From the IMG/VR virus record IMGVR_UViG_3300042991_000632, positions 27,036-91,035 of that record: 64,000 nucleotides of DNA. One strand, given 5' to 3'. Below the pieces are notes generated by a model, which saw nothing but the letters and a program-made list of their open reading frames with translations, ran no database searches and had not been told where the DNA came from. The position numbers were made by a program, and so were the translations under genes. Below are positions 1 through 64,000 of this stretch, in pieces. Position 1 is the first letter of the stretch, and the number at the start of each line of letters is the position of its first letter. The stretch comes from a virus (lineage: Duplodnaviria > Heunggongvirae > Uroviricota > Caudoviricetes).

Positions 1-1
1 C

Positions 2-130
2 AAACTGATTGGTGAGATCAAGGGATTGGAAAGCAAGAATCGTGATGTACTGGAACACATATGTTTACCTTATGATCGTGAGATAAAAGGTACGTTAGTT
101 GACATACTGAAAAAGGTTATGGTCTTTTGA
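2..130 (+). CDS. 3' end of an upstream gene (partial, starts before window)
   Basis: open frame from window edge to TGA at 128-130; same orientation as following genes. Confidence 0.35.
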   Translation, partial: KLIGEIKGLESKNRDVLEHICLPYDREIKGTLVDILKKVMVF

Positions 131-152
131 CCATAACTTTTTTTTCATTATA

Positions 153-185
153 ATGCAATAAAATGAAATAATTTACGTATATTTG
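153..185 (+). promoter_or_regulatory. recurring promoter-like motif (TGCAAT..TTTACGTATATTTG) upstream of 222..1388
   Basis: one instance of the TTGCAATAT-N(7-12)-TTTACGTAT motif found >=12 times upstream of gene starts in this window. Confidence 0.45.
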
Positions 186-221
186 TACAGAGATATTTAG
201 TATTAACTTAAAAACAAACAC

Positions 222-1388
222 ATGAAAAATGTAAATGCAATCAGGATCGGAAACGTGGTCAACGTTTCAATTGACGGCAAACTCCACAAGAAAAATTGTG
301 GCACTCCGGCAGAAGCAGATGACCTGTTCCGTCTTGTGCAGAGAATCAAGAATGATCCGTCAGATGAAAATCTGAAAGCGATCAGGTGTTACCTGAACGA
401 GAAACTTCGCATCGCATTCATGGCAGGTCTGGAAAGTGATCCCGATACTGGTGAAGTGTACCTTGCAGGTTTCAATACGCCTCTCCCAATGACACTGGTT
501 GAGATCGTCAAAGAATACCATGATAATGGTTATCCTCTGGAAGCAATAATCAACTTCTGGAAACTCCTGATGATCAACCCTGATGTTAGGGTAAGAAAGT
601 CGCTCTTTGACTTCATTACAACTCATGACTTCGTGCTTACCGATGCCGGATACATGGTTGTGTACAAGGCTGTTGCTTACAAGGAAAAGGTTGATAATGA
701 CCTGTCAGCATTCGTCAGCAATCAGTACCTGCATGTTAAGAAGGATTGGGGTTGCTCACCGAACAAGTACGTGGTGTATATTCACCCTGAAACTGGTGAG
801 TACATGATCACCAAAATCGAAACTGCCGAAGGTTGGAACGAGGAAGTTACTATACTTGGCAAACTTGGTGATCTGTTCATGGACATCTTTGAGGATGACA
901 AGGACAACAACCAGTCGGTGTATACAGATAAGCATACCCGTCAGATGTCCATCGAACTTGGCGTACCTGTACGCATGGAGAGGGGTGAATGCGATGGTGA
1001 TCCGTCAATAGATTGTTCATACGGTCTGCACGTTGGTGCAACCAAATACGTTGAACACTTTGGTTCAGACGGTGATGCAGTCCTTGTTTGCCTTGTCAAT
1101 CCGGCACACGTGGTCGCTGTACCTAACTATGACCATTCCAAAATGAGGGTGGCTGAATACTTCCCGTTTGCTGTTGCATCATACACTAACGGTAAGATCG
1201 ACATCATCGAACAGGCATACTTTGAGTCAGATTATCAGGAATACGAGATCGAAGAACTCGAAAGGCAGATCGCTAATGTACAGGCAAATGAGAAGCCTGT
1301 TGAGACAGCAATCAATGCAGAGGAAGAAGATCGCCCGATGACTGAACTCATGAAGATACTGGAAACAAGGTTGTTTGATATCGAGTAA
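222..1388 (+). CDS. hypothetical protein (388 aa)
   Basis: long ATG-initiated ORF followed by a hairpin terminator; no motif recognised. Confidence 0.6.
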   Translation: MKNVNAIRIGNVVNVSIDGKLHKKNCGTPAEADDLFRLVQRIKNDPSDENLKAIRCYLNEKLRIAFMAGLESDPDTGEVYLAGFNTPLPMTLVEIVKEYHDNGYPLEAIINFWKLLMINPDVRVRKSLFDFITTHDFVLTDAGYMVVYKAVAYKEKVDNDLSAFVSNQYLHVKKDWGCSPNKYVVYIHPETGEYMITKIETAEGWNEEVTILGKLGDLFMDIFEDDKDNNQSVYTDKHTRQMSIELGVPVRMERGECDGDPSIDCSYGLHVGATKYVEHFGSDGDAVLVCLVNPAHVVAVPNYDHSKMRVAEYFPFAVASYTNGKIDIIEQAYFESDYQEYEIEELERQIANVQANEKPVETAINAEEEDRPMTELMKILETRLFDIE

Positions 1389-1409
1389 TTCTAAGTGTCT
1401 CTGTCGAAT

Positions 1410-1438
1410 CCCCTGCACTCCGGTGCGGGGGATTTTTA
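1410..1438 (+). terminator. rho-independent terminator
   Basis: CCCCTGCAC-TCCGG-GTGCGGGGG hairpin followed by TTTTTAT directly after stop of 222..1388. Confidence 0.65.
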
Positions 1439-1474
1439 TAAGCAGGTGATCGTAACATTCTTAATTAAAAACTC

Positions 1475-1765
1475 ATGACAACACGAATGAAAGCAAAGGA
1501 TTATAGTAAGGAATATAAAGACCTTACATCGAAGCAAGATACATTTAATGTACGGGTGAGAGCACGCTTACTTGAACTCTGTCAGCAACATCCTGATACC
1601 ATTATAACTACAATGGGTGACACGAATGTTAAAGCCAAATCAATTGGTAGCAAGAATTATATCGACACCATAGAAGTGGTTGCCTGTATTATGTGCATTG
1701 AGAAAATTGAAAAATATCTCGAAACACAACACCCGCATAAGCAAACTACAATTGAAGGTTTTTAA
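1475..1765 (+). CDS. hypothetical protein (96 aa)
   Basis: co-oriented ORF; no motif recognised. Confidence 0.45.
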   Translation: MTTRMKAKDYSKEYKDLTSKQDTFNVRVRARLLELCQQHPDTIITTMGDTNVKAKSIGSKNYIDTIEVVACIMCIEKIEKYLETQHPHKQTTIEGF

Positions 1766-1781
1766 TTAAAAACTCTTAGCA

Positions 1782-2288
1782 ATGGAAGCACTAAAGAAAA
1801 GACAATTAAAGCGGAAGGTTCGCATATTCAATACAATCAGTTTTGTGTTGGTAGGTGTCTTCTTCCTGTTGATAACACTGATGATAGTATCCAATGATTT
1901 GTTTGGAGCACCCTTGGGAGAAGTGATATCTCCAGTGATAGCAATAGCAGTGTTAATAGTAACACTCTTCACTCCACTGGTACTGGTAACCTATTCATCA
2001 GTATATCGTGGTCAATTGATCCAATATAAGAACGGTATCCGGGCATACAGGGAACGAAAGGTATACCAACAGATAATGGATATGTTGTTAACTGGAGACC
2101 TGACAGGTGCTGTTAAACTGTATAACCAGTACAAGTTCGAAAGCAGCAGACAAATGGCTGATGCACTGTACTGTGTCCTGATTACCGAATTAAAGAATTC
2201 ATCAGACCCGGAGTCCCGGAACAAGGGTATGAACAAACTTGAAAAACTAAGGAATCATTTTGCACTGGGTAATGTAGTTTTATTCTGA
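1782..2288 (+). CDS. membrane protein (168 aa, 2-3 TM helices)
   Basis: long hydrophobic segments (VLVGVFFLLITLMIV..., VIAIAVLIVTLFTPLVLV). Confidence 0.5.
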   Translation: MEALKKRQLKRKVRIFNTISFVLVGVFFLLITLMIVSNDLFGAPLGEVISPVIAIAVLIVTLFTPLVLVTYSSVYRGQLIQYKNGIRAYRERKVYQQIMDMLLTGDLTGAVKLYNQYKFESSRQMADALYCVLITELKNSSDPESRNKGMNKLEKLRNHFALGNVVLF

Positions 2289-2301
2289 TAATAATACGAC
2301 A

Positions 2302-2415
2302 ATGGAAACAATAGTAACAGATAAGCAAGCAATAGTAATACTACTGTGTATATTTGCAGGTGGTATAGCATTCGGATTATTGATAGGTTACCTCAGTGGA
2401 AAATTCAAACAATAA
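2302..2415 (+). CDS. small hydrophobic peptide (37 aa)
   Basis: ATG embedded in an 18-nt sequence duplicated at the next gene start; single TM segment; below ORF-track size cut-off. Confidence 0.25.
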   Translation: METIVTDKQAIVILLCIFAGGIAFGLLIGYLSGKFKQ

Positions 2416-2427
2416 CATTATACGACA

Positions 2428-2772
2428 ATGGAAACAATCAAAACAAAAATCAAACAGTTGCTGCTGCTCAGTAACACCGAGGTCGATAATCTTATGGTAA
2501 AGATGAGACAGCAGGAGAAGATGTGGAATGAACTTAGCCAACTTGCCCGGAACAACAACACGCTTCTGGGACGCATAGTTAAATTCCAGTATGCTGATTC
2601 GCATGCATACTACATTATAACTAAGGTGAACAAACGTAATGTCGTCATCACATGGCTCGATTACTGTGACAGGTGGGTTGATGACAGATGTGGAAAGAAT
2701 GCATATCTCTCACTGGAGTATGCTGCAGAACTTATCAGAAGAGAAGATTCAACATGTAAAGTATACGACTGA
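2428..2772 (+). CDS. hypothetical protein (114 aa)
   Basis: co-oriented ORF; start lies in duplicated 18-mer TACGACAATGGAAACAAT. Confidence 0.5.
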   Translation: METIKTKIKQLLLLSNTEVDNLMVKMRQQEKMWNELSQLARNNNTLLGRIVKFQYADSHAYYIITKVNKRNVVITWLDYCDRWVDDRCGKNAYLSLEYAAELIRREDSTCKVYD

Positions 2773-2774
2773 GA

Positions 2775-2993
2775 ATGTACGCTATATCTAATAACAAACG
2801 AAAGTACTCTTCGACTCCCATTGTACATCTGTCGATGGGAGCGGATGGTAAACCACAGGAAGAGATTGTACTAATCTCCACCCTGAAGAAGAAGGAAGGG
2901 GACGAACTATCAGCACGCATTGTACGACTCCTGAATGATAACCTCTGGACGCAACCCGGAATGGCATCAATGTACGATCCAAATAAAAAATAA
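2775..2993 (+). CDS. hypothetical protein (72 aa)
   Basis: co-oriented ORF abutting previous stop. Confidence 0.4.
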   Translation: MYAISNNKRKYSSTPIVHLSMGADGKPQEEIVLISTLKKKEGDELSARIVRLLNDNLWTQPGMASMYDPNKK

Positions 2994-3011
2994 ATTTTGT
3001 TGATAAATTAA

Positions 3012-3045
3012 TATTGCATTTTACGAAACATATATTATTTTTACA
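3012..3045 (+). promoter_or_regulatory. promoter-like motif (TTGCATTTTACG...) upstream of macro-domain gene
   Basis: compressed variant of the recurring TTGCA/TTTACG motif; ORF-track start at 3014 is a TTG inside this motif, so ATG 3050 is preferred. Confidence 0.35.
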
Positions 3046-3049
3046 ATCG

Positions 3050-3505
3050 ATGAGAATCAAATATACCATAGGAGACGCAACAAGACCCAAGGGGGACGGC
3101 GAGAAGATCATCTGCCACATATGCAATGATATGGGTGCTTGGGGTGCAGGATTCGTTTTAGCATTGTCCGCCCGGTGGAGCGATCCTGAAGAAGCATACA
3201 GGGATACACCAAGGGAAGAACTTGAATTAGGTAACGTCATGATCGTCCCGGTAGAAGATGATATCTTAGTCGCCAACATGATTGCGCAGCATAACGTCTA
3301 CCCGGATCACAATGGTCTGCCACCCATACGTTACAATGCCGTGCGCAAATGTCTTACTGCAGTAAACAAACTGGCGGAAGAGATTGGTGCAACGCTGCAC
3401 ATGCCCCGGATAGGATCAGGACTCGCTGGGGGACGCTGGGAAGATATCGAGAAGATCATTGAAGAAGTTGTTACAGTGAACGTTACGGTATATGATCTCA
3501 AGTAA
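3050..3505 (+). CDS. macro-domain protein (ADP-ribose binding/processing)
   Basis: N-terminal YTIGDAT...ICHICNDMGAWGAG and C-terminal PRIGSGLAGGRWEDIEKII match macro-domain fold signatures. Confidence 0.7.
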   Translation: MRIKYTIGDATRPKGDGEKIICHICNDMGAWGAGFVLALSARWSDPEEAYRDTPREELELGNVMIVPVEDDILVANMIAQHNVYPDHNGLPPIRYNAVRKCLTAVNKLAEEIGATLHMPRIGSGLAGGRWEDIEKIIEEVVTVNVTVYDLK

Positions 3506-3515
3506 TACTTTAGGT

Positions 3516-3770
3516 ATGAGCAGGAATACAATATATGAAGACGATAAGATATTACTCATTGACGGTGAGGATGACATATCAGGTAAGTTTGTAATGATGT
3601 TTGACCGGGACTTGGAACATGAATCACTCGATGGTGAGGGTCTGGTAATGGACTGGTCAGAGGTCTCCGGGTATAAGATAAACTACACCGGGTATCCCAG
3701 CAGCATGACTCCTAAAACTATTGCTCATAATTACATTCAAGATAAACAACACAACTCAATAAAAAAATAA
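3516..3770 (+). CDS. hypothetical protein (84 aa)
   Basis: ORF; start moved to second ATG to avoid overlap with macro gene stop. Confidence 0.4.
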   Translation: MSRNTIYEDDKILLIDGEDDISGKFVMMFDRDLEHESLDGEGLVMDWSEVSGYKINYTGYPSSMTPKTIAHNYIQDKQHNSIKK

Positions 3771-3797
3771 CATGGATCACAATAATATACTATCTTT

Positions 3798-4211
3798 ATG
3801 CAGAGGGAACTTTTACTATCACCTGACTTCATCTTGCCTAACCACACTTCAGAGTTATCAAAGGCAGAAGACATTATTGAAAAACTAAAAACCAGATTAA
3901 AGCGAATACAAGAAACTAAAAGCATTACCGATAAGAAACATACTGAACTGTATGAGGAAGCAATCATTGTGCTTGATTACGTTGGTAGATTGTCCACCCC
4001 GGTCTTCGAGATCGAAGAAACACTTGAGAAAATGTACATACTCAAATATCCTAAAGCACCAGCATTGTCCAAGAAACTATTCTGGGATCATTATGATGAT
4101 CTTCACCATCCTTACACAATACTAAAGAACCGTTGCTTCAGAATACTTGAAGACCTTGATAAAGAATTCCAGAAACGTATGAAGCGTAATCCACCCAACT
4201 GGAATATATAA
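3798..4211 (+). CDS. hypothetical protein (137 aa)
   Basis: co-oriented ORF followed by hairpin terminator. Confidence 0.5.
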   Translation: MQRELLLSPDFILPNHTSELSKAEDIIEKLKTRLKRIQETKSITDKKHTELYEEAIIVLDYVGRLSTPVFEIEETLEKMYILKYPKAPALSKKLFWDHYDDLHHPYTILKNRCFRILEDLDKEFQKRMKRNPPNWNI

Positions 4212-4254
4212 TATTGTTTGTCTGTCTGTTTGTTTTTCTTTTTTCATTGTCCGA

Positions 4255-4288
4255 AGTCCCTGTGCTTAATGTACGGGGACTTTTATTT
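4255..4288 (+). terminator. rho-independent terminator
   Basis: AGTCCCTGT-N-ACGGGGACT hairpin followed by TTTTATTTT. Confidence 0.65.
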
Positions 4289-4304
4289 TACACAATGTTC
4301 AAAA

Positions 4305-4620
4305 TATAATTGTACGTTTATTATATTGTCCAGATAGCAATATCCTATTGTACAGTTTTTATTTAAGAACCCTATTGTACGCATGGAAATTCTTCATGGA
4401 CATAATGTCCATGCGTGTGTCCATGATATTGTCCAGATAAATCTTCAGACCTGATTGTACAGTTTTTATTTAAGAATCATTGTCAACGCTATTGTCCGAG
4501 GTTGAATCATTTAAACTTAATAATTGTCCAACCTTCATGGCAATAAACATAACCCAACTTAGTAAAGAAAATCCTACACAGAAAAGTGCGTCACTCAAAT
4601 AAATCCTATTGTCCGAGTCC
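4305..4620. repeat. iteron cluster: >=9 copies of ATTGT(A/C)C core plus two longer direct repeats
   Basis: CTATTGTACAGTTTTTATTTAAGAA at ~4345 and TGATTGTACAGTTTTTATTTAAGAA at ~4452; CTATTGTCCGAG at ~4490 and ~4605; further ATTGTAC/ATTGTCC copies. Confidence 0.65.
4394..4412. repeat. perfect 9-1-9 palindrome CATGGACATAATGTCCATG
   Basis: read directly from sequence; embedded in the iteron cluster. Confidence 0.7.
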
Positions 4621-4880
4621 CTGACAAGATAAAATGAATATGCCAGCGATGCCAACACTCCAACCAAATAAATGTATAACCCTAATGACATGTTGCAGAA
4701 ACTTATTATTATAAATAAATACGGCTATAACATTTTTTAAAATACTGATAGCCGTTAAAAAAATATAATAAACAATTGACGCAACATGGCTTAAAGGTTG
4801 ACCAGACTTTGCAACAAATTTATTCTGATCAGTCGTTTTATAAATTTTTATAATTTCAGTTTTCTAAAATAAAATTATTG

Positions 4881-4960
4881 GGGAGACGATGAACGTGGGG
4901 GGCAGACGTTTTCCGCCATTTTTCCCCACAATCCCCCACCAACGTTGTACGTACAGCGTC
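4881..4960. other. GC-rich structured element inside AT-rich intergenic region
   Basis: GGGGAGACG...AACGTGGGGGG...CCCCACAATCCCCCACCAACGTTGTACGTACAG; long-range complementarity AACGTGGGGG / CCCCCACCAACGTT and GTACGTAC palindrome. Confidence 0.35.
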
Positions 4961-5153
4961 TAACTATCTGATACTCAATGTCTATAAATTTTTATTAATA
5001 AGTACAAAAAGTTACATAAAATTATAAATCAGGTACGATAACATATAATTATAGTACATATAAACATCTTAGTAAAGTACTATGAGACTGTCAATTATAT
5101 TTAAATGCTTATAACACAATTACTTATATAACATATTTAACTACTATAAATAA

Positions 5154-5185
5154 CAAAAAAATCCCCGTCATTACTGGCGGGGAAA
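5154..5185 (-). terminator. rho-independent terminator (minus strand)
   Basis: TCCCCG-N10-CGGGGA hairpin with A7 on plus strand (T-run on minus) just downstream of GHKL gene stop. Confidence 0.65.
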
Positions 5186-5218
5186 TTATACTATTACAAT
5201 AAGATAATTTCGATAGTC

Positions 5219-6856
5219 TTATCTATATATTTTATCTTTCAGGTAGTCGCTCCAAGATATCATGAAGTTATCTATGAATGCATATTTATCCTCATGGTCT
5301 ATGTCACCATTAAATTCTTTTATCTTGTCGAAGATATTATACAGGGTACTGAACTGAGCAAGCACCGATGTATATATGACATCAATGAGTGCTTTCTTAC
5401 CCATGAGGTTCAGTTTAGTGAATCTATCGACATAGAATTTATGGTCAAGGTTCAACTGGATTTCGTATTTAGTTCCGCCTTTGTAAATAGGTTTAAAGAA
5501 ACTACCTCTTTCTCCGGCATTAGAATACGTAATTGTATAAGGTCTGTTCTTACTGCCTTGTGGACGACCACTGGTCTTCTTTTCTTTTTCGACATCAGTT
5601 GTAGTATCATCGGTAGGTTTATCAACTTCAACAGTTGGTTTTTCCTTTTCCAGTTTTTCATCAGCAATGAACTTAGGAAAGTTAGGGTTTATCATATCGT
5701 CTTGAATTATATCATCAACGTCTTTATCGTTAACCCCGGCATTGATTTCTATCTCCTTGCTCTTTGCTCTTTTGTATGACATGCCATTAAAGGTTTTCAC
5801 ATCCTGACGTATCACATCAAGGATTGCTTGCATCGGGTCAATAGCAATCTTCTTATTATCTATACCAAAATACTTATCAAATTTCGAGTTGTATCTTAGT
5901 TCGGCACGGAAGAAGTTAGAGTGAGGATGTTTTGTGAACAGTTCAAATGTTCTTGCTCTTACTATCTGTCTGTTGTTACGCAAGACATAGATACCCTGAT
6001 TGGGAACATTTGGTTCAATTGGGTTTACACCGTTTTTATCTCCGTTGCTTGCTTTAGCATCTGCGGAGACATGGTAGAAGTCCATATGGAATATAACTTC
6101 TTCACCATCGATTACGACCTTATACTCATTTGATTCTTCATCGTTAAGTCTGTCTGTACCTTTAAGGTTAGTACACATCGGGTCAACTGGTTCAACTTTG
6201 ATTACCTTTTGTTTCAGACCTGAGAGTACGTAGAAAGATACCTTGTCATCGTTTTTCTTTGTAGAAAGCAGGTAACGATAATATTCTCCGACCTTACGGA
6301 TAGTCATTGAAGTTACGCTTTGTGAGTTTTTGTTCTTAACTTTATCCAGTTCATTAAGTTCCAGATAAGTTCCGGTGGAGTCACCAGCATAGGTAAGAAA
6401 CTTTGTGATTTCAGCATCATCAGACGGTCTTACTTCGGGAAAGTCCCAAGTATTGTTAATGATACCGAGTTTACTGTCATAGACAGCAGTGAGGTAATTA
6501 CCATCAGCATGTTTAGTTATGATGGTGAATTTTCTTGCGAGTGAAAGACATGCTGCCTTTAATCCGCTTCCGTAGTTGCCAAATTCTTCGCCATGTTCAG
6601 AATTCTTTCCGGTCTCTGATCCCAAGCGAAGTGCTTCGATAAGTGTTTCCTCTGTCATACCGCATCCGTTGTCTGCGATAAACATCGAATCTGCTTCGAA
6701 GTTAAAATGGCTGATGATTCTTTTGTTCTCGATTTCGTTTAATGCATCGAAGGAGTTATCACATAATTCCCTGAATGCTTTGTCGAAGTCGTAACCATGA
6801 TCTCTCAGTGAGAGCAAGTACCGAGGATTCGGTACAAAATTCGAATTGTTTTTCAT
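5219..6856 (-). CDS. GHKL-superfamily ATPase (HATPase_c-like) with AT-hook-like GRP motif
   Basis: N-box ELCDNSFDA, G1 box DNGCGM, G2 box GNYGSGLK; KKTSGRPQGSKNRP AT-hook-like segment; no TOPRIM motif seen. Confidence 0.8.
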   Translation of the reverse strand: MKNNSNFVPNPRYLLSLRDHGYDFDKAFRELCDNSFDALNEIENKRIISHFNFEADSMFIADNGCGMTEETLIEALRLGSETGKNSEHGEEFGNYGSGLKAACLSLARKFTIITKHADGNYLTAVYDSKLGIINNTWDFPEVRPSDDAEITKFLTYAGDSTGTYLELNELDKVKNKNSQSVTSMTIRKVGEYYRYLLSTKKNDDKVSFYVLSGLKQKVIKVEPVDPMCTNLKGTDRLNDEESNEYKVVIDGEEVIFHMDFYHVSADAKASNGDKNGVNPIEPNVPNQGIYVLRNNRQIVRARTFELFTKHPHSNFFRAELRYNSKFDKYFGIDNKKIAIDPMQAILDVIRQDVKTFNGMSYKRAKSKEIEINAGVNDKDVDDIIQDDMINPNFPKFIADEKLEKEKPTVEVDKPTDDTTTDVEKEKKTSGRPQGSKNRPYTITYSNAGERGSFFKPIYKGGTKYEIQLNLDHKFYVDRFTKLNLMGKKALIDVIYTSVLAQFSTLYNIFDKIKEFNGDIDHEDKYAFIDNFMISWSDYLKDKIYR

Positions 6857-6971
6857 AATACATTAAATTTTGCGATTGAATCTATTGCGATCCAATCTGA
6901 TTAATAATAATTTTTCGATACAAAGATAAACATAATATTTAGATTTCCAAATTATTTTCAATATATTTTAT

Positions 6972-7003
6972 AAAAAAAATCCCCGGCATTTCTGACGGGG
7001 ACT
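6972..7003 (-). terminator. rho-independent terminator (minus strand)
   Basis: TCCCCGGCATTTCTGACGGGGA hairpin preceded by A8 on plus strand; isolates GHKL gene from upstream gene. Confidence 0.65.
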
Positions 7004-7098
7004 TTCCTAACCTAACATTCACTAATGAAACAAACAAAACAAAACATTGACAAATATAATAAAAAGAAATTGAAATGCAAACAATTTATCAATTATTT

Positions 7099-7671
7099 TT
7101 ATTCAATTCCCAATTTTTTTCTTTCAACCTCAAGATACTTTTCGATATCAAGTTTCAGGAAGTTATCCAAGTACATCACATCGGTTTTTTTTATCATTTC
7201 GATCCACCCGTATTCTTTGTCGAGTTTACGGACATGTTCCTTGAAGTGTTCTTTTATGACAAGGTGTGCTATTTTTTTATTAGTATCTCCGTTACCTTTT
7301 ATTGGTACTCTTCCGTATTCGAAATGTTGTTCAAGGAAACGATATATTTCAAGTGGTGTTATCCATATATATTCTTTACCTGTGATGAAGACCCAATACT
7401 TTGCTTTGGTTACAGATAATGCTGAAAGTACTCCACTCATTTCAACTTCGATTAAGTAATTAGGTGTATAGTTTGATTTATAGTCCATTTTAACTTCAAT
7501 ACCATATACTACTTCTGGAATCCAGATATCCCAATCGCTTTTTGCTTTCTTTTTGCTGTCGGGTCTTGTGCCTTTATCAATAAATGCTTGTGGGTGCTGT
7601 CTCAATATTCTTTTGACTATTGCAATTTCTCCAACGTCACCCGCTTTTAATGATTCATAAAATTCTGCCAT
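7099..7671 (-). CDS. hypothetical protein, possible PD-(D/E)xK nuclease fold
   Basis: D...IPEVVYGIEVK arrangement resembles the D-x(n)-E-x-K restriction-endonuclease-like core. Confidence 0.45.
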   Translation of the reverse strand: MAEFYESLKAGDVGEIAIVKRILRQHPQAFIDKGTRPDSKKKAKSDWDIWIPEVVYGIEVKMDYKSNYTPNYLIEVEMSGVLSALSVTKAKYWVFITGKEYIWITPLEIYRFLEQHFEYGRVPIKGNGDTNKKIAHLVIKEHFKEHVRKLDKEYGWIEMIKKTDVMYLDNFLKLDIEKYLEVERKKLGIE

Positions 7672-7676
7672 TGTTT

Positions 7677-7784
7677 ATCCTTTCTTTCTCGCAACGTTTC
7701 TCACATGGGGTCTCACTCTGGTCATTTTACCCTTTTTCGAAACCCTTCTGGTAGCAGCGATCTTTTTATACTTTACTTTCATTG
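7677..7784 (-). CDS. very basic 35-aa peptide (MKVKYKKIAATRRVSKKGKMTRVRPHVRNVARKKG)
   Basis: ORF ends 4 nt before ATG of 7099..7671; not in ORF track (short). Confidence 0.2.
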
Positions 7785-7797
7785 TAAATTATTTTTA

Positions 7798-7989
7798 TCA
7801 CCCAATTAATTTTGCTTTATTAATTCTTTCAACAGCAACAACGCTTACAAGGAAGTTAAACTGTTGTGGTGTTATTAGGTATCTTTTACAAAAATCATTA
7901 CTTTCAGCATCCCTAAACATTTTAAGGTTGTTATGCAGTCTGATTTCTTTTAATGCATCTATTGCATCTGCTATACTAATTACTGGCAT
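7798..7989 (-). CDS. hypothetical protein (63 aa)
   Basis: co-oriented packed ORF. Confidence 0.35.
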   Translation of the reverse strand: MPVISIADAIDALKEIRLHNNLKMFRDAESNDFCKRYLITPQQFNFLVSVVAVERINKAKLIG

Positions 7990-8048
7990 GTTACTTCTCC
8001 TTTATTTTAAAACACACATAAGGAATAAATAGATTTTTCATCTTGCTT

Positions 8049-8357
8049 TTACAAATAGGTTAATGAAATAATTTTAAGGGATGATTTATATCTGATGAAT
8101 GATTCGAGGTCGTCAAGTTTCATAACGGAATAGTTCATTCCAAACTCAGTACCATAACAGACCTTTATCATTTGTTTCGTTATATCTTTCCATGACAAAT
8201 CAATAAATGGCTTCCTCTCACCATTTGGCTCGAAGACCTGTTCTTTTGGTATTCCGCATATTCTCAATACGCAACCTTTTTCATCATTCAGTCTGATGAC
8301 AACATCATTTTGTTTTTCGTCAATCTGCAGTTCGAATTCTTTAATTATCGTTTCCAT
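8049..8357 (-). CDS. hypothetical protein (102 aa)
   Basis: co-oriented packed ORF. Confidence 0.45.
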   Translation of the reverse strand: METIIKEFELQIDEKQNDVVIRLNDEKGCVLRICGIPKEQVFEPNGERKPFIDLSWKDITKQMIKVCYGTEFGMNYSVMKLDDLESFIRYKSSLKIISLTYL

Positions 8358-8366
8358 TATTATTAT

Positions 8367-8645
8367 TTATTTAAACCATTCTGTTCCTTCTTCTTCATAT
8401 GATTCTGGTTTTAGTTCGGGTTCATATCCAGATTCAATCCAAGCCTTAGACTTCTGTAAAAATTCACAGAGTTTATCCACCTGTCCACAAAACAATTGAA
8501 TGTGTTCAACACTATTATGTTGTGTAGTGTGTTCGATTTCAATCAAATCGAGTATATTACAAACAGAAACCTGAAGACATGAAGTGGCTGACATATTATC
8601 ATCAGTCGCCAGTCTTAATTTTGGCATGTTATTCTTTTTTGTCAT
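8367..8645 (-). CDS. hypothetical protein (92 aa)
   Basis: co-oriented packed ORF. Confidence 0.45.
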   Translation of the reverse strand: MTKKNNMPKLRLATDDNMSATSCLQVSVCNILDLIEIEHTTQHNSVEHIQLFCGQVDKLCEFLQKSKAWIESGYEPELKPESYEEEGTEWFK

Positions 8646-8648
8646 TTG

Positions 8649-8858
8649 TTATTTTGTTGATTTGTAATATTGCCTTATAACTCTTTCAAAAACTGATAAG
8701 AGTTCTTTATCGGGAAGTTCATTCCAATTCACATCTGATATATGTTTTATTGTTGGTATTGAAATATACATATTTGCCCAACGCATAGTTCCAACTCTTG
8801 AAAAGCCTCTTTCCTTTTCTTTTATTTCTTGCAGTCTTGCTATGATAAGTTCTCTCAT
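8649..8858 (-). CDS. hypothetical protein (69 aa)
   Basis: co-oriented packed ORF preceded by promoter-like motif. Confidence 0.4.
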   Translation of the reverse strand: MRELIIARLQEIKEKERGFSRVGTMRWANMYISIPTIKHISDVNWNELPDKELLSVFERVIRQYYKSTK

Positions 8859-8875
8859 GGTAATCTTTTTTTATT

Positions 8876-8905
8876 AATACGAAAAGAATTAAAAAATATT
8901 GCAGA
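8876..8905 (-). promoter_or_regulatory. promoter-like motif (minus strand: CTGCAATATTTTTTAATTCTTTTCGTATTA)
   Basis: variant of recurring TTGCAATAT...TTTACGTAT motif. Confidence 0.35.
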
Positions 8906-9226
8906 TTATAGCATTTTTATTTTAAGTTTCAGAAGTTCGATGTTAAGTTCATGTATTGCGTTTATCTTCAATTTAAGATGATCAATATCAGATTCGTTTG
9001 ACAGAAGTTTCTTTTCAATCCATTCTAAAGGTGGAAATTCGTTTTCTTCCAGTTCTGACATATGAACGTGATAGCCATAAGCATGACCACCATCAGAATT
9101 CTCTCCCCAATATTCCATAAGGGTTTCTTCTTTATCATTAGTGTCAATATCTGACTTTTCGACAAACATGTAATCTTCTTTGCTACCGCCTTGAAAATGC
9201 TTTACGAGTTTAATCCAGACTTTCAT
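8906..9226 (-). CDS. hypothetical protein (106 aa)
   Basis: co-oriented packed ORF. Confidence 0.45.
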   Translation of the reverse strand: MKVWIKLVKHFQGGSKEDYMFVEKSDIDTNDKEETLMEYWGENSDGGHAYGYHVHMSELEENEFPPLEWIEKKLLSNESDIDHLKLKINAIHELNIELLKLKIKML

Positions 9227-9237
9227 TTCATTTGTTT

Positions 9238-9705
9238 TTAATATTCACCACCAGTATTTCCATCACCGGAATCAAAAAACTTATTTAATTTTTCAATTTC
9301 TCTATTAACAACTTCGGTTAGTTTTTCGGGTGTTGGATTTATTAAAATATCTTCTTCAACCGGAATTTCAATTGGAATCTCAACCCACCTGTAAGATTTC
9401 CACCTACCAGTCATATATTCCTCATGCTTTTCCATTTTGATTATCTTGTAATAGCATTCGATTGGTGAATAACCCATATCGGTTCTGATCTGTTCGGGTT
9501 TATAATCAGAATAATGCAGGTCAAGAATTGTATGTGGTTCATCGGGAAAACCAGAGCATGCATTATTGAAATTTAATTCATGAAAAATCCAGTCACCGCC
9601 ATCTAAGCATCTACCCCATGCTATTGGATATACTTTATCACCAACAGCAAGGTTTTCATTGCTGAGTGTATATCTTATTCCGTTATGTACTTTTTCTATT
9701 TTCAT
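9238..9705 (-). CDS. hypothetical protein (155 aa)
   Basis: co-oriented packed ORF. Confidence 0.5.
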   Translation of the reverse strand: MKIEKVHNGIRYTLSNENLAVGDKVYPIAWGRCLDGGDWIFHELNFNNACSGFPDEPHTILDLHYSDYKPEQIRTDMGYSPIECYYKIIKMEKHEEYMTGRWKSYRWVEIPIEIPVEEDILINPTPEKLTEVVNREIEKLNKFFDSGDGNTGGEY

Positions 9706-9707
9706 TG

Positions 9708-10298
9708 TTAGTCGTAATTTTCTTTTGATTCAATTGCTTTCCATTTCCTATCCCAACATTTTGTGCAATAATGACCTGCGAAATACTGACCGCCATAGTT
9801 TTCTTTATGATTTTCAGGATCGAACTTAATGCCCTTATCTGATGGCATGGTTGTTTGACAGTCTGAACAGTGCAGGACATGATATGTAAATTCTTCCAGT
9901 CTTACTTTGATATCACGTATTTCTTCTATGCTAAGTTTGTCATTATCGCTGACATATTTCTTACGCCATGTGCCAATGGTTTTTGTACCTTTGTAATCCC
10001 AGATGGTTATTTCCCAACCGGAAGGTATGCCTTTGTTTCTACCAAGATATATGTGTATTGAGAATTCTTCACCGTAGATGTTTGTGATACGCAGGATGTT
10101 GTTATCCCAACTGTAATTAGCAACTGGCTTTAGTGCATTTCTCACCTTGTTATATATGCCATCATGGTTATTTGTTTCAAATTCCATGAGTGGAATATCA
10201 ACAAGACGGTCAATCCTAATTTCGATTGAGGGCGTAAAGAAAATGTTTTTTTCTTTCAGTTCGTCAGTTAACAGTGTTTTTGTTTCTTCTGGTATCAT
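9708..10298 (-). CDS. hypothetical protein with C-terminal Cys/His cluster (196 aa)
   Basis: HCSDCQ...HYCTKCWDRKW suggests a zinc-binding C-terminus. Confidence 0.5.
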   Translation of the reverse strand: MIPEETKTLLTDELKEKNIFFTPSIEIRIDRLVDIPLMEFETNNHDGIYNKVRNALKPVANYSWDNNILRITNIYGEEFSIHIYLGRNKGIPSGWEITIWDYKGTKTIGTWRKKYVSDNDKLSIEEIRDIKVRLEEFTYHVLHCSDCQTTMPSDKGIKFDPENHKENYGGQYFAGHYCTKCWDRKWKAIESKENYD

Positions 10299-10323
10299 AA
10301 CATCATTATGTTTATATATACAA

Positions 10324-10353
10324 TACGTAAACTTGTCGGAAATATTGCAGAAT
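10324..10353 (-). promoter_or_regulatory. promoter-like motif (minus strand: TCTGCAATATTTCCGACAAGTTTACGTATTG)
   Basis: recurring motif instance upstream of 9708..10298. Confidence 0.45.
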
Positions 10354-10365
10354 CATAATACTATT

Positions 10366-10614
10366 TTATGTTACAGCATCAATAAGCATTGCAAGTTTCT
10401 TGAAACTATCAACCTTTTCAAGCATAATGCTTCTTGCAAGGTCGCTTGTGTCCTCATAATCAACCATTACAAGTTTATTTGCATCAGCAAATATCATAAC
10501 ATAAAGTGTTTGATTCTCGTTTATGTTTTTCCTGAATTTCTTGGTATCACAATGACGAGTATCAAGTTCAAAACCTTTCGAGATCAAGAACTTTTCAAGA
10601 TTTACTTTTGGCAT
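10366..10614 (-). CDS. hypothetical protein (82 aa)
   Basis: co-oriented packed ORF. Confidence 0.4.
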   Translation of the reverse strand: MPKVNLEKFLISKGFELDTRHCDTKKFRKNINENQTLYVMIFADANKLVMVDYEDTSDLARSIMLEKVDSFKKLAMLIDAVT

Positions 10615-10619
10615 GACGT

Positions 10620-11000
10620 TTATTTTACATATTCTGCTTTCTGCACATCAGGATGGTAATACCATTTATTGTTATACCAATGCTTACCTTTGACTTTCCA
10701 TGTTGTGATCTTCATATTGCACTCATTAATTTCACCAATGATTGCCATTCTTTCCATCACATCCATTTCTTTCTGGTCAATTCTGTTTGCATCAATAGTT
10801 TCCTGCAAGACCTTTACGTATTCAGCATTTGTTTTGCTGTCGATTTTGCTTATTGGTATTGCAGCAAGGAAAATGAATACAAGCACGAAGAATACAATAC
10901 TTGCCAAATGCCATGCATCATCATTATAATCATCAATAAATGATATGATAAGGAATGCTACTGCAAGTACTGCGAAAATGATTAAAAATAGTCCACTCAT
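10620..11000 (-). CDS. membrane protein (126 aa, 2 TM)
   Basis: two hydrophobic helices at N-terminus. Confidence 0.5.
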   Translation of the reverse strand: MSGLFLIIFAVLAVAFLIISFIDDYNDDAWHLASIVFFVLVFIFLAAIPISKIDSKTNAEYVKVLQETIDANRIDQKEMDVMERMAIIGEINECNMKITTWKVKGKHWYNNKWYYHPDVQKAEYVK

Positions 11001-11022
11001 GATTTTAAGTATTTAATTGTTA

Positions 11023-11298
11023 TTATTCAAATTGTTTAAGTTCTTCTTCGTATTCTCCGGCAATTCTTTCATCAATGGTATCGGTGCTTAAAGCATTACC
11101 ACCACTGATATTATTTCCCAACTGTCTGAAATAATCTGCCATTTTCTCATAATGCCAACGAATGTCTTGGGGAGCATGCTTGGCTTTTAATTCGAATTCA
11201 TGCTTATAATGATAAGCAGTGTCAATTGCACGTTTTCTTTCTTCAACCAGTAATGCAATTACTTTTTCTTTGGTTGTTGTTACGCTGATGATACTCAT
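11023..11298 (-). CDS. hypothetical protein (91 aa)
   Basis: co-oriented packed ORF. Confidence 0.4.
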   Translation of the reverse strand: MSIISVTTTKEKVIALLVEERKRAIDTAYHYKHEFELKAKHAPQDIRWHYEKMADYFRQLGNNISGGNALSTDTIDERIAGEYEEELKQFE

Positions 11299-11299
11299 T

Positions 11300-11809
11300 T
11301 TATTTGCGTTCTATTCTTCCAATTTCGTTATTGCTTACATTGATGATCCGAATTGTTTTATCGTTGTAAGCATCGATAAACATCACAATAGTTTTGAATA
11401 AAGATTCTATTCTGTCTTCATCAAGTCTTTGTATCTGGAAATATCTGGTTGTGTTATCTTCTTTGATGCTTCCAGATATATCGCAATAATAATCTTCATC
11501 ACCCAGATCAAAACCAATGTGGGCATTAAGATTATCTTTTACGCTTTTCTCTTTGCAGTAATTTGCTGAATGCACACAGAAACTCATATCTTCCAGTTTG
11601 GTAACAACTTTCATTATCCAGTTCCAGTCACGATGAAACGGTAAATCGGTACGACCAGTATTATGAATTGAATATGCAACATATTTAGCAAATTCACCAT
11701 TTTCAAACCATGTTACGTTCATTGCTGCTTGACCATCAGGTTCTTGATACCAGCCTAAGAATTTGGCAATCTTTTCATTGCCTTCTGTTATTTCCGGTTG
11801 TGTTAGCAT
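11300..11809 (-). CDS. hypothetical protein (169 aa)
   Basis: co-oriented packed ORF. Confidence 0.5.
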   Translation of the reverse strand: MLTQPEITEGNEKIAKFLGWYQEPDGQAAMNVTWFENGEFAKYVAYSIHNTGRTDLPFHRDWNWIMKVVTKLEDMSFCVHSANYCKEKSVKDNLNAHIGFDLGDEDYYCDISGSIKEDNTTRYFQIQRLDEDRIESLFKTIVMFIDAYNDKTIRIINVSNNEIGRIERK

Positions 11810-11811
11810 TG

Positions 11812-12051
11812 TTATTCTATATCAAATTTGGTTATAACTTCTTTTGCTTTTGGATAAACCACACTACCTTTGATGATAAGGAAACCCTCACCCCAATAGT
11901 TTGTGTCATTCTCATCTGGAAGTTCTGGGAATGGAAGTCTTCCGCTACCATAATAATTATCTTCCAGTCTTGCAATAAGTTCTTTTTTCTCTATGGCTTC
12001 AACTGTTGTATCACCATCGGGATTGCTGATTATAAAATACATTTCTTTCAT
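11812..12051 (-). CDS. hypothetical protein (79 aa)
   Basis: co-oriented packed ORF. Confidence 0.4.
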   Translation of the reverse strand: MKEMYFIISNPDGDTTVEAIEKKELIARLEDNYYGSGRLPFPELPDENDTNYWGEGFLIIKGSVVYPKAKEVITKFDIE

Positions 12052-12064
12052 AATATTGTTATTT

Positions 12065-12541
12065 TTATTTTATAGTACATGACCACCAGTCCGTATGACT
12101 GTCTTGATTGAATTTCATCATTAAGCCAACATCTTTACACCATTGCACAAGAAAATGTGGCACAAGATGTTCAACATCAGGATACTGAATTATTTGCAGA
12201 AGCAGTTGTGCTTTTTCAATAAAGTATTCCTCGTTGTCTTCCAGATTTTTTAATATCTTTTTGGCATTTACTTTACCGTCTTTATTTGTTAGAAGTTCCT
12301 TTTTTGGTTTTTTTGTTAAGAAATGCTGGTCATAATCGTCAACAGCATATCCCGAAGAAATTAATGCTGTACCGATTCTCTCATATTCCCTATCGGAAAG
12401 CATTCCACGTTTGAACATAATAAGGTTATTTCCATTATTTGTGCAAACAATCTTATCCGGTTGGTATTCGACATTAAATCCCAACTTTCTCAAATATACT
12501 ACGAGTTTAACTTTCTTTGTCATTACAATTATGTTTTTCAA
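12065..12541 (-). CDS. hypothetical protein (158 aa)
   Basis: co-oriented packed ORF. Confidence 0.5.
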   Translation of the reverse strand: MKNIIVMTKKVKLVVYLRKLGFNVEYQPDKIVCTNNGNNLIMFKRGMLSDREYERIGTALISSGYAVDDYDQHFLTKKPKKELLTNKDGKVNAKKILKNLEDNEEYFIEKAQLLLQIIQYPDVEHLVPHFLVQWCKDVGLMMKFNQDSHTDWWSCTIK

Positions 12542-12743
12542 TAAAAAACATTATAAACATTATTATGTAAGCCAATACAATTGCTCCAATCGTACCCGAC
12601 ACAATCCATTTGACCGGAAGATTTGATGCAACGGAGGCATTGTAAACGTAAAGAGCACTGTTGCAAATATAGCAAAGAAATTGTGATTAAACACAATCTC
12701 CTTGAAATAATATTTGATAAATTGTTTATTCATATTGTTTTAT

Positions 12744-13922
12744 TTAAAATTCAAAATAATCCTTATTCAGTGCATCGGGATTGTCTTCCATCAAATCCCT
12801 GAACCTGACTGCAGAAATCAGTTGCATCTTCCAACCAACTTTAAGCGCACCATTCCAACACTTCTGACCATATTCATATATCTTCTGAATCTGTATTTCG
12901 GTCATTGGAACGTTTCTTCTACCAAGACGGGTGTTAAGACAACCTGCGAAGTTGATCTGATTACCATGTATCTTTACCCAACCAGTGCGTTCAAGCCAAG
13001 CATCGGGATTTCCAACAGTATCTTCTTCTTCCATGATAATATCTGAAACAAGCAATGCGTCTGCAATCTGTTGATGTAGCATGTTTGCGATCTCGCCATT
13101 GAGTGCATAGTAATCACCATTGGGTGCAAGCCATCCTGCAGACCAGTTATCCAATATGTCAACTGGCTTAATACCTGCTTCAATAACTTCGTCAATTTCT
13201 CTTGCAGCATCTATGTATTTCTGAACAGTATCTTCCGGTGCATCAAGACTAAAACTTAACTTCAGTGTTTGGTTTAGATAATAGGCTATGTCAACCAGAG
13301 TATCAGCAACATCACCACGCAACTGCATATAGTATTCGTAGTTCTTTGAACTGCTGAATTCATCAAAGGTTTGCATTAGCCATTCCATTGTGGATTGGGT
13401 CTTCATCGTTTCTTCAATGAAACGCTTTGTTGCCTCAAATAATGAAGAAATATTATCGATTTCTCTATTATCTCTTAATACTTCCAACAACGCATCATCA
13501 TCACCTGCAATGAATTTAAATATATCTTCGTATTTGAAACAGATATCGAAGCGACCATTATCTCTTTTAATTTGGGTTTGTAATGCTCTGAGACCTTCTA
13601 TAATATAGCCACCATGCTTTTTAATATCCCTTGCTCTGCTTTCCAGAAAGTAAACTGGATCAATCTTCGGGAAGATTCCGTCATGGATTTTAGGAATACG
13701 ATCAGTAGGCAATACGTTCTGTTCTTCTTCATCAACAATAAGCACCACATCACCTTTAAGTATCTGTACGGCAAGATCAGTAGGACAACCAGCAAGACTC
13801 TCAGTTATTGTCTTGAGTGCCTGTACGGGGTTGTTACGCTCTGTCAGATGCTCCTGTGCAATGCTTGCAAGTAATGCTCCGAAGTTCTCGCCAATCCTGA
13901 AGTGTACCGTTTCTGTTGCCAT
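12744..13922 (-). CDS. hypothetical protein (392 aa)
   Basis: long ATG-initiated ORF with promoter-like motif upstream; no motif recognised. Confidence 0.6.
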   Translation of the reverse strand: MATETVHFRIGENFGALLASIAQEHLTERNNPVQALKTITESLAGCPTDLAVQILKGDVVLIVDEEEQNVLPTDRIPKIHDGIFPKIDPVYFLESRARDIKKHGGYIIEGLRALQTQIKRDNGRFDICFKYEDIFKFIAGDDDALLEVLRDNREIDNISSLFEATKRFIEETMKTQSTMEWLMQTFDEFSSSKNYEYYMQLRGDVADTLVDIAYYLNQTLKLSFSLDAPEDTVQKYIDAAREIDEVIEAGIKPVDILDNWSAGWLAPNGDYYALNGEIANMLHQQIADALLVSDIIMEEEDTVGNPDAWLERTGWVKIHGNQINFAGCLNTRLGRRNVPMTEIQIQKIYEYGQKCWNGALKVGWKMQLISAVRFRDLMEDNPDALNKDYFEF

Positions 13923-13946
13923 GATTTAAATATTATTTATATGCAA

Positions 13947-13978
13947 TAATACGTAAAACTTTCAAATATATTGCAAAA
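13947..13978 (-). promoter_or_regulatory. promoter-like motif (minus strand: TTTTGCAATATATTTGAAAGTTTTACGTATTATTGCA)
   Basis: near-identical to the copy at 15685..15715. Confidence 0.5.
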
Positions 13979-13986
13979 CAAAGATA

Positions 13987-14640
13987 TTATTTATTTTTAC
14001 TCTTTCCATGAAATAATGCATGACATTTTTCACACAATACAATTAAATCTTTTAAATTATTTGCCTCATATCCATGTATGTCATATGTTCTATGATGCAC
14101 GTGTAATATACCACCTGAATTACATACTCTACATTTTTCTTTTGCTTCTTTTTTTAAATATCTTGATATTATGTTCCAATAATATGTTTTTAAAAAATCC
14201 CCATATGTTATTGATCTAATTTTTTCTGCAACTAAATCCCAATTTATTACATCTTCGGTGGGTGCTATTAATAATCCGCCCCTTAATTCCAATAATGTTT
14301 CATCAACATTATAGTTTTCATCAAATTCGGTGATAATATACTTATTAATATATTCATTAGTTCGATCTTGAATAACAACAGGCTTTTTTTCTTTAGCATT
14401 TGAACACAGTATGTTACAACCCTCACAACCACCATATGTGGGACTTTGAATCCAAATTTCTGGTGATTTTAATTTACATTCATAATGCGGATTAAATACT
14501 GCATCTCGAAATTGGGTAACAATTGTATTAGGTGCTGATTTATCCTCAATAATAATATTTGCCAAATTTGACATTTTTTGGTCTGGTGATCTTTCAATAT
14601 ATATGAGAAAATCACTTCTCTCTTCAAAATTTTTTATCAT
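13987..14640 (-). CDS. HNH endonuclease
   Basis: C-terminal CRVCNSGGILHVHHRTYDIHGYEANNLKDLIVLCEKCHALFH = classic C-x2-C / H-N-H / C-x2-C-H His-Me finger. Confidence 0.7.
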   Translation of the reverse strand: MIKNFEERSDFLIYIERSPDQKMSNLANIIIEDKSAPNTIVTQFRDAVFNPHYECKLKSPEIWIQSPTYGGCEGCNILCSNAKEKKPVVIQDRTNEYINKYIITEFDENYNVDETLLELRGGLLIAPTEDVINWDLVAEKIRSITYGDFLKTYYWNIISRYLKKEAKEKCRVCNSGGILHVHHRTYDIHGYEANNLKDLIVLCEKCHALFHGKSKNK

Positions 14641-14661
14641 GTGTTAATATTTTTAATCACA

Positions 14662-15156
14662 TTATGGTCGTCCCCAATATTTTTCCCCATGTTTTTTTTC
14701 CCATTCATCAACAGTAAGACAACCATCTAAAAATGAATCAATTTTCTCTTTTTCTTGAATAATTTGTTGTGCAATTATTTTCTCTTTTTCAATTACCCTT
14801 TTCTCAAGTTCGTCTTCCTTTCCTGCCCAGCCATAAAGTAACATTTCATATATTTCTAATGATTGATATCCATTAGGATTTTCTATTTGCATACATTTCC
14901 ACAATCTATTTACCAATGGTTGTACTCGATCAATATTAACATTAGTGTTAAGTGAATTAATATTATTTCCACCACCACCCATATCATCACTACTGATAGT
15001 TCCATCAGGATAAATCCAAGTATCATCACTTAGATAAACAGCACCAAAAGAGTTTATTGCATCTTTACAGCAATAATATACTGTAAATAAATCATCACAA
15101 TCTTTTTTATATAACTTCTTACCGTTATAATAAATTGGGTACAATTTTTCGCTCAT
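14662..15156 (-). CDS. hypothetical protein (164 aa)
   Basis: co-oriented packed ORF. Confidence 0.5.
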   Translation of the reverse strand: MSEKLYPIYYNGKKLYKKDCDDLFTVYYCCKDAINSFGAVYLSDDTWIYPDGTISSDDMGGGGNNINSLNTNVNIDRVQPLVNRLWKCMQIENPNGYQSLEIYEMLLYGWAGKEDELEKRVIEKEKIIAQQIIQEKEKIDSFLDGCLTVDEWEKKHGEKYWGRP

Positions 15157-15174
15157 AATTTTAGATATTAATTG

Positions 15175-15657
15175 TTATTTTGAATTTAAAAATTTTTCCT
15201 GTTCGGTTACTATTGATTTTCTTAACCCTTCATTTAACCAATTTTGTTCAAGAAGCCATTGTAAATATTCCAAATCAAATTTAATAACTTCTGATACTGT
15301 CTTTCCTTTATATTTTCCAAAATACAAATAATCATTTTCAATTTCAATTTCTTCCCATTTTAAATTATCAATTGATTTATGAAGAGATACATCATGTTCA
15401 TTACCTGAATTATCAATCACCCATACCCATAGCGAATCCTGACCATACACATGGGACGGTTTTACGCAAATTTTATTGGCACAATATAAATTTTTTACCT
15501 CTGGATTTGGATAATTCATTATTATCAATTCCCACATAAAATCAAGATCATCACCACTTATAGTTGTGTTCACATATTTTTTCATGATTTCTTTTGCATA
15601 TGCAAAAACCTCTTTCTTTGAATTAAATTTAATTCCTTTAATTATTGTTTCTTTCAT
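15175..15657 (-). CDS. hypothetical protein (160 aa)
   Basis: co-oriented packed ORF with promoter-like motif upstream. Confidence 0.5.
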   Translation of the reverse strand: MKETIIKGIKFNSKKEVFAYAKEIMKKYVNTTISGDDLDFMWELIIMNYPNPEVKNLYCANKICVKPSHVYGQDSLWVWVIDNSGNEHDVSLHKSIDNLKWEEIEIENDYLYFGKYKGKTVSEVIKFDLEYLQWLLEQNWLNEGLRKSIVTEQEKFLNSK

Positions 15658-15684
15658 AATAAATTTAAATTATTAATGCAATAA

Positions 15685-15715
15685 TACGTAAAATATTTGA
15701 ATATATTGCAAAAAA
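15685..15715 (-). promoter_or_regulatory. promoter-like motif (minus strand: TTTTGCAATATATTCAAATATTTTACGTATTATTGCAT)
   Basis: best-conserved instance of the recurring motif. Confidence 0.5.
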
Positions 15716-15741
15716 TCCCCGATATTTTCATACCGGGGATA
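15710..15741 (-). terminator. rho-independent terminator (minus strand)
   Basis: ATCCCCG-N12-CGGGGAT hairpin preceded by A-run on plus strand. Confidence 0.55.
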
Positions 15742-15828
15742 AAATCTCTTGGTCAACCACACGCAACCTACCAGTTTGTTCCACCTGCCGAAGCCTTGTC
15801 CGTTGTAGAGATTTTCGATCTCAAAAGA

Positions 15829-15856
15829 AAGTGGGGATGTATGGGACATCCCCGAC
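15829..15856 (-). terminator. strong hairpin / terminator-like element
   Basis: GGGGATGT-ATGG-GACATCCCC with T-rich flank on minus strand (TTTCTTTTG). Confidence 0.45.
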
Positions 15857-15968
15857 TTTCCGTACAAACCCTAAAACTAACACTATGAACCATCGAAAAA
15901 TGGTATGACAAATATACGAAATAATATTTATATTTGTCAAGTATTTTTGAAAATATTTTCAATATATT

Positions 15969-16235
15969 TTATTTATCAGTGCTCAATAGTGTTCTTTTGC
16001 ATGGACAACTTTCCATATGGACTATACCACCACGATAACAGTTAAGATACAAATGACTGTCAACCTCAATAATTTCATAACTACCATTTGCACCAAATTC
16101 CTGATAAACCCTTTTAATTCTCACTTCAGGTGTTACCACTGGTTGACGATTCTCATAATGAGAAAGTTTACCAGATTTTGATTCGCATGCTGTGAGCATG
16201 AGCATAACTGCTAATAATACTAATAATTTTTTCAT
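15969..16235 (-). CDS. lipoprotein (88 aa)
   Basis: MKKLLVLLAVMLMLTAC signal peptide with lipobox Cys. Confidence 0.5.
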   Translation of the reverse strand: MKKLLVLLAVMLMLTACESKSGKLSHYENRQPVVTPEVRIKRVYQEFGANGSYEIIEVDSHLYLNCYRGGIVHMESCPCKRTLLSTDK

Positions 16236-16247
16236 CTTTATTTTAAT

Positions 16248-16727
16248 TTAAAATCTTTCTTCCATTGCCAATCCGTCTGCGATCAGGTTATATTTATCTT
16301 CTGATTTGAACAGCATTGGTTTAACCGTAACACCAAAGTCTTTGAGATAGAACGTTTTAGCGTATCTGTTTCCAATTTTAAAACGATACATTTGTCTCTC
16401 TTTATTAAAAAATATTTCCCAGACTCTCCCGGCACGCCAGACCATGTTACTTCTTTTCAGTTCTTCCGGGATGATCCAATTGCTTTCAGGTATTTTGAAT
16501 AAATCATTAACAAGTGTGCTTAAACAACCAACGTTTGCATATGGATTTATTCCGGTATCTCTTATTTCTTTAAGTTCAGCGATTGCCTTCTTATGGTCAT
16601 AACTTTGATATGAAAATCTCACGCCTTGTATCATAAGTTCTTTCAGAACCTCATAAGGTATTAGATGTTCATCATCTGTTGTTACAACAACAGTGTTTGC
16701 GGTATTTTGAATTTGATTTAAGTTCAT
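16248..16727 (-). CDS. hypothetical protein (159 aa)
   Basis: co-oriented packed ORF. Confidence 0.5.
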   Translation of the reverse strand: MNLNQIQNTANTVVVTTDDEHLIPYEVLKELMIQGVRFSYQSYDHKKAIAELKEIRDTGINPYANVGCLSTLVNDLFKIPESNWIIPEELKRSNMVWRAGRVWEIFFNKERQMYRFKIGNRYAKTFYLKDFGVTVKPMLFKSEDKYNLIADGLAMEERF

Positions 16728-16736
16728 GGTTTTTAT

Positions 16737-16928
16737 TTAAGAATCTTCAACTGATTTTGCTGCACCACCAATAATTAAAAAAAGAAATATTATTGCGATC
16801 AGTCTTCCGAACCAACCGTGAATAAACCATAACATATCAAATGTTATGAATGCGCCAACTCCCCAGACAACTGCACAACCAACAACAAATGATATTAAAA
16901 AAAATATTATTTTTTCATGTGTTTCCAT
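16737..16928 (-). CDS. small membrane protein (63 aa, 2 TM)
   Basis: two hydrophobic helices. Confidence 0.4.
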   Translation of the reverse strand: METHEKIIFFLISFVVGCAVVWGVGAFITFDMLWFIHGWFGRLIAIIFLFLIIGGAAKSVEDS

Positions 16929-16940
16929 TTTTATTTGTTA

Positions 16941-17174
16941 TTAATGGTTTTTTCGTTTCCTTATTATTTTACCAGTATCACCCCAACGGTTTTTGAGAAT
17001 TCTCGTTTCACCATTTTTGTCAATGAATATGATCATCAATTGTTTAATGAAGATTCTCATTGTGTCACCAACAGTCCATTTGAAATCAGTTAGCGAAAGA
17101 CGAGTTACATTAATATCTTTGGAACATTCAATTAAGTCTTCCCTGCCTAAGATTAATACTTTTTCTGTTTTCAT
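16941..17174 (-). CDS. hypothetical protein (77 aa)
   Basis: co-oriented; start overlaps stop of 17174..17449. Confidence 0.4.
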   Translation of the reverse strand: MKTEKVLILGREDLIECSKDINVTRLSLTDFKWTVGDTMRIFIKQLMIIFIDKNGETRILKNRWGDTGKIIRKRKNH

Positions 17175-17449
17175 TAGTTTTGATTTTTTAGTGCTGGTTC
17201 ACAAGAATCAACAATATCATAATACTGTTTATTCTTTTGGGCATTGCTTGTTGTTAATACTTCATCCAGATGATAACCACGAACATGATCGGGTTGACTT
17301 AGGCAGATATAAAAGGTATTATCTTCCATAAATTTTCTTGACATATTGTTTGGACAGTTTCTTCCCAAACCCTTTTCTATTTTCCAATCCATGAAGTCCC
17401 TGATGCTTTGACTGATTACACCAACATAACGTTTCGTTTGCTTTTCCAT
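17174..17449 (-). CDS. hypothetical protein (91 aa)
   Basis: translationally coupled (overlapping stop/start) to the ABC ATPase gene. Confidence 0.45.
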   Translation of the reverse strand: MEKQTKRYVGVISQSIRDFMDWKIEKGLGRNCPNNMSRKFMEDNTFYICLSQPDHVRGYHLDEVLTTSNAQKNKQYYDIVDSCEPALKNQN

Positions 17450-18198
17450 TATTTCATTATTTCGTTTACATATGATTCTCTGTTAACCCATTTACGGGTC
17501 ATCATATCGAGCACATCCTCGAATTGGTTTATAAGTGCCAGTGCATGAGTACTTGCAATTATCTGGTTGCCGTTTTCTTTAACGGATTTCCGCATTTCTT
17601 TGCCAAGCCAGACCTGATTTTTAAGACTTAACGCAGTATCGGGTTCATCAAAGAATAATATGCCATCATGTGCTTTACTCAATAGATATTCAAGTATGGG
17701 TTTCATTGATTCGCCATGACTTTCTTCTTCTGCACCAAATAATTCAGCAGCCATTGGTATCATATTAGTTGGTGTTATCATTTGAGGGATGGCAACAATT
17801 GGATTATCTTTTTCTGCATCAAAGAATACAGAATTCTTAAACGAAATGTCGCCATCAACAATAAGTTCACCATGATAGTATTCTCTATGTGACTTAATGA
17901 AGTCTTCATCAGTTTTACAATCACTGAATATCCTTGCCAATTTGTCTGGTGCAGTTCCTGCATAGTTCTTAATTAAATGAAATAGGGTTGACTTGCCTGA
18001 ACCATTTTCACCCACAATGATATTCACGCCTTCATTAAATTCAATACACAAACCTTTCTTGAACAACTTAAACATCGTCCAAGGTTTTTTCTCTCTGGTG
18101 TAACGTGTAGGTTTATATGTTTTCGTACCCCAACGTTTCTGTTCTTCTTTCTCCAGAGACAGTTCGTAATTTTCTTTGAATGTGACTGACTTAATCAT
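17449..18198 (-). CDS. ABC-type (AAA_21-like) ATPase, 249 aa
   Basis: Walker A GENGSGKST, signature-like ESHGESM, Walker B ILFFDEPD, H-loop STHA. Confidence 0.75.
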   Translation of the reverse strand: MIKSVTFKENYELSLEKEEQKRWGTKTYKPTRYTREKKPWTMFKLFKKGLCIEFNEGVNIIVGENGSGKSTLFHLIKNYAGTAPDKLARIFSDCKTDEDFIKSHREYYHGELIVDGDISFKNSVFFDAEKDNPIVAIPQMITPTNMIPMAAELFGAEEESHGESMKPILEYLLSKAHDGILFFDEPDTALSLKNQVWLGKEMRKSVKENGNQIIASTHALALINQFEDVLDMMTRKWVNRESYVNEIMK

Positions 18199-18395
18199 TA
18201 GTTTCTTTTTGACTTGACCATATTCCTTCTATACACCTGAAATTCTTCATCAGGCATTTCAAGCAATCCTCTTTCATTAATTCTTTTTATTATTTCATCC
18301 TGTTGTAACGCCATTGGATGAACTTCATAAAGAATAAGCAAAATTGAATCTGCCATCCTTTTTTCTTCTTTGGTTTCGAAGTCTATTTTTCCCAC
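18198..18395 (-). CDS. hypothetical protein (65 aa)
   Basis: stop overlaps ATPase ATG (ATGA). Confidence 0.4.
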   Translation of the reverse strand: MGKIDFETKEEKRMADSILLILYEVHPMALQQDEIIKRINERGLLEMPDEEFQVYRRNMVKSKRN

Positions 18396-18411
18396 AACTT
18401 TTTAATTAAGA

Positions 18412-18696
18412 TTATATGCTATGTGTTTTTTGCAACTCTTTGCAATTTCTTAACCAATTCAGCAGGTCTTGGTTTCTTTGCCAATCTTCTTTCGGGTCGA
18501 AATCTGCTTTGACTAACCATAGATGCTGACAGACCTGACCTCTCTTGGTAAACTTAGCATAATGCTTTAAAAGTTTAACATTAAATTCTTTTGCAAGATT
18601 AACGGTTCGTTTTAATGTTGGATATTTAACAACAGCAGTTGCGGGAGAGTTATATTCACCTTTCATGTTGTCTGTTTTAATTTTATAATCTGACAA
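18412..18696 (-). CDS. hypothetical protein (94 aa)
   Basis: co-oriented packed ORF. Confidence 0.4.
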   Translation of the reverse strand: MSDYKIKTDNMKGEYNSPATAVVKYPTLKRTVNLAKEFNVKLLKHYAKFTKRGQVCQHLWLVKADFDPKEDWQRNQDLLNWLRNCKELQKTHSI

Positions 18697-19007
18697 ATTA
18701 ATTCCGTATTAGTTTTTCTCAGTTCATGAATTCTCATTTGTGTTGCTGAGAATTGTTTTTTTAATTTAGAATACATTTCCTCTTTCTTAACCGCTTCAAT
18801 ATCTTCATTAGTTAATTTCTGGTTGCCTTCTAACATCCTTATCTTTTCTTTAAGTTTATCGTTTTCTGCGTTAAGATAATCTATTTCTGCTTCCAGTTTG
18901 CCGACTTCCTTCCTGCTTTCTTTAAGTAAGATAAAGTCTGGTATTTTTTCCACCAGATGGTCTGGTGTACTTAAATCCACTTTTTGATTGATAGTTGTTT
19001 GAAACAT
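18663..19007 (-). CDS. coiled-coil protein (114 aa)
   Basis: heptad-like K/E/L-rich sequence. Confidence 0.45.
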   Translation of the reverse strand: MFQTTINQKVDLSTPDHLVEKIPDFILLKESRKEVGKLEAEIDYLNAENDKLKEKIRMLEGNQKLTNEDIEAVKKEEMYSKLKKQFSATQMRIHELRKTNTELICQIIKLKQTT

Positions 19008-19020
19008 GACTTAAATTATT

Positions 19021-19206
19021 TTATCCACAAATAGGACAAGACGGTTGACCACAATCGCAACCGTTTGATTGCCATTCAGATGCTTCCTGCAAAGATTTTC
19101 CAATTTTTCCCCTTATGAATTCTCTGTCTGCAAGGGTTAATTTGAATCCTCTTTTCTTGAGATATTCAATTACTTCCTCTGCTGTTACTGTTATTGGTGC
19201 TGCCAT
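19021..19206 (-). CDS. small Cys-rich protein (61 aa)
   Basis: C-terminal CDCGQPSCPICG. Confidence 0.35.
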   Translation of the reverse strand: MAAPITVTAEEVIEYLKKRGFKLTLADREFIRGKIGKSLQEASEWQSNGCDCGQPSCPICG

Positions 19207-19209
19207 AAT

Positions 19210-19482
19210 TTATTCTATTTTATCAACTTTTTCAAAGGTATAACAATTTTTCGGAATAACAAATGCTGTAAATACTTCACCCCAGCCATCTTCTGGCTGG
19301 TTATGTAACGCTTCCACAAAACTGCCATTGGCTATGCCCATTGGAACTGCATCATCACCTGAATAGATTGCATTAAGTTCATCAAGATATTTGCCCGATA
19401 CTTTACCGCATTTACAAGTTCTTGTTTCTTCCTGTTGCAGTCTGATTACATCCTGACAGTTTTTACAGAATAGTAGTTTCAT
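19210..19482 (-). CDS. zinc-ribbon protein (90 aa)
   Basis: CKNC...CKCG Cys pairs. Confidence 0.45.
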   Translation of the reverse strand: MKLLFCKNCQDVIRLQQEETRTCKCGKVSGKYLDELNAIYSGDDAVPMGIANGSFVEALHNQPEDGWGEVFTAFVIPKNCYTFEKVDKIE

Positions 19483-19818
19483 GTTTTATAGGCTTCATTA
19501 ATCAATATGATTTCTTCTCTGGTAAGTGGCACAATTTCATAACCAATCCCATCCTGCTCTCTCACCCAATCAAGGCATTCCACTAAAGTTCCAACATAGA
19601 CTTCATTACCTTCATCTTCGTGATAAGTCATATCAATTACCTTATGTGTTTTCATAATTTTTCTTATTTTATCTTATTTCCTTTTCTTCTAATCATTAAT
19701 CCGAATACTTGTGGTGCTGCATGTCCCAATGATATTTCAAAGTATTCACAGAAATTCCATATGCAGGATGCAATTAATGTAACAGGTGTTTCAAAATTCC
19801 AGATTATAAACATAATTA

Positions 19819-20139
19819 TCAGTATAAGTCTTCGCTGAATAGTTGTTTCAATGGTTCATTAACTTGTTTTGCTGTATATGCAATTTTTGCTCCTTCTTCT
19901 CTATTGACAAAACGATTTTTGTTTGTTAAGAAACCTTGTATTTCTTCTCCGGCTTCGTGTTGCATTCTACCAGTCAGTGCGATCATTTGATACAAACACT
20001 GCAAGTGACGATGTGCGGAAAAGACTATACCTTTGTCGCAATTAACCGGACGCAGGTGTGTACCGGGAAATTTCTCATAAACAAGTGGTAAGGTTCTATA
20101 CCAGATTGCTGCACAAATTATGTATTCGTCTTGTCTCAT
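19819..20139 (-). CDS. hypothetical protein (106 aa)
   Basis: co-oriented packed ORF. Confidence 0.45.
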   Translation of the reverse strand: MRQDEYIICAAIWYRTLPLVYEKFPGTHLRPVNCDKGIVFSAHRHLQCLYQMIALTGRMQHEAGEEIQGFLTNKNRFVNREEGAKIAYTAKQVNEPLKQLFSEDLY

Positions 20140-20370
20140 TCAATGATTGTTGTTCAATTTATTGTTAAGTTCTTCCATTACCTCTTCGATTTCTTTCCAA
20201 TCTGATTTACTAACGCATGAATTATTACCTGTCATAAGGAAATGATAAGTATTATACCTGTCTGCAAATCTTATCTGACCTAAGACTTCCTGCTGACCAT
20301 TGCTTGTAACGGTTATTGCATCGTCTTCTTTTACAAAGGTAAGATGTTTTGTTGTTTTATGAATAGTCAT
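20140..20370 (-). CDS. hypothetical protein (76 aa)
   Basis: co-oriented packed ORF. Confidence 0.4.
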   Translation of the reverse strand: MTIHKTTKHLTFVKEDDAITVTSNGQQEVLGQIRFADRYNTYHFLMTGNNSCVSKSDWKEIEEVMEELNNKLNNNH

Positions 20371-20376
20371 GATATG

Positions 20377-20610
20377 TTAATTTAAAAACATTGGCGATTT
20401 CTTTTTTCTCCATTCATTAATCCATTGCATAACTTCTTCATCCGTCATTTTATCAAGACCATAACTCTGAACCTTTTCAAATACCTCATCCTCAGTGACC
20501 GGACGATGAAATTCAGCTATAATTATAAGGAGAGCAACTTCACGTGGTTCGAGTTCATTAAATGAATTCATCAAGTTATCCATGTTGATTGAAAATTTCG
20601 GTACTTCCAT
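20377..20610 (-). CDS. hypothetical protein (77 aa)
   Basis: co-oriented ORF with promoter-like motif upstream. Confidence 0.4.
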   Translation of the reverse strand: MEVPKFSINMDNLMNSFNELEPREVALLIIIAEFHRPVTEDEVFEKVQSYGLDKMTDEEVMQWINEWRKKKSPMFLN

Positions 20611-20637
20611 GACTGTTAAATTAAATTACGTGTTAAA

Positions 20638-20670
20638 TATACGTAAAATATTTAAAAATATTGCAAAAAA
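20638..20670 (-). promoter_or_regulatory. promoter-like motif (minus strand: TTTTGCAATATTTTTAAATATTTTACGTATAT)
   Basis: recurring motif instance. Confidence 0.5.
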
Positions 20671-20689
20671 GAACATCTTTTTAATGCCC

Positions 20690-20893
20690 CTACTCTTTTT
20701 TTTCAAAAGTTTGACAATCTTTTATGTAACACCCGACAAATGATATGAACATATTCATTTTACAACCCAAGCCACCTTCATGATGTTTACATTCCGGGCA
20801 AATCCATCCATCCGGTCTTGATTGGTGTACAAGAACATCCGCAACCGTTACGAATTGTGGTGCATTGGTATAACTATTGGTATTACTATCCAT
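20690..20893 (-). CDS. small Cys-rich protein (67 aa)
   Basis: CPECKHHEGGLGC motif. Confidence 0.35.
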   Translation of the reverse strand: MDSNTNSYTNAPQFVTVADVLVHQSRPDGWICPECKHHEGGLGCKMNMFISFVGCYIKDCQTFEKKE

Positions 20894-21125
20894 TTTTTCT
20901 TTCTTCCATTAAATTATTAATAACCTCATACACATCTTCAAGACAGGTTTTATTCCAGACGGTTTCCGCTATCGGGAAAAAACAATATTGTCGCCATCTT
21001 GAGAACCATTTGATCTCTGCAATAACCTCATGATGATGAATATTGACAACATCAATAACTTTTGTCTTACCCTTAACACAACTGACTGTGAATAAAAGGT
21101 ATTTGGTTTCTTTAATTACTTCCAT
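20886..21125 (-). CDS. hypothetical protein (79 aa)
   Basis: co-oriented packed ORF. Confidence 0.4.
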   Translation of the reverse strand: MEVIKETKYLLFTVSCVKGKTKVIDVVNIHHHEVIAEIKWFSRWRQYCFFPIAETVWNKTCLEDVYEVINNLMEERKNG

Positions 21126-21294
21126 AGTTCATCACCAGTTTTAATTTTCATTTTCTTTTCATAAAGATGATAAAAAGAATTTATTTTAATCCTTCTTTTA
21201 TTAATCTTACCACAGACTTTACAGAATTTATTTGGTTTGTCGTGAACACACACAACTTTTTCCAAAACTGGATCATATGTTACATAGACATACA

Positions 21295-21990
21295 TTATAT
21301 CAATTTTTTAAGTTTCTCAAACAACTCTTCATTATTCTTAATATTATCATTTATTCTAATCATCCTACATTTTAATTTATCTTCAATTATTTTTTGCCGT
21401 TTAATATCTTTAGTTCGTAATTTCCCATCAATTCCATAGTGATGATTTTCATCAATTTCAATTGCAATATTTAAATTGGGAAGATATCCATCGACAGCAT
21501 ACCCGCCAATACGATATTGACGTAAAATTGTAAATCCAAAATATTTTTCAATCACATCTAATATGCGTGTTTCGTTTTTTCCTATTTTAACACAACCCCT
21601 TTCATAAAAAAAATTTAATTGTCGCACTCTTTTTCTCTCACTAACACTTGGTATATGTGCAGGATTATTTAATTTCATTCGTTTACTCTGTCCGGGATTT
21701 TTCTTATTTTTCCAATAATTTGGATTATTTTCTTTTGTCAATTTTCCTCTTCTATTTTCAGAAATTAATTTTTTTACTTCTGGTCGTTTTGCTGGATTTG
21801 TATCACCAACTTTACCTACTCTAATTTTTTCAGATATTTCATTTGCCTTTTCATTTCCAAACCTTTCGACATATGATTTCCCCCTGAATTTAGATGGTTT
21901 ACCTAATGTGGGTTTATTATGTCCATTGATATAAGTATTTCCGAACTTAACTATTTTGTTACAACCACATGCACAATATTTAATTTCCAT
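21295..21990 (-). CDS. homing-endonuclease-like protein (NUMOD3-type repeats + DUF559/Vsr-like PD-(D/E)xK C-terminal domain)
   Basis: repeated (K/N)NP..(K/R)..K DNA-binding motifs (TNPAKRPEVKK, ENNPNYWKNKKNP, LNNPAHIPSVSERKR) and C-terminal GGYAVDGYLPNLNIAIEIDENHH. Confidence 0.55.
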   Translation of the reverse strand: MEIKYCACGCNKIVKFGNTYINGHNKPTLGKPSKFRGKSYVERFGNEKANEISEKIRVGKVGDTNPAKRPEVKKLISENRRGKLTKENNPNYWKNKKNPGQSKRMKLNNPAHIPSVSERKRVRQLNFFYERGCVKIGKNETRILDVIEKYFGFTILRQYRIGGYAVDGYLPNLNIAIEIDENHHYGIDGKLRTKDIKRQKIIEDKLKCRMIRINDNIKNNEELFEKLKKLI

Positions 21991-22439
21991 TAAATTAACT
22001 TTAATAATTTTTCTTTTAATTCTTCAAAAGAATAGCAAATATCACCACCATTTTCTTTTGAAAAAATGTGCATTATATCCCAACGTTCAGGCTCTTCATG
22101 AAATAATATAAAACATGGCTTTCCTTTACCAATAAGATAACCAAGTTCCATGTGACCAGACTTTCCTGCTGGCATAACGAGTATGCCAATATTTGCTCTG
22201 TCGATATGAAACTTATCGAATTCGAAAATATGTTTAGCAGCATAATTATTCAACGCTTGCTGATGTGTACTTCCTCTAACTTTCTCGAAATTGCGCCAGA
22301 AGTCATCGGCTTCAGGACCGGGACTGAACCAATCATCAAATACTTCAAATGACTCGCTTAGTCCTCTTATTTCTTTTGCAATGTGTGGAATCTTTTCGTT
22401 TTTCAGACTCCCAATCATATAAATTACTTTCTTTTCCAT
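21990..22439 (-). CDS. nucleoside 2-deoxyribosyltransferase-like protein
   Basis: N-terminal IYMIGS and C-terminal MPAGKSGHMELGYLIGKGKPCFIL resemble the NDT Rossmann-like family (catalytic Glu in ELGY context). Confidence 0.5.
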   Translation of the reverse strand: MEKKVIYMIGSLKNEKIPHIAKEIRGLSESFEVFDDWFSPGPEADDFWRNFEKVRGSTHQQALNNYAAKHIFEFDKFHIDRANIGILVMPAGKSGHMELGYLIGKGKPCFILFHEEPERWDIMHIFSKENGGDICYSFEELKEKLLKLI

Positions 22440-22450
22440 ATCTATTTTTG

Positions 22451-22861
22451 TTATCTGCGAAATATTTTTATGCCATCAACTTCTTCAAGGCTGAAATCAC
22501 GTACCTTTTTTACTATGGCATCACCAAAAGCGTTTAATTTTTCGTAAAGTTCTTTTAATTTTTTCTCGTCATTACGATTATTACACATTTCTACCCACAT
22601 ATCAATAAGTTTCCAATTAAGGTCTGGATGATTAAGAGCATTGTTTTTCAACTTATGAAATTCATTATGCCAATATTCTACGTCATTACTGATACGTTTA
22701 ATATCCATATCCATTGGAAAGCATCTATCAGTAAGATGACCACCATGTTCGAAAAAACCATCAGTAACACCCATAATTTCATCATCTTCCATTCTTTTTA
22801 TCTGTTGCAATTTGAATTCGCAAAAGCACCAGTCACCTACTTTAAAATTTGTTTTATCCAT
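22451..22861 (-). CDS. hypothetical protein (136 aa)
   Basis: co-oriented packed ORF. Confidence 0.45.
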   Translation of the reverse strand: MDKTNFKVGDWCFCEFKLQQIKRMEDDEIMGVTDGFFEHGGHLTDRCFPMDMDIKRISNDVEYWHNEFHKLKNNALNHPDLNWKLIDMWVEMCNNRNDEKKLKELYEKLNAFGDAIVKKVRDFSLEEVDGIKIFRR

Positions 22862-22882
22862 AACGTATCCAATTTTATCTAT

Positions 22883-23092
22883 TTATATTAATGTTACTTT
22901 AACAACTCTTTCTGTTTCTCCTGTTTGTGGATTAACTGTAATAAGTCTTTCTGTTTTGACTTTCTTTTCATAATAACTGGCAATTGCTGTTATGTCTTTA
23001 TCTTGTTTGGGCGAATAAAAACATTTACCTTTCGTTAAATTAAGCAATGCTATACTTTCAATTGATCTCTGTTTAGTTCTTTTCATATTCAA
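22883..23092 (-). CDS. hypothetical protein (69 aa)
   Basis: co-oriented packed ORF. Confidence 0.35.
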   Translation of the reverse strand: MNMKRTKQRSIESIALLNLTKGKCFYSPKQDKDITAIASYYEKKVKTERLITVNPQTGETERVVKVTLI

Positions 23093-23359
23093 TTATAATT
23101 CAAAGGTAATAGAAAAATCTTGATCCATTGGTAAGTCAGCAATGATCTTAAATTTAAAATCCTGATAACCTTCTGCTTTACCAGTAAGTTTAAGCATTAT
23201 TGCTAATGCTAATTGAGCAGGTCCTGAACCACCGTACCCCCAATTGTAGCCATCGGGTGAATGATTATGATACTTTTGGCTTGGTTTGGAATCAAGTTTA
23301 TGACCATCAAGCCAAACATCTCTTGTTGATGTTTTTCCAATTAATGTATGTGTTACCAT
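23093..23359 (-). CDS. hypothetical protein (88 aa)
   Basis: co-oriented packed ORF. Confidence 0.4.
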   Translation of the reverse strand: MVTHTLIGKTSTRDVWLDGHKLDSKPSQKYHNHSPDGYNWGYGGSGPAQLALAIMLKLTGKAEGYQDFKFKIIADLPMDQDFSITFEL

Positions 23360-23364
23360 ATTAT

Positions 23365-23769
23365 TTATTCTTCGTATAAACTACAAACGCCAACGCAACG
23401 ACTCATTGGATTTTTTTCGTGACAACATTTATGTCTTCCTTGCGCAAAATCATAATGCTTACATTTGTCTACTGATTCTTTGTTTTCAATGAGATTAATT
23501 TCAGCATTAATTTCATCGAGAGTAAGTTTTTCATCAGGAACTTCACCCACAACTTCAACCGGATGAACCATAAGATTTTTCTGCACCATTGGGTCGGAAG
23601 TTCCGCCCCAAAACATTTCGCCACTACCAACGATAGTTGCTTCGATAGCACCTGCATTAGTACGATACTCTGATTTCAATGCGAGACATTTCTTATCCGG
23701 TGTCATGAACAGACTTCCGGGTTTAAGATTGTAGAGTTTGGTTTTTTTGGGACTTACAATTAGTTTCAT
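23365..23769 (-). CDS. hypothetical Cys-rich protein (~134 aa)
   Basis: start moved to ATG giving ATGA overlap with upstream stop; C-terminal CKHYDFAQGRHKCCHE...CVGVC. Confidence 0.45.
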   Translation of the reverse strand: MKLIVSPKKTKLYNLKPGSLFMTPDKKCLALKSEYRTNAGAIEATIVGSGEMFWGGTSDPMVQKNLMVHPVEVVGEVPDEKLTLDEINAEINLIENKESVDKCKHYDFAQGRHKCCHEKNPMSRCVGVCSLYEE

Positions 23770-24179
23770 ATTGGACATATTTTTTTTGGTGTGTGTTCTT
23801 TCCAGTAGATTGCAACTGCTATATAGCAATCGTTACAAATCCATTTATCTTTTGAGTAATCCTGAGAGTCATGTTCAACACACAAAAGTGTTATTGAAGG
23901 TTTTCCACAACAATTGCAAGGTTCACTACCTGCCGACCTTGCCGACATTACTTCTCTGTCATGATATGTTTCAGCAATTTTCTTTACGATTTCAGTCAAA
24001 TCTCTTTCAAGAAACTTAACTTTTTCGTATCCGCAGAAAACGCTTTGCAATGATTTTGCGTATTCTTCATCATCAGTAATGCCGATGATGTCGGTATCCA
24101 TGACACCTGTTTTTAGATCGAGTGTGCCACAATGATATCGCCTTATTACGAAATATTCTTTTTCCTTATTCATATCCAT
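23766..24179 (-). CDS. zinc-binding protein (137 aa)
   Basis: CNCCGKPS...CNDC Cys clusters. Confidence 0.45.
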   Translation of the reverse strand: MDMNKEKEYFVIRRYHCGTLDLKTGVMDTDIIGITDDEEYAKSLQSVFCGYEKVKFLERDLTEIVKKIAETYHDREVMSARSAGSEPCNCCGKPSITLLCVEHDSQDYSKDKWICNDCYIAVAIYWKEHTPKKICPI

Positions 24180-24358
24180 CTTTTTACGTTTTTATTTGTG
24201 ATTGCAGTGAATAATGCAACTGTTGTTGCTCCAAGCATTAGAAAGGTGAATGACATATCAAAAATCAAACACAAGATGCCACTTATAATTGCGGAAAATA
24301 TTACAACAAACAAGAATTTTCCTATTTTAGTATCAAAAACCCATTCAATTATTTTCAT
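24170..24358 (-). CDS. small membrane protein (62 aa, 2 TM)
   Basis: two hydrophobic helices. Confidence 0.4.
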   Translation of the reverse strand: MKIIEWVFDTKIGKFLFVVIFSAIISGILCLIFDMSFTFLMLGATTVALFTAITNKNVKRWI

Positions 24359-24364
24359 GATACA

Positions 24365-24565
24365 TTAATTTAACCATTCTATTGCAATCCATGATGAATA
24401 ACATCCACCTTCAAAGGGGATGTAATCCCAATATTCTTCCCATTCCGCATACTCCAACCAACGTCTTTCATTGTTAATGGTCTTAGGAAATAATAAGAAT
24501 TTTTTTCTGGTACGAAAATAAACATCGCCAACCTTATACATACCTTTAATTGCTTCTGTTTTCAT
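24365..24565 (-). CDS. hypothetical protein (66 aa)
   Basis: co-oriented packed ORF. Confidence 0.35.
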   Translation of the reverse strand: MKTEAIKGMYKVGDVYFRTRKKFLLFPKTINNERRWLEYAEWEEYWDYIPFEGGCYSSWIAIEWLN

Positions 24566-24819
24566 AATACTTTAAGTTTAAGTTCTTTAATTTCTCTTGC
24601 TTTCTTCTGTAATTCATCCAGACTGGTTGCAAGCAGTATTTCACTAAGACTGATACCGCTATCGCAACTATCATCAAGATACCTTCCAAGAAATGCAGCA
24701 CCATTTTCTGCAAGTTTGTGCATTTCGGGTGAGTTAGGATATAATTCCTTAACTTCGTTGATTAATTCCTGTGTATAAGCCATATTATTTCTTTTTAATT
24801 TTCTTAAATTTTCGTTCAA
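24562..24819 (-). CDS. hypothetical protein (85 aa)
   Basis: co-oriented; ATGA overlap. Confidence 0.4.
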   Translation of the reverse strand: MNENLRKLKRNNMAYTQELINEVKELYPNSPEMHKLAENGAAFLGRYLDDSCDSGISLSEILLATSLDELQKKAREIKELKLKVL

Positions 24820-25225
24820 TCCAACCTATTGGATTATTGGTAACTATATGCATTTTATCAATTAATACTGATGTGAATCCATTGTATTCTCTTTCCAGAT
24901 ATGTTTTAGCGTTTGGGATGAATTTAGTGTGAGCATTCTTTTCAATTTCAGTGTATGGTCTTTCCTCTGCACCAAATCTACCAAACATTTCTCCGACAAT
25001 AATCATTTCTTCACCGATCTCATTACAGACGTTCTGAAGTTTATCACTATCAAGTGTAATATCCAGATCACCATACCAGACTTTATTTTTGGTTGGAGTA
25101 AAGATGTTTGCGTTGAACAGCACATCATTTTTAGGATATTTCTGGCGATAAGTTGATTTTGAACCACTTATCATTCGTGCGAGATAAAATCCATGTTTTT
25201 CAAAAACATCGTAAACTTCATTCAT
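24785..25225 (-). CDS. hypothetical protein (146 aa)
   Basis: co-oriented packed ORF. Confidence 0.45.
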   Translation of the reverse strand: MNEVYDVFEKHGFYLARMISGSKSTYRQKYPKNDVLFNANIFTPTKNKVWYGDLDITLDSDKLQNVCNEIGEEMIIVGEMFGRFGAEERPYTEIEKNAHTKFIPNAKTYLEREYNGFTSVLIDKMHIVTNNPIGWIERKFKKIKKK

Positions 25226-25230
25226 ATTAT

Positions 25231-25446
25231 TTAGAATTTAATTCCTTCAAACGGGTCATAGCATGCAATACTCCAATCAAGCAAGAGTTCTTTCCTGACT
25301 CTTTTCTTTTTCTTTCTGGGATAATTTTTACTGTTTTCCCATTCCTTGCGGATTCTGTCTTTCCATTCTTCCATGTTAGATTGCATGTTGGCATAGTGAC
25401 CCATCCCAAACATCAACAATGCTCCTGTTCCAACACCTATACTCAT
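25231..25446 (-). CDS. hypothetical protein (71 aa)
   Basis: co-oriented packed ORF. Confidence 0.35.
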   Translation of the reverse strand: MSIGVGTGALLMFGMGHYANMQSNMEEWKDRIRKEWENSKNYPRKKKKRVRKELLLDWSIACYDPFEGIKF

Positions 25447-25448
25447 GG

Positions 25449-25676
25449 TTATTTTTTAAGAATCCTCAATGCTATGTCCAAACCTTTAAGTATTCCATCG
25501 ATATGGTGCAATTGCAACGCTCCCTGCACACGTTCAAGTGAAGACATACCTTTGGTGTCCTCTTCCAGTTGCTTCGCTTGTGCGTCACGATAAGCCTGAA
25601 CTTCTTTAATTTTTTCTTCCATTTGTGTTGTTGTTATGTTTTCCTTTTTCGTATTGAATGCCGAGATAAATTCCAA
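25449..25676 (-). CDS. hypothetical protein (75 aa)
   Basis: co-oriented packed ORF. Confidence 0.35.
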   Translation of the reverse strand: MEFISAFNTKKENITTTQMEEKIKEVQAYRDAQAKQLEEDTKGMSSLERVQGALQLHHIDGILKGLDIALRILKK

Positions 25677-25733
25677 TAAGCACCCCTACTATAAGACGCA
25701 AAAAATCAAATATTTCTGCTGAATTATTCTCCA

Positions 25734-26309
25734 TTAGCCAAACATTATAGCATAAGTTAACCCAATTCCACCCGCATAAAGGAACAAGAACAGTATCTTC
25801 ACCGCTTCATAACCATCCCAACGTACTGGTGTAACCAAAGTATAGGTTTTAGGTAGCCAGAATTTAATACCATTAGAATTATTTGATACCTTATACGTAG
25901 TAAAGGTTTTTCTATAAACACGAAATATGAAAACAGTAAATACTATAATGAAGATCAAGCCGAGAAATATTCTTACCATATCTTTACCCATGACTTTCCA
26001 TGCTACCATAACGAGTGTGAATTTACCGACATCAGTACTTCCGAATTTATCGGCAACGTCAACAACGGCAGTAAGACCTTCCTTAACGGCAGTTCCAATT
26101 TCACCACCAACACCAACCCATTTCCCATAGGTTTCAATTTTCTTTTCGAGTTCAGCATTTACCTGCTCCAATTTAATTTTAGCGAGTTGGTCGGGAGTCA
26201 GATCAGCAGCATTCACCGTAATCTTTTCAGACGGATAGGTTGTCTGTGCATTTGTGGCTTGGCAAATCATAAAGATTGCCATAATTGTAAGAATTAATAC
26301 TTTTTTCAT
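25734..26309 (-). CDS. secreted/membrane-anchored protein (191 aa)
   Basis: MKKVLILTIMAIFMICQATNAQ signal peptide; C-terminal hydrophobic helices. Confidence 0.5.
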   Translation of the reverse strand: MKKVLILTIMAIFMICQATNAQTTYPSEKITVNAADLTPDQLAKIKLEQVNAELEKKIETYGKWVGVGGEIGTAVKEGLTAVVDVADKFGSTDVGKFTLVMVAWKVMGKDMVRIFLGLIFIIVFTVFIFRVYRKTFTTYKVSNNSNGIKFWLPKTYTLVTPVRWDGYEAVKILFLFLYAGGIGLTYAIMFG

Positions 26310-26371
26310 TTCGATGATTTTATGTTAATAATAATTTTCATTATGCAATGATAATAATAATTTTCATATAA

Positions 26372-26403
26372 AACAAAAAAACCTCATATTTTTTTATGAG
26401 GTT
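26372..26403 (-). terminator. rho-independent terminator (minus strand)
   Basis: AACCTCAT-N8-ATGAGGTT hairpin flanked by A-run/T-run. Confidence 0.6.
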
Positions 26404-26431
26404 ATTAAAAATTATTACAAATGATCTCTTT

Positions 26432-26935
26432 TTAGAAGTTTATACCAATATCAATTGATGATTCCCATTTGAGAATATCCATTCTGAATGCAATTGATAT
26501 CCATTCCAATTTTGCACCAGCACCAAGTTCAAATGATATCGGTGCTAATACAATATCATTAACCGGATATGGAAAATATGATTCTCCGTAATGATGATAA
26601 TTTATTCCACACGATAAAAAAGCACCATCATTAAACCAATGACCAGTAATCATTCCACCAGCAGCAACTTTTACATAGTCTTTAATATATCCACCTTCGG
26701 GTGTATTATATTCTCCGAATGATGAAACGGATGTGTATGCTTGCCAATATCTATTGATTACCCTATCATAACGTAAACCCATGCCCATGCTTGTTGGTTC
26801 AATTAAAAAATATAAGGTGTTCTTTTTTTGTTTGTAACCAAAATCTTCCGGTTGGATTGCATCATAATAATTATACTGAGCATCAATAAATTGACACATC
26901 AGTAAAAATAAAATTGTGATTAATAATCTTTTCAT
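26432..26935 (-). CDS. small outer-membrane beta-barrel protein (porin-family-like, 167 aa)
   Basis: MKRLLITILFLLMCQFIDAQ signal peptide, alternating amphipathic strands, C-terminal ...IDIGINF (terminal Phe). Confidence 0.55.
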   Translation of the reverse strand: MKRLLITILFLLMCQFIDAQYNYYDAIQPEDFGYKQKKNTLYFLIEPTSMGMGLRYDRVINRYWQAYTSVSSFGEYNTPEGGYIKDYVKVAAGGMITGHWFNDGAFLSCGINYHHYGESYFPYPVNDIVLAPISFELGAGAKLEWISIAFRMDILKWESSIDIGINF

Positions 26936-26973
26936 AAAAAACCCCGTATTTTCACATAAATACGGGGTTTTAA
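26936..26973 (-). terminator. rho-independent terminator (minus strand)
   Basis: AACCCCGTA-N-TACGGGGTT hairpin flanked by A-run and T-run. Confidence 0.6.
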
Positions 26974-26976
26974 ATT

Positions 26977-27228
26977 TTAATTACTCATGTTCACAAGTTG
27001 CTCCGCTTTTTTATTGAGATATTCTTTTCTTAATAGATCAGGAAACCTGAATTCACATTTTGGAACACGTCTTTCCAAAACAGATTCCAAGGCATATCTG
27101 AATCTTTTAAAATCCATACAAACCCAAGGCTGGAATAGTTGAAACTCCACAATTTGTTCGTCTGACCATGATTTCCATGCAAAACTTTCGGCAAAATCAA
27201 TACCCTGTTCTTTAGTTAAAGTTTCCAT
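26977..27228 (-). CDS. hypothetical protein (83 aa)
   Basis: co-oriented ORF ending at terminator. Confidence 0.4.
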   Translation of the reverse strand: METLTKEQGIDFAESFAWKSWSDEQIVEFQLFQPWVCMDFKRFRYALESVLERRVPKCEFRFPDLLRKEYLNKKAEQLVNMSN

Positions 27229-27244
27229 AATTCTAAGTTTTTAG

Positions 27245-28048
27245 TTAAAGTAATCGTTTAAAATATATATTTGGTTTTAAAATTTCGTTATATGATGGTG
27301 GATCATTCCTAATAAGAATATTAATTCCTTCTCCGACACCCAATGAATCAAGAAATGGTTTAAGGAATTTAATCGAATAATAATATTTAATATCGTTACT
27401 GTTATTTATAATATCATCAATTGTTTTTGGTACTGGTGGCACTTTGGGTATTTCTAACCGCATTTCATTCACAACGTATTGGCAAACACCTTCCTCAATA
27501 AACTCAGCACCAAATGTTTTTTCATACATTGGATATATTTTAATTGCCATCATGTTTCTGAAATCATATTCTTTATGTACGTATGCTCCGTTATATTTTG
27601 TTATGACAACCTTCTGCAGAAAATATGTATGCACAAGTTCATGTATAAGCACGGTCTTAACGAATTGATTTGATGTTGATAAATTAAATTTTTTGAGGTT
27701 GGAAATCTGATTGATGTCATATGCAATATATCTCTCCCGGTTATCAATCACTATTTCGGCACTTCCATCGTTATATGTAATATGATATGCCATATCTAAT
27801 GGTTGATTTCTATAATATTCTTCAATGTTATCCGTTGTTATTTCAAAAAAAATAAATATAGTATCATTTAAAAATTCTTCAAGTTCCTTAATAATATTCT
27901 CTTGTTCATATTTAACATACAGATCAATTCCGGCACGAGTAGGTACTCTTTGTTTGTTTACCGGATAACTCTGTTGAGCAAATTGGATAAATGAAAAGAG
28001 AATAAAAATAAACATAAAAAAGGTTGCTATTCTCTTTTTATTTTTCAT
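27245..28048 (-). CDS. secreted protein with HExxH motif (possible zinc metallopeptidase)
   Basis: signal-peptide-like MKNKKRIATFFMFIFILFSFIQFAQQ; HELVHTYF (HExxH) plus downstream Glu (AEFIEEG). Confidence 0.4.
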   Translation of the reverse strand: MKNKKRIATFFMFIFILFSFIQFAQQSYPVNKQRVPTRAGIDLYVKYEQENIIKELEEFLNDTIFIFFEITTDNIEEYYRNQPLDMAYHITYNDGSAEIVIDNRERYIAYDINQISNLKKFNLSTSNQFVKTVLIHELVHTYFLQKVVITKYNGAYVHKEYDFRNMMAIKIYPMYEKTFGAEFIEEGVCQYVVNEMRLEIPKVPPVPKTIDDIINNSNDIKYYYSIKFLKPFLDSLGVGEGINILIRNDPPSYNEILKPNIYFKRLL

Positions 28049-28052
28049 AATA

Positions 28053-28301
28053 TTATTTCGGAAATACACCATTTTGTCTGTAAAACCAAAGTTTATAAAA
28101 ATGCCGACAAAAAAATGAATCTATTGCAACACTCCACACATTATGCCATGCACCCACCTTACATCTTGGACAATTCTCATCATATTTGATATGTGCACTA
28201 CATATCGAATACCATCTTTTTTTCCAAAAGAATTTGCCTCTTGTTGTTAATTGTGGTAAATTACTTGTCATTTCTTTGGTTTGTATGGACAACCTTGACA
28301 C
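28053..28301 (-). CDS. hypothetical Cys-containing protein (82 aa)
   Basis: ORF with CPRCKVGAWH; overlaps next ORF, uncertain. Confidence 0.3.
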   Translation of the reverse strand: MSRLSIQTKEMTSNLPQLTTRGKFFWKKRWYSICSAHIKYDENCPRCKVGAWHNVWSVAIDSFFCRHFYKLWFYRQNGVFPK

Positions 28302-28504
28302 ATCGGCATTTCATCATCGTCAATCCATTCAATGTTTTCCCATCGATATCCATAATCTTCACCCATAAATTTACACATTTGTCGTATTCTTGCCCATTCC
28401 ATCCACCTGATCTGAAAATCAATTGTTAGTGGAAGCCACAGAAATTTTCTGATTACTCTTTGGCTTCCCATCATGCCGTCTTTAAAAATATTACCAAATC
28501 TCAT
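28268..28504 (-). CDS. hypothetical protein (78 aa)
   Basis: ORF with CQGCPYKPKK C-terminus; uncertain. Confidence 0.3.
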   Translation of the reverse strand: MRFGNIFKDGMMGSQRVIRKFLWLPLTIDFQIRWMEWARIRQMCKFMGEDYGYRWENIEWIDDDEMPMCQGCPYKPKK

Positions 28505-28522
28505 AGTTTTGTTTGTTTTAAG

Positions 28523-28852
28523 TTATTTGCCCTTACATGTAAATCCCTGCCAATCGCATGCAGTTATTGTAACAAAGGCTGGACTGCAACCACTTCCACC
28601 ACTCAATCCAATCTGTTGAAATACATATTCACCGGGAGAAAGTTCGATGTCTTTTTCTTCACCGGGATCAAGAGTTCCATAATTAACACCGTTAATCATA
28701 ATTCTTTGAACAGTACTTATGCTTGTGTTTTCAAGATTGAGAGTTCCTTTACCATTAGCACACGCATCGTCAACGGGTTCACATGATGTGTTCATTGATG
28801 CTGAAATAGCCAGTAACGCTATCGTAATTAAAAATAGTTTAAATTTTTTCAT
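28523..28852 (-). CDS. lipoprotein (109 aa)
   Basis: MKKFKLFLITIALLAISASMNTSC signal peptide with lipobox-like Cys. Confidence 0.5.
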   Translation of the reverse strand: MKKFKLFLITIALLAISASMNTSCEPVDDACANGKGTLNLENTSISTVQRIMINGVNYGTLDPGEEKDIELSPGEYVFQQIGLSGGSGCSPAFVTITACDWQGFTCKGK

Positions 28853-29387
28853 CTTCTTTTTTATTTGTTATTATTTCTTTCAATTCGTATATTCCCACGC
28901 CACCTTTTAGTCTTACTTCTTTTCCCTTTCTCCAGATAATAGCACTTCCATCAGTTCCAATAAAGGTGACTTTATATTTAAACCAACCATATCTAAGTGT
29001 ATCACCCTTTTCATACCACGCATTTTTGTAATTAAAATACACTTTATCTTTTGATGATGGTAAATTAATATATGAATGGCAACGATTACACCAAACCGCC
29101 CCACCATCATAATGTGTACGCCATTCTTCTGGATGAGTGCAATCATCTGGAAGTATAGGATAAAATTTCGGAAATGCAATTTCTCTGTTAGTAATTCCAA
29201 TTCCCCATTCAGCACCCTTACAAAAAATATCTCTTACTGTACCTTCCTGCAGACGATACTCTTTTGCAAGTTCTTTGTATGCTGAAATTCTTTCGAGGTT
29301 TAGTTTGCCCCCGTAAATGTCTTCTGATTTCATTTTGTTATATGCGTTAATATGAATATGGATAACTACTGTATGTGCTACTACCAC
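28839..29387 (-). CDS. hypothetical protein (182 aa)
   Basis: co-oriented packed ORF. Confidence 0.45.
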   Translation of the reverse strand: MVVAHTVVIHIHINAYNKMKSEDIYGGKLNLERISAYKELAKEYRLQEGTVRDIFCKGAEWGIGITNREIAFPKFYPILPDDCTHPEEWRTHYDGGAVWCNRCHSYINLPSSKDKVYFNYKNAWYEKGDTLRYGWFKYKVTFIGTDGSAIIWRKGKEVRLKGGVGIYELKEIITNKKEDEKI

Positions 29388-29709
29388 TAACGTTTTTATT
29401 CTTTAATTCTTCAATGAATTTTTCGTTCTTCATTATTAAACTATCGAGTTTGTTGAAATACTTTTTCTGTCTTTCGGCACAAAACTTACAATTACCTTTG
29501 TGTGTGAATCCAGAATAACAGCTTCCGATATATTCACAACTATCAACGATATATGTGTATATGTAACTACCTTCAATCATAATGGTATCATTGCCAACGC
29601 CAACAATAGGACTAATTTCAGCATTTTGTGTGGTACAAGCACCAATTGAAAGAGTAAGTACAAGTGTTAATAAAACAAATAGATTTTTCATAATTTTTTT
29701 ATATTTCAT
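29347..29709 (-). CDS. lipoprotein (120 aa)
   Basis: MKNLFVLLTLVLTLSIGAC signal peptide/lipobox. Confidence 0.45.
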   Translation of the reverse strand: MKYKKIMKNLFVLLTLVLTLSIGACTTQNAEISPIVGVGNDTIMIEGSYIYTYIVDSCEYIGSCYSGFTHKGNCKFCAERQKKYFNKLDSLIMKNEKFIEELKNKNVSGSSTYSSYPYSY

Positions 29710-30130
29710 CAGTTAATTCGTTAATTTCATCTTCACATATATCATGGAACAACACTTCTTTGGTGATTGGAATTTCATTGAGTTCCATGTAATTTTCAAT
29801 CATTTCTTTTTCGTAAAACTGACGTTCCCGTTCCATCAGAAATTGTTCCTCAATTTGTGCCTCAAGCATCATATTATATTCCATTTCTTCCTGCATGCGT
29901 TGTTCTTCTCTGCGCCTTGTTTCCGCTTCTTCTCTCTGTCTTTCGTATTCACGTTCTTCTTCCCGGATTCTTTCCTCACGTTGTTCGTCTTTTCTGCCAT
30001 CAAAATATGCTTGGTCTCTATCTCTGTTCGAATATTCATCATACTCATAATTACGTCTGTGACGTTCTTCATCACATTTACCTTCTTTATATGCTTCATT
30101 TTCTTCGTAAGTAAAATAACTTCTTGCCAT
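29699..30130 (-). CDS. highly charged E/R-rich protein (143 aa)
   Basis: EEREYERQREEAETRRREEQRMQEEMEY low-complexity charged tract. Confidence 0.45.
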   Translation of the reverse strand: MARSYFTYEENEAYKEGKCDEERHRRNYEYDEYSNRDRDQAYFDGRKDEQREERIREEEREYERQREEAETRRREEQRMQEEMEYNMMLEAQIEEQFLMERERQFYEKEMIENYMELNEIPITKEVLFHDICEDEINELTDEI

Positions 30131-30473
30131 GATCTTAATGATTAATGAACAAATGTATTATAATAAATCAAATAAACAAAATTATTTTGACGAATAATTA
30201 ACTTGCTACCCTATATACAACTTTCATTGTGGGTTTCTTGGATGTTTTGGGCGGATTATACTCTTCAAAGAGTTCTCTGATTGCAATTTTCATTGCTTTT
30301 TTTCTCCGTCTATTTTCTTTTATTTTTGCGAATAGTTTCATGTTATTTTATTTAAAACCACGTTTGAATTAAAATCTTTTTATCATATTGAACACGATGC
30401 TGCAGCCACCATTACAATTGCAATGATAATTGCTGTAAGCCAAAAACTGACTGTTTCTTTAATTTCTTTCATT

Positions 30474-30833
30474 TTAGTTCTTTTTTGTTGTTATAAGATT
30501 TGTTAAACGTTTTGCACATTCGGGACAACGAAGTGCTAAGTCCAATATTGAAACATTGGTATCAATCTCAGCGTACCTTTCTTCCGGTTTTAAATGTGAA
30601 AGGTCGGGTTGATCATAAGGTGAATTGTGGTTATATCCACGAGCAATCATTTCTACAACGAGTTCTTCATGCCGTTTCTTCATTTGCTCCGGGGCAATTT
30701 GAACAACCGGGGAAATGCATTTGGCAATGCTATGTTTCTTTACGAAGTTATGCCTATGCTTGTGAATCTCGTTATGTTCACCAAGTAGATGCTGTCGGCA
30801 CAGTAATTTTGGATTTATACCCCACATTCTCAT
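30474..30833 (-). CDS. pyrimidine-dimer DNA glycosylase (T4 endonuclease V / Pyr_excise family)
   Basis: N-terminus MRMWGINPKLLCRQHLLGEHNEIHK matches the characteristic MR(L/M)W..(H)P..L start of the family; size ~119 aa. Confidence 0.65.
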   Translation of the reverse strand: MRMWGINPKLLCRQHLLGEHNEIHKHRHNFVKKHSIAKCISPVVQIAPEQMKKRHEELVVEMIARGYNHNSPYDQPDLSHLKPEERYAEIDTNVSILDLALRCPECAKRLTNLITTKKN

Positions 30834-30851
30834 AATAATTGTTTTTATATG

Positions 30852-30882
30852 ATACGCAGGATAGTGAAAAATATTGCAAAAA
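30852..30882 (-). promoter_or_regulatory. promoter-like motif (minus strand: TTTTGCAATATTTTTCACTATCCTGCGTATCATA)
   Basis: recurring motif instance. Confidence 0.45.
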
Positions 30883-30889
30883 CTGAAGA

Positions 30890-31114
30890 TTATTTTGAAA
30901 TCTTTTTTACTCCGGTTAATTGAACGACCTTTGTTCCAGCAAATTTAAATGAATATTCAAACATGTCTTTATGGTTCTTTTTCATCATTGCGTCTTTATA
31001 TTCATCTTCATGATATGCATGTTCCCAAATTGGTGAACTGCCAAGTGTGTTACGAATTTCCTTATCCTCAATAGGTGAATAAACCTTTACTGTTTCAAGT
31101 ATCGCTTTTTCCAT
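30890..31114 (-). CDS. hypothetical protein (74 aa)
   Basis: co-oriented ORF. Confidence 0.4.
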   Translation of the reverse strand: MEKAILETVKVYSPIEDKEIRNTLGSSPIWEHAYHEDEYKDAMMKKNHKDMFEYSFKFAGTKVVQLTGVKKISK

Positions 31115-31179
31115 AGTTATAAATTTAATACAAATATAATATGATTTTTATTAAATACAAACGTATTGCAAAAAAAAAT

Positions 31180-31209
31180 CGGGGTTTCCCCCGATTTTAA
31201 TTTTTAGAA
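31180..31209. terminator. bidirectional-looking rho-independent terminator
   Basis: ATCGGGG-TTT-CCCCCGAT hairpin flanked by A9 and TTTTAATTTTT. Confidence 0.6.
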
Positions 31210-31389
31210 TGAATGAGACCCGGACTTTGCCGTAATTTCAACAATTTTGGCGATCACATCAAATAGTTTAACGATTACGGTTGTTGCCATTCCTATTGCG
31301 AATAATCCACATATACCAACTATTATGGCAGCAATCAGAGGTTCAACTAATTTGAGTTTTTCAATTAGTACACTCCAAAGTTCTTTCAT
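31204..31389 (-). CDS. small membrane protein (61 aa)
   Basis: single TM helix; immediately downstream of SPFH gene. Confidence 0.45.
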   Translation of the reverse strand: MKELWSVLIEKLKLVEPLIAAIIVGICGLFAIGMATTVIVKLFDVIAKIVEITAKSGSHSF

Positions 31390-31394
31390 GATAC

Positions 31395-32585
31395 TTATTT
31401 ATTACCGCCAGTAATATCAACACCAAACTTTTTCACAAGTTCGATAGACCTTTCAGCACCAAATACCTTCATGACATCATCAGCACCACTGTTCGAACTA
31501 CCACCCATGAATACAACATTAGGTGTGGATGCTGTTGATATGTTTTTGGAAACGACATCAGCAATTTTAATCTGCATTTCCATTTTCTGTACTGGTGTTA
31601 AACCCGCATTAACAAGTGCCTGATTTGCAACCGCCTGTGCCCTACCTTCTGCTTCAATTCTTTTTGCAATTTCAAGTGCTTTCTTAGCATTTAATGCTTC
31701 AACCTGATAGTTCTTTTCTGCAATGGTTACTTCTTCAACCTTAACAACTTCCTGCTTGTATTTAGCCGTAGCAACGTTAGCCAAACCTTGCTGTTCTGCG
31801 GTAAGAGCATCCTGTTTTGCACGGATTGCCGACTGCTTTGCAAGTTCTGTTTTCATGGCTTCATCCTTACGGAGAGAAATCATTTCTTCAACTTTAGTAT
31901 CAAACTGAGGGACATCAATAACACATTCAAGCACTTCGCAACCTAACTGTTGTAGTCTGTTGGGAGTTCTGAGTGGCTGACCATCATCACCATATACGAG
32001 TACGGTAACACGCTGTTCTTCACTATCACCCGTTGATGTGGTTTTTTCAACTTTATCGGATTTGGTTACATATATACCGTTTCTTAACTGATCTTCAACC
32101 GCCTGTTGGAAGAGAGCAAGTGTGGTGTATGCATCCTGTGCTGAACGTAAGTTAGCGGAAAGTTTAATTGCATTATTTACAATAGGTACGATACCTGATT
32201 GAATAAAATGTGGAAAGCCACCAGAATATTCACGCTTTAGATTAATAGCACCTTCGGGAGTTGTGGGTAACTTAACACGAATAAGACCAGAGATTTTGGC
32301 TTTAGAACCATCATTAAAGATAACATCAACAGCCTCAATGTCAGCAGTTCCATCACCCTTATGATTACCAATACCGCAAGTGGTAACGTTTTTGTATTCG
32401 CTAATATCTCCAAAGTTTTGGAAATAAGTACCAGCATCAAATCTGACCGACATGTGACCAGTAAGAGCAGCCTGTTTTACCTGAAAATAACCAGCCTCAT
32501 TCGTTTCAAAGATACTGAATGACATGATAAGAAATACAACTGCAATAATACCTACCACAATTGCCATGATTTTTTTGTTTTTCAT
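31395..32585 (-). CDS. SPFH/band-7 (stomatin/prohibitin/flotillin-like) membrane protein
   Basis: N-terminal TM helix, SPFH-like core, Ala/Glu/Gln/Lys-rich coiled-coil (EALNAKKALEIAKRIEAEGRAQAVANQA). Confidence 0.7.
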   Translation of the reverse strand: MKNKKIMAIVVGIIAVVFLIMSFSIFETNEAGYFQVKQAALTGHMSVRFDAGTYFQNFGDISEYKNVTTCGIGNHKGDGTADIEAVDVIFNDGSKAKISGLIRVKLPTTPEGAINLKREYSGGFPHFIQSGIVPIVNNAIKLSANLRSAQDAYTTLALFQQAVEDQLRNGIYVTKSDKVEKTTSTGDSEEQRVTVLVYGDDGQPLRTPNRLQQLGCEVLECVIDVPQFDTKVEEMISLRKDEAMKTELAKQSAIRAKQDALTAEQQGLANVATAKYKQEVVKVEEVTIAEKNYQVEALNAKKALEIAKRIEAEGRAQAVANQALVNAGLTPVQKMEMQIKIADVVSKNISTASTPNVVFMGGSSNSGADDVMKVFGAERSIELVKKFGVDITGGNK

Positions 32586-32626
32586 AAAAATTTGTTTTTT
32601 TAATTAATAGATTTTGTTTTTTAAGA

Positions 32627-32794
32627 TTATACGATCACATCCCTTTTAAACCAACAGTAAAAAGGAATAAGAGCCAGACCAACACTAACTTTAGGGTTTT
32701 TAAATATTTGTAAACCTAAAAAGTGTAGAATAACCGTCACATAGTAAACAACTAATGTGACAAGCAAGAGTTCAATACATAATTGAAATAACAT
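32627..32794 (-). CDS. small membrane peptide (55 aa)
   Basis: hand-translated short ORF with 2 hydrophobic segments; below ORF-track cut-off; coordinates approximate. Confidence 0.25.
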   Translation of the reverse strand: MLFQLCIELLLVTLVVYYVTVILHFLGLQIFKNPKVSVGLALIPFYCWFKRDVIV

Positions 32795-32868
32795 AATTTT
32801 CAGTTTTTAATTGTTTTGCAAATATAAATCAATTTATTGATACCACAAGTGATTTTTTATTTTTTTTC

Positions 32869-33168
32869 CTATTTATTGTCGATTTCGAGATTCATTCCAC
32901 CTTTATCAACAGTAAACCATGCTTTGCACCAAAGTAAATTAATGCCAAACATATACATATAAACAAGATTCTTATCCCATTCTTTTATTTTTCTGAAATT
33001 CCTTTTTCCCACGATTCGCATGCGTCTGAAAAAGAAACCAAGTTCCCACTCACTCCACATTGTGAATTTATGAAGTAGACTATCTTCATCTTCCTTTTCA
33101 AACCTATGTCTGAACACAAATGTGATTTCAAGTTTGCCGATGTTTAAGTATTTTACAATTCCTGCCAT
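32869..33168 (-). CDS. hypothetical protein (99 aa)
   Basis: co-oriented ORF. Confidence 0.4.
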   Translation of the reverse strand: MAGIVKYLNIGKLEITFVFRHRFEKEDEDSLLHKFTMWSEWELGFFFRRMRIVGKRNFRKIKEWDKNLVYMYMFGINLLWCKAWFTVDKGGMNLEIDNK

Positions 33169-33172
33169 AATT

Positions 33173-33520
33173 TTATTCTATTACAAAATAATAATGAAAT
33201 TCATCTTTACCCTCAAATCCGAAATGACTTAGAACAGAAAGTCTTATTTCGTGTTCTTCAGATGCTGTTAATTCTGGAATAAGAATTGGACTCACATGAT
33301 TACTTGCTCTGATCTTTTTACCAATAATCATTTGCTTACCATCCCTGCCATTGAAGAAACAAAAAATATCATCATATGTGCCAATTGGCATTTTTCTTCC
33401 GGTACGATCTTCCCATTCCTTATACCTATCATACGGAACACAAATTCCATACATAAAATAATGATCATGTTTCTTATCAGAATAACACTCTTCGTTGAAA
33501 CTACTGAAAAAATATGGCAT
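33173..33520 (-). CDS. hypothetical protein (115 aa)
   Basis: co-oriented ORF. Confidence 0.45.
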   Translation of the reverse strand: MPYFFSSFNEECYSDKKHDHYFMYGICVPYDRYKEWEDRTGRKMPIGTYDDIFCFFNGRDGKQMIIGKKIRASNHVSPILIPELTASEEHEIRLSVLSHFGFEGKDEFHYYFVIE

Positions 33521-33536
33521 ATCTTTGTTTTTTTAT

Positions 33537-33905
33537 TTATGATTTACACAATTCTTTAAGTTCTTCCCATGTTGGTTCAGTTCCTTCTGGCACGAATAAT
33601 TCAACACCCAATTTGTCGTGCATTTTCGTCAAATAAGGTTTTCTTGTTTCAATGTCGATCATAAGGAACATGCTATCATACGGTGCACCATCCATGATAA
33701 AATGGTTAATACTTGATAAATGTGATACTAATTCATCGTTTGGCATTTCGATTATACAAAATTTAATACAATCAAACCAATCTTTAACAAAGTTGCCTGA
33801 ATTAAATATTTTATTTTTTTTCAGGTTATTATAGGAAACATCAACAGATTTGTAACCTAAATCTTCTTTGTTTCCATCGTCATAATTAATATTAATTACT
33901 GCCAT
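33537..33905 (-). CDS. hypothetical protein (122 aa)
   Basis: co-oriented ORF. Confidence 0.45.
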   Translation of the reverse strand: MAVININYDDGNKEDLGYKSVDVSYNNLKKNKIFNSGNFVKDWFDCIKFCIIEMPNDELVSHLSSINHFIMDGAPYDSMFLMIDIETRKPYLTKMHDKLGVELFVPEGTEPTWEELKELCKS

Positions 33906-33912
33906 GATATTA

Positions 33913-34131
33913 TCAGAATTTAAATTCGTTTAACTTTCTTAATAGTATTCCTGCCATGCTTCTTGCTTGTTTAGCAACTTCTTCGAAATATTCATCATCG
34001 AGAACAACACCATCATCTCTTCCCGCAAGAATACCCTGCATTGCATCGCTTGCAAGTTTTGTTTCAATATCCATTCCTGAATGATGTCCATATGTTGGAT
34101 ATGCTGGTAGATCACTTTTTATTTTTCCCAT
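33913..34131 (-). CDS. hypothetical protein (72 aa)
   Basis: co-oriented ORF. Confidence 0.4.
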   Translation of the reverse strand: MGKIKSDLPAYPTYGHHSGMDIETKLASDAMQGILAGRDDGVVLDDEYFEEVAKQARSMAGILLRKLNEFKF

Positions 34132-34161
34132 AATATTATAAATTTTCGTTAATATTTATCT

Positions 34162-34680
34162 TTATTCTTCTTTATTCCAAATTTCAACATAATCCAAAAG
34201 ATTATCAGGCGCACCATAACAATGGCATCCATCCAGACCATCATCTGGACGCACTTTCTGGGCATCCCAGATTCTACTCAACTGTTCTTCCGAGAAAAAT
34301 CTCCAAGGAAATAATTCCATTGATATATGTGTTGTGGTCACAAGTGTGTTTAATGGAAGTTTATGATGAAGGTAAAATGCATGCATTACTGCACTTCCAG
34401 CAGATTCAAGATGCAATGCAATCAAAAGAAATGCACCAAAAGTAATTCGAAGCGTAGTTAAATGCTCAAGTCTTTTCAGAAATATCTGCATTTGAAATCC
34501 ATTAATTAATGGTTTGAAATGCTTATAAAGTTCAGACTCTTTATCAAGTTCATTGATGTCATTTGAAAACTCCGGTTCTTTTGACATAAAAATATTAAAA
34601 AAGAATGTAGTTTCTTCTTCCGTCATTGGTTCTGATGGTCTGTTCTTTTTGAACGCTTCAATTAATCTTTCCTTATTCAT
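34162..34680 (-). CDS. hypothetical protein (172 aa)
   Basis: last gene of a 4-gene overlapping chain headed by the DUF262 gene. Confidence 0.5.
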   Translation of the reverse strand: MNKERLIEAFKKNRPSEPMTEEETTFFFNIFMSKEPEFSNDINELDKESELYKHFKPLINGFQMQIFLKRLEHLTTLRITFGAFLLIALHLESAGSAVMHAFYLHHKLPLNTLVTTTHISMELFPWRFFSEEQLSRIWDAQKVRPDDGLDGCHCYGAPDNLLDYVEIWNKEE

Positions 34681-35012
34681 TGTTTTAAATTTGATGTAAA
34701 ACCATTAACAATTTTCGCTAAGAATTCACCAACCGATTCGGGGTTTGCAAGAACAGCAATAAAAATAATAATGCTGACAGCGATGGAAATGAATGTAGCA
34801 ATTTGAAACATTTTTTTCATGTTTGAAAAAACACTTTCAGTTTCCACAATTTCACCAGAATCCAAATTTTCTTTTGCAAACTTATTTGGATTAGTTACCT
34901 TAGAAGTATAAACTTCTTTTGGTTTACTAACCTTTTTCTTAAAAAGACCAGAAAATATGCTTGGGTCTGATTTAATTTCCCCGTAATCTTCGTATCTTGT
35001 AAAATCTTTCAT
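34677..35012 (-). CDS. membrane-anchored protein (111 aa, C-terminal TM)
   Basis: ATGA overlaps on both sides; C-terminal hydrophobic helix. Confidence 0.5.
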   Translation of the reverse strand: MKDFTRYEDYGEIKSDPSIFSGLFKKKVSKPKEVYTSKVTNPNKFAKENLDSGEIVETESVFSNMKKMFQIATFISIAVSIIIFIAVLANPESVGEFLAKIVNGFTSNLKQ

Positions 35013-35503
35013 GATTGATATTCTAAACCATAAAAACTTTCATTATAAAATTCGATTGCATCATCAAGACTTGCAGTCCACATAACTTCTTCATAATTAT
35101 CACCAACCAGTAATGCCACACCTTTTTTTGATTTATGTGCCAAATTTTTAAGATGTGCAAAATTATTATATGTTATGTTTTCACCAAGATGAACAAGTAT
35201 TGTGCGTTCCGGTTTACCAATTTCAACAACCGGATGCTTTTTCTTAATCGGGATCATTGTTTTAAATGATGGATTAATGTTATTATTATCGACATCATAT
35301 AGAAACGATTTTTCGAAAACAAAACGGATTTTGTTTAATGGAATCCCATTGTTAATAAGTTGTTCCTTGCTAATAGCAATTAAATGCTGATTGTTAGTAT
35401 TGGATACAACATGAGTATTAAAGTCAATTGGTGCATAATAATCAATTGCAGTAAGTTTCTTTTTGAAACTAATGAATGGAAATTTATTTGTAAATCGTAT
35501 CAT
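35009..35503 (-). CDS. hypothetical protein (~164 aa)
   Basis: start moved to ATG overlapping DUF262 stop; no clear His-Me finger motif. Confidence 0.5.
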   Translation of the reverse strand: MIRFTNKFPFISFKKKLTAIDYYAPIDFNTHVVSNTNNQHLIAISKEQLINNGIPLNKIRFVFEKSFLYDVDNNNINPSFKTMIPIKKKHPVVEIGKPERTILVHLGENITYNNFAHLKNLAHKSKKGVALLVGDNYEEVMWTASLDDAIEFYNESFYGLEYQS

Positions 35504-36309
35504 CACTTTTGAAGTTCTTTTAATAATTCTTTTACTTTATCCAGATGCTTTGAATCCATTGGCTTACCGCAGGTATTCATTTTAATGAAGGTCGAGTATA
35601 TCGCTTCCTTTGAAGGAGTCTCCAAATAACCATAACTCACGCTATAATTCAAGAATTTCCACCTGTCCTTGTTTGAAAGTTCAGAAAAATATTTACCTTT
35701 ATACTGGTATCTATCTTCATAGAATTCACAGATTGCAGTAAGTCTCTGTTTACCATCAATAACTTCATAGTATTTACCCATAGTGCTTCCGTGTTTCTGC
35801 ACGAAAACAAATTTGCCAATTTCAATGTTATTGAAGATTGAATCGATAAGAGAAACCTTATCTACCAGTTTCCAAACGTGTTCACGCTGGTATTCCACAT
35901 CAAAATCAACACCGCCCCAGCCTGAATATACCATGTGTAAGAGTGAGTCCAGACCAGAGTTAAGTTGTCTGATAAAATACTTCTCGTCAAGAGTGAAATC
36001 AGTATCTCTTATGGTATTATATTTGAATATGTTCATCCAAGGCATCGCATTCCAACTGCTGAATCCAGTTAATTTGCCTTCTTTATCATGACCAATGCTT
36101 TCTATGGTGTAATATAATCCACCCTCATGTATTGCCCTGACATAGACTTCTTCATGTGCTCCCCACACAATTCTCTCGTCAACAGCAAAGGTTCTTGTGG
36201 GATTTAAAGGCATAGCACCAAGTGCAATCATGCGCTTTAAATCTGCTATTGCACTGTCAATACTAATCTGACGTGCTTCTTCGGGAGTTATTACTTTTTT
36301 CTTTGCCAT
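35503..36309 (-). CDS. DUF262 (ParB-like / GmrSD N-terminal type) domain protein
   Basis: YQREHVWKLVDKVSLIDSIFNNIEIGKFVF ... YEVIDGKQRLTAICEF matches the DUF262 YQR...DGQQR signature. Confidence 0.6.
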   Translation of the reverse strand: MAKKKVITPEEARQISIDSAIADLKRMIALGAMPLNPTRTFAVDERIVWGAHEEVYVRAIHEGGLYYTIESIGHDKEGKLTGFSSWNAMPWMNIFKYNTIRDTDFTLDEKYFIRQLNSGLDSLLHMVYSGWGGVDFDVEYQREHVWKLVDKVSLIDSIFNNIEIGKFVFVQKHGSTMGKYYEVIDGKQRLTAICEFYEDRYQYKGKYFSELSNKDRWKFLNYSVSYGYLETPSKEAIYSTFIKMNTCGKPMDSKHLDKVKELLKELQK

Positions 36310-36326
36310 TTAATTGCTTTTTCTAA

Positions 36327-45395: not shown

Positions 45396-45555
45396 TTAGG
45401 ATTCGTGATTGGGGCAGGATTCGAACCTGCATCTAACTGTTTCGAAAAGTTTACCATTAGCATGTCACATACTGACTTTACTCCGCTTGCGCTGACGAGG
45501 TTCTGCGTGTATGTGTCTTTGGGACGACTCTCCACAAGACATGGTACTTCCATTT
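45396..45555 (-). ncRNA. atypical tRNA-like element (~160 nt): canonical T-arm + 7-bp acceptor stem + U8, non-canonical interior
   Basis: minus-strand GCAGGTTCGAATCCTGC T-arm followed by CCCAATC-A; perfect complement GATTGGG-T(U8) lies 150 nt upstream; putative anticodon arm AACTT-TTTCGAA-CAGTT would read UCG (Arg) but no D-arm can be placed. Confidence 0.4.
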
Positions 45556-45604
45556 CACACCCAATCATAATTAAAGAACGTTATCACGTTACAAATATAA
45601 TCAA

Positions 45605-46027
45605 CTATAATAACTTTACCAAATATTTTATACAAATTTTTGAAGTTTCCATTTCTTTTTTCAAAAGACTCTTGATAACTTCTTTCTTCTCAGGATGTTC
45701 GTCCTTTAATATTATGTCACAGAGAGCGATTAAATTTAAAAGTGGGGTTACTTTGTTACGAATATCTGCTCCAATTACCCCTGATTCAATACAATCAAAC
45801 TCCACCAACTCATAATCATCAAGATTGATCTCCGGTGGAAGTGGTACTGTCTGATGTGCATAATACGCTTTCATTAACTCAACAGTTGCTGTTTCCGGTT
45901 GTGGATTAGGTAATGCACCAGTATAAACAATCCATACACCAGTATTTGGGTCTACATCACTTTCATGAAAACTTATTTCCACAAACTCTTTCGGTTCTCT
46001 TATGGTTCGAAGTGCTTTAAATTTCAT
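45605..46027 (-). CDS. hypothetical protein (140 aa)
   Basis: co-oriented ORF. Confidence 0.5.
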   Translation of the reverse strand: MKFKALRTIREPKEFVEISFHESDVDPNTGVWIVYTGALPNPQPETATVELMKAYYAHQTVPLPPEINLDDYELVEFDCIESGVIGADIRNKVTPLLNLIALCDIILKDEHPEKKEVIKSLLKKEMETSKICIKYLVKLL

Positions 46028-46386
46028 TTCTCTTCTTTTAAACGTAATATTTCAAATCGTGCAGTATTAAGAGCACTATTACATGCTCTCACTTGCCAAT
46101 CGAGTATTTTAATTCGTCTTTCGGTTCGTATGATATAATTATTTAATGCTTCTTTTTTGGTTGGGTATGCATATTTTTTTCTTGATGTTTTTGATACCCA
46201 TTTTTGCCAAGAACCAATTTGATGACCATAATCATTCATTATACCAATCCAATAGCCTTTGGGAGTTTCCTTTATTAAATCATAATCTCTAACTTCCAGT
46301 TTTGGATTTGGGTATAATGGTGATACATATTCACCATTCATGTCTGTTGAAGCATATTCAACTGCTTCATAGCGATAAAATTTCAT
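46024..46386 (-). CDS. hypothetical protein (120 aa)
   Basis: ATGA overlap with upstream gene. Confidence 0.5.
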   Translation of the reverse strand: MKFYRYEAVEYASTDMNGEYVSPLYPNPKLEVRDYDLIKETPKGYWIGIMNDYGHQIGSWQKWVSKTSRKKYAYPTKKEALNNYIIRTERRIKILDWQVRACNSALNTARFEILRLKEEK

Positions 46387-46865
46387 AATGCGTGTGTGTA
46401 ATAATTTTCCGATGTAATTTCTTTACCGCAAGATTTACAAATAAATTTATTGTAAAATTGTGGTTTCATTTTTCCATCCGCTTCATCTGTTTTGTAATTA
46501 AGACAATACTTACATTCTTCATTAGTTTGATTATCAAAATGATGAACTATAACCTCACCACCACAATGCTTACAAGTATAAACATAATACTCAAAGCAAT
46601 ATGGAATACCAAGCAATACCTTGCCATCAGATGCGGTAAACCAGACATTATCAAATCCCTTCGTTTCTCTGGTAAACTCCTTATTACATTTATTGCATCG
46701 GCATTCAGTATGTGTATGGTTCATATTTTTGCCAGAATAGCCAACCAAGGTACTTCTTGTACTAAATGTTGTAACATCTTTTGATTTACAATAAGGACAA
46801 AAAACTCCTTTTTTCCAGAGTTTTGGGTTTGGACGCTCAGTCACCAATTCTAAAAATTCATTCAT
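46383..46865 (-). CDS. multi-zinc-ribbon protein (160 aa)
   Basis: four CxxC pairs (CPYC, CNKC, CKHC, CKSC). Confidence 0.5.
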   Translation of the reverse strand: MNEFLELVTERPNPKLWKKGVFCPYCKSKDVTTFSTRSTLVGYSGKNMNHTHTECRCNKCNKEFTRETKGFDNVWFTASDGKVLLGIPYCFEYYVYTCKHCGGEVIVHHFDNQTNEECKYCLNYKTDEADGKMKPQFYNKFICKSCGKEITSENYYTHAL

Positions 46866-47103
46866 GTTTTATACTTTCATTTAAAATATCTTTTTGAATC
46901 TTTGGTATATAATCTTCATATAACTGCTTTCTTGTTACACTCCAACCAATTTCAGGAAAACTATAATTTTCAAAATATGTATATCTAATCATACCACGAA
47001 GATTTTTACCAGCCTCTTTTGTCTCGCCATTTTCAAGTTTGACTAAGAATTTACCTTCTCCAATGTGAACAATTAAATAATCTTCGATTGGCATGTTACT
47101 CAT
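46858..47103 (-). CDS. hypothetical protein (81 aa)
   Basis: co-oriented ORF. Confidence 0.4.
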   Translation of the reverse strand: MSNMPIEDYLIVHIGEGKFLVKLENGETKEAGKNLRGMIRYTYFENYSFPEIGWSVTRKQLYEDYIPKIQKDILNESIKHE

Positions 47104-47408
47104 TTCAGTTCTTCTTTTTTAATTTTGAACTTGTGTTCGGTATTTTTCTTATACTTCTTTACTAATTTGTCACGATGTATATGACCAATTCGTTCCGCAG
47201 CCATCTTAGCATTCACGCAATATTCCAATCTTTCATCATCGTATGGTTGTCCATTGACAACGGCATTACCAACATAGAGATTTTGAAATGGTTTTCCCAT
47301 ACCTTCTCTCAAAAGAAGTTCAACAGCAACAGTTAATTCTTTTGTTTCTTTGTCAAGAGAATATGTCAACTTGTACGTTCCTTTCATTTCCATTGCTTCT
47401 GCTTTCAT
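47100..47408 (-). CDS. hypothetical protein (102 aa)
   Basis: co-oriented ORF. Confidence 0.4.
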   Translation of the reverse strand: MKAEAMEMKGTYKLTYSLDKETKELTVAVELLLREGMGKPFQNLYVGNAVVNGQPYDDERLEYCVNAKMAAERIGHIHRDKLVKKYKKNTEHKFKIKKEELK

Positions 47409-47409
47409 A

Positions 47410-47670
47410 TCAGTTTATGCTTAAAGGCATTTCATGTTCAACATTCTTTCTTAGTGCTGCAAAATATCCATTCGCCCAATGAATTCTGGCACGTAGATCG
47501 GTATGACAGAATTGTGCTAATTGTTTACCATCTTCATCAGTTATAACAGTATGATAACCTTTGAAGTTTTTCATAACATCATCCAAATCCTGCGTTTTAA
47601 TATGAATTGTTGCAGGAAACCCATTTTCCTTTAAAAATGATACCATTTTATTTTTTGTATTTAATGTCAC
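47410..47670 (-). CDS. hypothetical protein (86 aa)
   Basis: co-oriented ORF. Confidence 0.4.
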   Translation of the reverse strand: MTLNTKNKMVSFLKENGFPATIHIKTQDLDDVMKNFKGYHTVITDEDGKQLAQFCHTDLRARIHWANGYFAALRKNVEHEMPLSIN

Positions 47671-48100
47671 CTGAAAGTGTTTTTACATTGCCAGCAATAT
47701 TTTCGGCTTTCACATCACCACTTGTTGTTGATACGTCACCACCAACATTACCACATTCGATGTCACCACTTACTGTTCTCACACTGCCAGTTACATCCTT
47801 ACAATCAACGTCACCACTTGCTGTTGCAAGTTCATTTACATTACCGTTAACAATCACCTTGTCGCACACATCAACATCTAATTTGTCGATATTGGCATCT
47901 ACCGTGATATTAATTGTTTTACTTTCCGGGGTTACATCAACGCCATCGATTATTACTTTATTATTTGTAACAATGACGTTACGTCCCTCAAACGATTTAC
48001 CATTAATATTTACCATATTTTTACTTTTATCAAAAATGTTTTCAATTGAATCCTCTAAGTCTCCAAAAAAATTTTCTATATCACGAAAAAAATCTTTCAT
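47648..48100 (-). CDS. beta-helical repeat protein, possibly bactofilin-like
   Basis: degenerate G-x-V/I repeats: SGDVDCKDVTGSVRTVSGDIECGNVGGDVSTTSGDVKAENIAGNVKTLSGDI. Confidence 0.35.
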   Translation of the reverse strand: MKDFFRDIENFFGDLEDSIENIFDKSKNMVNINGKSFEGRNVIVTNNKVIIDGVDVTPESKTINITVDANIDKLDVDVCDKVIVNGNVNELATASGDVDCKDVTGSVRTVSGDIECGNVGGDVSTTSGDVKAENIAGNVKTLSGDIKYKK

Positions 48101-48870
48101 TTGTTTTTATATTGATTAACCATTTCTATTTGTATGTATTGCCAGAACCAATTGTGAAGCATTGACAGGTATTTTATATCATTAAATCCATATAAACCAC
48201 ATGAAAAGAAGTCGTGTACTTCAATGATGAAAGTTGTGTTATGGTTATCGCCAATCTTACGTACACCAACATCAAGTGTATATGCAACTGGTGCAGATTT
48301 ATAAACCTTAATTATGTCTTTGATTATATCAACATTAGGGAATAGTGTGAACTCACCAGCATAGCATTGTAAACCAACTAATTTGTTATTATAGACAAAT
48401 GCTCTCCATTCGCTATCTATGGTGATCACACTGGAAAATTGATAATTACCTGCTGGCAGGTTGACCGTTTCGCTTTGATTAAAGATTCCACATGTACCTT
48501 TAATCTTATCGTTTGATTTTATAAACGATTTACCACAGTGAGAAAAATATGCCTCAGTACCATTAAATATATGTCTGTCTGCATATGGAAATAATTCTTC
48601 CGGTACGTTTCTTGGTTTTGGTGAAAGACCATAGAAGTGCTCCAAGAATTTTGTAACAAACTCCACCGTCCCTACCGGGACATAATGTTTTTGTACTGGT
48701 TTGAATTTGAAATCAACGGCTTCCGAGGTACTGTCGAAATATTTTATAAGCACCCTTTCATTTTTATTATTCCTTGCCAACCAATTTTTAAATTCAATTG
48801 TTTGAAGCAATGTGAATGAAAAATCATGGACGATTTTTCCGTTGATCTTTTGAATTAAGAATCTCATCAT
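48097..48870 (-). CDS. possible ATP-grasp-fold protein (257 aa)
   Basis: SEWRAFVYNNKLVG and TLDVGV...FIIEVHDFFSCGLYG resemble ATP-grasp C-terminal strands; weak. Confidence 0.35.
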   Translation of the reverse strand: MMRFLIQKINGKIVHDFSFTLLQTIEFKNWLARNNKNERVLIKYFDSTSEAVDFKFKPVQKHYVPVGTVEFVTKFLEHFYGLSPKPRNVPEELFPYADRHIFNGTEAYFSHCGKSFIKSNDKIKGTCGIFNQSETVNLPAGNYQFSSVITIDSEWRAFVYNNKLVGLQCYAGEFTLFPNVDIIKDIIKVYKSAPVAYTLDVGVRKIGDNHNTTFIIEVHDFFSCGLYGFNDIKYLSMLHNWFWQYIQIEMVNQYKNK

Positions 48871-48871
48871 G

Positions 48872-49321
48872 TCAATTATTTAAAGTCCAAATATACAAAT
48901 ATTTTTCATTAAACCAACCATTACCACATTTTCCACAAGAAATTTTTGTTCTCCTGTGTCTTAAAATTACCCTACCACACCCCGGACAAGTACCATTATA
49001 TTTCGGTTTAAGTCTTGCCTCACCCAGATACAGCCTCTGTGCATTACATCCGATTTCAAGTGCTTTTTGTTTCCAGACATGATTGTGACCATTTTTTCTT
49101 CCGGTAAACGCATGAGCAATTTCATGAAGTATTGTGTCTTTTACCTCATCAGGTGGAAGCATTGGTACAAAATGTCTTGAGAGTGAGATTGTTTTCTTTT
49201 TATATCTGCAATAACCAACCCTTGTCTTAGCATTATCGAATATAAAAACCCATCCGCTTACAATCAGATTATGCCTGTGCATTAAGTCCAGTGCTAATTG
49301 TTTTGCTCGTGTTAGTTCCAT
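48872..49321 (-). CDS. SprT-like zinc metalloprotease with C-terminal zinc ribbon
   Basis: HEIAHAF (HExxH) plus CPGCG...CGKCG; start moved to ATG (MELTRAKQ) because track start is GTG inside promoter motif. Confidence 0.55.
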   Translation of the reverse strand: MELTRAKQLALDLMHRHNLIVSGWVFIFDNAKTRVGYCRYKKKTISLSRHFVPMLPPDEVKDTILHEIAHAFTGRKNGHNHVWKQKALEIGCNAQRLYLGEARLKPKYNGTCPGCGRVILRHRRTKISCGKCGNGWFNEKYLYIWTLNN

Positions 49322-49348
49322 GATTTCATCATACTTTATATTATGTAG

Positions 49349-49380
49349 TACGTTAAAAACATAAAAATATTGCAACACAA
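49349..49380 (-). promoter_or_regulatory. promoter-like motif (minus strand: TGTTGCAATATTTTTATGTTTTTAACGTACTA)
   Basis: recurring motif instance in divergent region. Confidence 0.45.
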
Positions 49381-49443
49381 AGATAGTTTATTTTATGTTA
49401 AAAACAAATTTACGTATTTATTTTTAAAGAAAGTTAATACAGA

Positions 49444-49475
49444 TTGCAATATTTTTCGAAATTTTTCGTATATTG
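49444..49475 (+). promoter_or_regulatory. promoter-like motif (plus strand: TTGCAATATTTTTCGAAATTTTTCGTATATTG)
   Basis: same motif in opposite orientation, heading the plus-strand island. Confidence 0.45.
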
Positions 49476-49503
49476 AGTATGGTATTAACTAAAAATAAAA
49501 AGT

Positions 49504-50055
49504 ATGATACGTAAAATGACATTAATATTTGCGATTATCTTTTTCACAACGATTAAGATAAGCAACGTTACTGCCGTTAAGTTTGGTATTGATACTGCAT
49601 ATAATATGTATCTTATGTCAAACTTGGAGTTGGTGTATGATGATGTTCACGGAACTGTTTATCACCCAAAGGTTAACCAATGCGATAATACACCATTCAT
49701 AACGGGTGATGGTTCACGAATTAATCCGCATACCGCAAATAATGATCGCTGGGTTGCCGTTAGTCAGGATTTGCTTTATTCTGAATATCGTGCTAATCTT
49801 TTAAGGTATCCTGAAAGAGATAAAAGATTTCAGGGTAATATTCGATATGGCGATACTATTTGGGTCGAAAGTCCACATGAAGAAATTAATGGATGGTGGG
49901 TTGTACGTGATGCTATGAATAAAAGGTATGAGAATAAGATCGACTTCCTTCAATCTGGTAGGAATGGTTCAATATACGGTGTATATACAAATATTAGGAT
50001 ATATCGTATTGAAAATTTTAATTATTCCAATCTGAAAAAACACTTGTCGGTTTGA
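49504..50055 (+). CDS. secreted protein (183 aa)
   Basis: N-terminal hydrophobic signal-like segment. Confidence 0.5.
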   Translation: MIRKMTLIFAIIFFTTIKISNVTAVKFGIDTAYNMYLMSNLELVYDDVHGTVYHPKVNQCDNTPFITGDGSRINPHTANNDRWVAVSQDLLYSEYRANLLRYPERDKRFQGNIRYGDTIWVESPHEEINGWWVVRDAMNKRYENKIDFLQSGRNGSIYGVYTNIRIYRIENFNYSNLKKHLSV

Positions 50056-50093
50056 TTAATTTTATCTATACTTGTAAAAAATTTTGAAATATA

Positions 50094-50471
50094 ATGTTGA
50101 ATTGGCAAGACGATCTTAAACGTTACATAGCAAAAAAGTTTAAACAAGCAACTGGCGAAGAAATTCCACTTGCGAATATTAAAACAGTTGAGGTTCATGC
50201 TGATATTGATCTTGCTAAGTTATCTGTTATTGAATTAACATATATGTATGCTTTTTCATTAATGAAAGAAGATTTTGAGCATGCCCAAAAAATTGCAGAC
50301 ATTATAAAAGAGAAAAAGCATAGGATTGAAATTGAAACCGATGATTCAAAAAGAACCGGAAGTGTTAATGTATATAAAGATACGAAACGAAAAAGCAAAG
50401 TTGTTGCTCATGTTTCATTAAAGGTATTGCCGGATGGAATGATGATCGATTTCGAAAAAGAAGAATTTTAA
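50094..50471 (+). CDS. hypothetical protein (125 aa)
   Basis: co-oriented ORF. Confidence 0.45.
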   Translation: MLNWQDDLKRYIAKKFKQATGEEIPLANIKTVEVHADIDLAKLSVIELTYMYAFSLMKEDFEHAQKIADIIKEKKHRIEIETDDSKRTGSVNVYKDTKRKSKVVAHVSLKVLPDGMMIDFEKEEF

Positions 50472-50473
50472 CA

Positions 50474-50965
50474 ATGGAATTCAATAAACCAGTCATATTT
50501 CTCGATATTGATGGTGTGTTGGCAACAACAGCACAATATTATACCAATAAGAAAAGTTGGCATCCAACCTATGCGTGCTATCGTTTTGATGAAAAATGTG
50601 TGAAAGTATTTAATGGTATCGTTGAAAAAACGAATCCGATTATTATACTTTCAAGTGATTGGAAAGATCATTACACTATTGCTATGATGAATGAAATATT
50701 TGAATGGAATGGTGTTAATGCTAAAGTTTCTGGTGTTACAGATTCTTCTTGGGGAGTAAAATTTACAAGTTTACAGCAACTTGAGGAATGCCGTTCATAT
50801 GAGATAAATAAGTATGTCAGCGAAAATGAATTAACCAAGTGGGTTGCTATTGATGATTTAGATTTGAAACTTTGGATGCCTGAGAATTTCGTACTGTGCA
50901 CTCGTGTCAATGAAGGTATAAAACAAAGTGGAGTTAAGGATAAAATTTTAAAAATATTGTTATGA
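50474..50965 (+). CDS. HAD-superfamily phosphatase-like protein
   Basis: motif I FLDIDGVL (DxDG) and later VAIDD. Confidence 0.55.
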   Translation: MEFNKPVIFLDIDGVLATTAQYYTNKKSWHPTYACYRFDEKCVKVFNGIVEKTNPIIILSSDWKDHYTIAMMNEIFEWNGVNAKVSGVTDSSWGVKFTSLQQLEECRSYEINKYVSENELTKWVAIDDLDLKLWMPENFVLCTRVNEGIKQSGVKDKILKILL

Positions 50966-51483
50966 GTAAATTAATTTGTGTTGATTGTGAAAGTGATGGC
51001 GGTTATATGCCGGAATACTCAATGGTATGTTTTGCAGCAATTGTTGTTGAGCCGTCACTAACTAAAACTTTTTACGGCAGAATGAGACCAATTTCAGATA
51101 AATGGAATCCTCAAGCATTAGCAATTAGTGGTTTTAGTCGAGAAGAGCATTTAACGTTTGATGAGCCAGAAAAGGTAATGAAAGAATTTGCCGAATGGTT
51201 GAAATATAATTCAAAAGGTGCGCCAATTGGTATTTCGGATAATAATGGATATGATTTTGGTGTTTGTCTTAATTATTATTTTCACAAATTTTATGGCTCA
51301 AACCCATTCGGATGGTCTTCGAGAAGAATTGGTGATTTATTTTCTGGTGCTGAACACAATATGTGGTATAAATGGAAAAAACACAGAATAACAACACATA
51401 ATCATGATCCAAGAATGGACTGTAAGGGAAATGCAGAAGCGTTGTTATATTTATCAAAAACATATAATATTAAATTACTGTAA
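50962..51483 (+). CDS. DEDDh-type 3'-5' exonuclease-like protein
   Basis: ICVDCES (Exo I D-x-E), SDNNGYDFGVCL (Exo II), HNHDPRMDCKGNAEAL (Exo III H...D). Confidence 0.5.
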   Translation: MSKLICVDCESDGGYMPEYSMVCFAAIVVEPSLTKTFYGRMRPISDKWNPQALAISGFSREEHLTFDEPEKVMKEFAEWLKYNSKGAPIGISDNNGYDFGVCLNYYFHKFYGSNPFGWSSRRIGDLFSGAEHNMWYKWKKHRITTHNHDPRMDCKGNAEALLYLSKTYNIKLL

Positions 51484-51536
51484 TTGTTTTTTGGATTGAT
51501 TAGTATTTATAAAAAATTTAAATATTAGTTTATACA

Positions 51537-52421
51537 ATGAACAATTTTTATGTTTATGGATTATTAGACCCAAGAATTGAAGAAAAATATGAATATCATA
51601 TCGATGATATTAAAATATCTTTTGATTATAAACCTTTTTATATTGGTAAGGGAAAGAAATGGCGAATAGGACAACATTTTTCAAAATATAATTTAAAGAA
51701 AAATACATATAAAAATAATAAAATTTTAAATATACTTAATGCGGGATATAAGCCAATTGGAATAAAAATATTTGAAAATTTAAGTGAAGAAAATGCATAT
51801 GAGTTAGAAATTAAATTAATATCGATAATTGGATTAAATAATTTAACAAATAAAAATACTGGCGGTCTTGGACAAAATAGTGAATCAATTATTGGTGAAA
51901 AAAATCCAATGTTTGGTAAACATCCAATTCCTTGGAATAAGGGGTTGCATGGAATAATAAAAAATCCAAATAAAGGTAAATCACTTGAAGAAATTTGTGG
52001 AAAAGAAAAGGCATTTGAAATAAAGCAGAAGCAAAGTTTGAAAAGAAAGGGAAAAACATGGGAAGAATATTTTGGTGTTGATAAAGCCAGAATGGTGAGA
52101 ATAAAAAGAAGTGAACAAAGGATGGGATATAAACATACCCAAAACACTATCGAAAAAATGAAAAAAAGTTCAACACCTGAGATTATTTCTAATCGCAAAA
52201 ATGCTATGATGAAAAAAAGACAAAATAAATTTGATGATGATATGATGAAATGTAATGATCAAATAAATCAATACCTTCGATTGGGATACACCGATTTGGA
52301 GATTATTAGAAGAATAAATGATATTTCAAGGTTTAGATTAAAAAAAATGATATTTCTATTAAAAAATAATTTAAATAGTGATTATTATTTTCATCAAAAG
52401 TATATTAATACAATTAAATAA
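51537..52421 (+). CDS. GIY-YIG homing endonuclease with NUMOD3-type DNA-binding repeats
   Basis: YVYGLLDP...PFYIGKGK (GIY..YIG), then GEKNPMFGKH, KNPNKGKSLEEI repeats. Confidence 0.7.
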   Translation: MNNFYVYGLLDPRIEEKYEYHIDDIKISFDYKPFYIGKGKKWRIGQHFSKYNLKKNTYKNNKILNILNAGYKPIGIKIFENLSEENAYELEIKLISIIGLNNLTNKNTGGLGQNSESIIGEKNPMFGKHPIPWNKGLHGIIKNPNKGKSLEEICGKEKAFEIKQKQSLKRKGKTWEEYFGVDKARMVRIKRSEQRMGYKHTQNTIEKMKKSSTPEIISNRKNAMMKKRQNKFDDDMMKCNDQINQYLRLGYTDLEIIRRINDISRFRLKKMIFLLKNNLNSDYYFHQKYINTIK

Positions 52422-52679
52422 ATGGACATAATCAAAACGATATTAATGCTGTTCCCGGTAATGATATTTTATCTTGTGGAAGCAATGTTTTCAGCAATTT
52501 TTGTTAATCTTGCATGGAGATTTATATTACAACCTAAATTTGGAATTGAAATAACCTATTTTGATTGGGTTGCAATCATTTGGATCATTAAGATTCTTCT
52601 GTTTGATGTGTTTAAAATGTTAAACGGAGTAAACATAATAAATAATCCAACTAATAGGGAAAATGATGAAATACAGTAA
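52422..52679 (+). CDS. small membrane protein (85 aa)
   Basis: hydrophobic helices. Confidence 0.4.
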   Translation: MDIIKTILMLFPVMIFYLVEAMFSAIFVNLAWRFILQPKFGIEITYFDWVAIIWIIKILLFDVFKMLNGVNIINNPTNRENDEIQ

Positions 52680-52881
52680 AGATACACCCAGAATTACGGT
52701 CAAATTTATTAATGGTGACACTGATCAAATTCTTTTTGAAATAAAAGATAGAAGTTGGATGACGGTTGGTGAGATATTTACGGATCACATGGTATCATCA
52801 TTAATTGAGCAAGAACTGAAAGGTAAAAAATTGCCAAAAAATTTATTGGTACTTGCTGTTGGGGAATATAAATTAATCTGA
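52663..52881 (+). CDS. hypothetical protein (72 aa)
   Basis: co-oriented ORF. Confidence 0.35.
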   Translation: MMKYSKDTPRITVKFINGDTDQILFEIKDRSWMTVGEIFTDHMVSSLIEQELKGKKLPKNLLVLAVGEYKLI

Positions 52882-52883
52882 TT

Positions 52884-52916
52884 TTTTGCAATATTTTTCA
52901 TTATTTTACGTATATT
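52884..52916 (+). promoter_or_regulatory. promoter-like motif (plus strand: TTTTGCAATATTTTTCATTATTTTACGTATATT)
   Basis: recurring motif instance. Confidence 0.5.
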
Positions 52917-52938
52917 AAATGTAATAAAACGTAAAGCG

Positions 52939-53544
52939 ATGAAAAAACTTATTACTTTATTAACAATACTGCTGATAATCGGCAACATGTCCGGTCAGGT
53001 AATTTCCATCTACGAACAACCATACGCCCTTGATTGGGGTCTTAAATCGTTAATGTGCCGGGATCAAAATCCTATGCCACATATTAAGGTTGGTGATAAC
53101 AAATATTACATATTATCATACACGCCTGAGAAATACAATCGCCCAATATATTGTGGATATAGAAATGAAAGGAATTTATATCTATGTCTTGTTGAGTTTA
53201 TTGGCAAAGCCGATAATTGTGGTGATATTTTTAAATATGAAATTGTTTCACCAATTCTCCAGACAGATTATATTCGATGTGAGGATGGCATTGTTTCATA
53301 TACAACATACATGGCATTTGAAAATGAAAGCGATATTTACTTTGATGGCTATAGCGGTTATATGGAAATGTTAGAAAATGGTGACATTATGATACGATTG
53401 GTTAATGTAGCAACTGACAATGAAATTTTAGAAAGGTGTGATCATAATATGAAACCATATTATAAAATATATATCTTAAAACCAACAAATAATGATAAAA
53501 GTAGTACCTTACTCTTTGACATCCGGGAGCAAAAAGTTTTGTGA
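52939..53544 (+). CDS. secreted protein (201 aa)
   Basis: MKKLITLLTILLIIGNMSGQ signal peptide. Confidence 0.45.
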   Translation: MKKLITLLTILLIIGNMSGQVISIYEQPYALDWGLKSLMCRDQNPMPHIKVGDNKYYILSYTPEKYNRPIYCGYRNERNLYLCLVEFIGKADNCGDIFKYEIVSPILQTDYIRCEDGIVSYTTYMAFENESDIYFDGYSGYMEMLENGDIMIRLVNVATDNEILERCDHNMKPYYKIYILKPTNNDKSSTLLFDIREQKVL

Positions 53545-53572
53545 ATTTATTTCACAACCATTTACAACCGAT

Positions 53573-53890
53573 ATGTTATATTCGGTAAATTCGTGCTTTG
53601 ACGGATGGATAAAGACTGCCAATTTATATAAGAATAGTGATGGGTGTATTCTTGAATTTTATTCCAATCATTATACTATTAAGGTTGGTAAACATATTCA
53701 ATATGAATTATCATTGCCAAAAACGATTAGTGATTTTATTAATGATATGCATCGACTTAATATTCAACTTTATTGGACACAATGGATTGATGATAATTTT
53801 GAGCCAAAAGAATATTTGAATGTGAATGAAATTGAAGAATATTACAGAAATTTGTTGGGTAGGATGGGTAAGTCGCATGAGTTATTTTAA
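53573..53890 (+). CDS. hypothetical protein (~105 aa; start uncertain, track start 53492)
   Basis: ORF overlaps previous gene if started at 53492. Confidence 0.35.
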   Translation: MLYSVNSCFDGWIKTANLYKNSDGCILEFYSNHYTIKVGKHIQYELSLPKTISDFINDMHRLNIQLYWTQWIDDNFEPKEYLNVNEIEEYYRNLLGRMGKSHELF

Positions 53891-53931
53891 TATAATTTGG
53901 AATTTAAAAAAATAATATATATATTTGCATC

Positions 53932-54651
53932 ATGGTTAAAAATTGGGATTTGTTAACTAATATCACATTTAAGACACAGTGCTATCGTAAAAATTTCGAT
54001 ATGATAAGCACGAATGAGCATTTCATTACAGAATGTGATGGTGAAATTACATTAATGAGATTCGAACAGGAGAAGCCATTGCTTATTGTTGGTGAGTATG
54101 GATTTTCTATTTGGAATATCAAATTAGGTAATCAATTTAACGTTAATTTCAAGAATTTAATTGAAGAACATAATGAGGAAAACATATATCATGAGTTAAA
54201 TAATCTGATAAACAGAAAAAAGTTTGAACTTAATAGTTATAATAAAATAATTCTGGTGCATTCACTTGTGTTGCGTGCTGATTATCGAAAACAAGGCATA
54301 ACAGAAGAATTCACTGAGTTATTATATAGAGATTATTATAGTGATGGTGATGCAATCATAATGCTTGTTCTGCCATTTCAAAATAATCCAATCGATAAGG
54401 AATATTATATGCAAAGAAAAACTGTTCCGGTGAGACAAAATCTTAGTATTTATCAAAGTCCGTTGCAAATTTCTGCTGCTGAATATTACTCGCTTGATAC
54501 TTTAATTGGGAAAAATGATGATGAATTAAATGAATATAAGTTATTTTCGGTGGCATCAAAGTGCGGACTTAGCAGAATTGATGATTCACATTTGTTTTTA
54601 TTTTCACCGGAAAAAACAATTGAAAGAATGAATAAGAAATATAATAATTAA
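53932..54651 (+). CDS. hypothetical protein, weak GNAT-like motif
   Basis: VLRADYRKQGITEEF loosely resembles acetyltransferase motif A. Confidence 0.4.
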   Translation: MVKNWDLLTNITFKTQCYRKNFDMISTNEHFITECDGEITLMRFEQEKPLLIVGEYGFSIWNIKLGNQFNVNFKNLIEEHNEENIYHELNNLINRKKFELNSYNKIILVHSLVLRADYRKQGITEEFTELLYRDYYSDGDAIIMLVLPFQNNPIDKEYYMQRKTVPVRQNLSIYQSPLQISAAEYYSLDTLIGKNDDELNEYKLFSVASKCGLSRIDDSHLFLFSPEKTIERMNKKYNN

Positions 54652-54657
54652 CTTACC

Positions 54658-54912
54658 ATGAGCAGAAAAAAAATTCAACTTGATGAATTTCATTATCACG
54701 AAGCACTTGATAGATCATATCTTGTTGCCGATCTACTTGAAACTGCGCTTATTGAGCATGTTGTTATTAAAAAACATAGAAATCTAAAAACAAAACTCCA
54801 GAAAGCACAGGAACTTATCGTTGAGGTTTATCAGGAACTTGGTGGTTTATCAATAACACTCTTTACTGATCCCTCAGAACTACCTGATTTTATGAAAGAT
54901 AATAAGAAATAG
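54658..54912 (+). CDS. hypothetical protein (84 aa)
   Basis: co-oriented ORF. Confidence 0.4.
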   Translation: MSRKKIQLDEFHYHEALDRSYLVADLLETALIEHVVIKKHRNLKTKLQKAQELIVEVYQELGGLSITLFTDPSELPDFMKDNKK

Positions 54913-54918
54913 TCTTTT

Positions 54919-55152
54919 ATGTCAAAGAAAAGTATTTATATAAAATACCCTATGAGCATTATTAAAACAATATTGGCAAAGATACGACAAAAAATCCCTT
55001 CATGGAAGACCGATGTTGGTCGAAATTTAGATATTTCGATGCTCCCGATACCCAGAAATCAAAAAGTTTCTGGGCATTTTCGTTTAAATAACGAGAATTT
55101 CTTAATAAAATCAGTCGGTAATAGATTGATTATCAAATTAATAGAACAATAA
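54919..55152 (+). CDS. hypothetical protein (77 aa)
   Basis: co-oriented ORF. Confidence 0.35.
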   Translation: MSKKSIYIKYPMSIIKTILAKIRQKIPSWKTDVGRNLDISMLPIPRNQKVSGHFRLNNENFLIKSVGNRLIIKLIEQ

Positions 55153-55163
55153 AATTTAATATT

Positions 55164-55904
55164 ATGGAAAAATTTAAGTCATTATTAAGGATTTTCAGCA
55201 CTATTATAGCCGTTACGATAGTTTTCGGTTTATTGGGTTTAGTTGGGTCAACTAACTCAGTTGCAAGTGGTGAGAATAAAAGTTCCAGATTGGAATATGA
55301 AAACAATGAGTTGATGACGATGAATGACATTTATGGTGATTTCATGAATGAAATCTATCCCGTGATTATGGAAAAGAAAATTGATTTTAACAACATGTCA
55401 CCGGATTCAATTCGTAAGTACTTAGACCTCATATTGGACTTATATCCAGATGTTTCGCCAATTAAAACCATTGATTCAATTCGTATATCATCAAAATATG
55501 GTTGGAGAGTTAATCCGGTTACTGGTGTAAAACATATGCATACTGGCGTTGATATAAATATGGCATTAGGGACTGATATTCATTCAACAATGAGTGGTAA
55601 GGTGGTTGAGGTTGTTGCTGTAACAAAAAATGGTTATGGTAGATATATTGATGTTAAGAACTCACTTGGTTTCAGAACAAGGTATTCACATTTGAGTAAG
55701 GTGATGGTAAAAAAAGGTGATCAGATTACTAAAGGTCAGATAATTGGAACATTAGGAACATCCGGCAATGTAACAGGACCGAATCTTCATTATGAAATTT
55801 ATCAAAATGAAGAACTTAAAAATCCATTGGATTCATTGTTTATGTTAAAACAAAGTGTTAAATTGCTAACATTAAAAGATACAATATATGATAACATATA
55901 TTAA
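55164..55904 (+). CDS. M23-family (LytM-like) peptidase with N-terminal TM anchor
   Basis: HTGVDI, GYGRYIDV...YSHLS, GTSGNVTGPNLHYEI motifs. Confidence 0.7.
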   Translation: MEKFKSLLRIFSTIIAVTIVFGLLGLVGSTNSVASGENKSSRLEYENNELMTMNDIYGDFMNEIYPVIMEKKIDFNNMSPDSIRKYLDLILDLYPDVSPIKTIDSIRISSKYGWRVNPVTGVKHMHTGVDINMALGTDIHSTMSGKVVEVVAVTKNGYGRYIDVKNSLGFRTRYSHLSKVMVKKGDQITKGQIIGTLGTSGNVTGPNLHYEIYQNEELKNPLDSLFMLKQSVKLLTLKDTIYDNIY

Positions 55905-56178
55905 GGAAATTCATAATGAAGAATATTCTGACAATAGGCAATCACTTGGTGTGATCCTCAATTATTCGGATGACGACTGGAAGGAAAGTTTTATTTATAT
56001 TTTCACGCATCAGACTAAAATATATACATTCTTTGATACTATTGTTGACATGATCGATTATCTGGTTTCTCAAGATAAAAAGATCAAACGAGCCTATATG
56101 TACGAAGATGAATATGATCAATATTTTGATTCACCAATGGATGGCACGTTCCGTGAGAAATTAACTTGGGAATTATAG
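55888..56178 (+). CDS. hypothetical protein (96 aa)
   Basis: co-oriented ORF. Confidence 0.4.
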   Translation: MITYIKEIHNEEYSDNRQSLGVILNYSDDDWKESFIYIFTHQTKIYTFFDTIVDMIDYLVSQDKKIKRAYMYEDEYDQYFDSPMDGTFREKLTWEL

Positions 56179-56190
56179 TATTTATATGGG

Positions 56191-56382
56191 ATGATAAGTC
56201 CCGAACAAGATATTGCAATCAAAAATTTCTGGGATAACATGTCTCAGATAGATAAACTCAATTTATTGTTAGAAAACAACTTTTGGGAAGGTTTTAGCGT
56301 ATATCGTTATGATTACATACCGGAAGACCTTAAAGAGATTTTAATGCGTAAAATGAAGGTAAATGAGGCAAATTCGCCATAA
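56191..56382 (+). CDS. hypothetical protein (63 aa)
   Basis: co-oriented ORF. Confidence 0.35.
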   Translation: MISPEQDIAIKNFWDNMSQIDKLNLLLENNFWEGFSVYRYDYIPEDLKEILMRKMKVNEANSP

Positions 56383-57324
56383 TTAGAACTTCTTGCTTAT
56401 CGGATTGAATATTTCGATGCGATTTGCATCAAATGCTGTATTATAACCCTCTTCCCACCAAGCAGACATTTCTTTCTGATTAAAAATCATACAATTGGCA
56501 CTTAATTTTCTCGGAAGCCAATATACAGTTACTTTTGCGCCATATTTATTTAATTTCTTAATCCTTTCGTAGAAATATTCGAATTCAATATCGTAACGCA
56601 TAGCATTAATGCTTGTGGTGACATTTTCCATGAGGTTATCAATTCTATTGCCCTCATATGTTTCAGCAGGTTTACTTCTATGTAAGATAATATCAATTTC
56701 TTTATAACCTTTCATCATTAACTGGTCAATACCAATCAATGCGGTTATGCCACCATCACTCCAATTGCCAACATGAAAACTGCCAGTTTCATTGTTCCAA
56801 CTTTTCTTAACCAATGATGTGAAAAAGGGGAAATTGGCACTGCACCACATCCAATCTTTAAAATCTTCATATTCTTCATCAACAGAACTGAAATAATGAA
56901 TCTTTGATGGAGTTTCAAGATAATTTTGTGTACCAACCAGAATTTCTTTATTCTGTTTACGTAACTCATTAAAATATTCCTCTGGAAAAAATTTGTCAAT
57001 TGTATTTCTTAATGCATTTGATGTGAATATGCTTTTTTGACCCATTAATAACGTCATTACAATAGGTATCTTTCTTAATTTACCTCTTTTTGATAATGGT
57101 TTTCCTTTATACCAGCATTTATCGAACACATTATCATCCGTAACTGTCGTATAACCCTCTCTAAGTAATTCCCATTCTTTCAGTGCTGCCAATGGTGCTA
57201 ATAGACTTCCAGTTGAAACACCAACAATAACATCGTAGTCAGCATTTATTCTCGCAAGCGTACCGCCACCGAATGCACCCTAACTGCCACCGCCTGAAAT
57301 AAGTGCTGCTCGTTTACTGTTCAT
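56383..57324 (-). pseudogene. patatin-like phospholipase interrupted by in-frame TAG at codon 15 (57280-57282)
   Basis: minus-strand MNSKRAALISGGGS*GAFGGG...VIVGVSTGSLLAP (GGGx[R/K]G oxyanion motif with stop at the R/K position; GxSxG; later SDGGITAL DGG motif); ORF track only reports the portion after the stop. Confidence 0.6.
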
Positions 57325-57339
57325 AATATCATAATATTT

Positions 57340-58422
57340 TTAAGCACCGCATGTATATGCCTCAATAAAATAACTACCACCAGCACAAAAACATGGCGAT
57401 GATTGACACGAATATATGCACGACAAATAAACTGAAGTACATGCTTGTACATTCATACCACTTGAATCTGTTTGTGCATATACTAACACACAAATAGTAT
57501 CATTATAATCGAGAGCACCAATACAGATAGAACCATATTGATTTACATTTCCACCACTTGAATAACAAGAACATCCACATTTACAAACAGTGTTGCACAA
57601 TATACACCAATACAAATTTCCAGCATCACCCGTAATATCCCCAATATAATAACTCCAATTAAAACAGGCATAATAACTACCACTCACTGGATTAGAACTT
57701 CTACATAAAAGTCCACAAGCATATTGATAATAATCGCTTGACTGTGGGTCAGGATTACAACCAGTATAACACATGTTCATATCAACAGGTGCTTCGTTCT
57801 GACAAAATGTAATTGTTCTCATTGTACCCACAGTTGGTATATAACACGCTGTTCCCTGTCTCGCAACACCCGTATTTGCATCAATACAAACAAGATGTGC
57901 CCGACCCGGAGTTGCACAAGGAGAAACGGGTGTTGTGGCATGAATCCAAGTGCATGATGTTGAAAATGATGTGTTGTTTGAAGTAGGTCCGCACACGTAT
58001 TCATAAACATTTGCACCACCACTATTAATATTTGTTTGTGCAGAAGGCGTGACATATATATTAGTATCACCAGTCGATTGACAAATTGTTACACATTTCA
58101 TTGTGCCACCCAAACTTGGTGTGTAACAAACAACTCCGCTTCTACATGAAGAAGTTATATTTTCGCAAATCTGAATATTATTTACCGTACCCGGTGAACT
58201 TGATGGTGTTACTGGCGTAGTGGTTACAAGCCAAGTACAGGCATCAGCAACTACTACACTATTATTATTGCTTCCACACACGTTTACCGAACATGTCGCT
58301 CCAAGATATGAAACACTTGTTATTAAACTTGGAGTAACATAAATCTCAATATCTGGCGGACCGGCACTAATCGTGTTATTACCAATTCTAATAATATTAC
58401 CACCAACACTTAATAATCCCAT
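57340..58422 (-). CDS. Cys-rich fibre/receptor-binding-like protein with internal tandem ~95-aa repeat
   Basis: two repeat units both beginning IYVTPS... and sharing CTW..TTPV..., GTM..T.CQ landmarks; 15% Cys/Gly/Ser/Thr-rich. Confidence 0.5.
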   Translation of the reverse strand: MGLLSVGGNIIRIGNNTISAGPPDIEIYVTPSLITSVSYLGATCSVNVCGSNNNSVVVADACTWLVTTTPVTPSSSPGTVNNIQICENITSSCRSGVVCYTPSLGGTMKCVTICQSTGDTNIYVTPSAQTNINSGGANVYEYVCGPTSNNTSFSTSCTWIHATTPVSPCATPGRAHLVCIDANTGVARQGTACYIPTVGTMRTITFCQNEAPVDMNMCYTGCNPDPQSSDYYQYACGLLCRSSNPVSGSYYACFNWSYYIGDITGDAGNLYWCILCNTVCKCGCSCYSSGGNVNQYGSICIGALDYNDTICVLVYAQTDSSGMNVQACTSVYLSCIYSCQSSPCFCAGGSYFIEAYTCGA

Positions 58423-58423
58423 G

Positions 58424-60190
58424 TTAAATACCTTTTAAAATATTAATTTCATTCTGTAAACAACAAATTTGCACTTGTTGTTCTTTTATTGCTTCAACAA
58501 GAACCGCAGTTAAATTACCATAATTTATTCCATATGTGTCACCAGTAATTCCATGTTTAATCTCATTTTCACTTGCTGGTGAACATCCAACAATTTCTGG
58601 TAATATTGGTAAAACATCCTGTGCAATAAGACCAACACTATATCTATCATCTTCAAGTACACCCTCATTAAGTTGACACATAATGAAGCATACTCCATTT
58701 AATTGAGTTATCATAGATAGTGCATTTGATATTGGTTGAATATTCTTTTTACATCTACAATCTGAAGTCGAATTCCATACCGCTGCTCTACCACAACCAG
58801 TCACAAGACAAATTGCAACACAGGCTGCTCCAGATTGAGTACCGTTCATACAACAAAATGTTGCAGCAGGAAAATAAATACCTTCATTAGTTGTACATAA
58901 TTTAAGTGTTACGAAACTATATAATGCAACACAACCACAAGTTGTAGTACCACAACCACCAAATATACAAACACTACCGCCATTTCTTGAAACTGCAGTA
59001 CTCCAAGTATTAGCATTACCACCACATATATAAAGATTACCACCGCATGCATATCCACAACCACATCCAAAACCACCTTGAAGATACACACAACCACCAA
59101 CACCAGACCAAGTTGTTGGATAACAATTTATACCAATTCCCCCGCATAAATATAGATTACCACCATACGCTGGACTTGCACTTGCGGTTTGACATGCATT
59201 TCCCCCCGCAACATATACAGCACCAGCTTGTTGTGTTGAAGTATAACCAGAACCTAAACTACCTGTGATACTAAGTCCGGGAGGTGAAGCAGTATAATAA
59301 TTACACATTTTAATAGACTTAGCAGCATCTGAACATAACATCAAACAATTACTTTTTACTGTCATAACTTCAGAAGCAGTTTGATTAATAGTAGAACCAG
59401 AAATAGTTGTTCCATTATAATAAAGTAAATCACCAGTACTTAAATTAGTACTAATATCAACAGTAGCACCAGATACAATGCAATTACCAGAATTCACATA
59501 CATAACCTGATTATCTGCAGTTTGTTTTGCAGGAACGCAACATATTTTAACTGAAGTTGAAGTAGTTTCTAATTTAACATTACCATTATATGCTAAATAA
59601 ACTGCACCACGTGGTCTTGCATCAATTGATATTTGGTCAGATGTTCTAACCATAAATCTACCATCAGTACTACCGCTTGATGACAATCCGGGATAAATCT
59701 GAATGTCACCACCAGAAGTACTACCACTACCACCACAAAGCCAAATAACACCACCAAAACTACTACCACAGCCACCTTTTAAATGAAGACAACCACCTTG
59801 ACTACCACCCGTTTGTGCATTAATACATAATGCACCGCTTCCACTTCCCGCATGAATTATACATCTATGAGTACCTGATGCAAAACTCAATACACTACCA
59901 TCAAAAGTTAAATTAGGTTCACTGCAAATTGTTCCTGAACTACTATATGTGCCAATGCCATTATTTGTTGAACCAGTCCAAGCAAGTCCACCACCACCAG
60001 AAGGGGTACACCAATGACCATAACCACTCGCATCTGAAGTTAAGACACATCCTGCAGTTGCACCAGATGTTAGTTGAATAACTGGAGTTTTAACATTTGT
60101 TGTTGCACAAACAATTGGTGAAATAACACATGTGCTACCTGAAATAATTTTATCCGTACTTATTGAACTAAGAATTTTTATCTTACCCAT
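58424..60190 (-). CDS. tail fibre/tailspike-like protein with C-terminal intramolecular chaperone (peptidase S74-like) domain
   Basis: C-terminal KKNIQPISNALSMITQLNGVCF...VGLIAQDVLPILPEIV...YGINYGNLTAVLVEAIKEQQVQI matches the S74 auto-processing chaperone signature; Gly/Ser/Cys-rich body. Confidence 0.65.
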   Translation of the reverse strand: MGKIKILSSISTDKIISGSTCVISPIVCATTNVKTPVIQLTSGATAGCVLTSDASGYGHWCTPSGGGGLAWTGSTNNGIGTYSSSGTICSEPNLTFDGSVLSFASGTHRCIIHAGSGSGALCINAQTGGSQGGCLHLKGGCGSSFGGVIWLCGGSGSTSGGDIQIYPGLSSSGSTDGRFMVRTSDQISIDARPRGAVYLAYNGNVKLETTSTSVKICCVPAKQTADNQVMYVNSGNCIVSGATVDISTNLSTGDLLYYNGTTISGSTINQTASEVMTVKSNCLMLCSDAAKSIKMCNYYTASPPGLSITGSLGSGYTSTQQAGAVYVAGGNACQTASASPAYGGNLYLCGGIGINCYPTTWSGVGGCVYLQGGFGCGCGYACGGNLYICGGNANTWSTAVSRNGGSVCIFGGCGTTTCGCVALYSFVTLKLCTTNEGIYFPAATFCCMNGTQSGAACVAICLVTGCGRAAVWNSTSDCRCKKNIQPISNALSMITQLNGVCFIMCQLNEGVLEDDRYSVGLIAQDVLPILPEIVGCSPASENEIKHGITGDTYGINYGNLTAVLVEAIKEQQVQICCLQNEINILKGI

Positions 60191-60213
60191 ATCGATTGTA
60201 TTTTATATAAATA

Positions 60214-60249
60214 CAAAAAAATGGAGTAAATTTCTAAGAATTACTCCAT
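60214..60249 (-). terminator. rho-independent terminator (minus strand)
   Basis: ATGGAGTAAATTTCTAAGAATTACTCCAT hairpin preceded by A7 on plus strand. Confidence 0.55.
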
Positions 60250-60277
60250 TTAGGTTAATTATATAAAATGTTGGATA

Positions 60278-61081
60278 TTAAAGCAGTCTTAGTTCATTCA
60301 TTAGTTGAATAACAAGATTTGTTTGTGTTGCGGACTGCAATGAAATAAATTCAAGAGTTTCCTCTGGTTTGCTTTTAATGTTTTCCCAATAATATTTAGA
60401 TAGTTCATTATGTGGCAACAGATCAGTGGTTTTCTTTAAACCCATAAAATCAGCAATTAACATTAATGTTGTATATTCAAATCCATTGAACTTCCAAACG
60501 TTTACAGTATCAATAATGCCGGATTCCCAAGGCTTAATATTTAAGGCTCTCTTGAGAATATATGGTAATTGTTTGTTTGTTTCAAATTTATCACGATTTG
60601 CAATAAATCTCTTTATGATAAATGGTATGTCATAACCAATTATGTTATGACCGCAAAGGATTGGAAATTCTTGTGGACTTGACTTGACACTATCGCTTGA
60701 CATCTGATGAAGAACATCAATAAATGAAGCAAGCACAATAAATTCATTATCGTTCACAATTTTCTTAAAGAATCTTTTCACAATACCCTTTTCAACATAT
60801 ACTGTTGCATAGGTTATTGCAATGATTTTGCAAAATTCCGGGTAATAAGTTGCGTTTTCTTCATATTTTTTCTGGCTATATTCGGTCATGTCTACCATTT
60901 GCCCCGCAGGAATGTTTAAATACTTAGTTTCAAGTAGATAATTCCAACGATCATACATTGGTTTGTTCTTCTCTTCAAGTTCTTTAATTGTTTGGTGGAT
61001 CAATACCGCTTTAATATTAAAGAAGAACATTTCATAGATAGTAGCCTTGTTGAACACATCTTCGAATAGTTGTTTTGCCAT
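60278..61081 (-). CDS. RNase-H-fold protein resembling PolB-type 3'-5' exonuclease (Exo I acidic residues not evident)
   Basis: LCGHNIIGYDIPFI (Exo II-like) and IADFMGL (Exo III-like) but no clear D-x-E upstream. Confidence 0.35.
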   Translation of the reverse strand: MAKQLFEDVFNKATIYEMFFFNIKAVLIHQTIKELEEKNKPMYDRWNYLLETKYLNIPAGQMVDMTEYSQKKYEENATYYPEFCKIIAITYATVYVEKGIVKRFFKKIVNDNEFIVLASFIDVLHQMSSDSVKSSPQEFPILCGHNIIGYDIPFIIKRFIANRDKFETNKQLPYILKRALNIKPWESGIIDTVNVWKFNGFEYTTLMLIADFMGLKKTTDLLPHNELSKYYWENIKSKPEETLEFISLQSATQTNLVIQLMNELRLL

Positions 61082-61129
61082 TGTGTATATTTTTAATTGT
61101 TGATTGGTACTACAAAGATAACATTAATT

Positions 61130-61480
61130 TTATAAATTAAAAATAAATCGAAAAAATTTTACAATAATTGGTCTTTTTTGTTCTTTGATCTCATCATAGA
61201 TGTCTTGCACATCATTAAAACTATAACCAATTAGTTCTTCTTCATCGTATTTACCATTACAGTTCTTTAAGATATATGGAATCATTTTCTTAACTATCTG
61301 TAGTTTTTCTTTGTTCTTCCTGTCAATTTCATTTAGTAATTGCTGACCGATTTCTTCAATTTCGTTAGCAATATGGTTTTTTTTTCTTTTGGTATCATCA
61401 TTAAGATGCTCAGAAAATTTCAGATAGTCTTCATTATCATCATCAGAATCGATAGATAATATATTCTTGTCTGGCGACAT
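61130..61480 (-). CDS. hypothetical protein (116 aa)
   Basis: co-oriented ORF. Confidence 0.4.
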   Translation of the reverse strand: MSPDKNILSIDSDDDNEDYLKFSEHLNDDTKRKKNHIANEIEEIGQQLLNEIDRKNKEKLQIVKKMIPYILKNCNGKYDEEELIGYSFNDVQDIYDEIKEQKRPIIVKFFRFIFNL

Positions 61481-61485
61481 TTAGT

Positions 61486-61980
61486 TTATTCTGTTGTGTG
61501 AATAGTAGTTTCTTCTGTTGTACCGTCTTCTTTTTTGGGTCTTCCGACCTTTTTCTTTTCTTCTTTTTGTGATTGTAGTGTTTTTACAAATTCCTCACTG
61601 TTTTTCTTAAATGAATTTTCTTTCAATTCATCAAGTTCTTCATAAAACTTTTTGGCTTTTTCTTCTAACATTTTTTTCATTTCAGCCATTTCACCGCCAA
61701 ATTCTTGTTCCTTCTTTGCTATTTTTTCGTTTGTTTCGATTACTATCTCAACGAACAAAACTAAATCATCGATAACAACATTGGGGTTTTTCGGTGATAT
61801 TTTAATTAATTTACCAACTTCGTTTTCTGTTAGAACCTCACATTTGATCTCATCATTATCATTGAAAATCCATGTTTTTGGTAAACCAATCTCAAGTTCC
61901 CACCAACCCTCAACGGTATTACGGATAAACGATGTTATATATCCGTCAGTTGGTTGTAATGCTGCTTCGATTACTTTCAT
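61486..61980 (-). CDS. hypothetical protein with Lys/Glu-rich C-terminus (164 aa)
   Basis: co-oriented ORF. Confidence 0.45.
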   Translation of the reverse strand: MKVIEAALQPTDGYITSFIRNTVEGWWELEIGLPKTWIFNDNDEIKCEVLTENEVGKLIKISPKNPNVVIDDLVLFVEIVIETNEKIAKKEQEFGGEMAEMKKMLEEKAKKFYEELDELKENSFKKNSEEFVKTLQSQKEEKKKVGRPKKEDGTTEETTIHTTE

Positions 61981-62174
61981 TTAATTAAGTATGAAAAAAA
62001 TATCCCTAATGATAATAACAATAAAATTTTTTCAACAGTGGTTAAAACAAATCGTGTTTCTGCTGATAATCTAAATCTTCCATACATTTTTATGATCAAA
62101 TCACCAAGGATATAGACCATAAAAATGATGGAAGATATAAATAAAAACTGATATATTTCAGTTAAAATTGTCAT
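61977..62174 (-). CDS. small 2-TM membrane protein (possible holin)
   Basis: two hydrophobic helices, 65 aa, located ~1 kb from endolysin gene; weak. Confidence 0.3.
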   Translation of the reverse strand: MTILTEIYQFLFISSIIFMVYILGDLIIKMYGRFRLSAETRFVLTTVEKILLLLSLGIFFSYLIK

Positions 62175-62177
62175 TTA

Positions 62178-62522
62178 TTACTCTCCGTGTGTCTGTCCTT
62201 GATGAACTTTACCTTGTGGCTGTTGCTGAACTGGTACTCCATCAGGTGCTGGCATTTGCATTGGCTGTTGCTGTGCTGGTTCTTGGAAATATTGTTCAAC
62301 CAATCCCATCTGAGCATTTGTCATTGCAAGATTTGCAAGTCTGAAAGACATTGCGTCAATTTTTTCTTTGTAATTTGTGTTGGGGTCTTGTGCAAGACGT
62401 ACTAATTCAAGTTCTTCATAATACTTGTCATTTCTTAATTTGTTTAAGAGATCAAGTTTTAAATTTGCCATAATTTTCCTAATTTTTAATAATATTATTT
62501 TTTGTGCTCGTAAAAATAGCAA
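62178..62522 (-). CDS. hypothetical protein (114 aa)
   Basis: co-oriented ORF. Confidence 0.4.
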   Translation of the reverse strand: MLFLRAQKIILLKIRKIMANLKLDLLNKLRNDKYYEELELVRLAQDPNTNYKEKIDAMSFRLANLAMTNAQMGLVEQYFQEPAQQQPMQMPAPDGVPVQQQPQGKVHQGQTHGE

Positions 62523-62547
62523 TAATAAATACGATATGCAAGGATTT

Positions 62548-62982
62548 TTATACGATTTCCAAGATATTTTTCTCCTGATTTATAGACTTATCGTATATGT
62601 TGTAGATTTCAACAAGAATATTAATGAGATTTTTATTTTTTTGTCTATCTATTTCAAAAATGCTTCTCCAAAATTTTTCAAAATATTCTAAAGACGTATC
62701 CTGATTGGGATTATTCTTTGCTTTATAAAATTGATGATAATAATATGCATGGAAGTACTCTTTCAACTCATCGTTTTTCGAAAAATCAATACCTTCTTTT
62801 TGGAACTCATCACATACTTTTTTAAAACACCATACAAAGTGGTTATGAATATCCTGATCTTCATGAATACTTTCATAGTCAATATAGTAATTGATAATGT
62901 AATACATAAGATTCATTGTAAAATCTTTATATATTTCAACACGATCCTTTACTATAATATATTTTTGACCAGTACTTCCCAT
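62548..62982 (-). CDS. hypothetical protein (144 aa)
   Basis: co-oriented ORF. Confidence 0.4.
   Translation of the reverse strand: MGSTGQKYIIVKDRVEIYKDFTMNLMYYIINYYIDYESIHEDQDIHNHFVWCFKKVCDEFQKEGIDFSKNDELKEYFHAYYYHQFYKAKNNPNQDTSLEYFEKFWRSIFEIDRQKNKNLINILVEIYNIYDKSINQEKNILEIV

Positions 62983-64000: not shown

Follow-up and report, generated by a model that had tools for sequence, protein, structure and literature searches.

Organization of the locus

The window, i.e. the complete 64 kb stretch of DNA that was analyzed, is gene-dense (~92% in ORFs by a crude count), as the first-pass annotation had stated. At the locus described here, a plus-strand gene block of the rII type converges with a minus-strand block (Table 1). 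The last gene of the plus block encodes a 137-aa protein, for which 78 homologues were found. AlphaFold predicts an all-helical protein forming a three-helix bundle (pLDDT 93.6), and no significant fold or sequence match is present in the PDB (none below E 0.1). The label 'predicted DNA-binding transcriptional regulator', attached by JGI to one homologue, is unsupported.

The last gene of the minus block encodes a GHKL ATPase (Pfam HATPase_c_3, E 2.5e-17; NCBIfam MzaB, E 1.9e-14, below the curated cut-off). A search for relatives of this protein in IMG/VR returned none, and the only matches, all weak, are in faecal phage contigs. A homologue at the syntenic position is present only in the related locus L032.

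The interval 4212-5218 between the two blocks had been described as essentially non-coding. It contains, however, a conserved gene, ORF73, and the largest gap of the window is reduced to 4692-5218 (527 nt). ORF73 was called as a gene on an identical Logan contig and was detected by tblastn in L015 (E 1.5e-7) and L008 (E 9e-6). The alignment of eight phages displays the pattern IY..G...Y....RD.D..I..EL....SW....L.VG. Searches against Pfam, PHROG and NCBIfam gave no match. In relatives the interval is likewise partly coding, with ORF73 homologues in the eight phages and an extra gene for a protein of 103-113 aa in several.

Upstream of ORF73 lies a hairpin whose stem is kept with other sequences in L027 (ACGACTA / TAGTCGT) and L030 (TATCACA / TGTGATA); its counterpart in L032 (GAGAGG / CCTCTC) is flanked by A- and T-runs. 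A TAnnTTTG box is found ahead of many genes in the window, and TAAATTTG is the sole perfect -7 box of this type in 4150-5300.

Table 1. Features at the convergence of the two gene blocks (window coordinates; a point denotes no strand).
Feature	Position	Strand	Remarks
Last gene of the rII-type block, 137-aa protein	3798-4211	+	in-frame motif copies at 3989, 4031, 4064
Block-end intrinsic terminator with two motif copies	4246-4283	+	hairpin 4253-4283, then T-run
Motif copies, ATTGTMC and AATGTMC (starts)	4246, 4268, 4309, 4325, 4347, 4374, 4404, 4428, 4454, 4491, 4523, 4608	+	
Extra variant copy, ATTGTCA	4478-4484	+	
Interspersed polar array, motif Y-A-W-TGT-M-C-R	4309-4614	+	starts 4309, 4325, 4347, 4374, 4404, 4428, 4454, 4478, 4491, 4523, 4608
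Super-unit copy 1 (~65 nt)	4320-4382	+	ATTGTCCAGATA-N-CTATTGTACAGTTTTTATTTAAGAA-N-TATTGTAC; repeats D1 and D4
Hairpin/palindrome between the two super-units	4379-4416	.	inverted repeat I22; inner palindrome 4395-4413
Super-unit copy 2	4423-4500	+	right end enters 3' end of ORF73
ORF73, small membrane-protein gene, two hydrophobic helices	4470-4691	-	conserved, 8 phages
Hairpin ACGGCTAT / ATAGCCGT, AT-rich loop	4721-4755	.	30 nt upstream of ORF73 start; I14
Bacteroidota-type -7 promoter box TAAATTTG	4815-4822	-	positioned to drive ORF73
Separate conserved four-part module	4836-4980	+	kept in relatives
AT-rich, easily melted DNA	4970-5160	.	GC 0.19
Intrinsic terminator of the minus block, CCCCGCCAGTAATGACGGGG then T-run on the minus strand	5153-5183	-	sequence; weak Rfam terminator-like alignments
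GHKL (MORC / MzaB-like) ATPase gene, last of the minus block	5219-6856	-	right-hand boundary, outside the element

A polar array of a short motif

The motif ATTGTMC is present 19 times in the window. Sixteen of these copies are located on the plus strand in 2820-4614, and the other three are scattered over the remaining ~60 kb. The count of at least nine copies of the core ATTGT(A/C)C given in the first-pass annotation is borne out, with ten exact copies in 4246-4614, every one on the plus strand. When 4212-4700 was shuffled 20,000 times, copies averaged 0.09 and never exceeded 2. Inclusion of the variant AATGTMC raises the number to 12, again all on the plus strand. The copies starting at 4478, 4491, 4523 and 4608 lie antisense within ORF73.

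The spacing between the copies is irregular (16-85 nt). Tandem Repeats Finder reported no array in this region, and the best periodicity of the sites (12-13.5 bp) has a power of 8.7, which is below the 95th percentile of the null distribution (9.6); helical phasing is not significant. The GC content of the array proper (4212-4469) is 0.32, the average for the window. No CRISPR-like arrays, tandem arrays, tRNA or tmRNA were found. Among the matches listed by a scan of IMG/VR for three spaced motif copies, most were unrelated coding tandem repeats, and a literature search for the motif returned nothing relevant. A function of the motif as a host promoter was rejected, as it does not fit the TAnnTTTG -7 box or a sigma-70 pair. 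Elsewhere in the window the motif is scarcer than expected (7 observed, 18.8 expected); avoidance outside the array was nevertheless rejected, since the relatives have 58 copies against 58.4 expected.

Several copies are embedded in longer repeats. The two 25-mers that differ at two positions are confirmed at 4345-4369 and 4452-4476, and they are parts of a longer duplicated unit (D1, 36 nt with 83% identity; D4, 17 nt with 94% identity). The super-unit is recognizable in L003 (15365-15430). A 12-mer said to occur twice does so as CTATTGTCCGAG at 4489-4500 and 4606-4617 (repeat D10). The perfect palindrome CATGGACATAATGTCCATG, with 9-nt arms around a central A, is correct in sequence, but it had been placed at 4394-4412, one base off its position in Table 1. 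The outer arms of the surrounding hairpin are ACGCATGGA (4379-4387) and TCCATGCGT (4408-4416), and the hairpin contains the inverted near-motif half-sites GGACAT / ATGTCC. The palindrome was looked for in L027, L028, L023 and L032 and is absent from all four; L027 lacks it although its neighboring 137-aa protein is 95% identical. Short hairpins of the form GGACA-N-TGTCC in L003, L005, L008 and L030 are analogous to it.

Conservation in related phages

A megablast search of 3000-7000 against 50,697 phage records gave no match. Judged by sequence, the phage is without a close sequenced relative. Relatives were therefore collected through their proteins in IMG/VR, JGI, ENA and Logan. In 21 non-redundant loci of related jumbo phages the motif accumulates downstream of the 137-aa gene. 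Its density in the 1 kb after this gene is 8.1/kb on the plus strand and 1.9/kb on the minus strand, compared to a background of 0.95/kb and 0.75/kb, respectively. The consensus across the relatives is Y-A-W-T-G-T-M-C-R. This extended 9-base consensus is self-validating, because bases outside the searched 6-mer are also conserved: of 144 copies, 127 have A at position -1 and 123 have a purine at position +6.

The plus-strand density rises from ~1/kb at -4.5 kb to 3.3/kb at -1.5 kb and 4.7/kb at -0.5 kb, has its peak (9.1/kb) between 0 and +500 and is ~0 beyond +1 kb. It thus climbs over ~4 kb of upstream coding DNA and ends abruptly ~0.5 kb past the end of the block, while the minus-strand density in this profile is flat (~0.3/kb).

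The number and arrangement of copies, on the other hand, differ from phage to phage (2 to ~21 copies). L009 and L010 have just two downstream copies, and L010 is still plus-strand-enriched upstream. As L005, L001 and L007 keep only 2-4 copies, the large array is dispensable. Between L027 and this phage the 137-aa gene is 94% identical in nucleotides and the array core only 57%, with indels; despite this divergence, 15 motif copies are present in L027. The motif of the array is conserved, whereas the arrangement of the 25-mer pair and the palindrome are missing from the relatives. In eight loci (L007, L008, L011, L013, L023, L032, L034 and L035) an optional gene for a membrane protein of 103-113 aa separates the 137-aa gene from the terminator and has motif copies on each side. 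In L008, motif copies also flank ORF73, which has the opposite orientation.

The motif within the terminator and within coding DNA

The hairpin of the block-end terminator begins 42 nt past the stop codon of the 137-aa gene. It has the features of an intrinsic (Rho-independent) terminator, namely 13 pairs, six of them G-C, and a T-rich tail. One motif copy, ATTGTCC (4246-4252), is located directly 5' of the hairpin. A second one, AATGTAC (4268-4274), makes up the loop and the first part of the 3' arm. The same geometry is present in L027, L028, L023, L032, L035, L007, L008 and L014, so that in nine phages a motif copy is part of the terminator loop and 3' arm. The terminator sequence is identical between this phage and L027. 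A minus-strand terminator was sought within the array and none was found; minus-strand transcripts are therefore without an intrinsic stop there.

Within the 137-aa gene, the conserved GRLS of the protein is written AGA TTG TCC, which equals the motif, in 7 of 15 distinct genes. This spelling is kept despite the rare codons (TTG x TCC usage 0.16 x 0.05), and a Val codon varies from GTA to GTC with the motif still preserved. The C-terminal tails of ORF73, otherwise unconserved, carry [ST]DN, the antisense of ATTGTCC. Constraint at the nucleotide level acts within these genes, where the motif is maintained against codon preference.

These observations bear on the level at which the motif would be read. 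An RNA-binding protein or nuclease might recognize it in the plus-strand transcript, for example to adjust termination at the hairpin that ends the block, in the manner of TRAP or HutP, or to set the stability of the rII-block mRNA. This is somewhat unlikely. All copies are in sense orientation to the upstream block and the enrichment runs through its coding region; sense-strand polarity and enrichment within the upstream mRNA fit a role at the RNA level equally well as one at the DNA level. The copies immediately 5' of the stem and in the loop/3' arm in nine phages point in the same direction. The pattern of a motif followed by a motif-bearing hairpin recurs at 4374-4416 and, in L001 and L003, at a second terminator that follows rIIB. 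Most copies, however, follow a strong terminator, so that only read-through would bring them into a transcript, and in L008 they continue on either side of the opposed ORF73. Furthermore, the folds predicted for seven arrays show no preference of motif bases for unpaired positions (unpaired probability at or below that of other bases, both strands); a protein-sponge RNA of the CsrB/RsmZ type was rejected on these values. The overall association with T-runs is not significant either (25 of 126 copies compared to 19 ± 4), and a general tie of the motif to T-runs was rejected.

The indels raise another explanation, in which the array would be a functionless by-product of genome plasticity, i.e. 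sequence derived from a terminator and left behind as scars or duplicated at a junction prone to indels. PeSLs, composite terminator/promoter cassettes of T4-like phages, have been described as mediators of such indels (PMC4122927). As with PeSLs, the repeat is associated with the stem-loop of a terminator, at a junction that is prone to indels and has a T4-like rII neighborhood (PMC4122927), and the motif flanks a gene insertion/deletion between close relatives, the optional gene of the eight loci. The array turns over fast by indels. In L030 a 23-mer, ATTGTAC-NN-TTTTTATTTAAGAA, resembles the 3' arm and T-tail of the local terminator. This explanation is nevertheless improbable. The motif is retained where the neighboring protein is only 47-60% identical and neutral DNA should be randomized; it is maintained in coding DNA against codon preference, and its strand polarity is 4:1 to 6:1. 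Unlike a PeSL, the locus has a stem-loop but no TAnnTTTG box on either strand in 4212-4470, and the repeat is a 9-mer compared to a cassette of ~70 bp. PeSLs have many dispersed copies, whereas the motif is confined to one locus and does not occupy many intergenic sites.

Comparison with replication origins

The first-pass annotation had proposed an iteron array flanked by AT-rich DNA, typical of an origin or of an operator cluster. At an iteron-type origin, an initiator would bind the direct repeats and melt AT-rich DNA nearby. Iterons are typically at least three direct repeats of 12-22 bp with regular, helically phased spacing. The conserved core here is only 7-9 bp long, and with its irregular spacing and without a tandem array or significant periodicity, the region is not an iteron array in this sense.

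The locus does resemble iteron clusters such as T4 oriE, lambda ori and R6K gamma in its one-orientation repeats, non-coding DNA, embedded small ORFs and AT-rich vicinity. The direct repeats are located within the window's largest non-coding stretch, a 100-bp window that is among the least stable is 370 nt away and the hairpin with conserved pairing upstream of ORF73 is close by. T4 oriE provides a precedent: it contains clustered direct repeats of 12 nt together with small ORFs, whose role is unproven, and similar repeats are present at the syntenic place in relatives (PMC3016281), as is the case for the array. In contrast to these clusters, the number of copies ranges from 2 to 21, their arrangement is not kept even at 95% identity of the neighboring protein and the motif extends with the same polarity across ~4 kb of coding DNA.

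No initiator gene adjoins the array, as the 137-aa protein, ORF73 and the GHKL ATPase gave no match to an initiator family. DnaA boxes (TTWTNCACA) do not cluster there: the region has one relaxed match (4286), and the window has 16 compared to 17.6 expected. The AT-rich DNA said to flank the array exists at 4970-5160, but ORF73 and a GC-rich island stand between the two. It holds the fourth least stable 100-bp window of the 64 kb (top 0.1%), and stretches as unstable as this one also occur elsewhere in the window.

The GC skew does not point to an origin at the array. Its cumulative maximum is located at the array, where the blocks converge, and its minimum at ~49 kb, where genes diverge. An origin is usually placed at the cumulative skew minimum and a terminus-like point at the maximum; by this convention the origin would be at ~49 kb and the array would be the terminus-like point. 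Phage skew mostly follows the direction of transcription, so that the local skew maximum at this convergent strand switch is confounded by it. Taken together, an initiator-dependent origin at the array is unlikely. We infer that the array is not an origin of the iteron type, and an origin is not what the evidence favors. The other half of the earlier proposal, a cluster of binding sites, is supported by the recurrence of motif, orientation and position in relatives in which the spacers are unconserved.

The conserved module to the right of ORF73 is a better candidate than the array for an origin or a small RNA. TTTATAAATTTTTATAAT (4837-4854), AT-rich and promoter-like, forms its first part together with a near -7 box (4856-4864). 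The second and third parts are a GC island with GTGGGGGG and the C-tracts CCCCAC / CCCCCACC, and the fourth is the anchor CAGCGTCTAACTATCTGATACTCAA (4954-4978). The module is conserved in L027 (in part), L030, L023 and L032. It is also present in other phage contexts (L037/L038 and L039), adjoining tRNA genes, and in the Bacteroidota MAG contigs L160 and L162. A search of the module against Rfam gave no match, and the GC island folded as RNA has z-scores of only -1.5 and -1.8. Rfam 15 returned only sub-threshold terminator-like matches over 3800-5600 and only tRNAs over four related loci.

A candidate boundary element

The explanation that is tentatively preferred, and which is possible at best, is that the rII-type block is delimited at its 3' boundary by a polar array of candidate binding sites, the first copies of which are part of the terminator of the block. 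A sequence-specific factor, encoded by the phage or by its Bacteroidota host, would read the Y-A-W-T-G-T-M-C-R sites. The first two copies bracket and enter the block-end terminator, and ten more fill the spacer between the converging blocks and reach the 3' end of ORF73. Selection would act on the number and orientation of the sites and not on a fixed structure. Most likely, the bound factor would act on the DNA as a polar boundary or 'stop' element. Its role may be that of a roadblock or insulator where transcription and/or replication converge, or that of an anchoring site. Two neighboring proteins do not qualify as this factor. The GHKL protein, suggested earlier as a DNA-binding candidate, adjoins the array only here and in L032 and not in most array-bearing relatives. 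The 137-aa protein was rejected as a plain three-helix bundle without a match to a DNA-binding fold.

A polar array could also guide or protect DNA, either as a Chi-like stop for an exonuclease entering from the right, as a pac or terminase-loading site or as an injection stop comparable to the iss of T5. Strict polarity, a gradient to a sharp boundary and the absence of the motif beyond it are consistent with such a signal. The T5 iss lies in a region whose position is conserved while the neighboring genes vary (10.1101/866236). The array is similar in this respect, and as a large repeat- and palindrome-rich region at the end of an early-type block it resembles the iss further (10.1101/866236). 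Additionally, L030 and L031 are assemblies of the same relative, and their ends, no more than 3 nt apart, fall ~450 nt to the right of the array; the contigs of L027, L030 and L031 stop near 4870-4940. The evidence from contig ends is weak, however, and the window as well as the contigs L023 and L032 run through the region without a break. The locus has neither the paired DnaA boxes nor the long inverted repeats of the iss, and no terminase gene is nearby. The iss elements keep their order, whereas the arrangement of the array turns over; nothing places the array in a terminal repeat or in first-entering DNA. A guide or protection signal of this kind is very unlikely.

A broader variant of the boundary element treats the motif as a polar orienting or 'stop' word of this clade of Bacteroidota jumbo phages, a counterpart of the Chi, KOPS or Ter signals or of the injection-stop site of T5. 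Chi, KOPS and Ter/Tus are polar chromosomal motifs and polar protein barriers. The motif would resemble them as a strand-specific short word with a density rising to a defined point and with a uniform orientation on one side, where the gene blocks converge. In contrast to them, the enrichment spans ~5 kb only, and in these local counts an opposed set on the other side is limited to two weak copies. The rising density and the terminal array would tell a machine translocating from one side where to stop. Exonuclease, replisome, RNA polymerase and DNA-entry apparatus are candidate machines. This variant is speculative and quite unlikely.

Implications

The combination of repeats and AT-rich DNA is insufficient for calling an origin. 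In uncultivated jumbo phages, cis-acting sites such as origins, packaging sites and boundaries are almost unknown. The module at 4836-4980 is a second unexplained non-coding element of the locus, conserved across several unrelated phage contexts. If the motif is indeed a 'stop' word, the array would be a functional genome boundary that is invisible to gene annotation. As a lineage-conserved polar motif with a gradient and signs of intragenic selection, it may help to find a new factor that reads DNA or RNA and to learn how converging gene blocks are kept apart.

Motif array in the window

The motif ATTGTMC occurs 19 times in the 64 kb of the window (24 expected) and is overall not above chance. 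Sixteen of these copies are on the plus strand at 2820–4614, and ten copies lie within 4246–4614. Shuffling of 4212–4700 (20,000 times) never produced more than two, so the repeats seen in the first-pass annotation are real. With AATGTMC included there are 12 copies, and one ATTGTCA in addition. The pairs of 25-mers and 12-mers are borne out as described, the 25-mers being parts of a duplicated unit of ~65 nt (4320–4382 and 4423–4500). The reported palindrome exists as well, one base off its assigned position (4395–4413). The first-pass annotation is largely right; its description of iterons flanked by AT-rich DNA needs correction. The copies are interspersed with uneven gaps of 16–85 nt, the GC content of the array is ordinary and the easily melted AT-rich DNA lies to the right of a GC-rich island (see table).

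One copy is located directly 5' of the stem of the terminator that follows the 137-aa gene, and another makes up the loop together with the first part of the 3' arm. Ten more copies are found downstream, the final four within the 3' half of the oppositely oriented ORF73. No intrinsic terminator for the minus strand was found in the array spacer where the gene blocks converge.

Features of the array region in the window and in related phage loci (L numbers)
Feature	Window	Strand	Relatives	Remark
137-aa gene	3798–4211	+		final gene of plus block
Intrinsic terminator	4253–4283	+		strong; 42 bases after 137-aa gene
ORF73	4470–4691	-		called as gene on identical contig
Hairpin	4721–4755		L027 ~1365–1400; L030 ~1690–1740; L032 ~4985–5001	right of ORF73
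-7 box	between 4721–4755 and 4837–4864	-		Bacteroidota type; positioned to drive ORF73
Right-hand module	4836–4980		L023 6450–6640; L032 5073–5260; L030 1946–2096	
Module, other contexts			L037 5876–6060; L039 (-) 6479 and upstream; L160 1293; L162 1917	
AT-rich block	4837–4864			promoter-like; conserved
GC-rich island	4880–4970			
Very AT-rich DNA	4970–5160			right of GC-rich island
Terminator of GHKL gene		-		right of AT-rich DNA
GHKL ATPase gene	5219–6856	-	L032 5403–7010 (-)	
Optional 103–113-aa gene			L023 5443–5769; L008 586–897; L034 4455–4766; L035 4449–4775	also in L007, L011, L013, L032

Phage, relatives and host

The window derives from a large tailed phage (GC 33%) that encodes an rIIB-type protein (222–1388, PHROG matches down to 2.7e-33), a Dda-like helicase, an RNA ligase and tail-fibre proteins. 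No match was obtained by Megablast among 50,697 phage records. A Logan contig of SRR35210686 is 100% identical to the window across the region. Relatives, located through their proteins and including carriers of Pfam Phage_T4_rIIB, are on contigs of 208–363 kb, which makes this a lineage of jumbo phages. It very probably infects Bacteroidota, as judged from TAnnTTTG -7 boxes ahead of genes, the absence of Shine-Dalgarno sequences, best Dda matches to crAss-like and Bacteroides phages and a PorP_SprF gene in one relative (L034). TAtaTTTG boxes with AT-rich leaders are present upstream of many genes, e.g. at 15850–15968, 36832–36929 and 53820–53934.

Array in related phages

The comparison covered 21 non-redundant loci with a homologue of the 137-aa gene (protein identity 47–95%). 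In the 1 kb past this gene, the 6-mer [AT]TGT[AC]C has a density of 8.1/kb on the plus strand and 1.9/kb on the minus strand, compared to 0.95/kb and 0.75/kb in the remainder of the loci. The preceding base is A in 127 of 144 copies and the following base is a purine in 123 of 144. Both lie outside the search pattern, and their bias indicates that the real site is Y-A-W-T-G-T-M-C-R. Copy number (7-mer A[AT]TGT[AC]C; 6-mer for L009 and L010) varies widely, with 17 in L008, 15 in L027, 10 each in L028 and L030 and 3–8 in most others. L009 and L010 have two downstream; GAGCCAATT occurs three times there, directly behind the 137-aa gene (~960–1010 and ~3590–3640, respectively), at the place of the array in others.

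The window and L027 share 94% of the nucleotides of the 137-aa gene and the entire terminator sequence, compared to 57% in the array core, which has several indels. A different stretch with three ATTGTAC copies takes the place of the palindrome in L027. Thus, the palindrome is not a conserved feature; short GGACA-N-TGTCC hairpins in some relatives are all that recurs of it. Motif and position are kept among the relatives, but the arrangement of the array is not conserved. The block-end terminator with built-in first motif copies is present in nine phages. In L001 (3058–3100) and L003 (11281–11330), AATGTAC is likewise part of the loop and 3' arm of the post-rIIB terminator, with an AATGTCC copy close by; the rIIB terminator of the window is without AATGTAC.

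Eight relatives carry an optional membrane-protein gene between the 137-aa gene and the terminator, which is missing from the window. This junction is an indel hot spot. Repeat debris at such a site, as in PeSL cassettes (PMC4122927), would account for the plasticity and the inserted gene, but is quite unlikely to be the nature of the array, as it leaves the retention of the motif over deep divergence and inside genes unexplained.

Density gradient and retention within genes

Counts of the 7-mer A[AT]TGT[AC]C in 11 loci were positioned with the stop codon of the 137-aa gene as zero point. The plus-strand density rises from ~1/kb between -4.5 and -2.5 kb to 3.3/kb at -1.5 kb and 4.7/kb at -0.5 kb. 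Downstream, the first 500 nt have 9.1/kb and the following 500 nt 0.75/kb, with essentially no copies thereafter. The minus-strand density is ~0.3/kb throughout, about the base-composition expectation.

A signal linked to DNA ends (Chi-, pac- or iss-like) would match this gradient, and the array resembles the iss region of T5 (10.1101/866236). Several contigs continue straight through the region, though, and no end is demonstrated, which makes this explanation very unlikely.

Part of the upstream signal is held by conserved protein motifs. For the invariant GRLS in the 137-aa protein, 7 of 15 distinct genes, which belong to at least three lineages, use AGA TTG TCC, although TTG and TCC account for only 16% of Leu and 5% of Ser codons in the genome. 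This argues for selection at the nucleotide level. In the window ORF 2775–2993 (plus strand), in-frame copies at 2820, 2865 and 2919 (45–54 nt apart; L023 counterparts at 3692, 3738 and 3783) specify Ile-Val pairs that are conserved in this small protein. Between the two phages, a Val codon of this ORF is changed from GTA to GTC and the next residue from His to Arg, with the motif retained. A 163-aa minus-strand ORF (2788–3279) that overlaps the plus-strand phosphatase-like gene 3014–3505 (PHROG 1.5e-34) is probably spurious. Among ORF73 homologues the C-terminal tail is not conserved, and [ST]DN, which ATTGTCC encodes in antisense, is found in it repeatedly; the tail of ORF73 itself appears to be specified by the array read in antisense.

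The polarity on the sense strand and the terminator geometry of the copies could also reflect a motif acting at the RNA level. This is unlikely, as most copies are positioned past the terminator, those of L008 flank the antisense ORF73 homologue on both sides, the motif is not displayed in loops and its association with T-runs is non-significant.

Neighboring genes and the right-hand module

The region 4212–5218 had been regarded as essentially non-coding; ORF73 is, however, a conserved gene. It has tblastn matches at the same position in L015 and L008, and its alignment with same-position ORFs of eight phages reveals a conserved two-helix membrane-protein pattern. The family has no Pfam, PHROG or NCBIfam match. 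In the hairpin just upstream of the ORF73 start, pairing is kept in four phages with differing stem sequences; in L027, for instance, a double change has turned a G-C pair into A-T. The L032 hairpin lies between an A-run and a T-run, resembling a bidirectional terminator. The GHKL ATPase (MORC/MzaB type, HATPase_c_3) has an AT-hook-like GRP stretch near residue 440 and, among the relatives examined, is present only in the window phage and L032. It is a defence-system-like protein, here phage-encoded.

The right-hand module is a second conserved element, independent of the array. It consists of the AT-rich block TTTATAAATTTTTATAAT with a near -7 box, a GTGGGGGG box (GTGGGGG), the C-tracts CCCCAC and CCCCCACC (three or four, ~10 bp apart, in L023, L030 and L032) and the anchor CAGCGTNTAACTNNNTGATNATCAA. 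The module is present in relatives with few array copies (L023, L032), in other phages with different surroundings, once adjoining tRNA genes, and in two Bacteroidota MAG contigs (L160, L162). It has no match in Rfam, and single-sequence folding is unremarkable. Its layout is like that of the R-loop-type origins oriF and oriG of T4, in which a promoter is followed by G-clusters and very unstable DNA (PMC3016281). The module could be an R-loop-type origin or a small-RNA gene; the layout fits both equally. The contigs L030 (2096) and L031 (1464), one phage in JGI and Logan assemblies, stop no more than 3 nt apart in the C-tract element, and the L027 contig (neighbour protein 95% identical) breaks off at the promoter-like block (1447). 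Either a branch point of the assembly or a physical end could lie behind this.

For the repeats, the proposed function as an iteron-type replication origin is not supported. The motif core is short and irregularly spaced, its copy number is highly variable among relatives and DnaA boxes do not cluster at the array. No initiator-like gene adjoins; the 137-aa protein is confidently predicted to fold as a three-helix bundle, with no DNA-binding fold match. Furthermore, the array locus is a convergence point and a maximum of the cumulative GC skew, whose minimum is found together with a divergent gene pair at ~49 kb. In T4, the more active origins are near transcriptional divergence, and even the oriE iterons lack a proven role (PMC3016281). 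An origin at the array is therefore rather improbable; it keeps some weight because phage skew mostly follows transcription and unstable DNA lies within 400 nt. If an origin exists in this 1 kb, the module is a better candidate than the repeats.

A polar array at the block boundary

The self-validating consensus, strict polarity, conserved position, fast turnover between copies and retention within coding DNA fit recognition sites selected for number and orientation. Neither a fixed structure nor neutral repeat debris would account for them. The earlier idea of a binding-site cluster is supported and sharpened. The array lies at the 3' boundary of the rII-type block and fills the spacer between two converging gene blocks. 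Here a putative factor may bind it as a polar boundary or 'stop' element. This function, the favoured reading, is possible and is put forward tentatively; whatever goes further than selected, polar sites arrayed at this boundary is inferred. The element falls in no described family. Its general class is that of direct-repeat binding arrays, among which it is notable for its polarity and density gradient.

What the first reader, a model, noticed from the sequence alone, without database searches (positions are those of the whole stretch)
56383..57324. Patatin-like phospholipase gene with a single in-frame amber codon at the conserved oxyanion-hole position
The minus strand encodes MNSKRAALISGGGS*GAFGGGTLARINADYDVIVGVSTGSLLAP... 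The TAG (57280-57282) occupies the R/K position of the patatin GGGx[R/K]G motif. GxSxG (GVSTGS) and the DGG aspartate motif (SDGGITAL) are intact, so the rest of the domain is undamaged. TAG is a single substitution away from AAG (Lys). Options: a recent inactivating mutation of a potentially toxic lipase; amber suppression or recoding; or a sequencing error. I found no other in-frame TAG in recognisable genes of this window, which argues against genome-wide TAG reassignment.
Basis: seen in the sequence. Interest (0 to 1): 0.55.

Follow-up and report, generated by a model that had tools for sequence, protein, structure and literature searches.

The report
Recent amber knockout of phage lipase
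A lipase-like accessory gene of an uncultured giant T4-like phage carries one premature stop codon, made by a single G-to-A change at a tryptophan codon that all relatives keep, so it is most likely an ordinary, very recent knockout and not a change of genetic code.

Summary
The minus-strand ORF 57324..56383 (313 codons) is a patatin-like phospholipase (Pfam PF01734, 76.5 bits) with one in-frame TAG at codon 15 (57282..57280).

The ancestral codon was not AAG/Lys. All 27 orthologous loci fetched have TGG (Trp) there, and 119 of 120 close homologues read GGGxWG. The change is therefore TGG→TAG, a G→A transition.

TAG is a true terminator in this phage. Three window ORFs end in TAG where orthologues end in TAA or TGA, and the standard code gives 92% coding. 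Genome-wide reassignment is refuted.

The rest of the gene shows no decay. Window-lineage changes are 47 synonymous to 13 conservative non-synonymous, as in intact relatives, with no frameshift. The lesion is very recent. No in-frame restart can recover the catalytic Ser37.

An independent Logan contig from run SRR35210686 is 100% identical over 11.5 kb and carries the same TAG, so an error made by a single assembler is unlikely.

No tRNA lies in the window or in 20 related loci, but most of the probably ~350-kb genome is unseen.

Best reading: a young null allele of a dispensable gene that is last in its operon. A read-level error and amber suppression remain minor rivals. Interest is low.

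The parts
56383..57324 (-). Patatin-like phospholipase gene, 313 codons plus stop, interrupted once at codon 15
   Evidence: Pfam PF01734 at 76.5 bits; more than 300 homologues, the closest 88% identical and of the same length (313 aa).
57280..57282 (-). In-frame amber codon TAG (codon 15). Orthologues have TGG (Trp), so base 57281 is the G->A change (C->T on the + strand).
   Evidence: 27 of 27 non-self orthologous loci have TGG. W in 119 of 120 homologues.
57283..57324 (-). The 14 codons (MNSKRAALISGGGS) that would be translated before termination at the TAG
57208..57222 (-). Codons 35-39, GVSTG: the GxSxG nucleophile elbow with catalytic Ser37, downstream of the TAG
   Evidence: G35, S37 and G39 are invariant.
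56749..56757 (-). Codons 190-192, DGG: the catalytic Asp motif
   Evidence: D190 and G191 are invariant in alignment A1.
56383..57192 (-). Residual 269-codon ORF from the first in-frame alternative start (TTG, codon 45). This is what gene callers report. It lacks the Gly-rich loop and Ser37, so it cannot be an active enzyme.
   Evidence: the Logan gene call is 269 aa.
56176..56178 (+). TAG used as a genuine terminator of the 96-aa ORF 55888-56178. Orthologues stop with TAA one or two codons away, and the next ORF lies in variable frames in relatives.
54910..54912 (+). TAG used as a genuine terminator of the 84-aa ORF 54658-54912. Orthologues stop with TAA or TGA nearby, and the downstream ORF is in frame 0, 1 or 2 in relatives.
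45605..45607 (-). TAG terminator of the 140-aa ORF 45605-46027. The L002 orthologue ends at the same residue with TGA.

Best explanation
The feature is a genuine, very recent nonsense (amber) allele. A single G->A transition turned the clade-invariant Trp15 codon TGG into TAG in the patatin-like lipase gene of an uncultured jumbo T4-like phage whose relatives have genomes of about 350 kb. Under the standard code, which this phage demonstrably uses, translation ends after 14 residues. No in-frame start lies before codon 45, beyond the catalytic Ser37, so no active enzyme is made (shown from the sequence). The gene is the last one of a minus-strand operon (tail fibre, 360-aa ORF, patatin) and abuts a convergent gene, so the stop has no polar effect on downstream genes. 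Loss of this accessory function is evidently tolerated in the sampled population (inferred). The allele is either fixed in that population or is the majority variant of a polymorphism.
For: TAG at codon 15. TGG in all 27 other orthologous loci, none of which has a stop. W in 119 of 120 homologues. TAG is a real terminator in three orthology-checked window genes. Stop usage is 79 TAA, 28 TGA and 7 TAG, and the standard code gives 92% coding. An independent Logan contig (SRR35210686_224620) is 100% identical over 11,525 bases and carries the same TAG. Neighbouring genes have orthologue-like lengths, so there is no sign of a generally error-ridden assembly. Window-branch substitutions are 47 synonymous to 13 conservative non-synonymous, against 41:9 and 24:7 in intact relatives, and pairwise dN/dS is 0.05-0.07. 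This means the lesion is young. There is no unusual RNA structure 3' of the TAG (z=0.21) and no tRNA in the window or in 20 related loci.
Against: The complete lack of decay is equally what a functional (suppressed) gene or a base-call error would show. The phage is seen in only one sequencing run, so allele frequency and read support are unknown. About 80% of the presumed genome, where a suppressor tRNA could lie, was not available.
Confidence: 0.76

Rival explanations
1. Consensus or base-call error: the true base is G (TGG) and the gene is intact.
For: It is a single substitution in an otherwise perfectly conserved gene with no sign of relaxed constraint. The allele is seen in only one run. 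The two assemblies may derive from the same reads.
Against: The window and a separately built Logan contig agree at every one of 11,525 bases, including the TAG. No other gene in the shared 20 kb looks broken relative to orthologues. From my own knowledge, substitution errors rarely survive a short-read consensus.
Confidence: 0.1
2. The TAG is read through by an amber suppressor tRNA, phage-encoded elsewhere in the genome or carried by the host. The lipase would then be made at reduced or late-gated levels. This would be an incipient form of the stop-codon recoding described for low-GC phages.
For: The window has low GC (about 33%) and TAG is the rarest stop at 6%. The gene sits beside tail-fibre and cell-wall-hydrolase genes. 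Recoded stops are reported to emerge first in structural and lysis genes after acquisition of a suppressor tRNA (bioRxiv 10.1101/2021.08.26.457843). The downstream ORF is perfectly preserved. In the wider family this loop position tolerates K, R, W, L, Y, H, M and F. Shine-Dalgarno-free, A-rich start regions suggest a Bacteroidota host, the host group of many recoded phages (the host is an inference).
Against: Only one in-frame TAG occurs in 64 kb. Three nearby genes use TAG as their true terminator. There is no tRNA in 67 kb of this phage or in 20 related loci. Known phage TAG recoding replaces Gln codons, not Trp, and Trp is invariant in this clade. No orthologue has TAG at this or any other site.
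Confidence: 0.08
3. Genome-wide reassignment of TAG to a sense codon (a code-15-like phage).
For: None beyond the single TAG.
Against: Coding fraction is 92% under the standard code, with tightly tiled ORFs. Seven ORFs end in TAG, and three of these were verified against orthologues that end in TAA or TGA at the same place. No second gene is interrupted.
Confidence: 0.01

Closest known systems
Classical amber (nonsense) mutants of T4-like phages / young unitary pseudogenes
   Same: A single TGG->TAG transition creates a premature stop in an otherwise intact gene. The product is a short N-terminal peptide unless a suppressor tRNA is present.
   Different: This one was found in a metagenome-derived consensus, not selected in the laboratory. 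The gene is accessory, with unknown function in the phage.
Patatin-like phospholipases (Pfam PF01734; potato patatin Pat17, CBASS effectors CapV/CapE)
   Same: Shared features are the Gly-rich oxyanion loop, the GxSxG serine, the DGG aspartate and the patatin fold. The AF2 model of orthologue P0002 has pLDDT 82, and Foldseek gives E 2e-9 to 1e-7 against CapE, Pat17 and CapV.
   Different: This clade has Trp where canonical members have Arg or Lys. phmmer and hmmsearch find no sequence-level PDB hit. There is no PHROG family, and only a weak PADLOC phospholipase-effector hit at E=2e-5. No cyclase gene is adjacent, and the gene is phage-borne next to tail-fibre genes.
Stop-codon-recoded phages (TAG->Gln in crAss-like and Lak phages; Borges et al. 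preprint 10.1101/2021.08.26.457843)
   Same: Low GC, rare TAG terminators, and an in-frame TAG in a gene near structural and lysis-type genes.
   Different: Here there is one TAG, not dozens. TAG is still a verified terminator. Coding density under the standard code is normal. The replaced codon is Trp, not Gln. No suppressor tRNA was found in the sequence available.

Membership tests
Patatin-like phospholipase (PF01734) | Profile match above Pfam's gathering score | tested here: met
   76.5 bits against a 27.7 cut-off, residues 9-201, profile positions 3-189 of 191 (TAG replaced by a sense residue for the scan).
Patatin-like phospholipase (PF01734) | Gly-rich oxyanion-hole loop GGGx[R/K]G after strand beta1 | tested here: inconclusive
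   The loop G11-G-G-S-x-G16 is present and lies between E5-9 and H13-26 in the model. The [R/K] position is Trp in the clade, and it is the TAG in the window. The wider family shows K/R, W, L, Y and others.
Patatin-like phospholipase (PF01734) | GxSxG nucleophilic serine and DG[GA] catalytic aspartate (Ser-Asp dyad) | tested here: met
   G35-V-S37-T-G39 and D190-G-G are conserved across the alignment.
Patatin-like phospholipase (PF01734) | Patatin alpha/beta fold | tested here: met
   AF2 model of orthologue P0002 (88% identical): pLDDT 82.4, pTM 0.84. The top 18 Foldseek PDB hits are all patatin-fold lipases: CapE, Pat17, CapV, a cryo-EM lipase complex (9kh6), VipD and iPLA2beta.
Patatin-like phospholipase (PF01734) | Lipid acyl-hydrolase activity | not testable with these tools
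   Needs a biochemical assay. The window allele is predicted to make no enzyme.
Stop-codon-recoded (TAG-sense) phage | Low coding density or fragmented genes under the standard code, restored when TAG is read as sense | tested here: not met
   Coding fraction is 92% under the standard code. Only the patatin ORF is rejoined by reading TAG as sense.
Stop-codon-recoded (TAG-sense) phage | TAG not used as a terminator | tested here: not met
   Three TAG terminators coincide with TAA or TGA terminators of orthologues.
Stop-codon-recoded (TAG-sense) phage | Suppressor tRNA with anticodon CUA | tested here: inconclusive
   ARAGORN finds no tRNA in the 64-kb window, in L001 or in 19 related loci. Roughly 80% of the presumed genome (about 350 kb, judged from relatives) was not available.
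Recent nonsense allele / young pseudogene | Premature stop at a position that is a sense codon in intact orthologues | tested here: met
   TGG in 27 of 27 orthologous loci, all without stops.
Recent nonsense allele / young pseudogene | Secondary decay (extra stops, frameshifts, raised dN/dS) | tested here: not met
   There is none: 47 synonymous to 13 non-synonymous changes on the window branch, and the same length as orthologues. This is compatible only with a very recent lesion; my rough bound is under about 6% of the branch.
Recent nonsense allele / young pseudogene | Read-level support for the mutant base | not testable with these tools
   Only assemblies are available. Two assemblies agree.
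CBASS CapV/CapE effector | Operon with a CD-NTase cyclase | tested here: not met
   None of the neighbouring genes that were scanned or listed has a cyclase Pfam hit, in the window or in relatives. The neighbours are tail-fibre, M23/SLT and amidase genes.

The most novel reading that the evidence does not exclude
The TAG is not a knockout but the first recoded codon of a low-GC, TAG-depleted jumbo phage that probably infects Bacteroidota. An amber-suppressor tRNA encoded elsewhere in the roughly 350-kb genome would gate synthesis of a membrane-active lipase to late infection. That would be an observable intermediate on the proposed path to stop-codon recoding, and unusually at a Trp position.
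Probability: 0.05. Interest if true: 0.6.

Novelty: already known. Interest (0 to 1): 0.12.

Why it matters
As it stands, this is a routine point knockout of an accessory phage gene. Its practical value is as an annotation warning: gene callers report a 269-aa 'patatin' that lacks the catalytic serine.

It would matter only if reads and a complete genome showed a suppressor tRNA and further in-frame TAGs. In that case it would capture the earliest step of code change in a phage.

A side value is that the work defines a large, uncharacterised patatin clade that is conserved in environmental jumbo T4-like phages. The clade has Trp at the canonical Arg/Lys loop position, and its role (lysis aid, virion enzyme or anti-defence) is unknown.

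Tried and rejected
**Genome-wide TAG reassignment.** Rejected on coding density, verified TAG terminators and the absence of other rejoined genes.

**Other read-through fusions.** Two pairs of small ORFs are separated by TAG in the same frame (54658-54912 with 54919-55152, and 55888-56178 with 56191-56382). I first suspected them as further read-through fusions. They were rejected because relatives terminate the upstream ORF with TAA and place the downstream ORF in frame 0, 1 or 2.

**Reinitiation or frameshift rescue.** Rejected. The first in-frame start after the TAG is TTG at codon 45, past Ser37, and the downstream ORF is in the zero frame, so a frameshift cannot help.

**Read-through-stimulating RNA structure.** None was found (z=0.21).

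**Suppressor tRNA.** None was found in the window, L001 or 19 related loci. This is not conclusive for the whole genome.

**Same-strain TGG or TAG allele in other samples.** Exact-pattern scans of JGI metagenomes and IMG/VR found nothing. Exact-protein look-ups find this phage only in SRR35210686.

**Other searches that returned nothing.**
- Megablast of the locus against cultured phages gave no hit.
- Sequence search of the PDB gave nothing usable.
- A literature search for the accession numbers gave nothing.

**CBASS-effector identity.** Rejected, because no cyclase gene lies nearby.

Full report
**Observation.** Reading the minus strand from ATG 57324 gives 313 codons ending at TAA 56385-56383, with one internal stop: TAG at codon 15 (57282..57280). 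With that codon filled in, the protein matches Pfam Patatin PF01734 at 76.5 bits against a 27.7 cut-off, over residues 9-201.

**What the codon was.** A protein search returned 335 homologues. The closest are 88% identical, and most of the 120 listed are 311-313 aa long. In a 31-sequence alignment, the window protein keeps all 83 invariant columns, and the column under the TAG is Trp in every other sequence, reading GGGSWGAFGGG.
- Of the 120 homologues listed, 119 have Trp there. One has a four-residue deletion of the loop.
- At the DNA level, all 27 non-self orthologous loci recovered have TGG at codon 15 and no stop anywhere in the gene.
- The lesion is therefore TGG→TAG, one G→A transition at 57281.
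Among 50%-identity representatives of the wider family, that position is most often K or R, followed by W, L, Y, H, M and F.

**What the protein is.** An AlphaFold2 model of the 88%-identical orthologue P0002 has pLDDT 82.4 and pTM 0.84. Its best PDB fold matches are the CBASS effectors CapE and CapV and potato patatin Pat17 (Foldseek E from 2e-9 to about 1e-7, TM about 0.5-0.58).
- Sequence searches of the PDB find nothing.
- PHROGs has no family for it.
- PADLOC gives only a weak phospholipase-effector hit, E=2e-5.
- It is thus a divergent, uncharacterised patatin clade.

**Who carries it.** The window encodes rIIB, a Dda-like helicase and an RNA ligase. It also encodes a tail fibre with a Peptidase_S74 chaperone domain, an M23 peptidase and an Amidase_2.
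- The closest cultured-phage relatives of the helicase are only about 35% identical, and megablast of the locus finds no cultured phage.
- Orthologous loci lie on IMG/VR viral contigs of up to 363 kb. The host genome is therefore an uncultured jumbo T4-like phage.

**Is TAG a sense codon here?** No.
- Under the standard code, ORFs tile 92% of the window, and only four gaps reach 250 nt.
- Stop usage among 114 non-overlapping ORFs is 79 TAA, 28 TGA and 7 TAG.
- Reading TAG as sense rejoins only the patatin gene among the ORFs selected as coding. It also rejoins two pairs of small ORFs (54658-54912 with 54919-55152, and 55888-56178 with 56191-56382). In relatives, the upstream ORF of each pair ends with TAA or TGA within a few codons of the same position, and the downstream ORF lies in frame 0, 1 or 2. 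They are separate genes, and the window's TAGs there are true terminators.
- A third TAG terminator, for ORF 45605-46027, ends at exactly the residue where the L002 orthologue ends with TGA.

**Can the gene still make enzyme?**
- After the TAG, the first in-frame start codon is TTG at codon 45, past Ser37. This is the 269-aa ORF that gene callers report, and it cannot be active.
- A frameshift cannot help, because the downstream ORF is in the zero frame.
- The 123 nt from the TAG onward fold no better than shuffled sequence (z=0.21).
- ARAGORN finds no tRNA in the window, in the overlapping contig L001 or in 19 related loci. Full-length protein would therefore need a suppressor tRNA encoded in unseen parts of the genome or in the host.

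**How old is the lesion?** I counted codons where the window differs while its two nearest relatives agree. There are 47 synonymous and 13 non-synonymous changes, and the latter are all conservative (I/V/L, K/R, Y/F, D/E and the like).
- The same counts for the intact relatives are 41:9 and 24:7, and pairwise dN/dS is 0.05-0.07.
- There is no frameshift or second stop.
- The gene was thus under normal purifying selection for essentially the whole branch. By a rough calculation of my own from those counts, any neutral period is less than about 6% of the branch.

**Is it an error?** The Logan contig SRR35210686_224620 (14.8 kb) is 100% identical to window 52476-64000 and carries the same TAG.
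- Neighbouring genes have the same lengths as their orthologues.
- This argues against an artefact of one assembler. The two assemblies may still rest on the same reads.
- The phage is seen only in that run. Exact-pattern scans of JGI metagenomes and IMG/VR found no same-strain copy with either allele. Read-level confirmation is the missing piece.

**Mechanism and context.** The gene is the last of a minus-strand operon (tail fibre 58424-60190, 360-aa ORF 57340-58422, then patatin). Its stop codon abuts the end of a convergent plus-strand ORF at 56382/56383. A nonsense codon here therefore has no downstream genes to silence.
- The most likely account is a spontaneous G→A transition at the only codon for Trp, which is one transition from two stop codons. 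This produced a null allele of a dispensable accessory gene, which is fixed or in the majority in the sampled population (confidence about 0.76).
- The rivals are a base-call error (about 0.10), amber suppression or incipient recoding (about 0.08), and genome-wide reassignment (about 0.01, refuted).

**Comparison with recoded phages.** A survey of recoded phages describes a path from low GC and depleted TAG/TGA terminators, through acquisition of suppressor tRNAs, to recoded stops in structural and lysis genes (bioRxiv 10.1101/2021.08.26.457843).
- The window shares three of these traits: low GC (about 33%), rarity of TAG terminators, and the location beside tail-fibre and wall-hydrolase genes.
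- It fails every defining test that could be run: one TAG only, TAG still a terminator, normal coding density, a Trp and not a Gln position, and no suppressor tRNA found.
- I give this novel reading about 5%.

**Verdict.** This is a real feature and an ordinary phenomenon. Its Lys inference should be corrected to Trp. Interest is low unless reads and a complete genome reveal suppression.

Noticed in passing
window 1-64000 (start regions of 114 ORFs): Only 2 of 114 ORFs have a Shine-Dalgarno-like motif upstream. The upstream regions are A-rich instead, with A at 60-70% at positions -12 and -13. This is the initiation style of Bacteroidota, so the host is probably a member of that phylum (inference).
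   Followed up: partly
window 55164-55904 (+) vs L002 11410-12087, L010 5217-5897 and L011 2359-3039: The same genomic slot, overlapping the start of the conserved ~96-aa ORF, holds an M23 peptidase in the window but an SLT lytic transglycosylase in the closest relatives. This is a non-orthologous replacement of a peptidoglycan hydrolase.
   Followed up: partly
window 57340-58422 (-): The 360-aa ORF between the tail fibre and the patatin gene has no Pfam or PHROG hit. In relatives it is replaced by unrelated ORFs of 167 aa, or of 108 and 168 aa; only L026 gives a weak match. It is a hypervariable slot next to the tail fibre, possibly linked to host range.
   Followed up: partly
window 41361-43238 (-), 48097-48870 (-), 50474-50965 (+): Several RNA/tRNA-repair-type genes occur in this part of the window: a Thg1-like tRNA-His guanylyltransferase, an RNA ligase, an R2K ATP-grasp protein and a HAD_SAK_2 'Swiss Army Knife RNA repair' domain. 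This suggests a counter-measure to host tRNA-cleaving defences.
   Followed up: no
window 51537-52421 (+); L002 4234-4968: A GIY-YIG (LEM-3-like) plus NUMOD3 homing-endonuclease-type ORF is present in the window. The relative L002 has a GIY-YIG ORF at a different site, after Amidase_2. This fits mobile endonuclease genes.
   Followed up: no
window 35503-36309 (-), 17449-18198 (-), 5219-6856 (-): Three phage ORFs have defence-like domains: a GmrSD_N nuclease domain, an AAA_15/AAA_21 ATPase (AbiEii-like) and an HATPase_c_3 protein. They may act in inter-phage competition or anti-defence.
   Followed up: no
protein P0112 (311 aa, on 6 contigs): One homologue of the patatin clade lacks four residues of the Gly-rich loop, including the Trp (LISGGAFGGGT), yet is otherwise full length. 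It may be a natural loop-deletion variant, or inactive.
   Followed up: no
locus L027 10001-10930: The most divergent orthologue (57% identity) has a degenerate loop, GNGSWDSYGNG, that still keeps the Trp.
   Followed up: no
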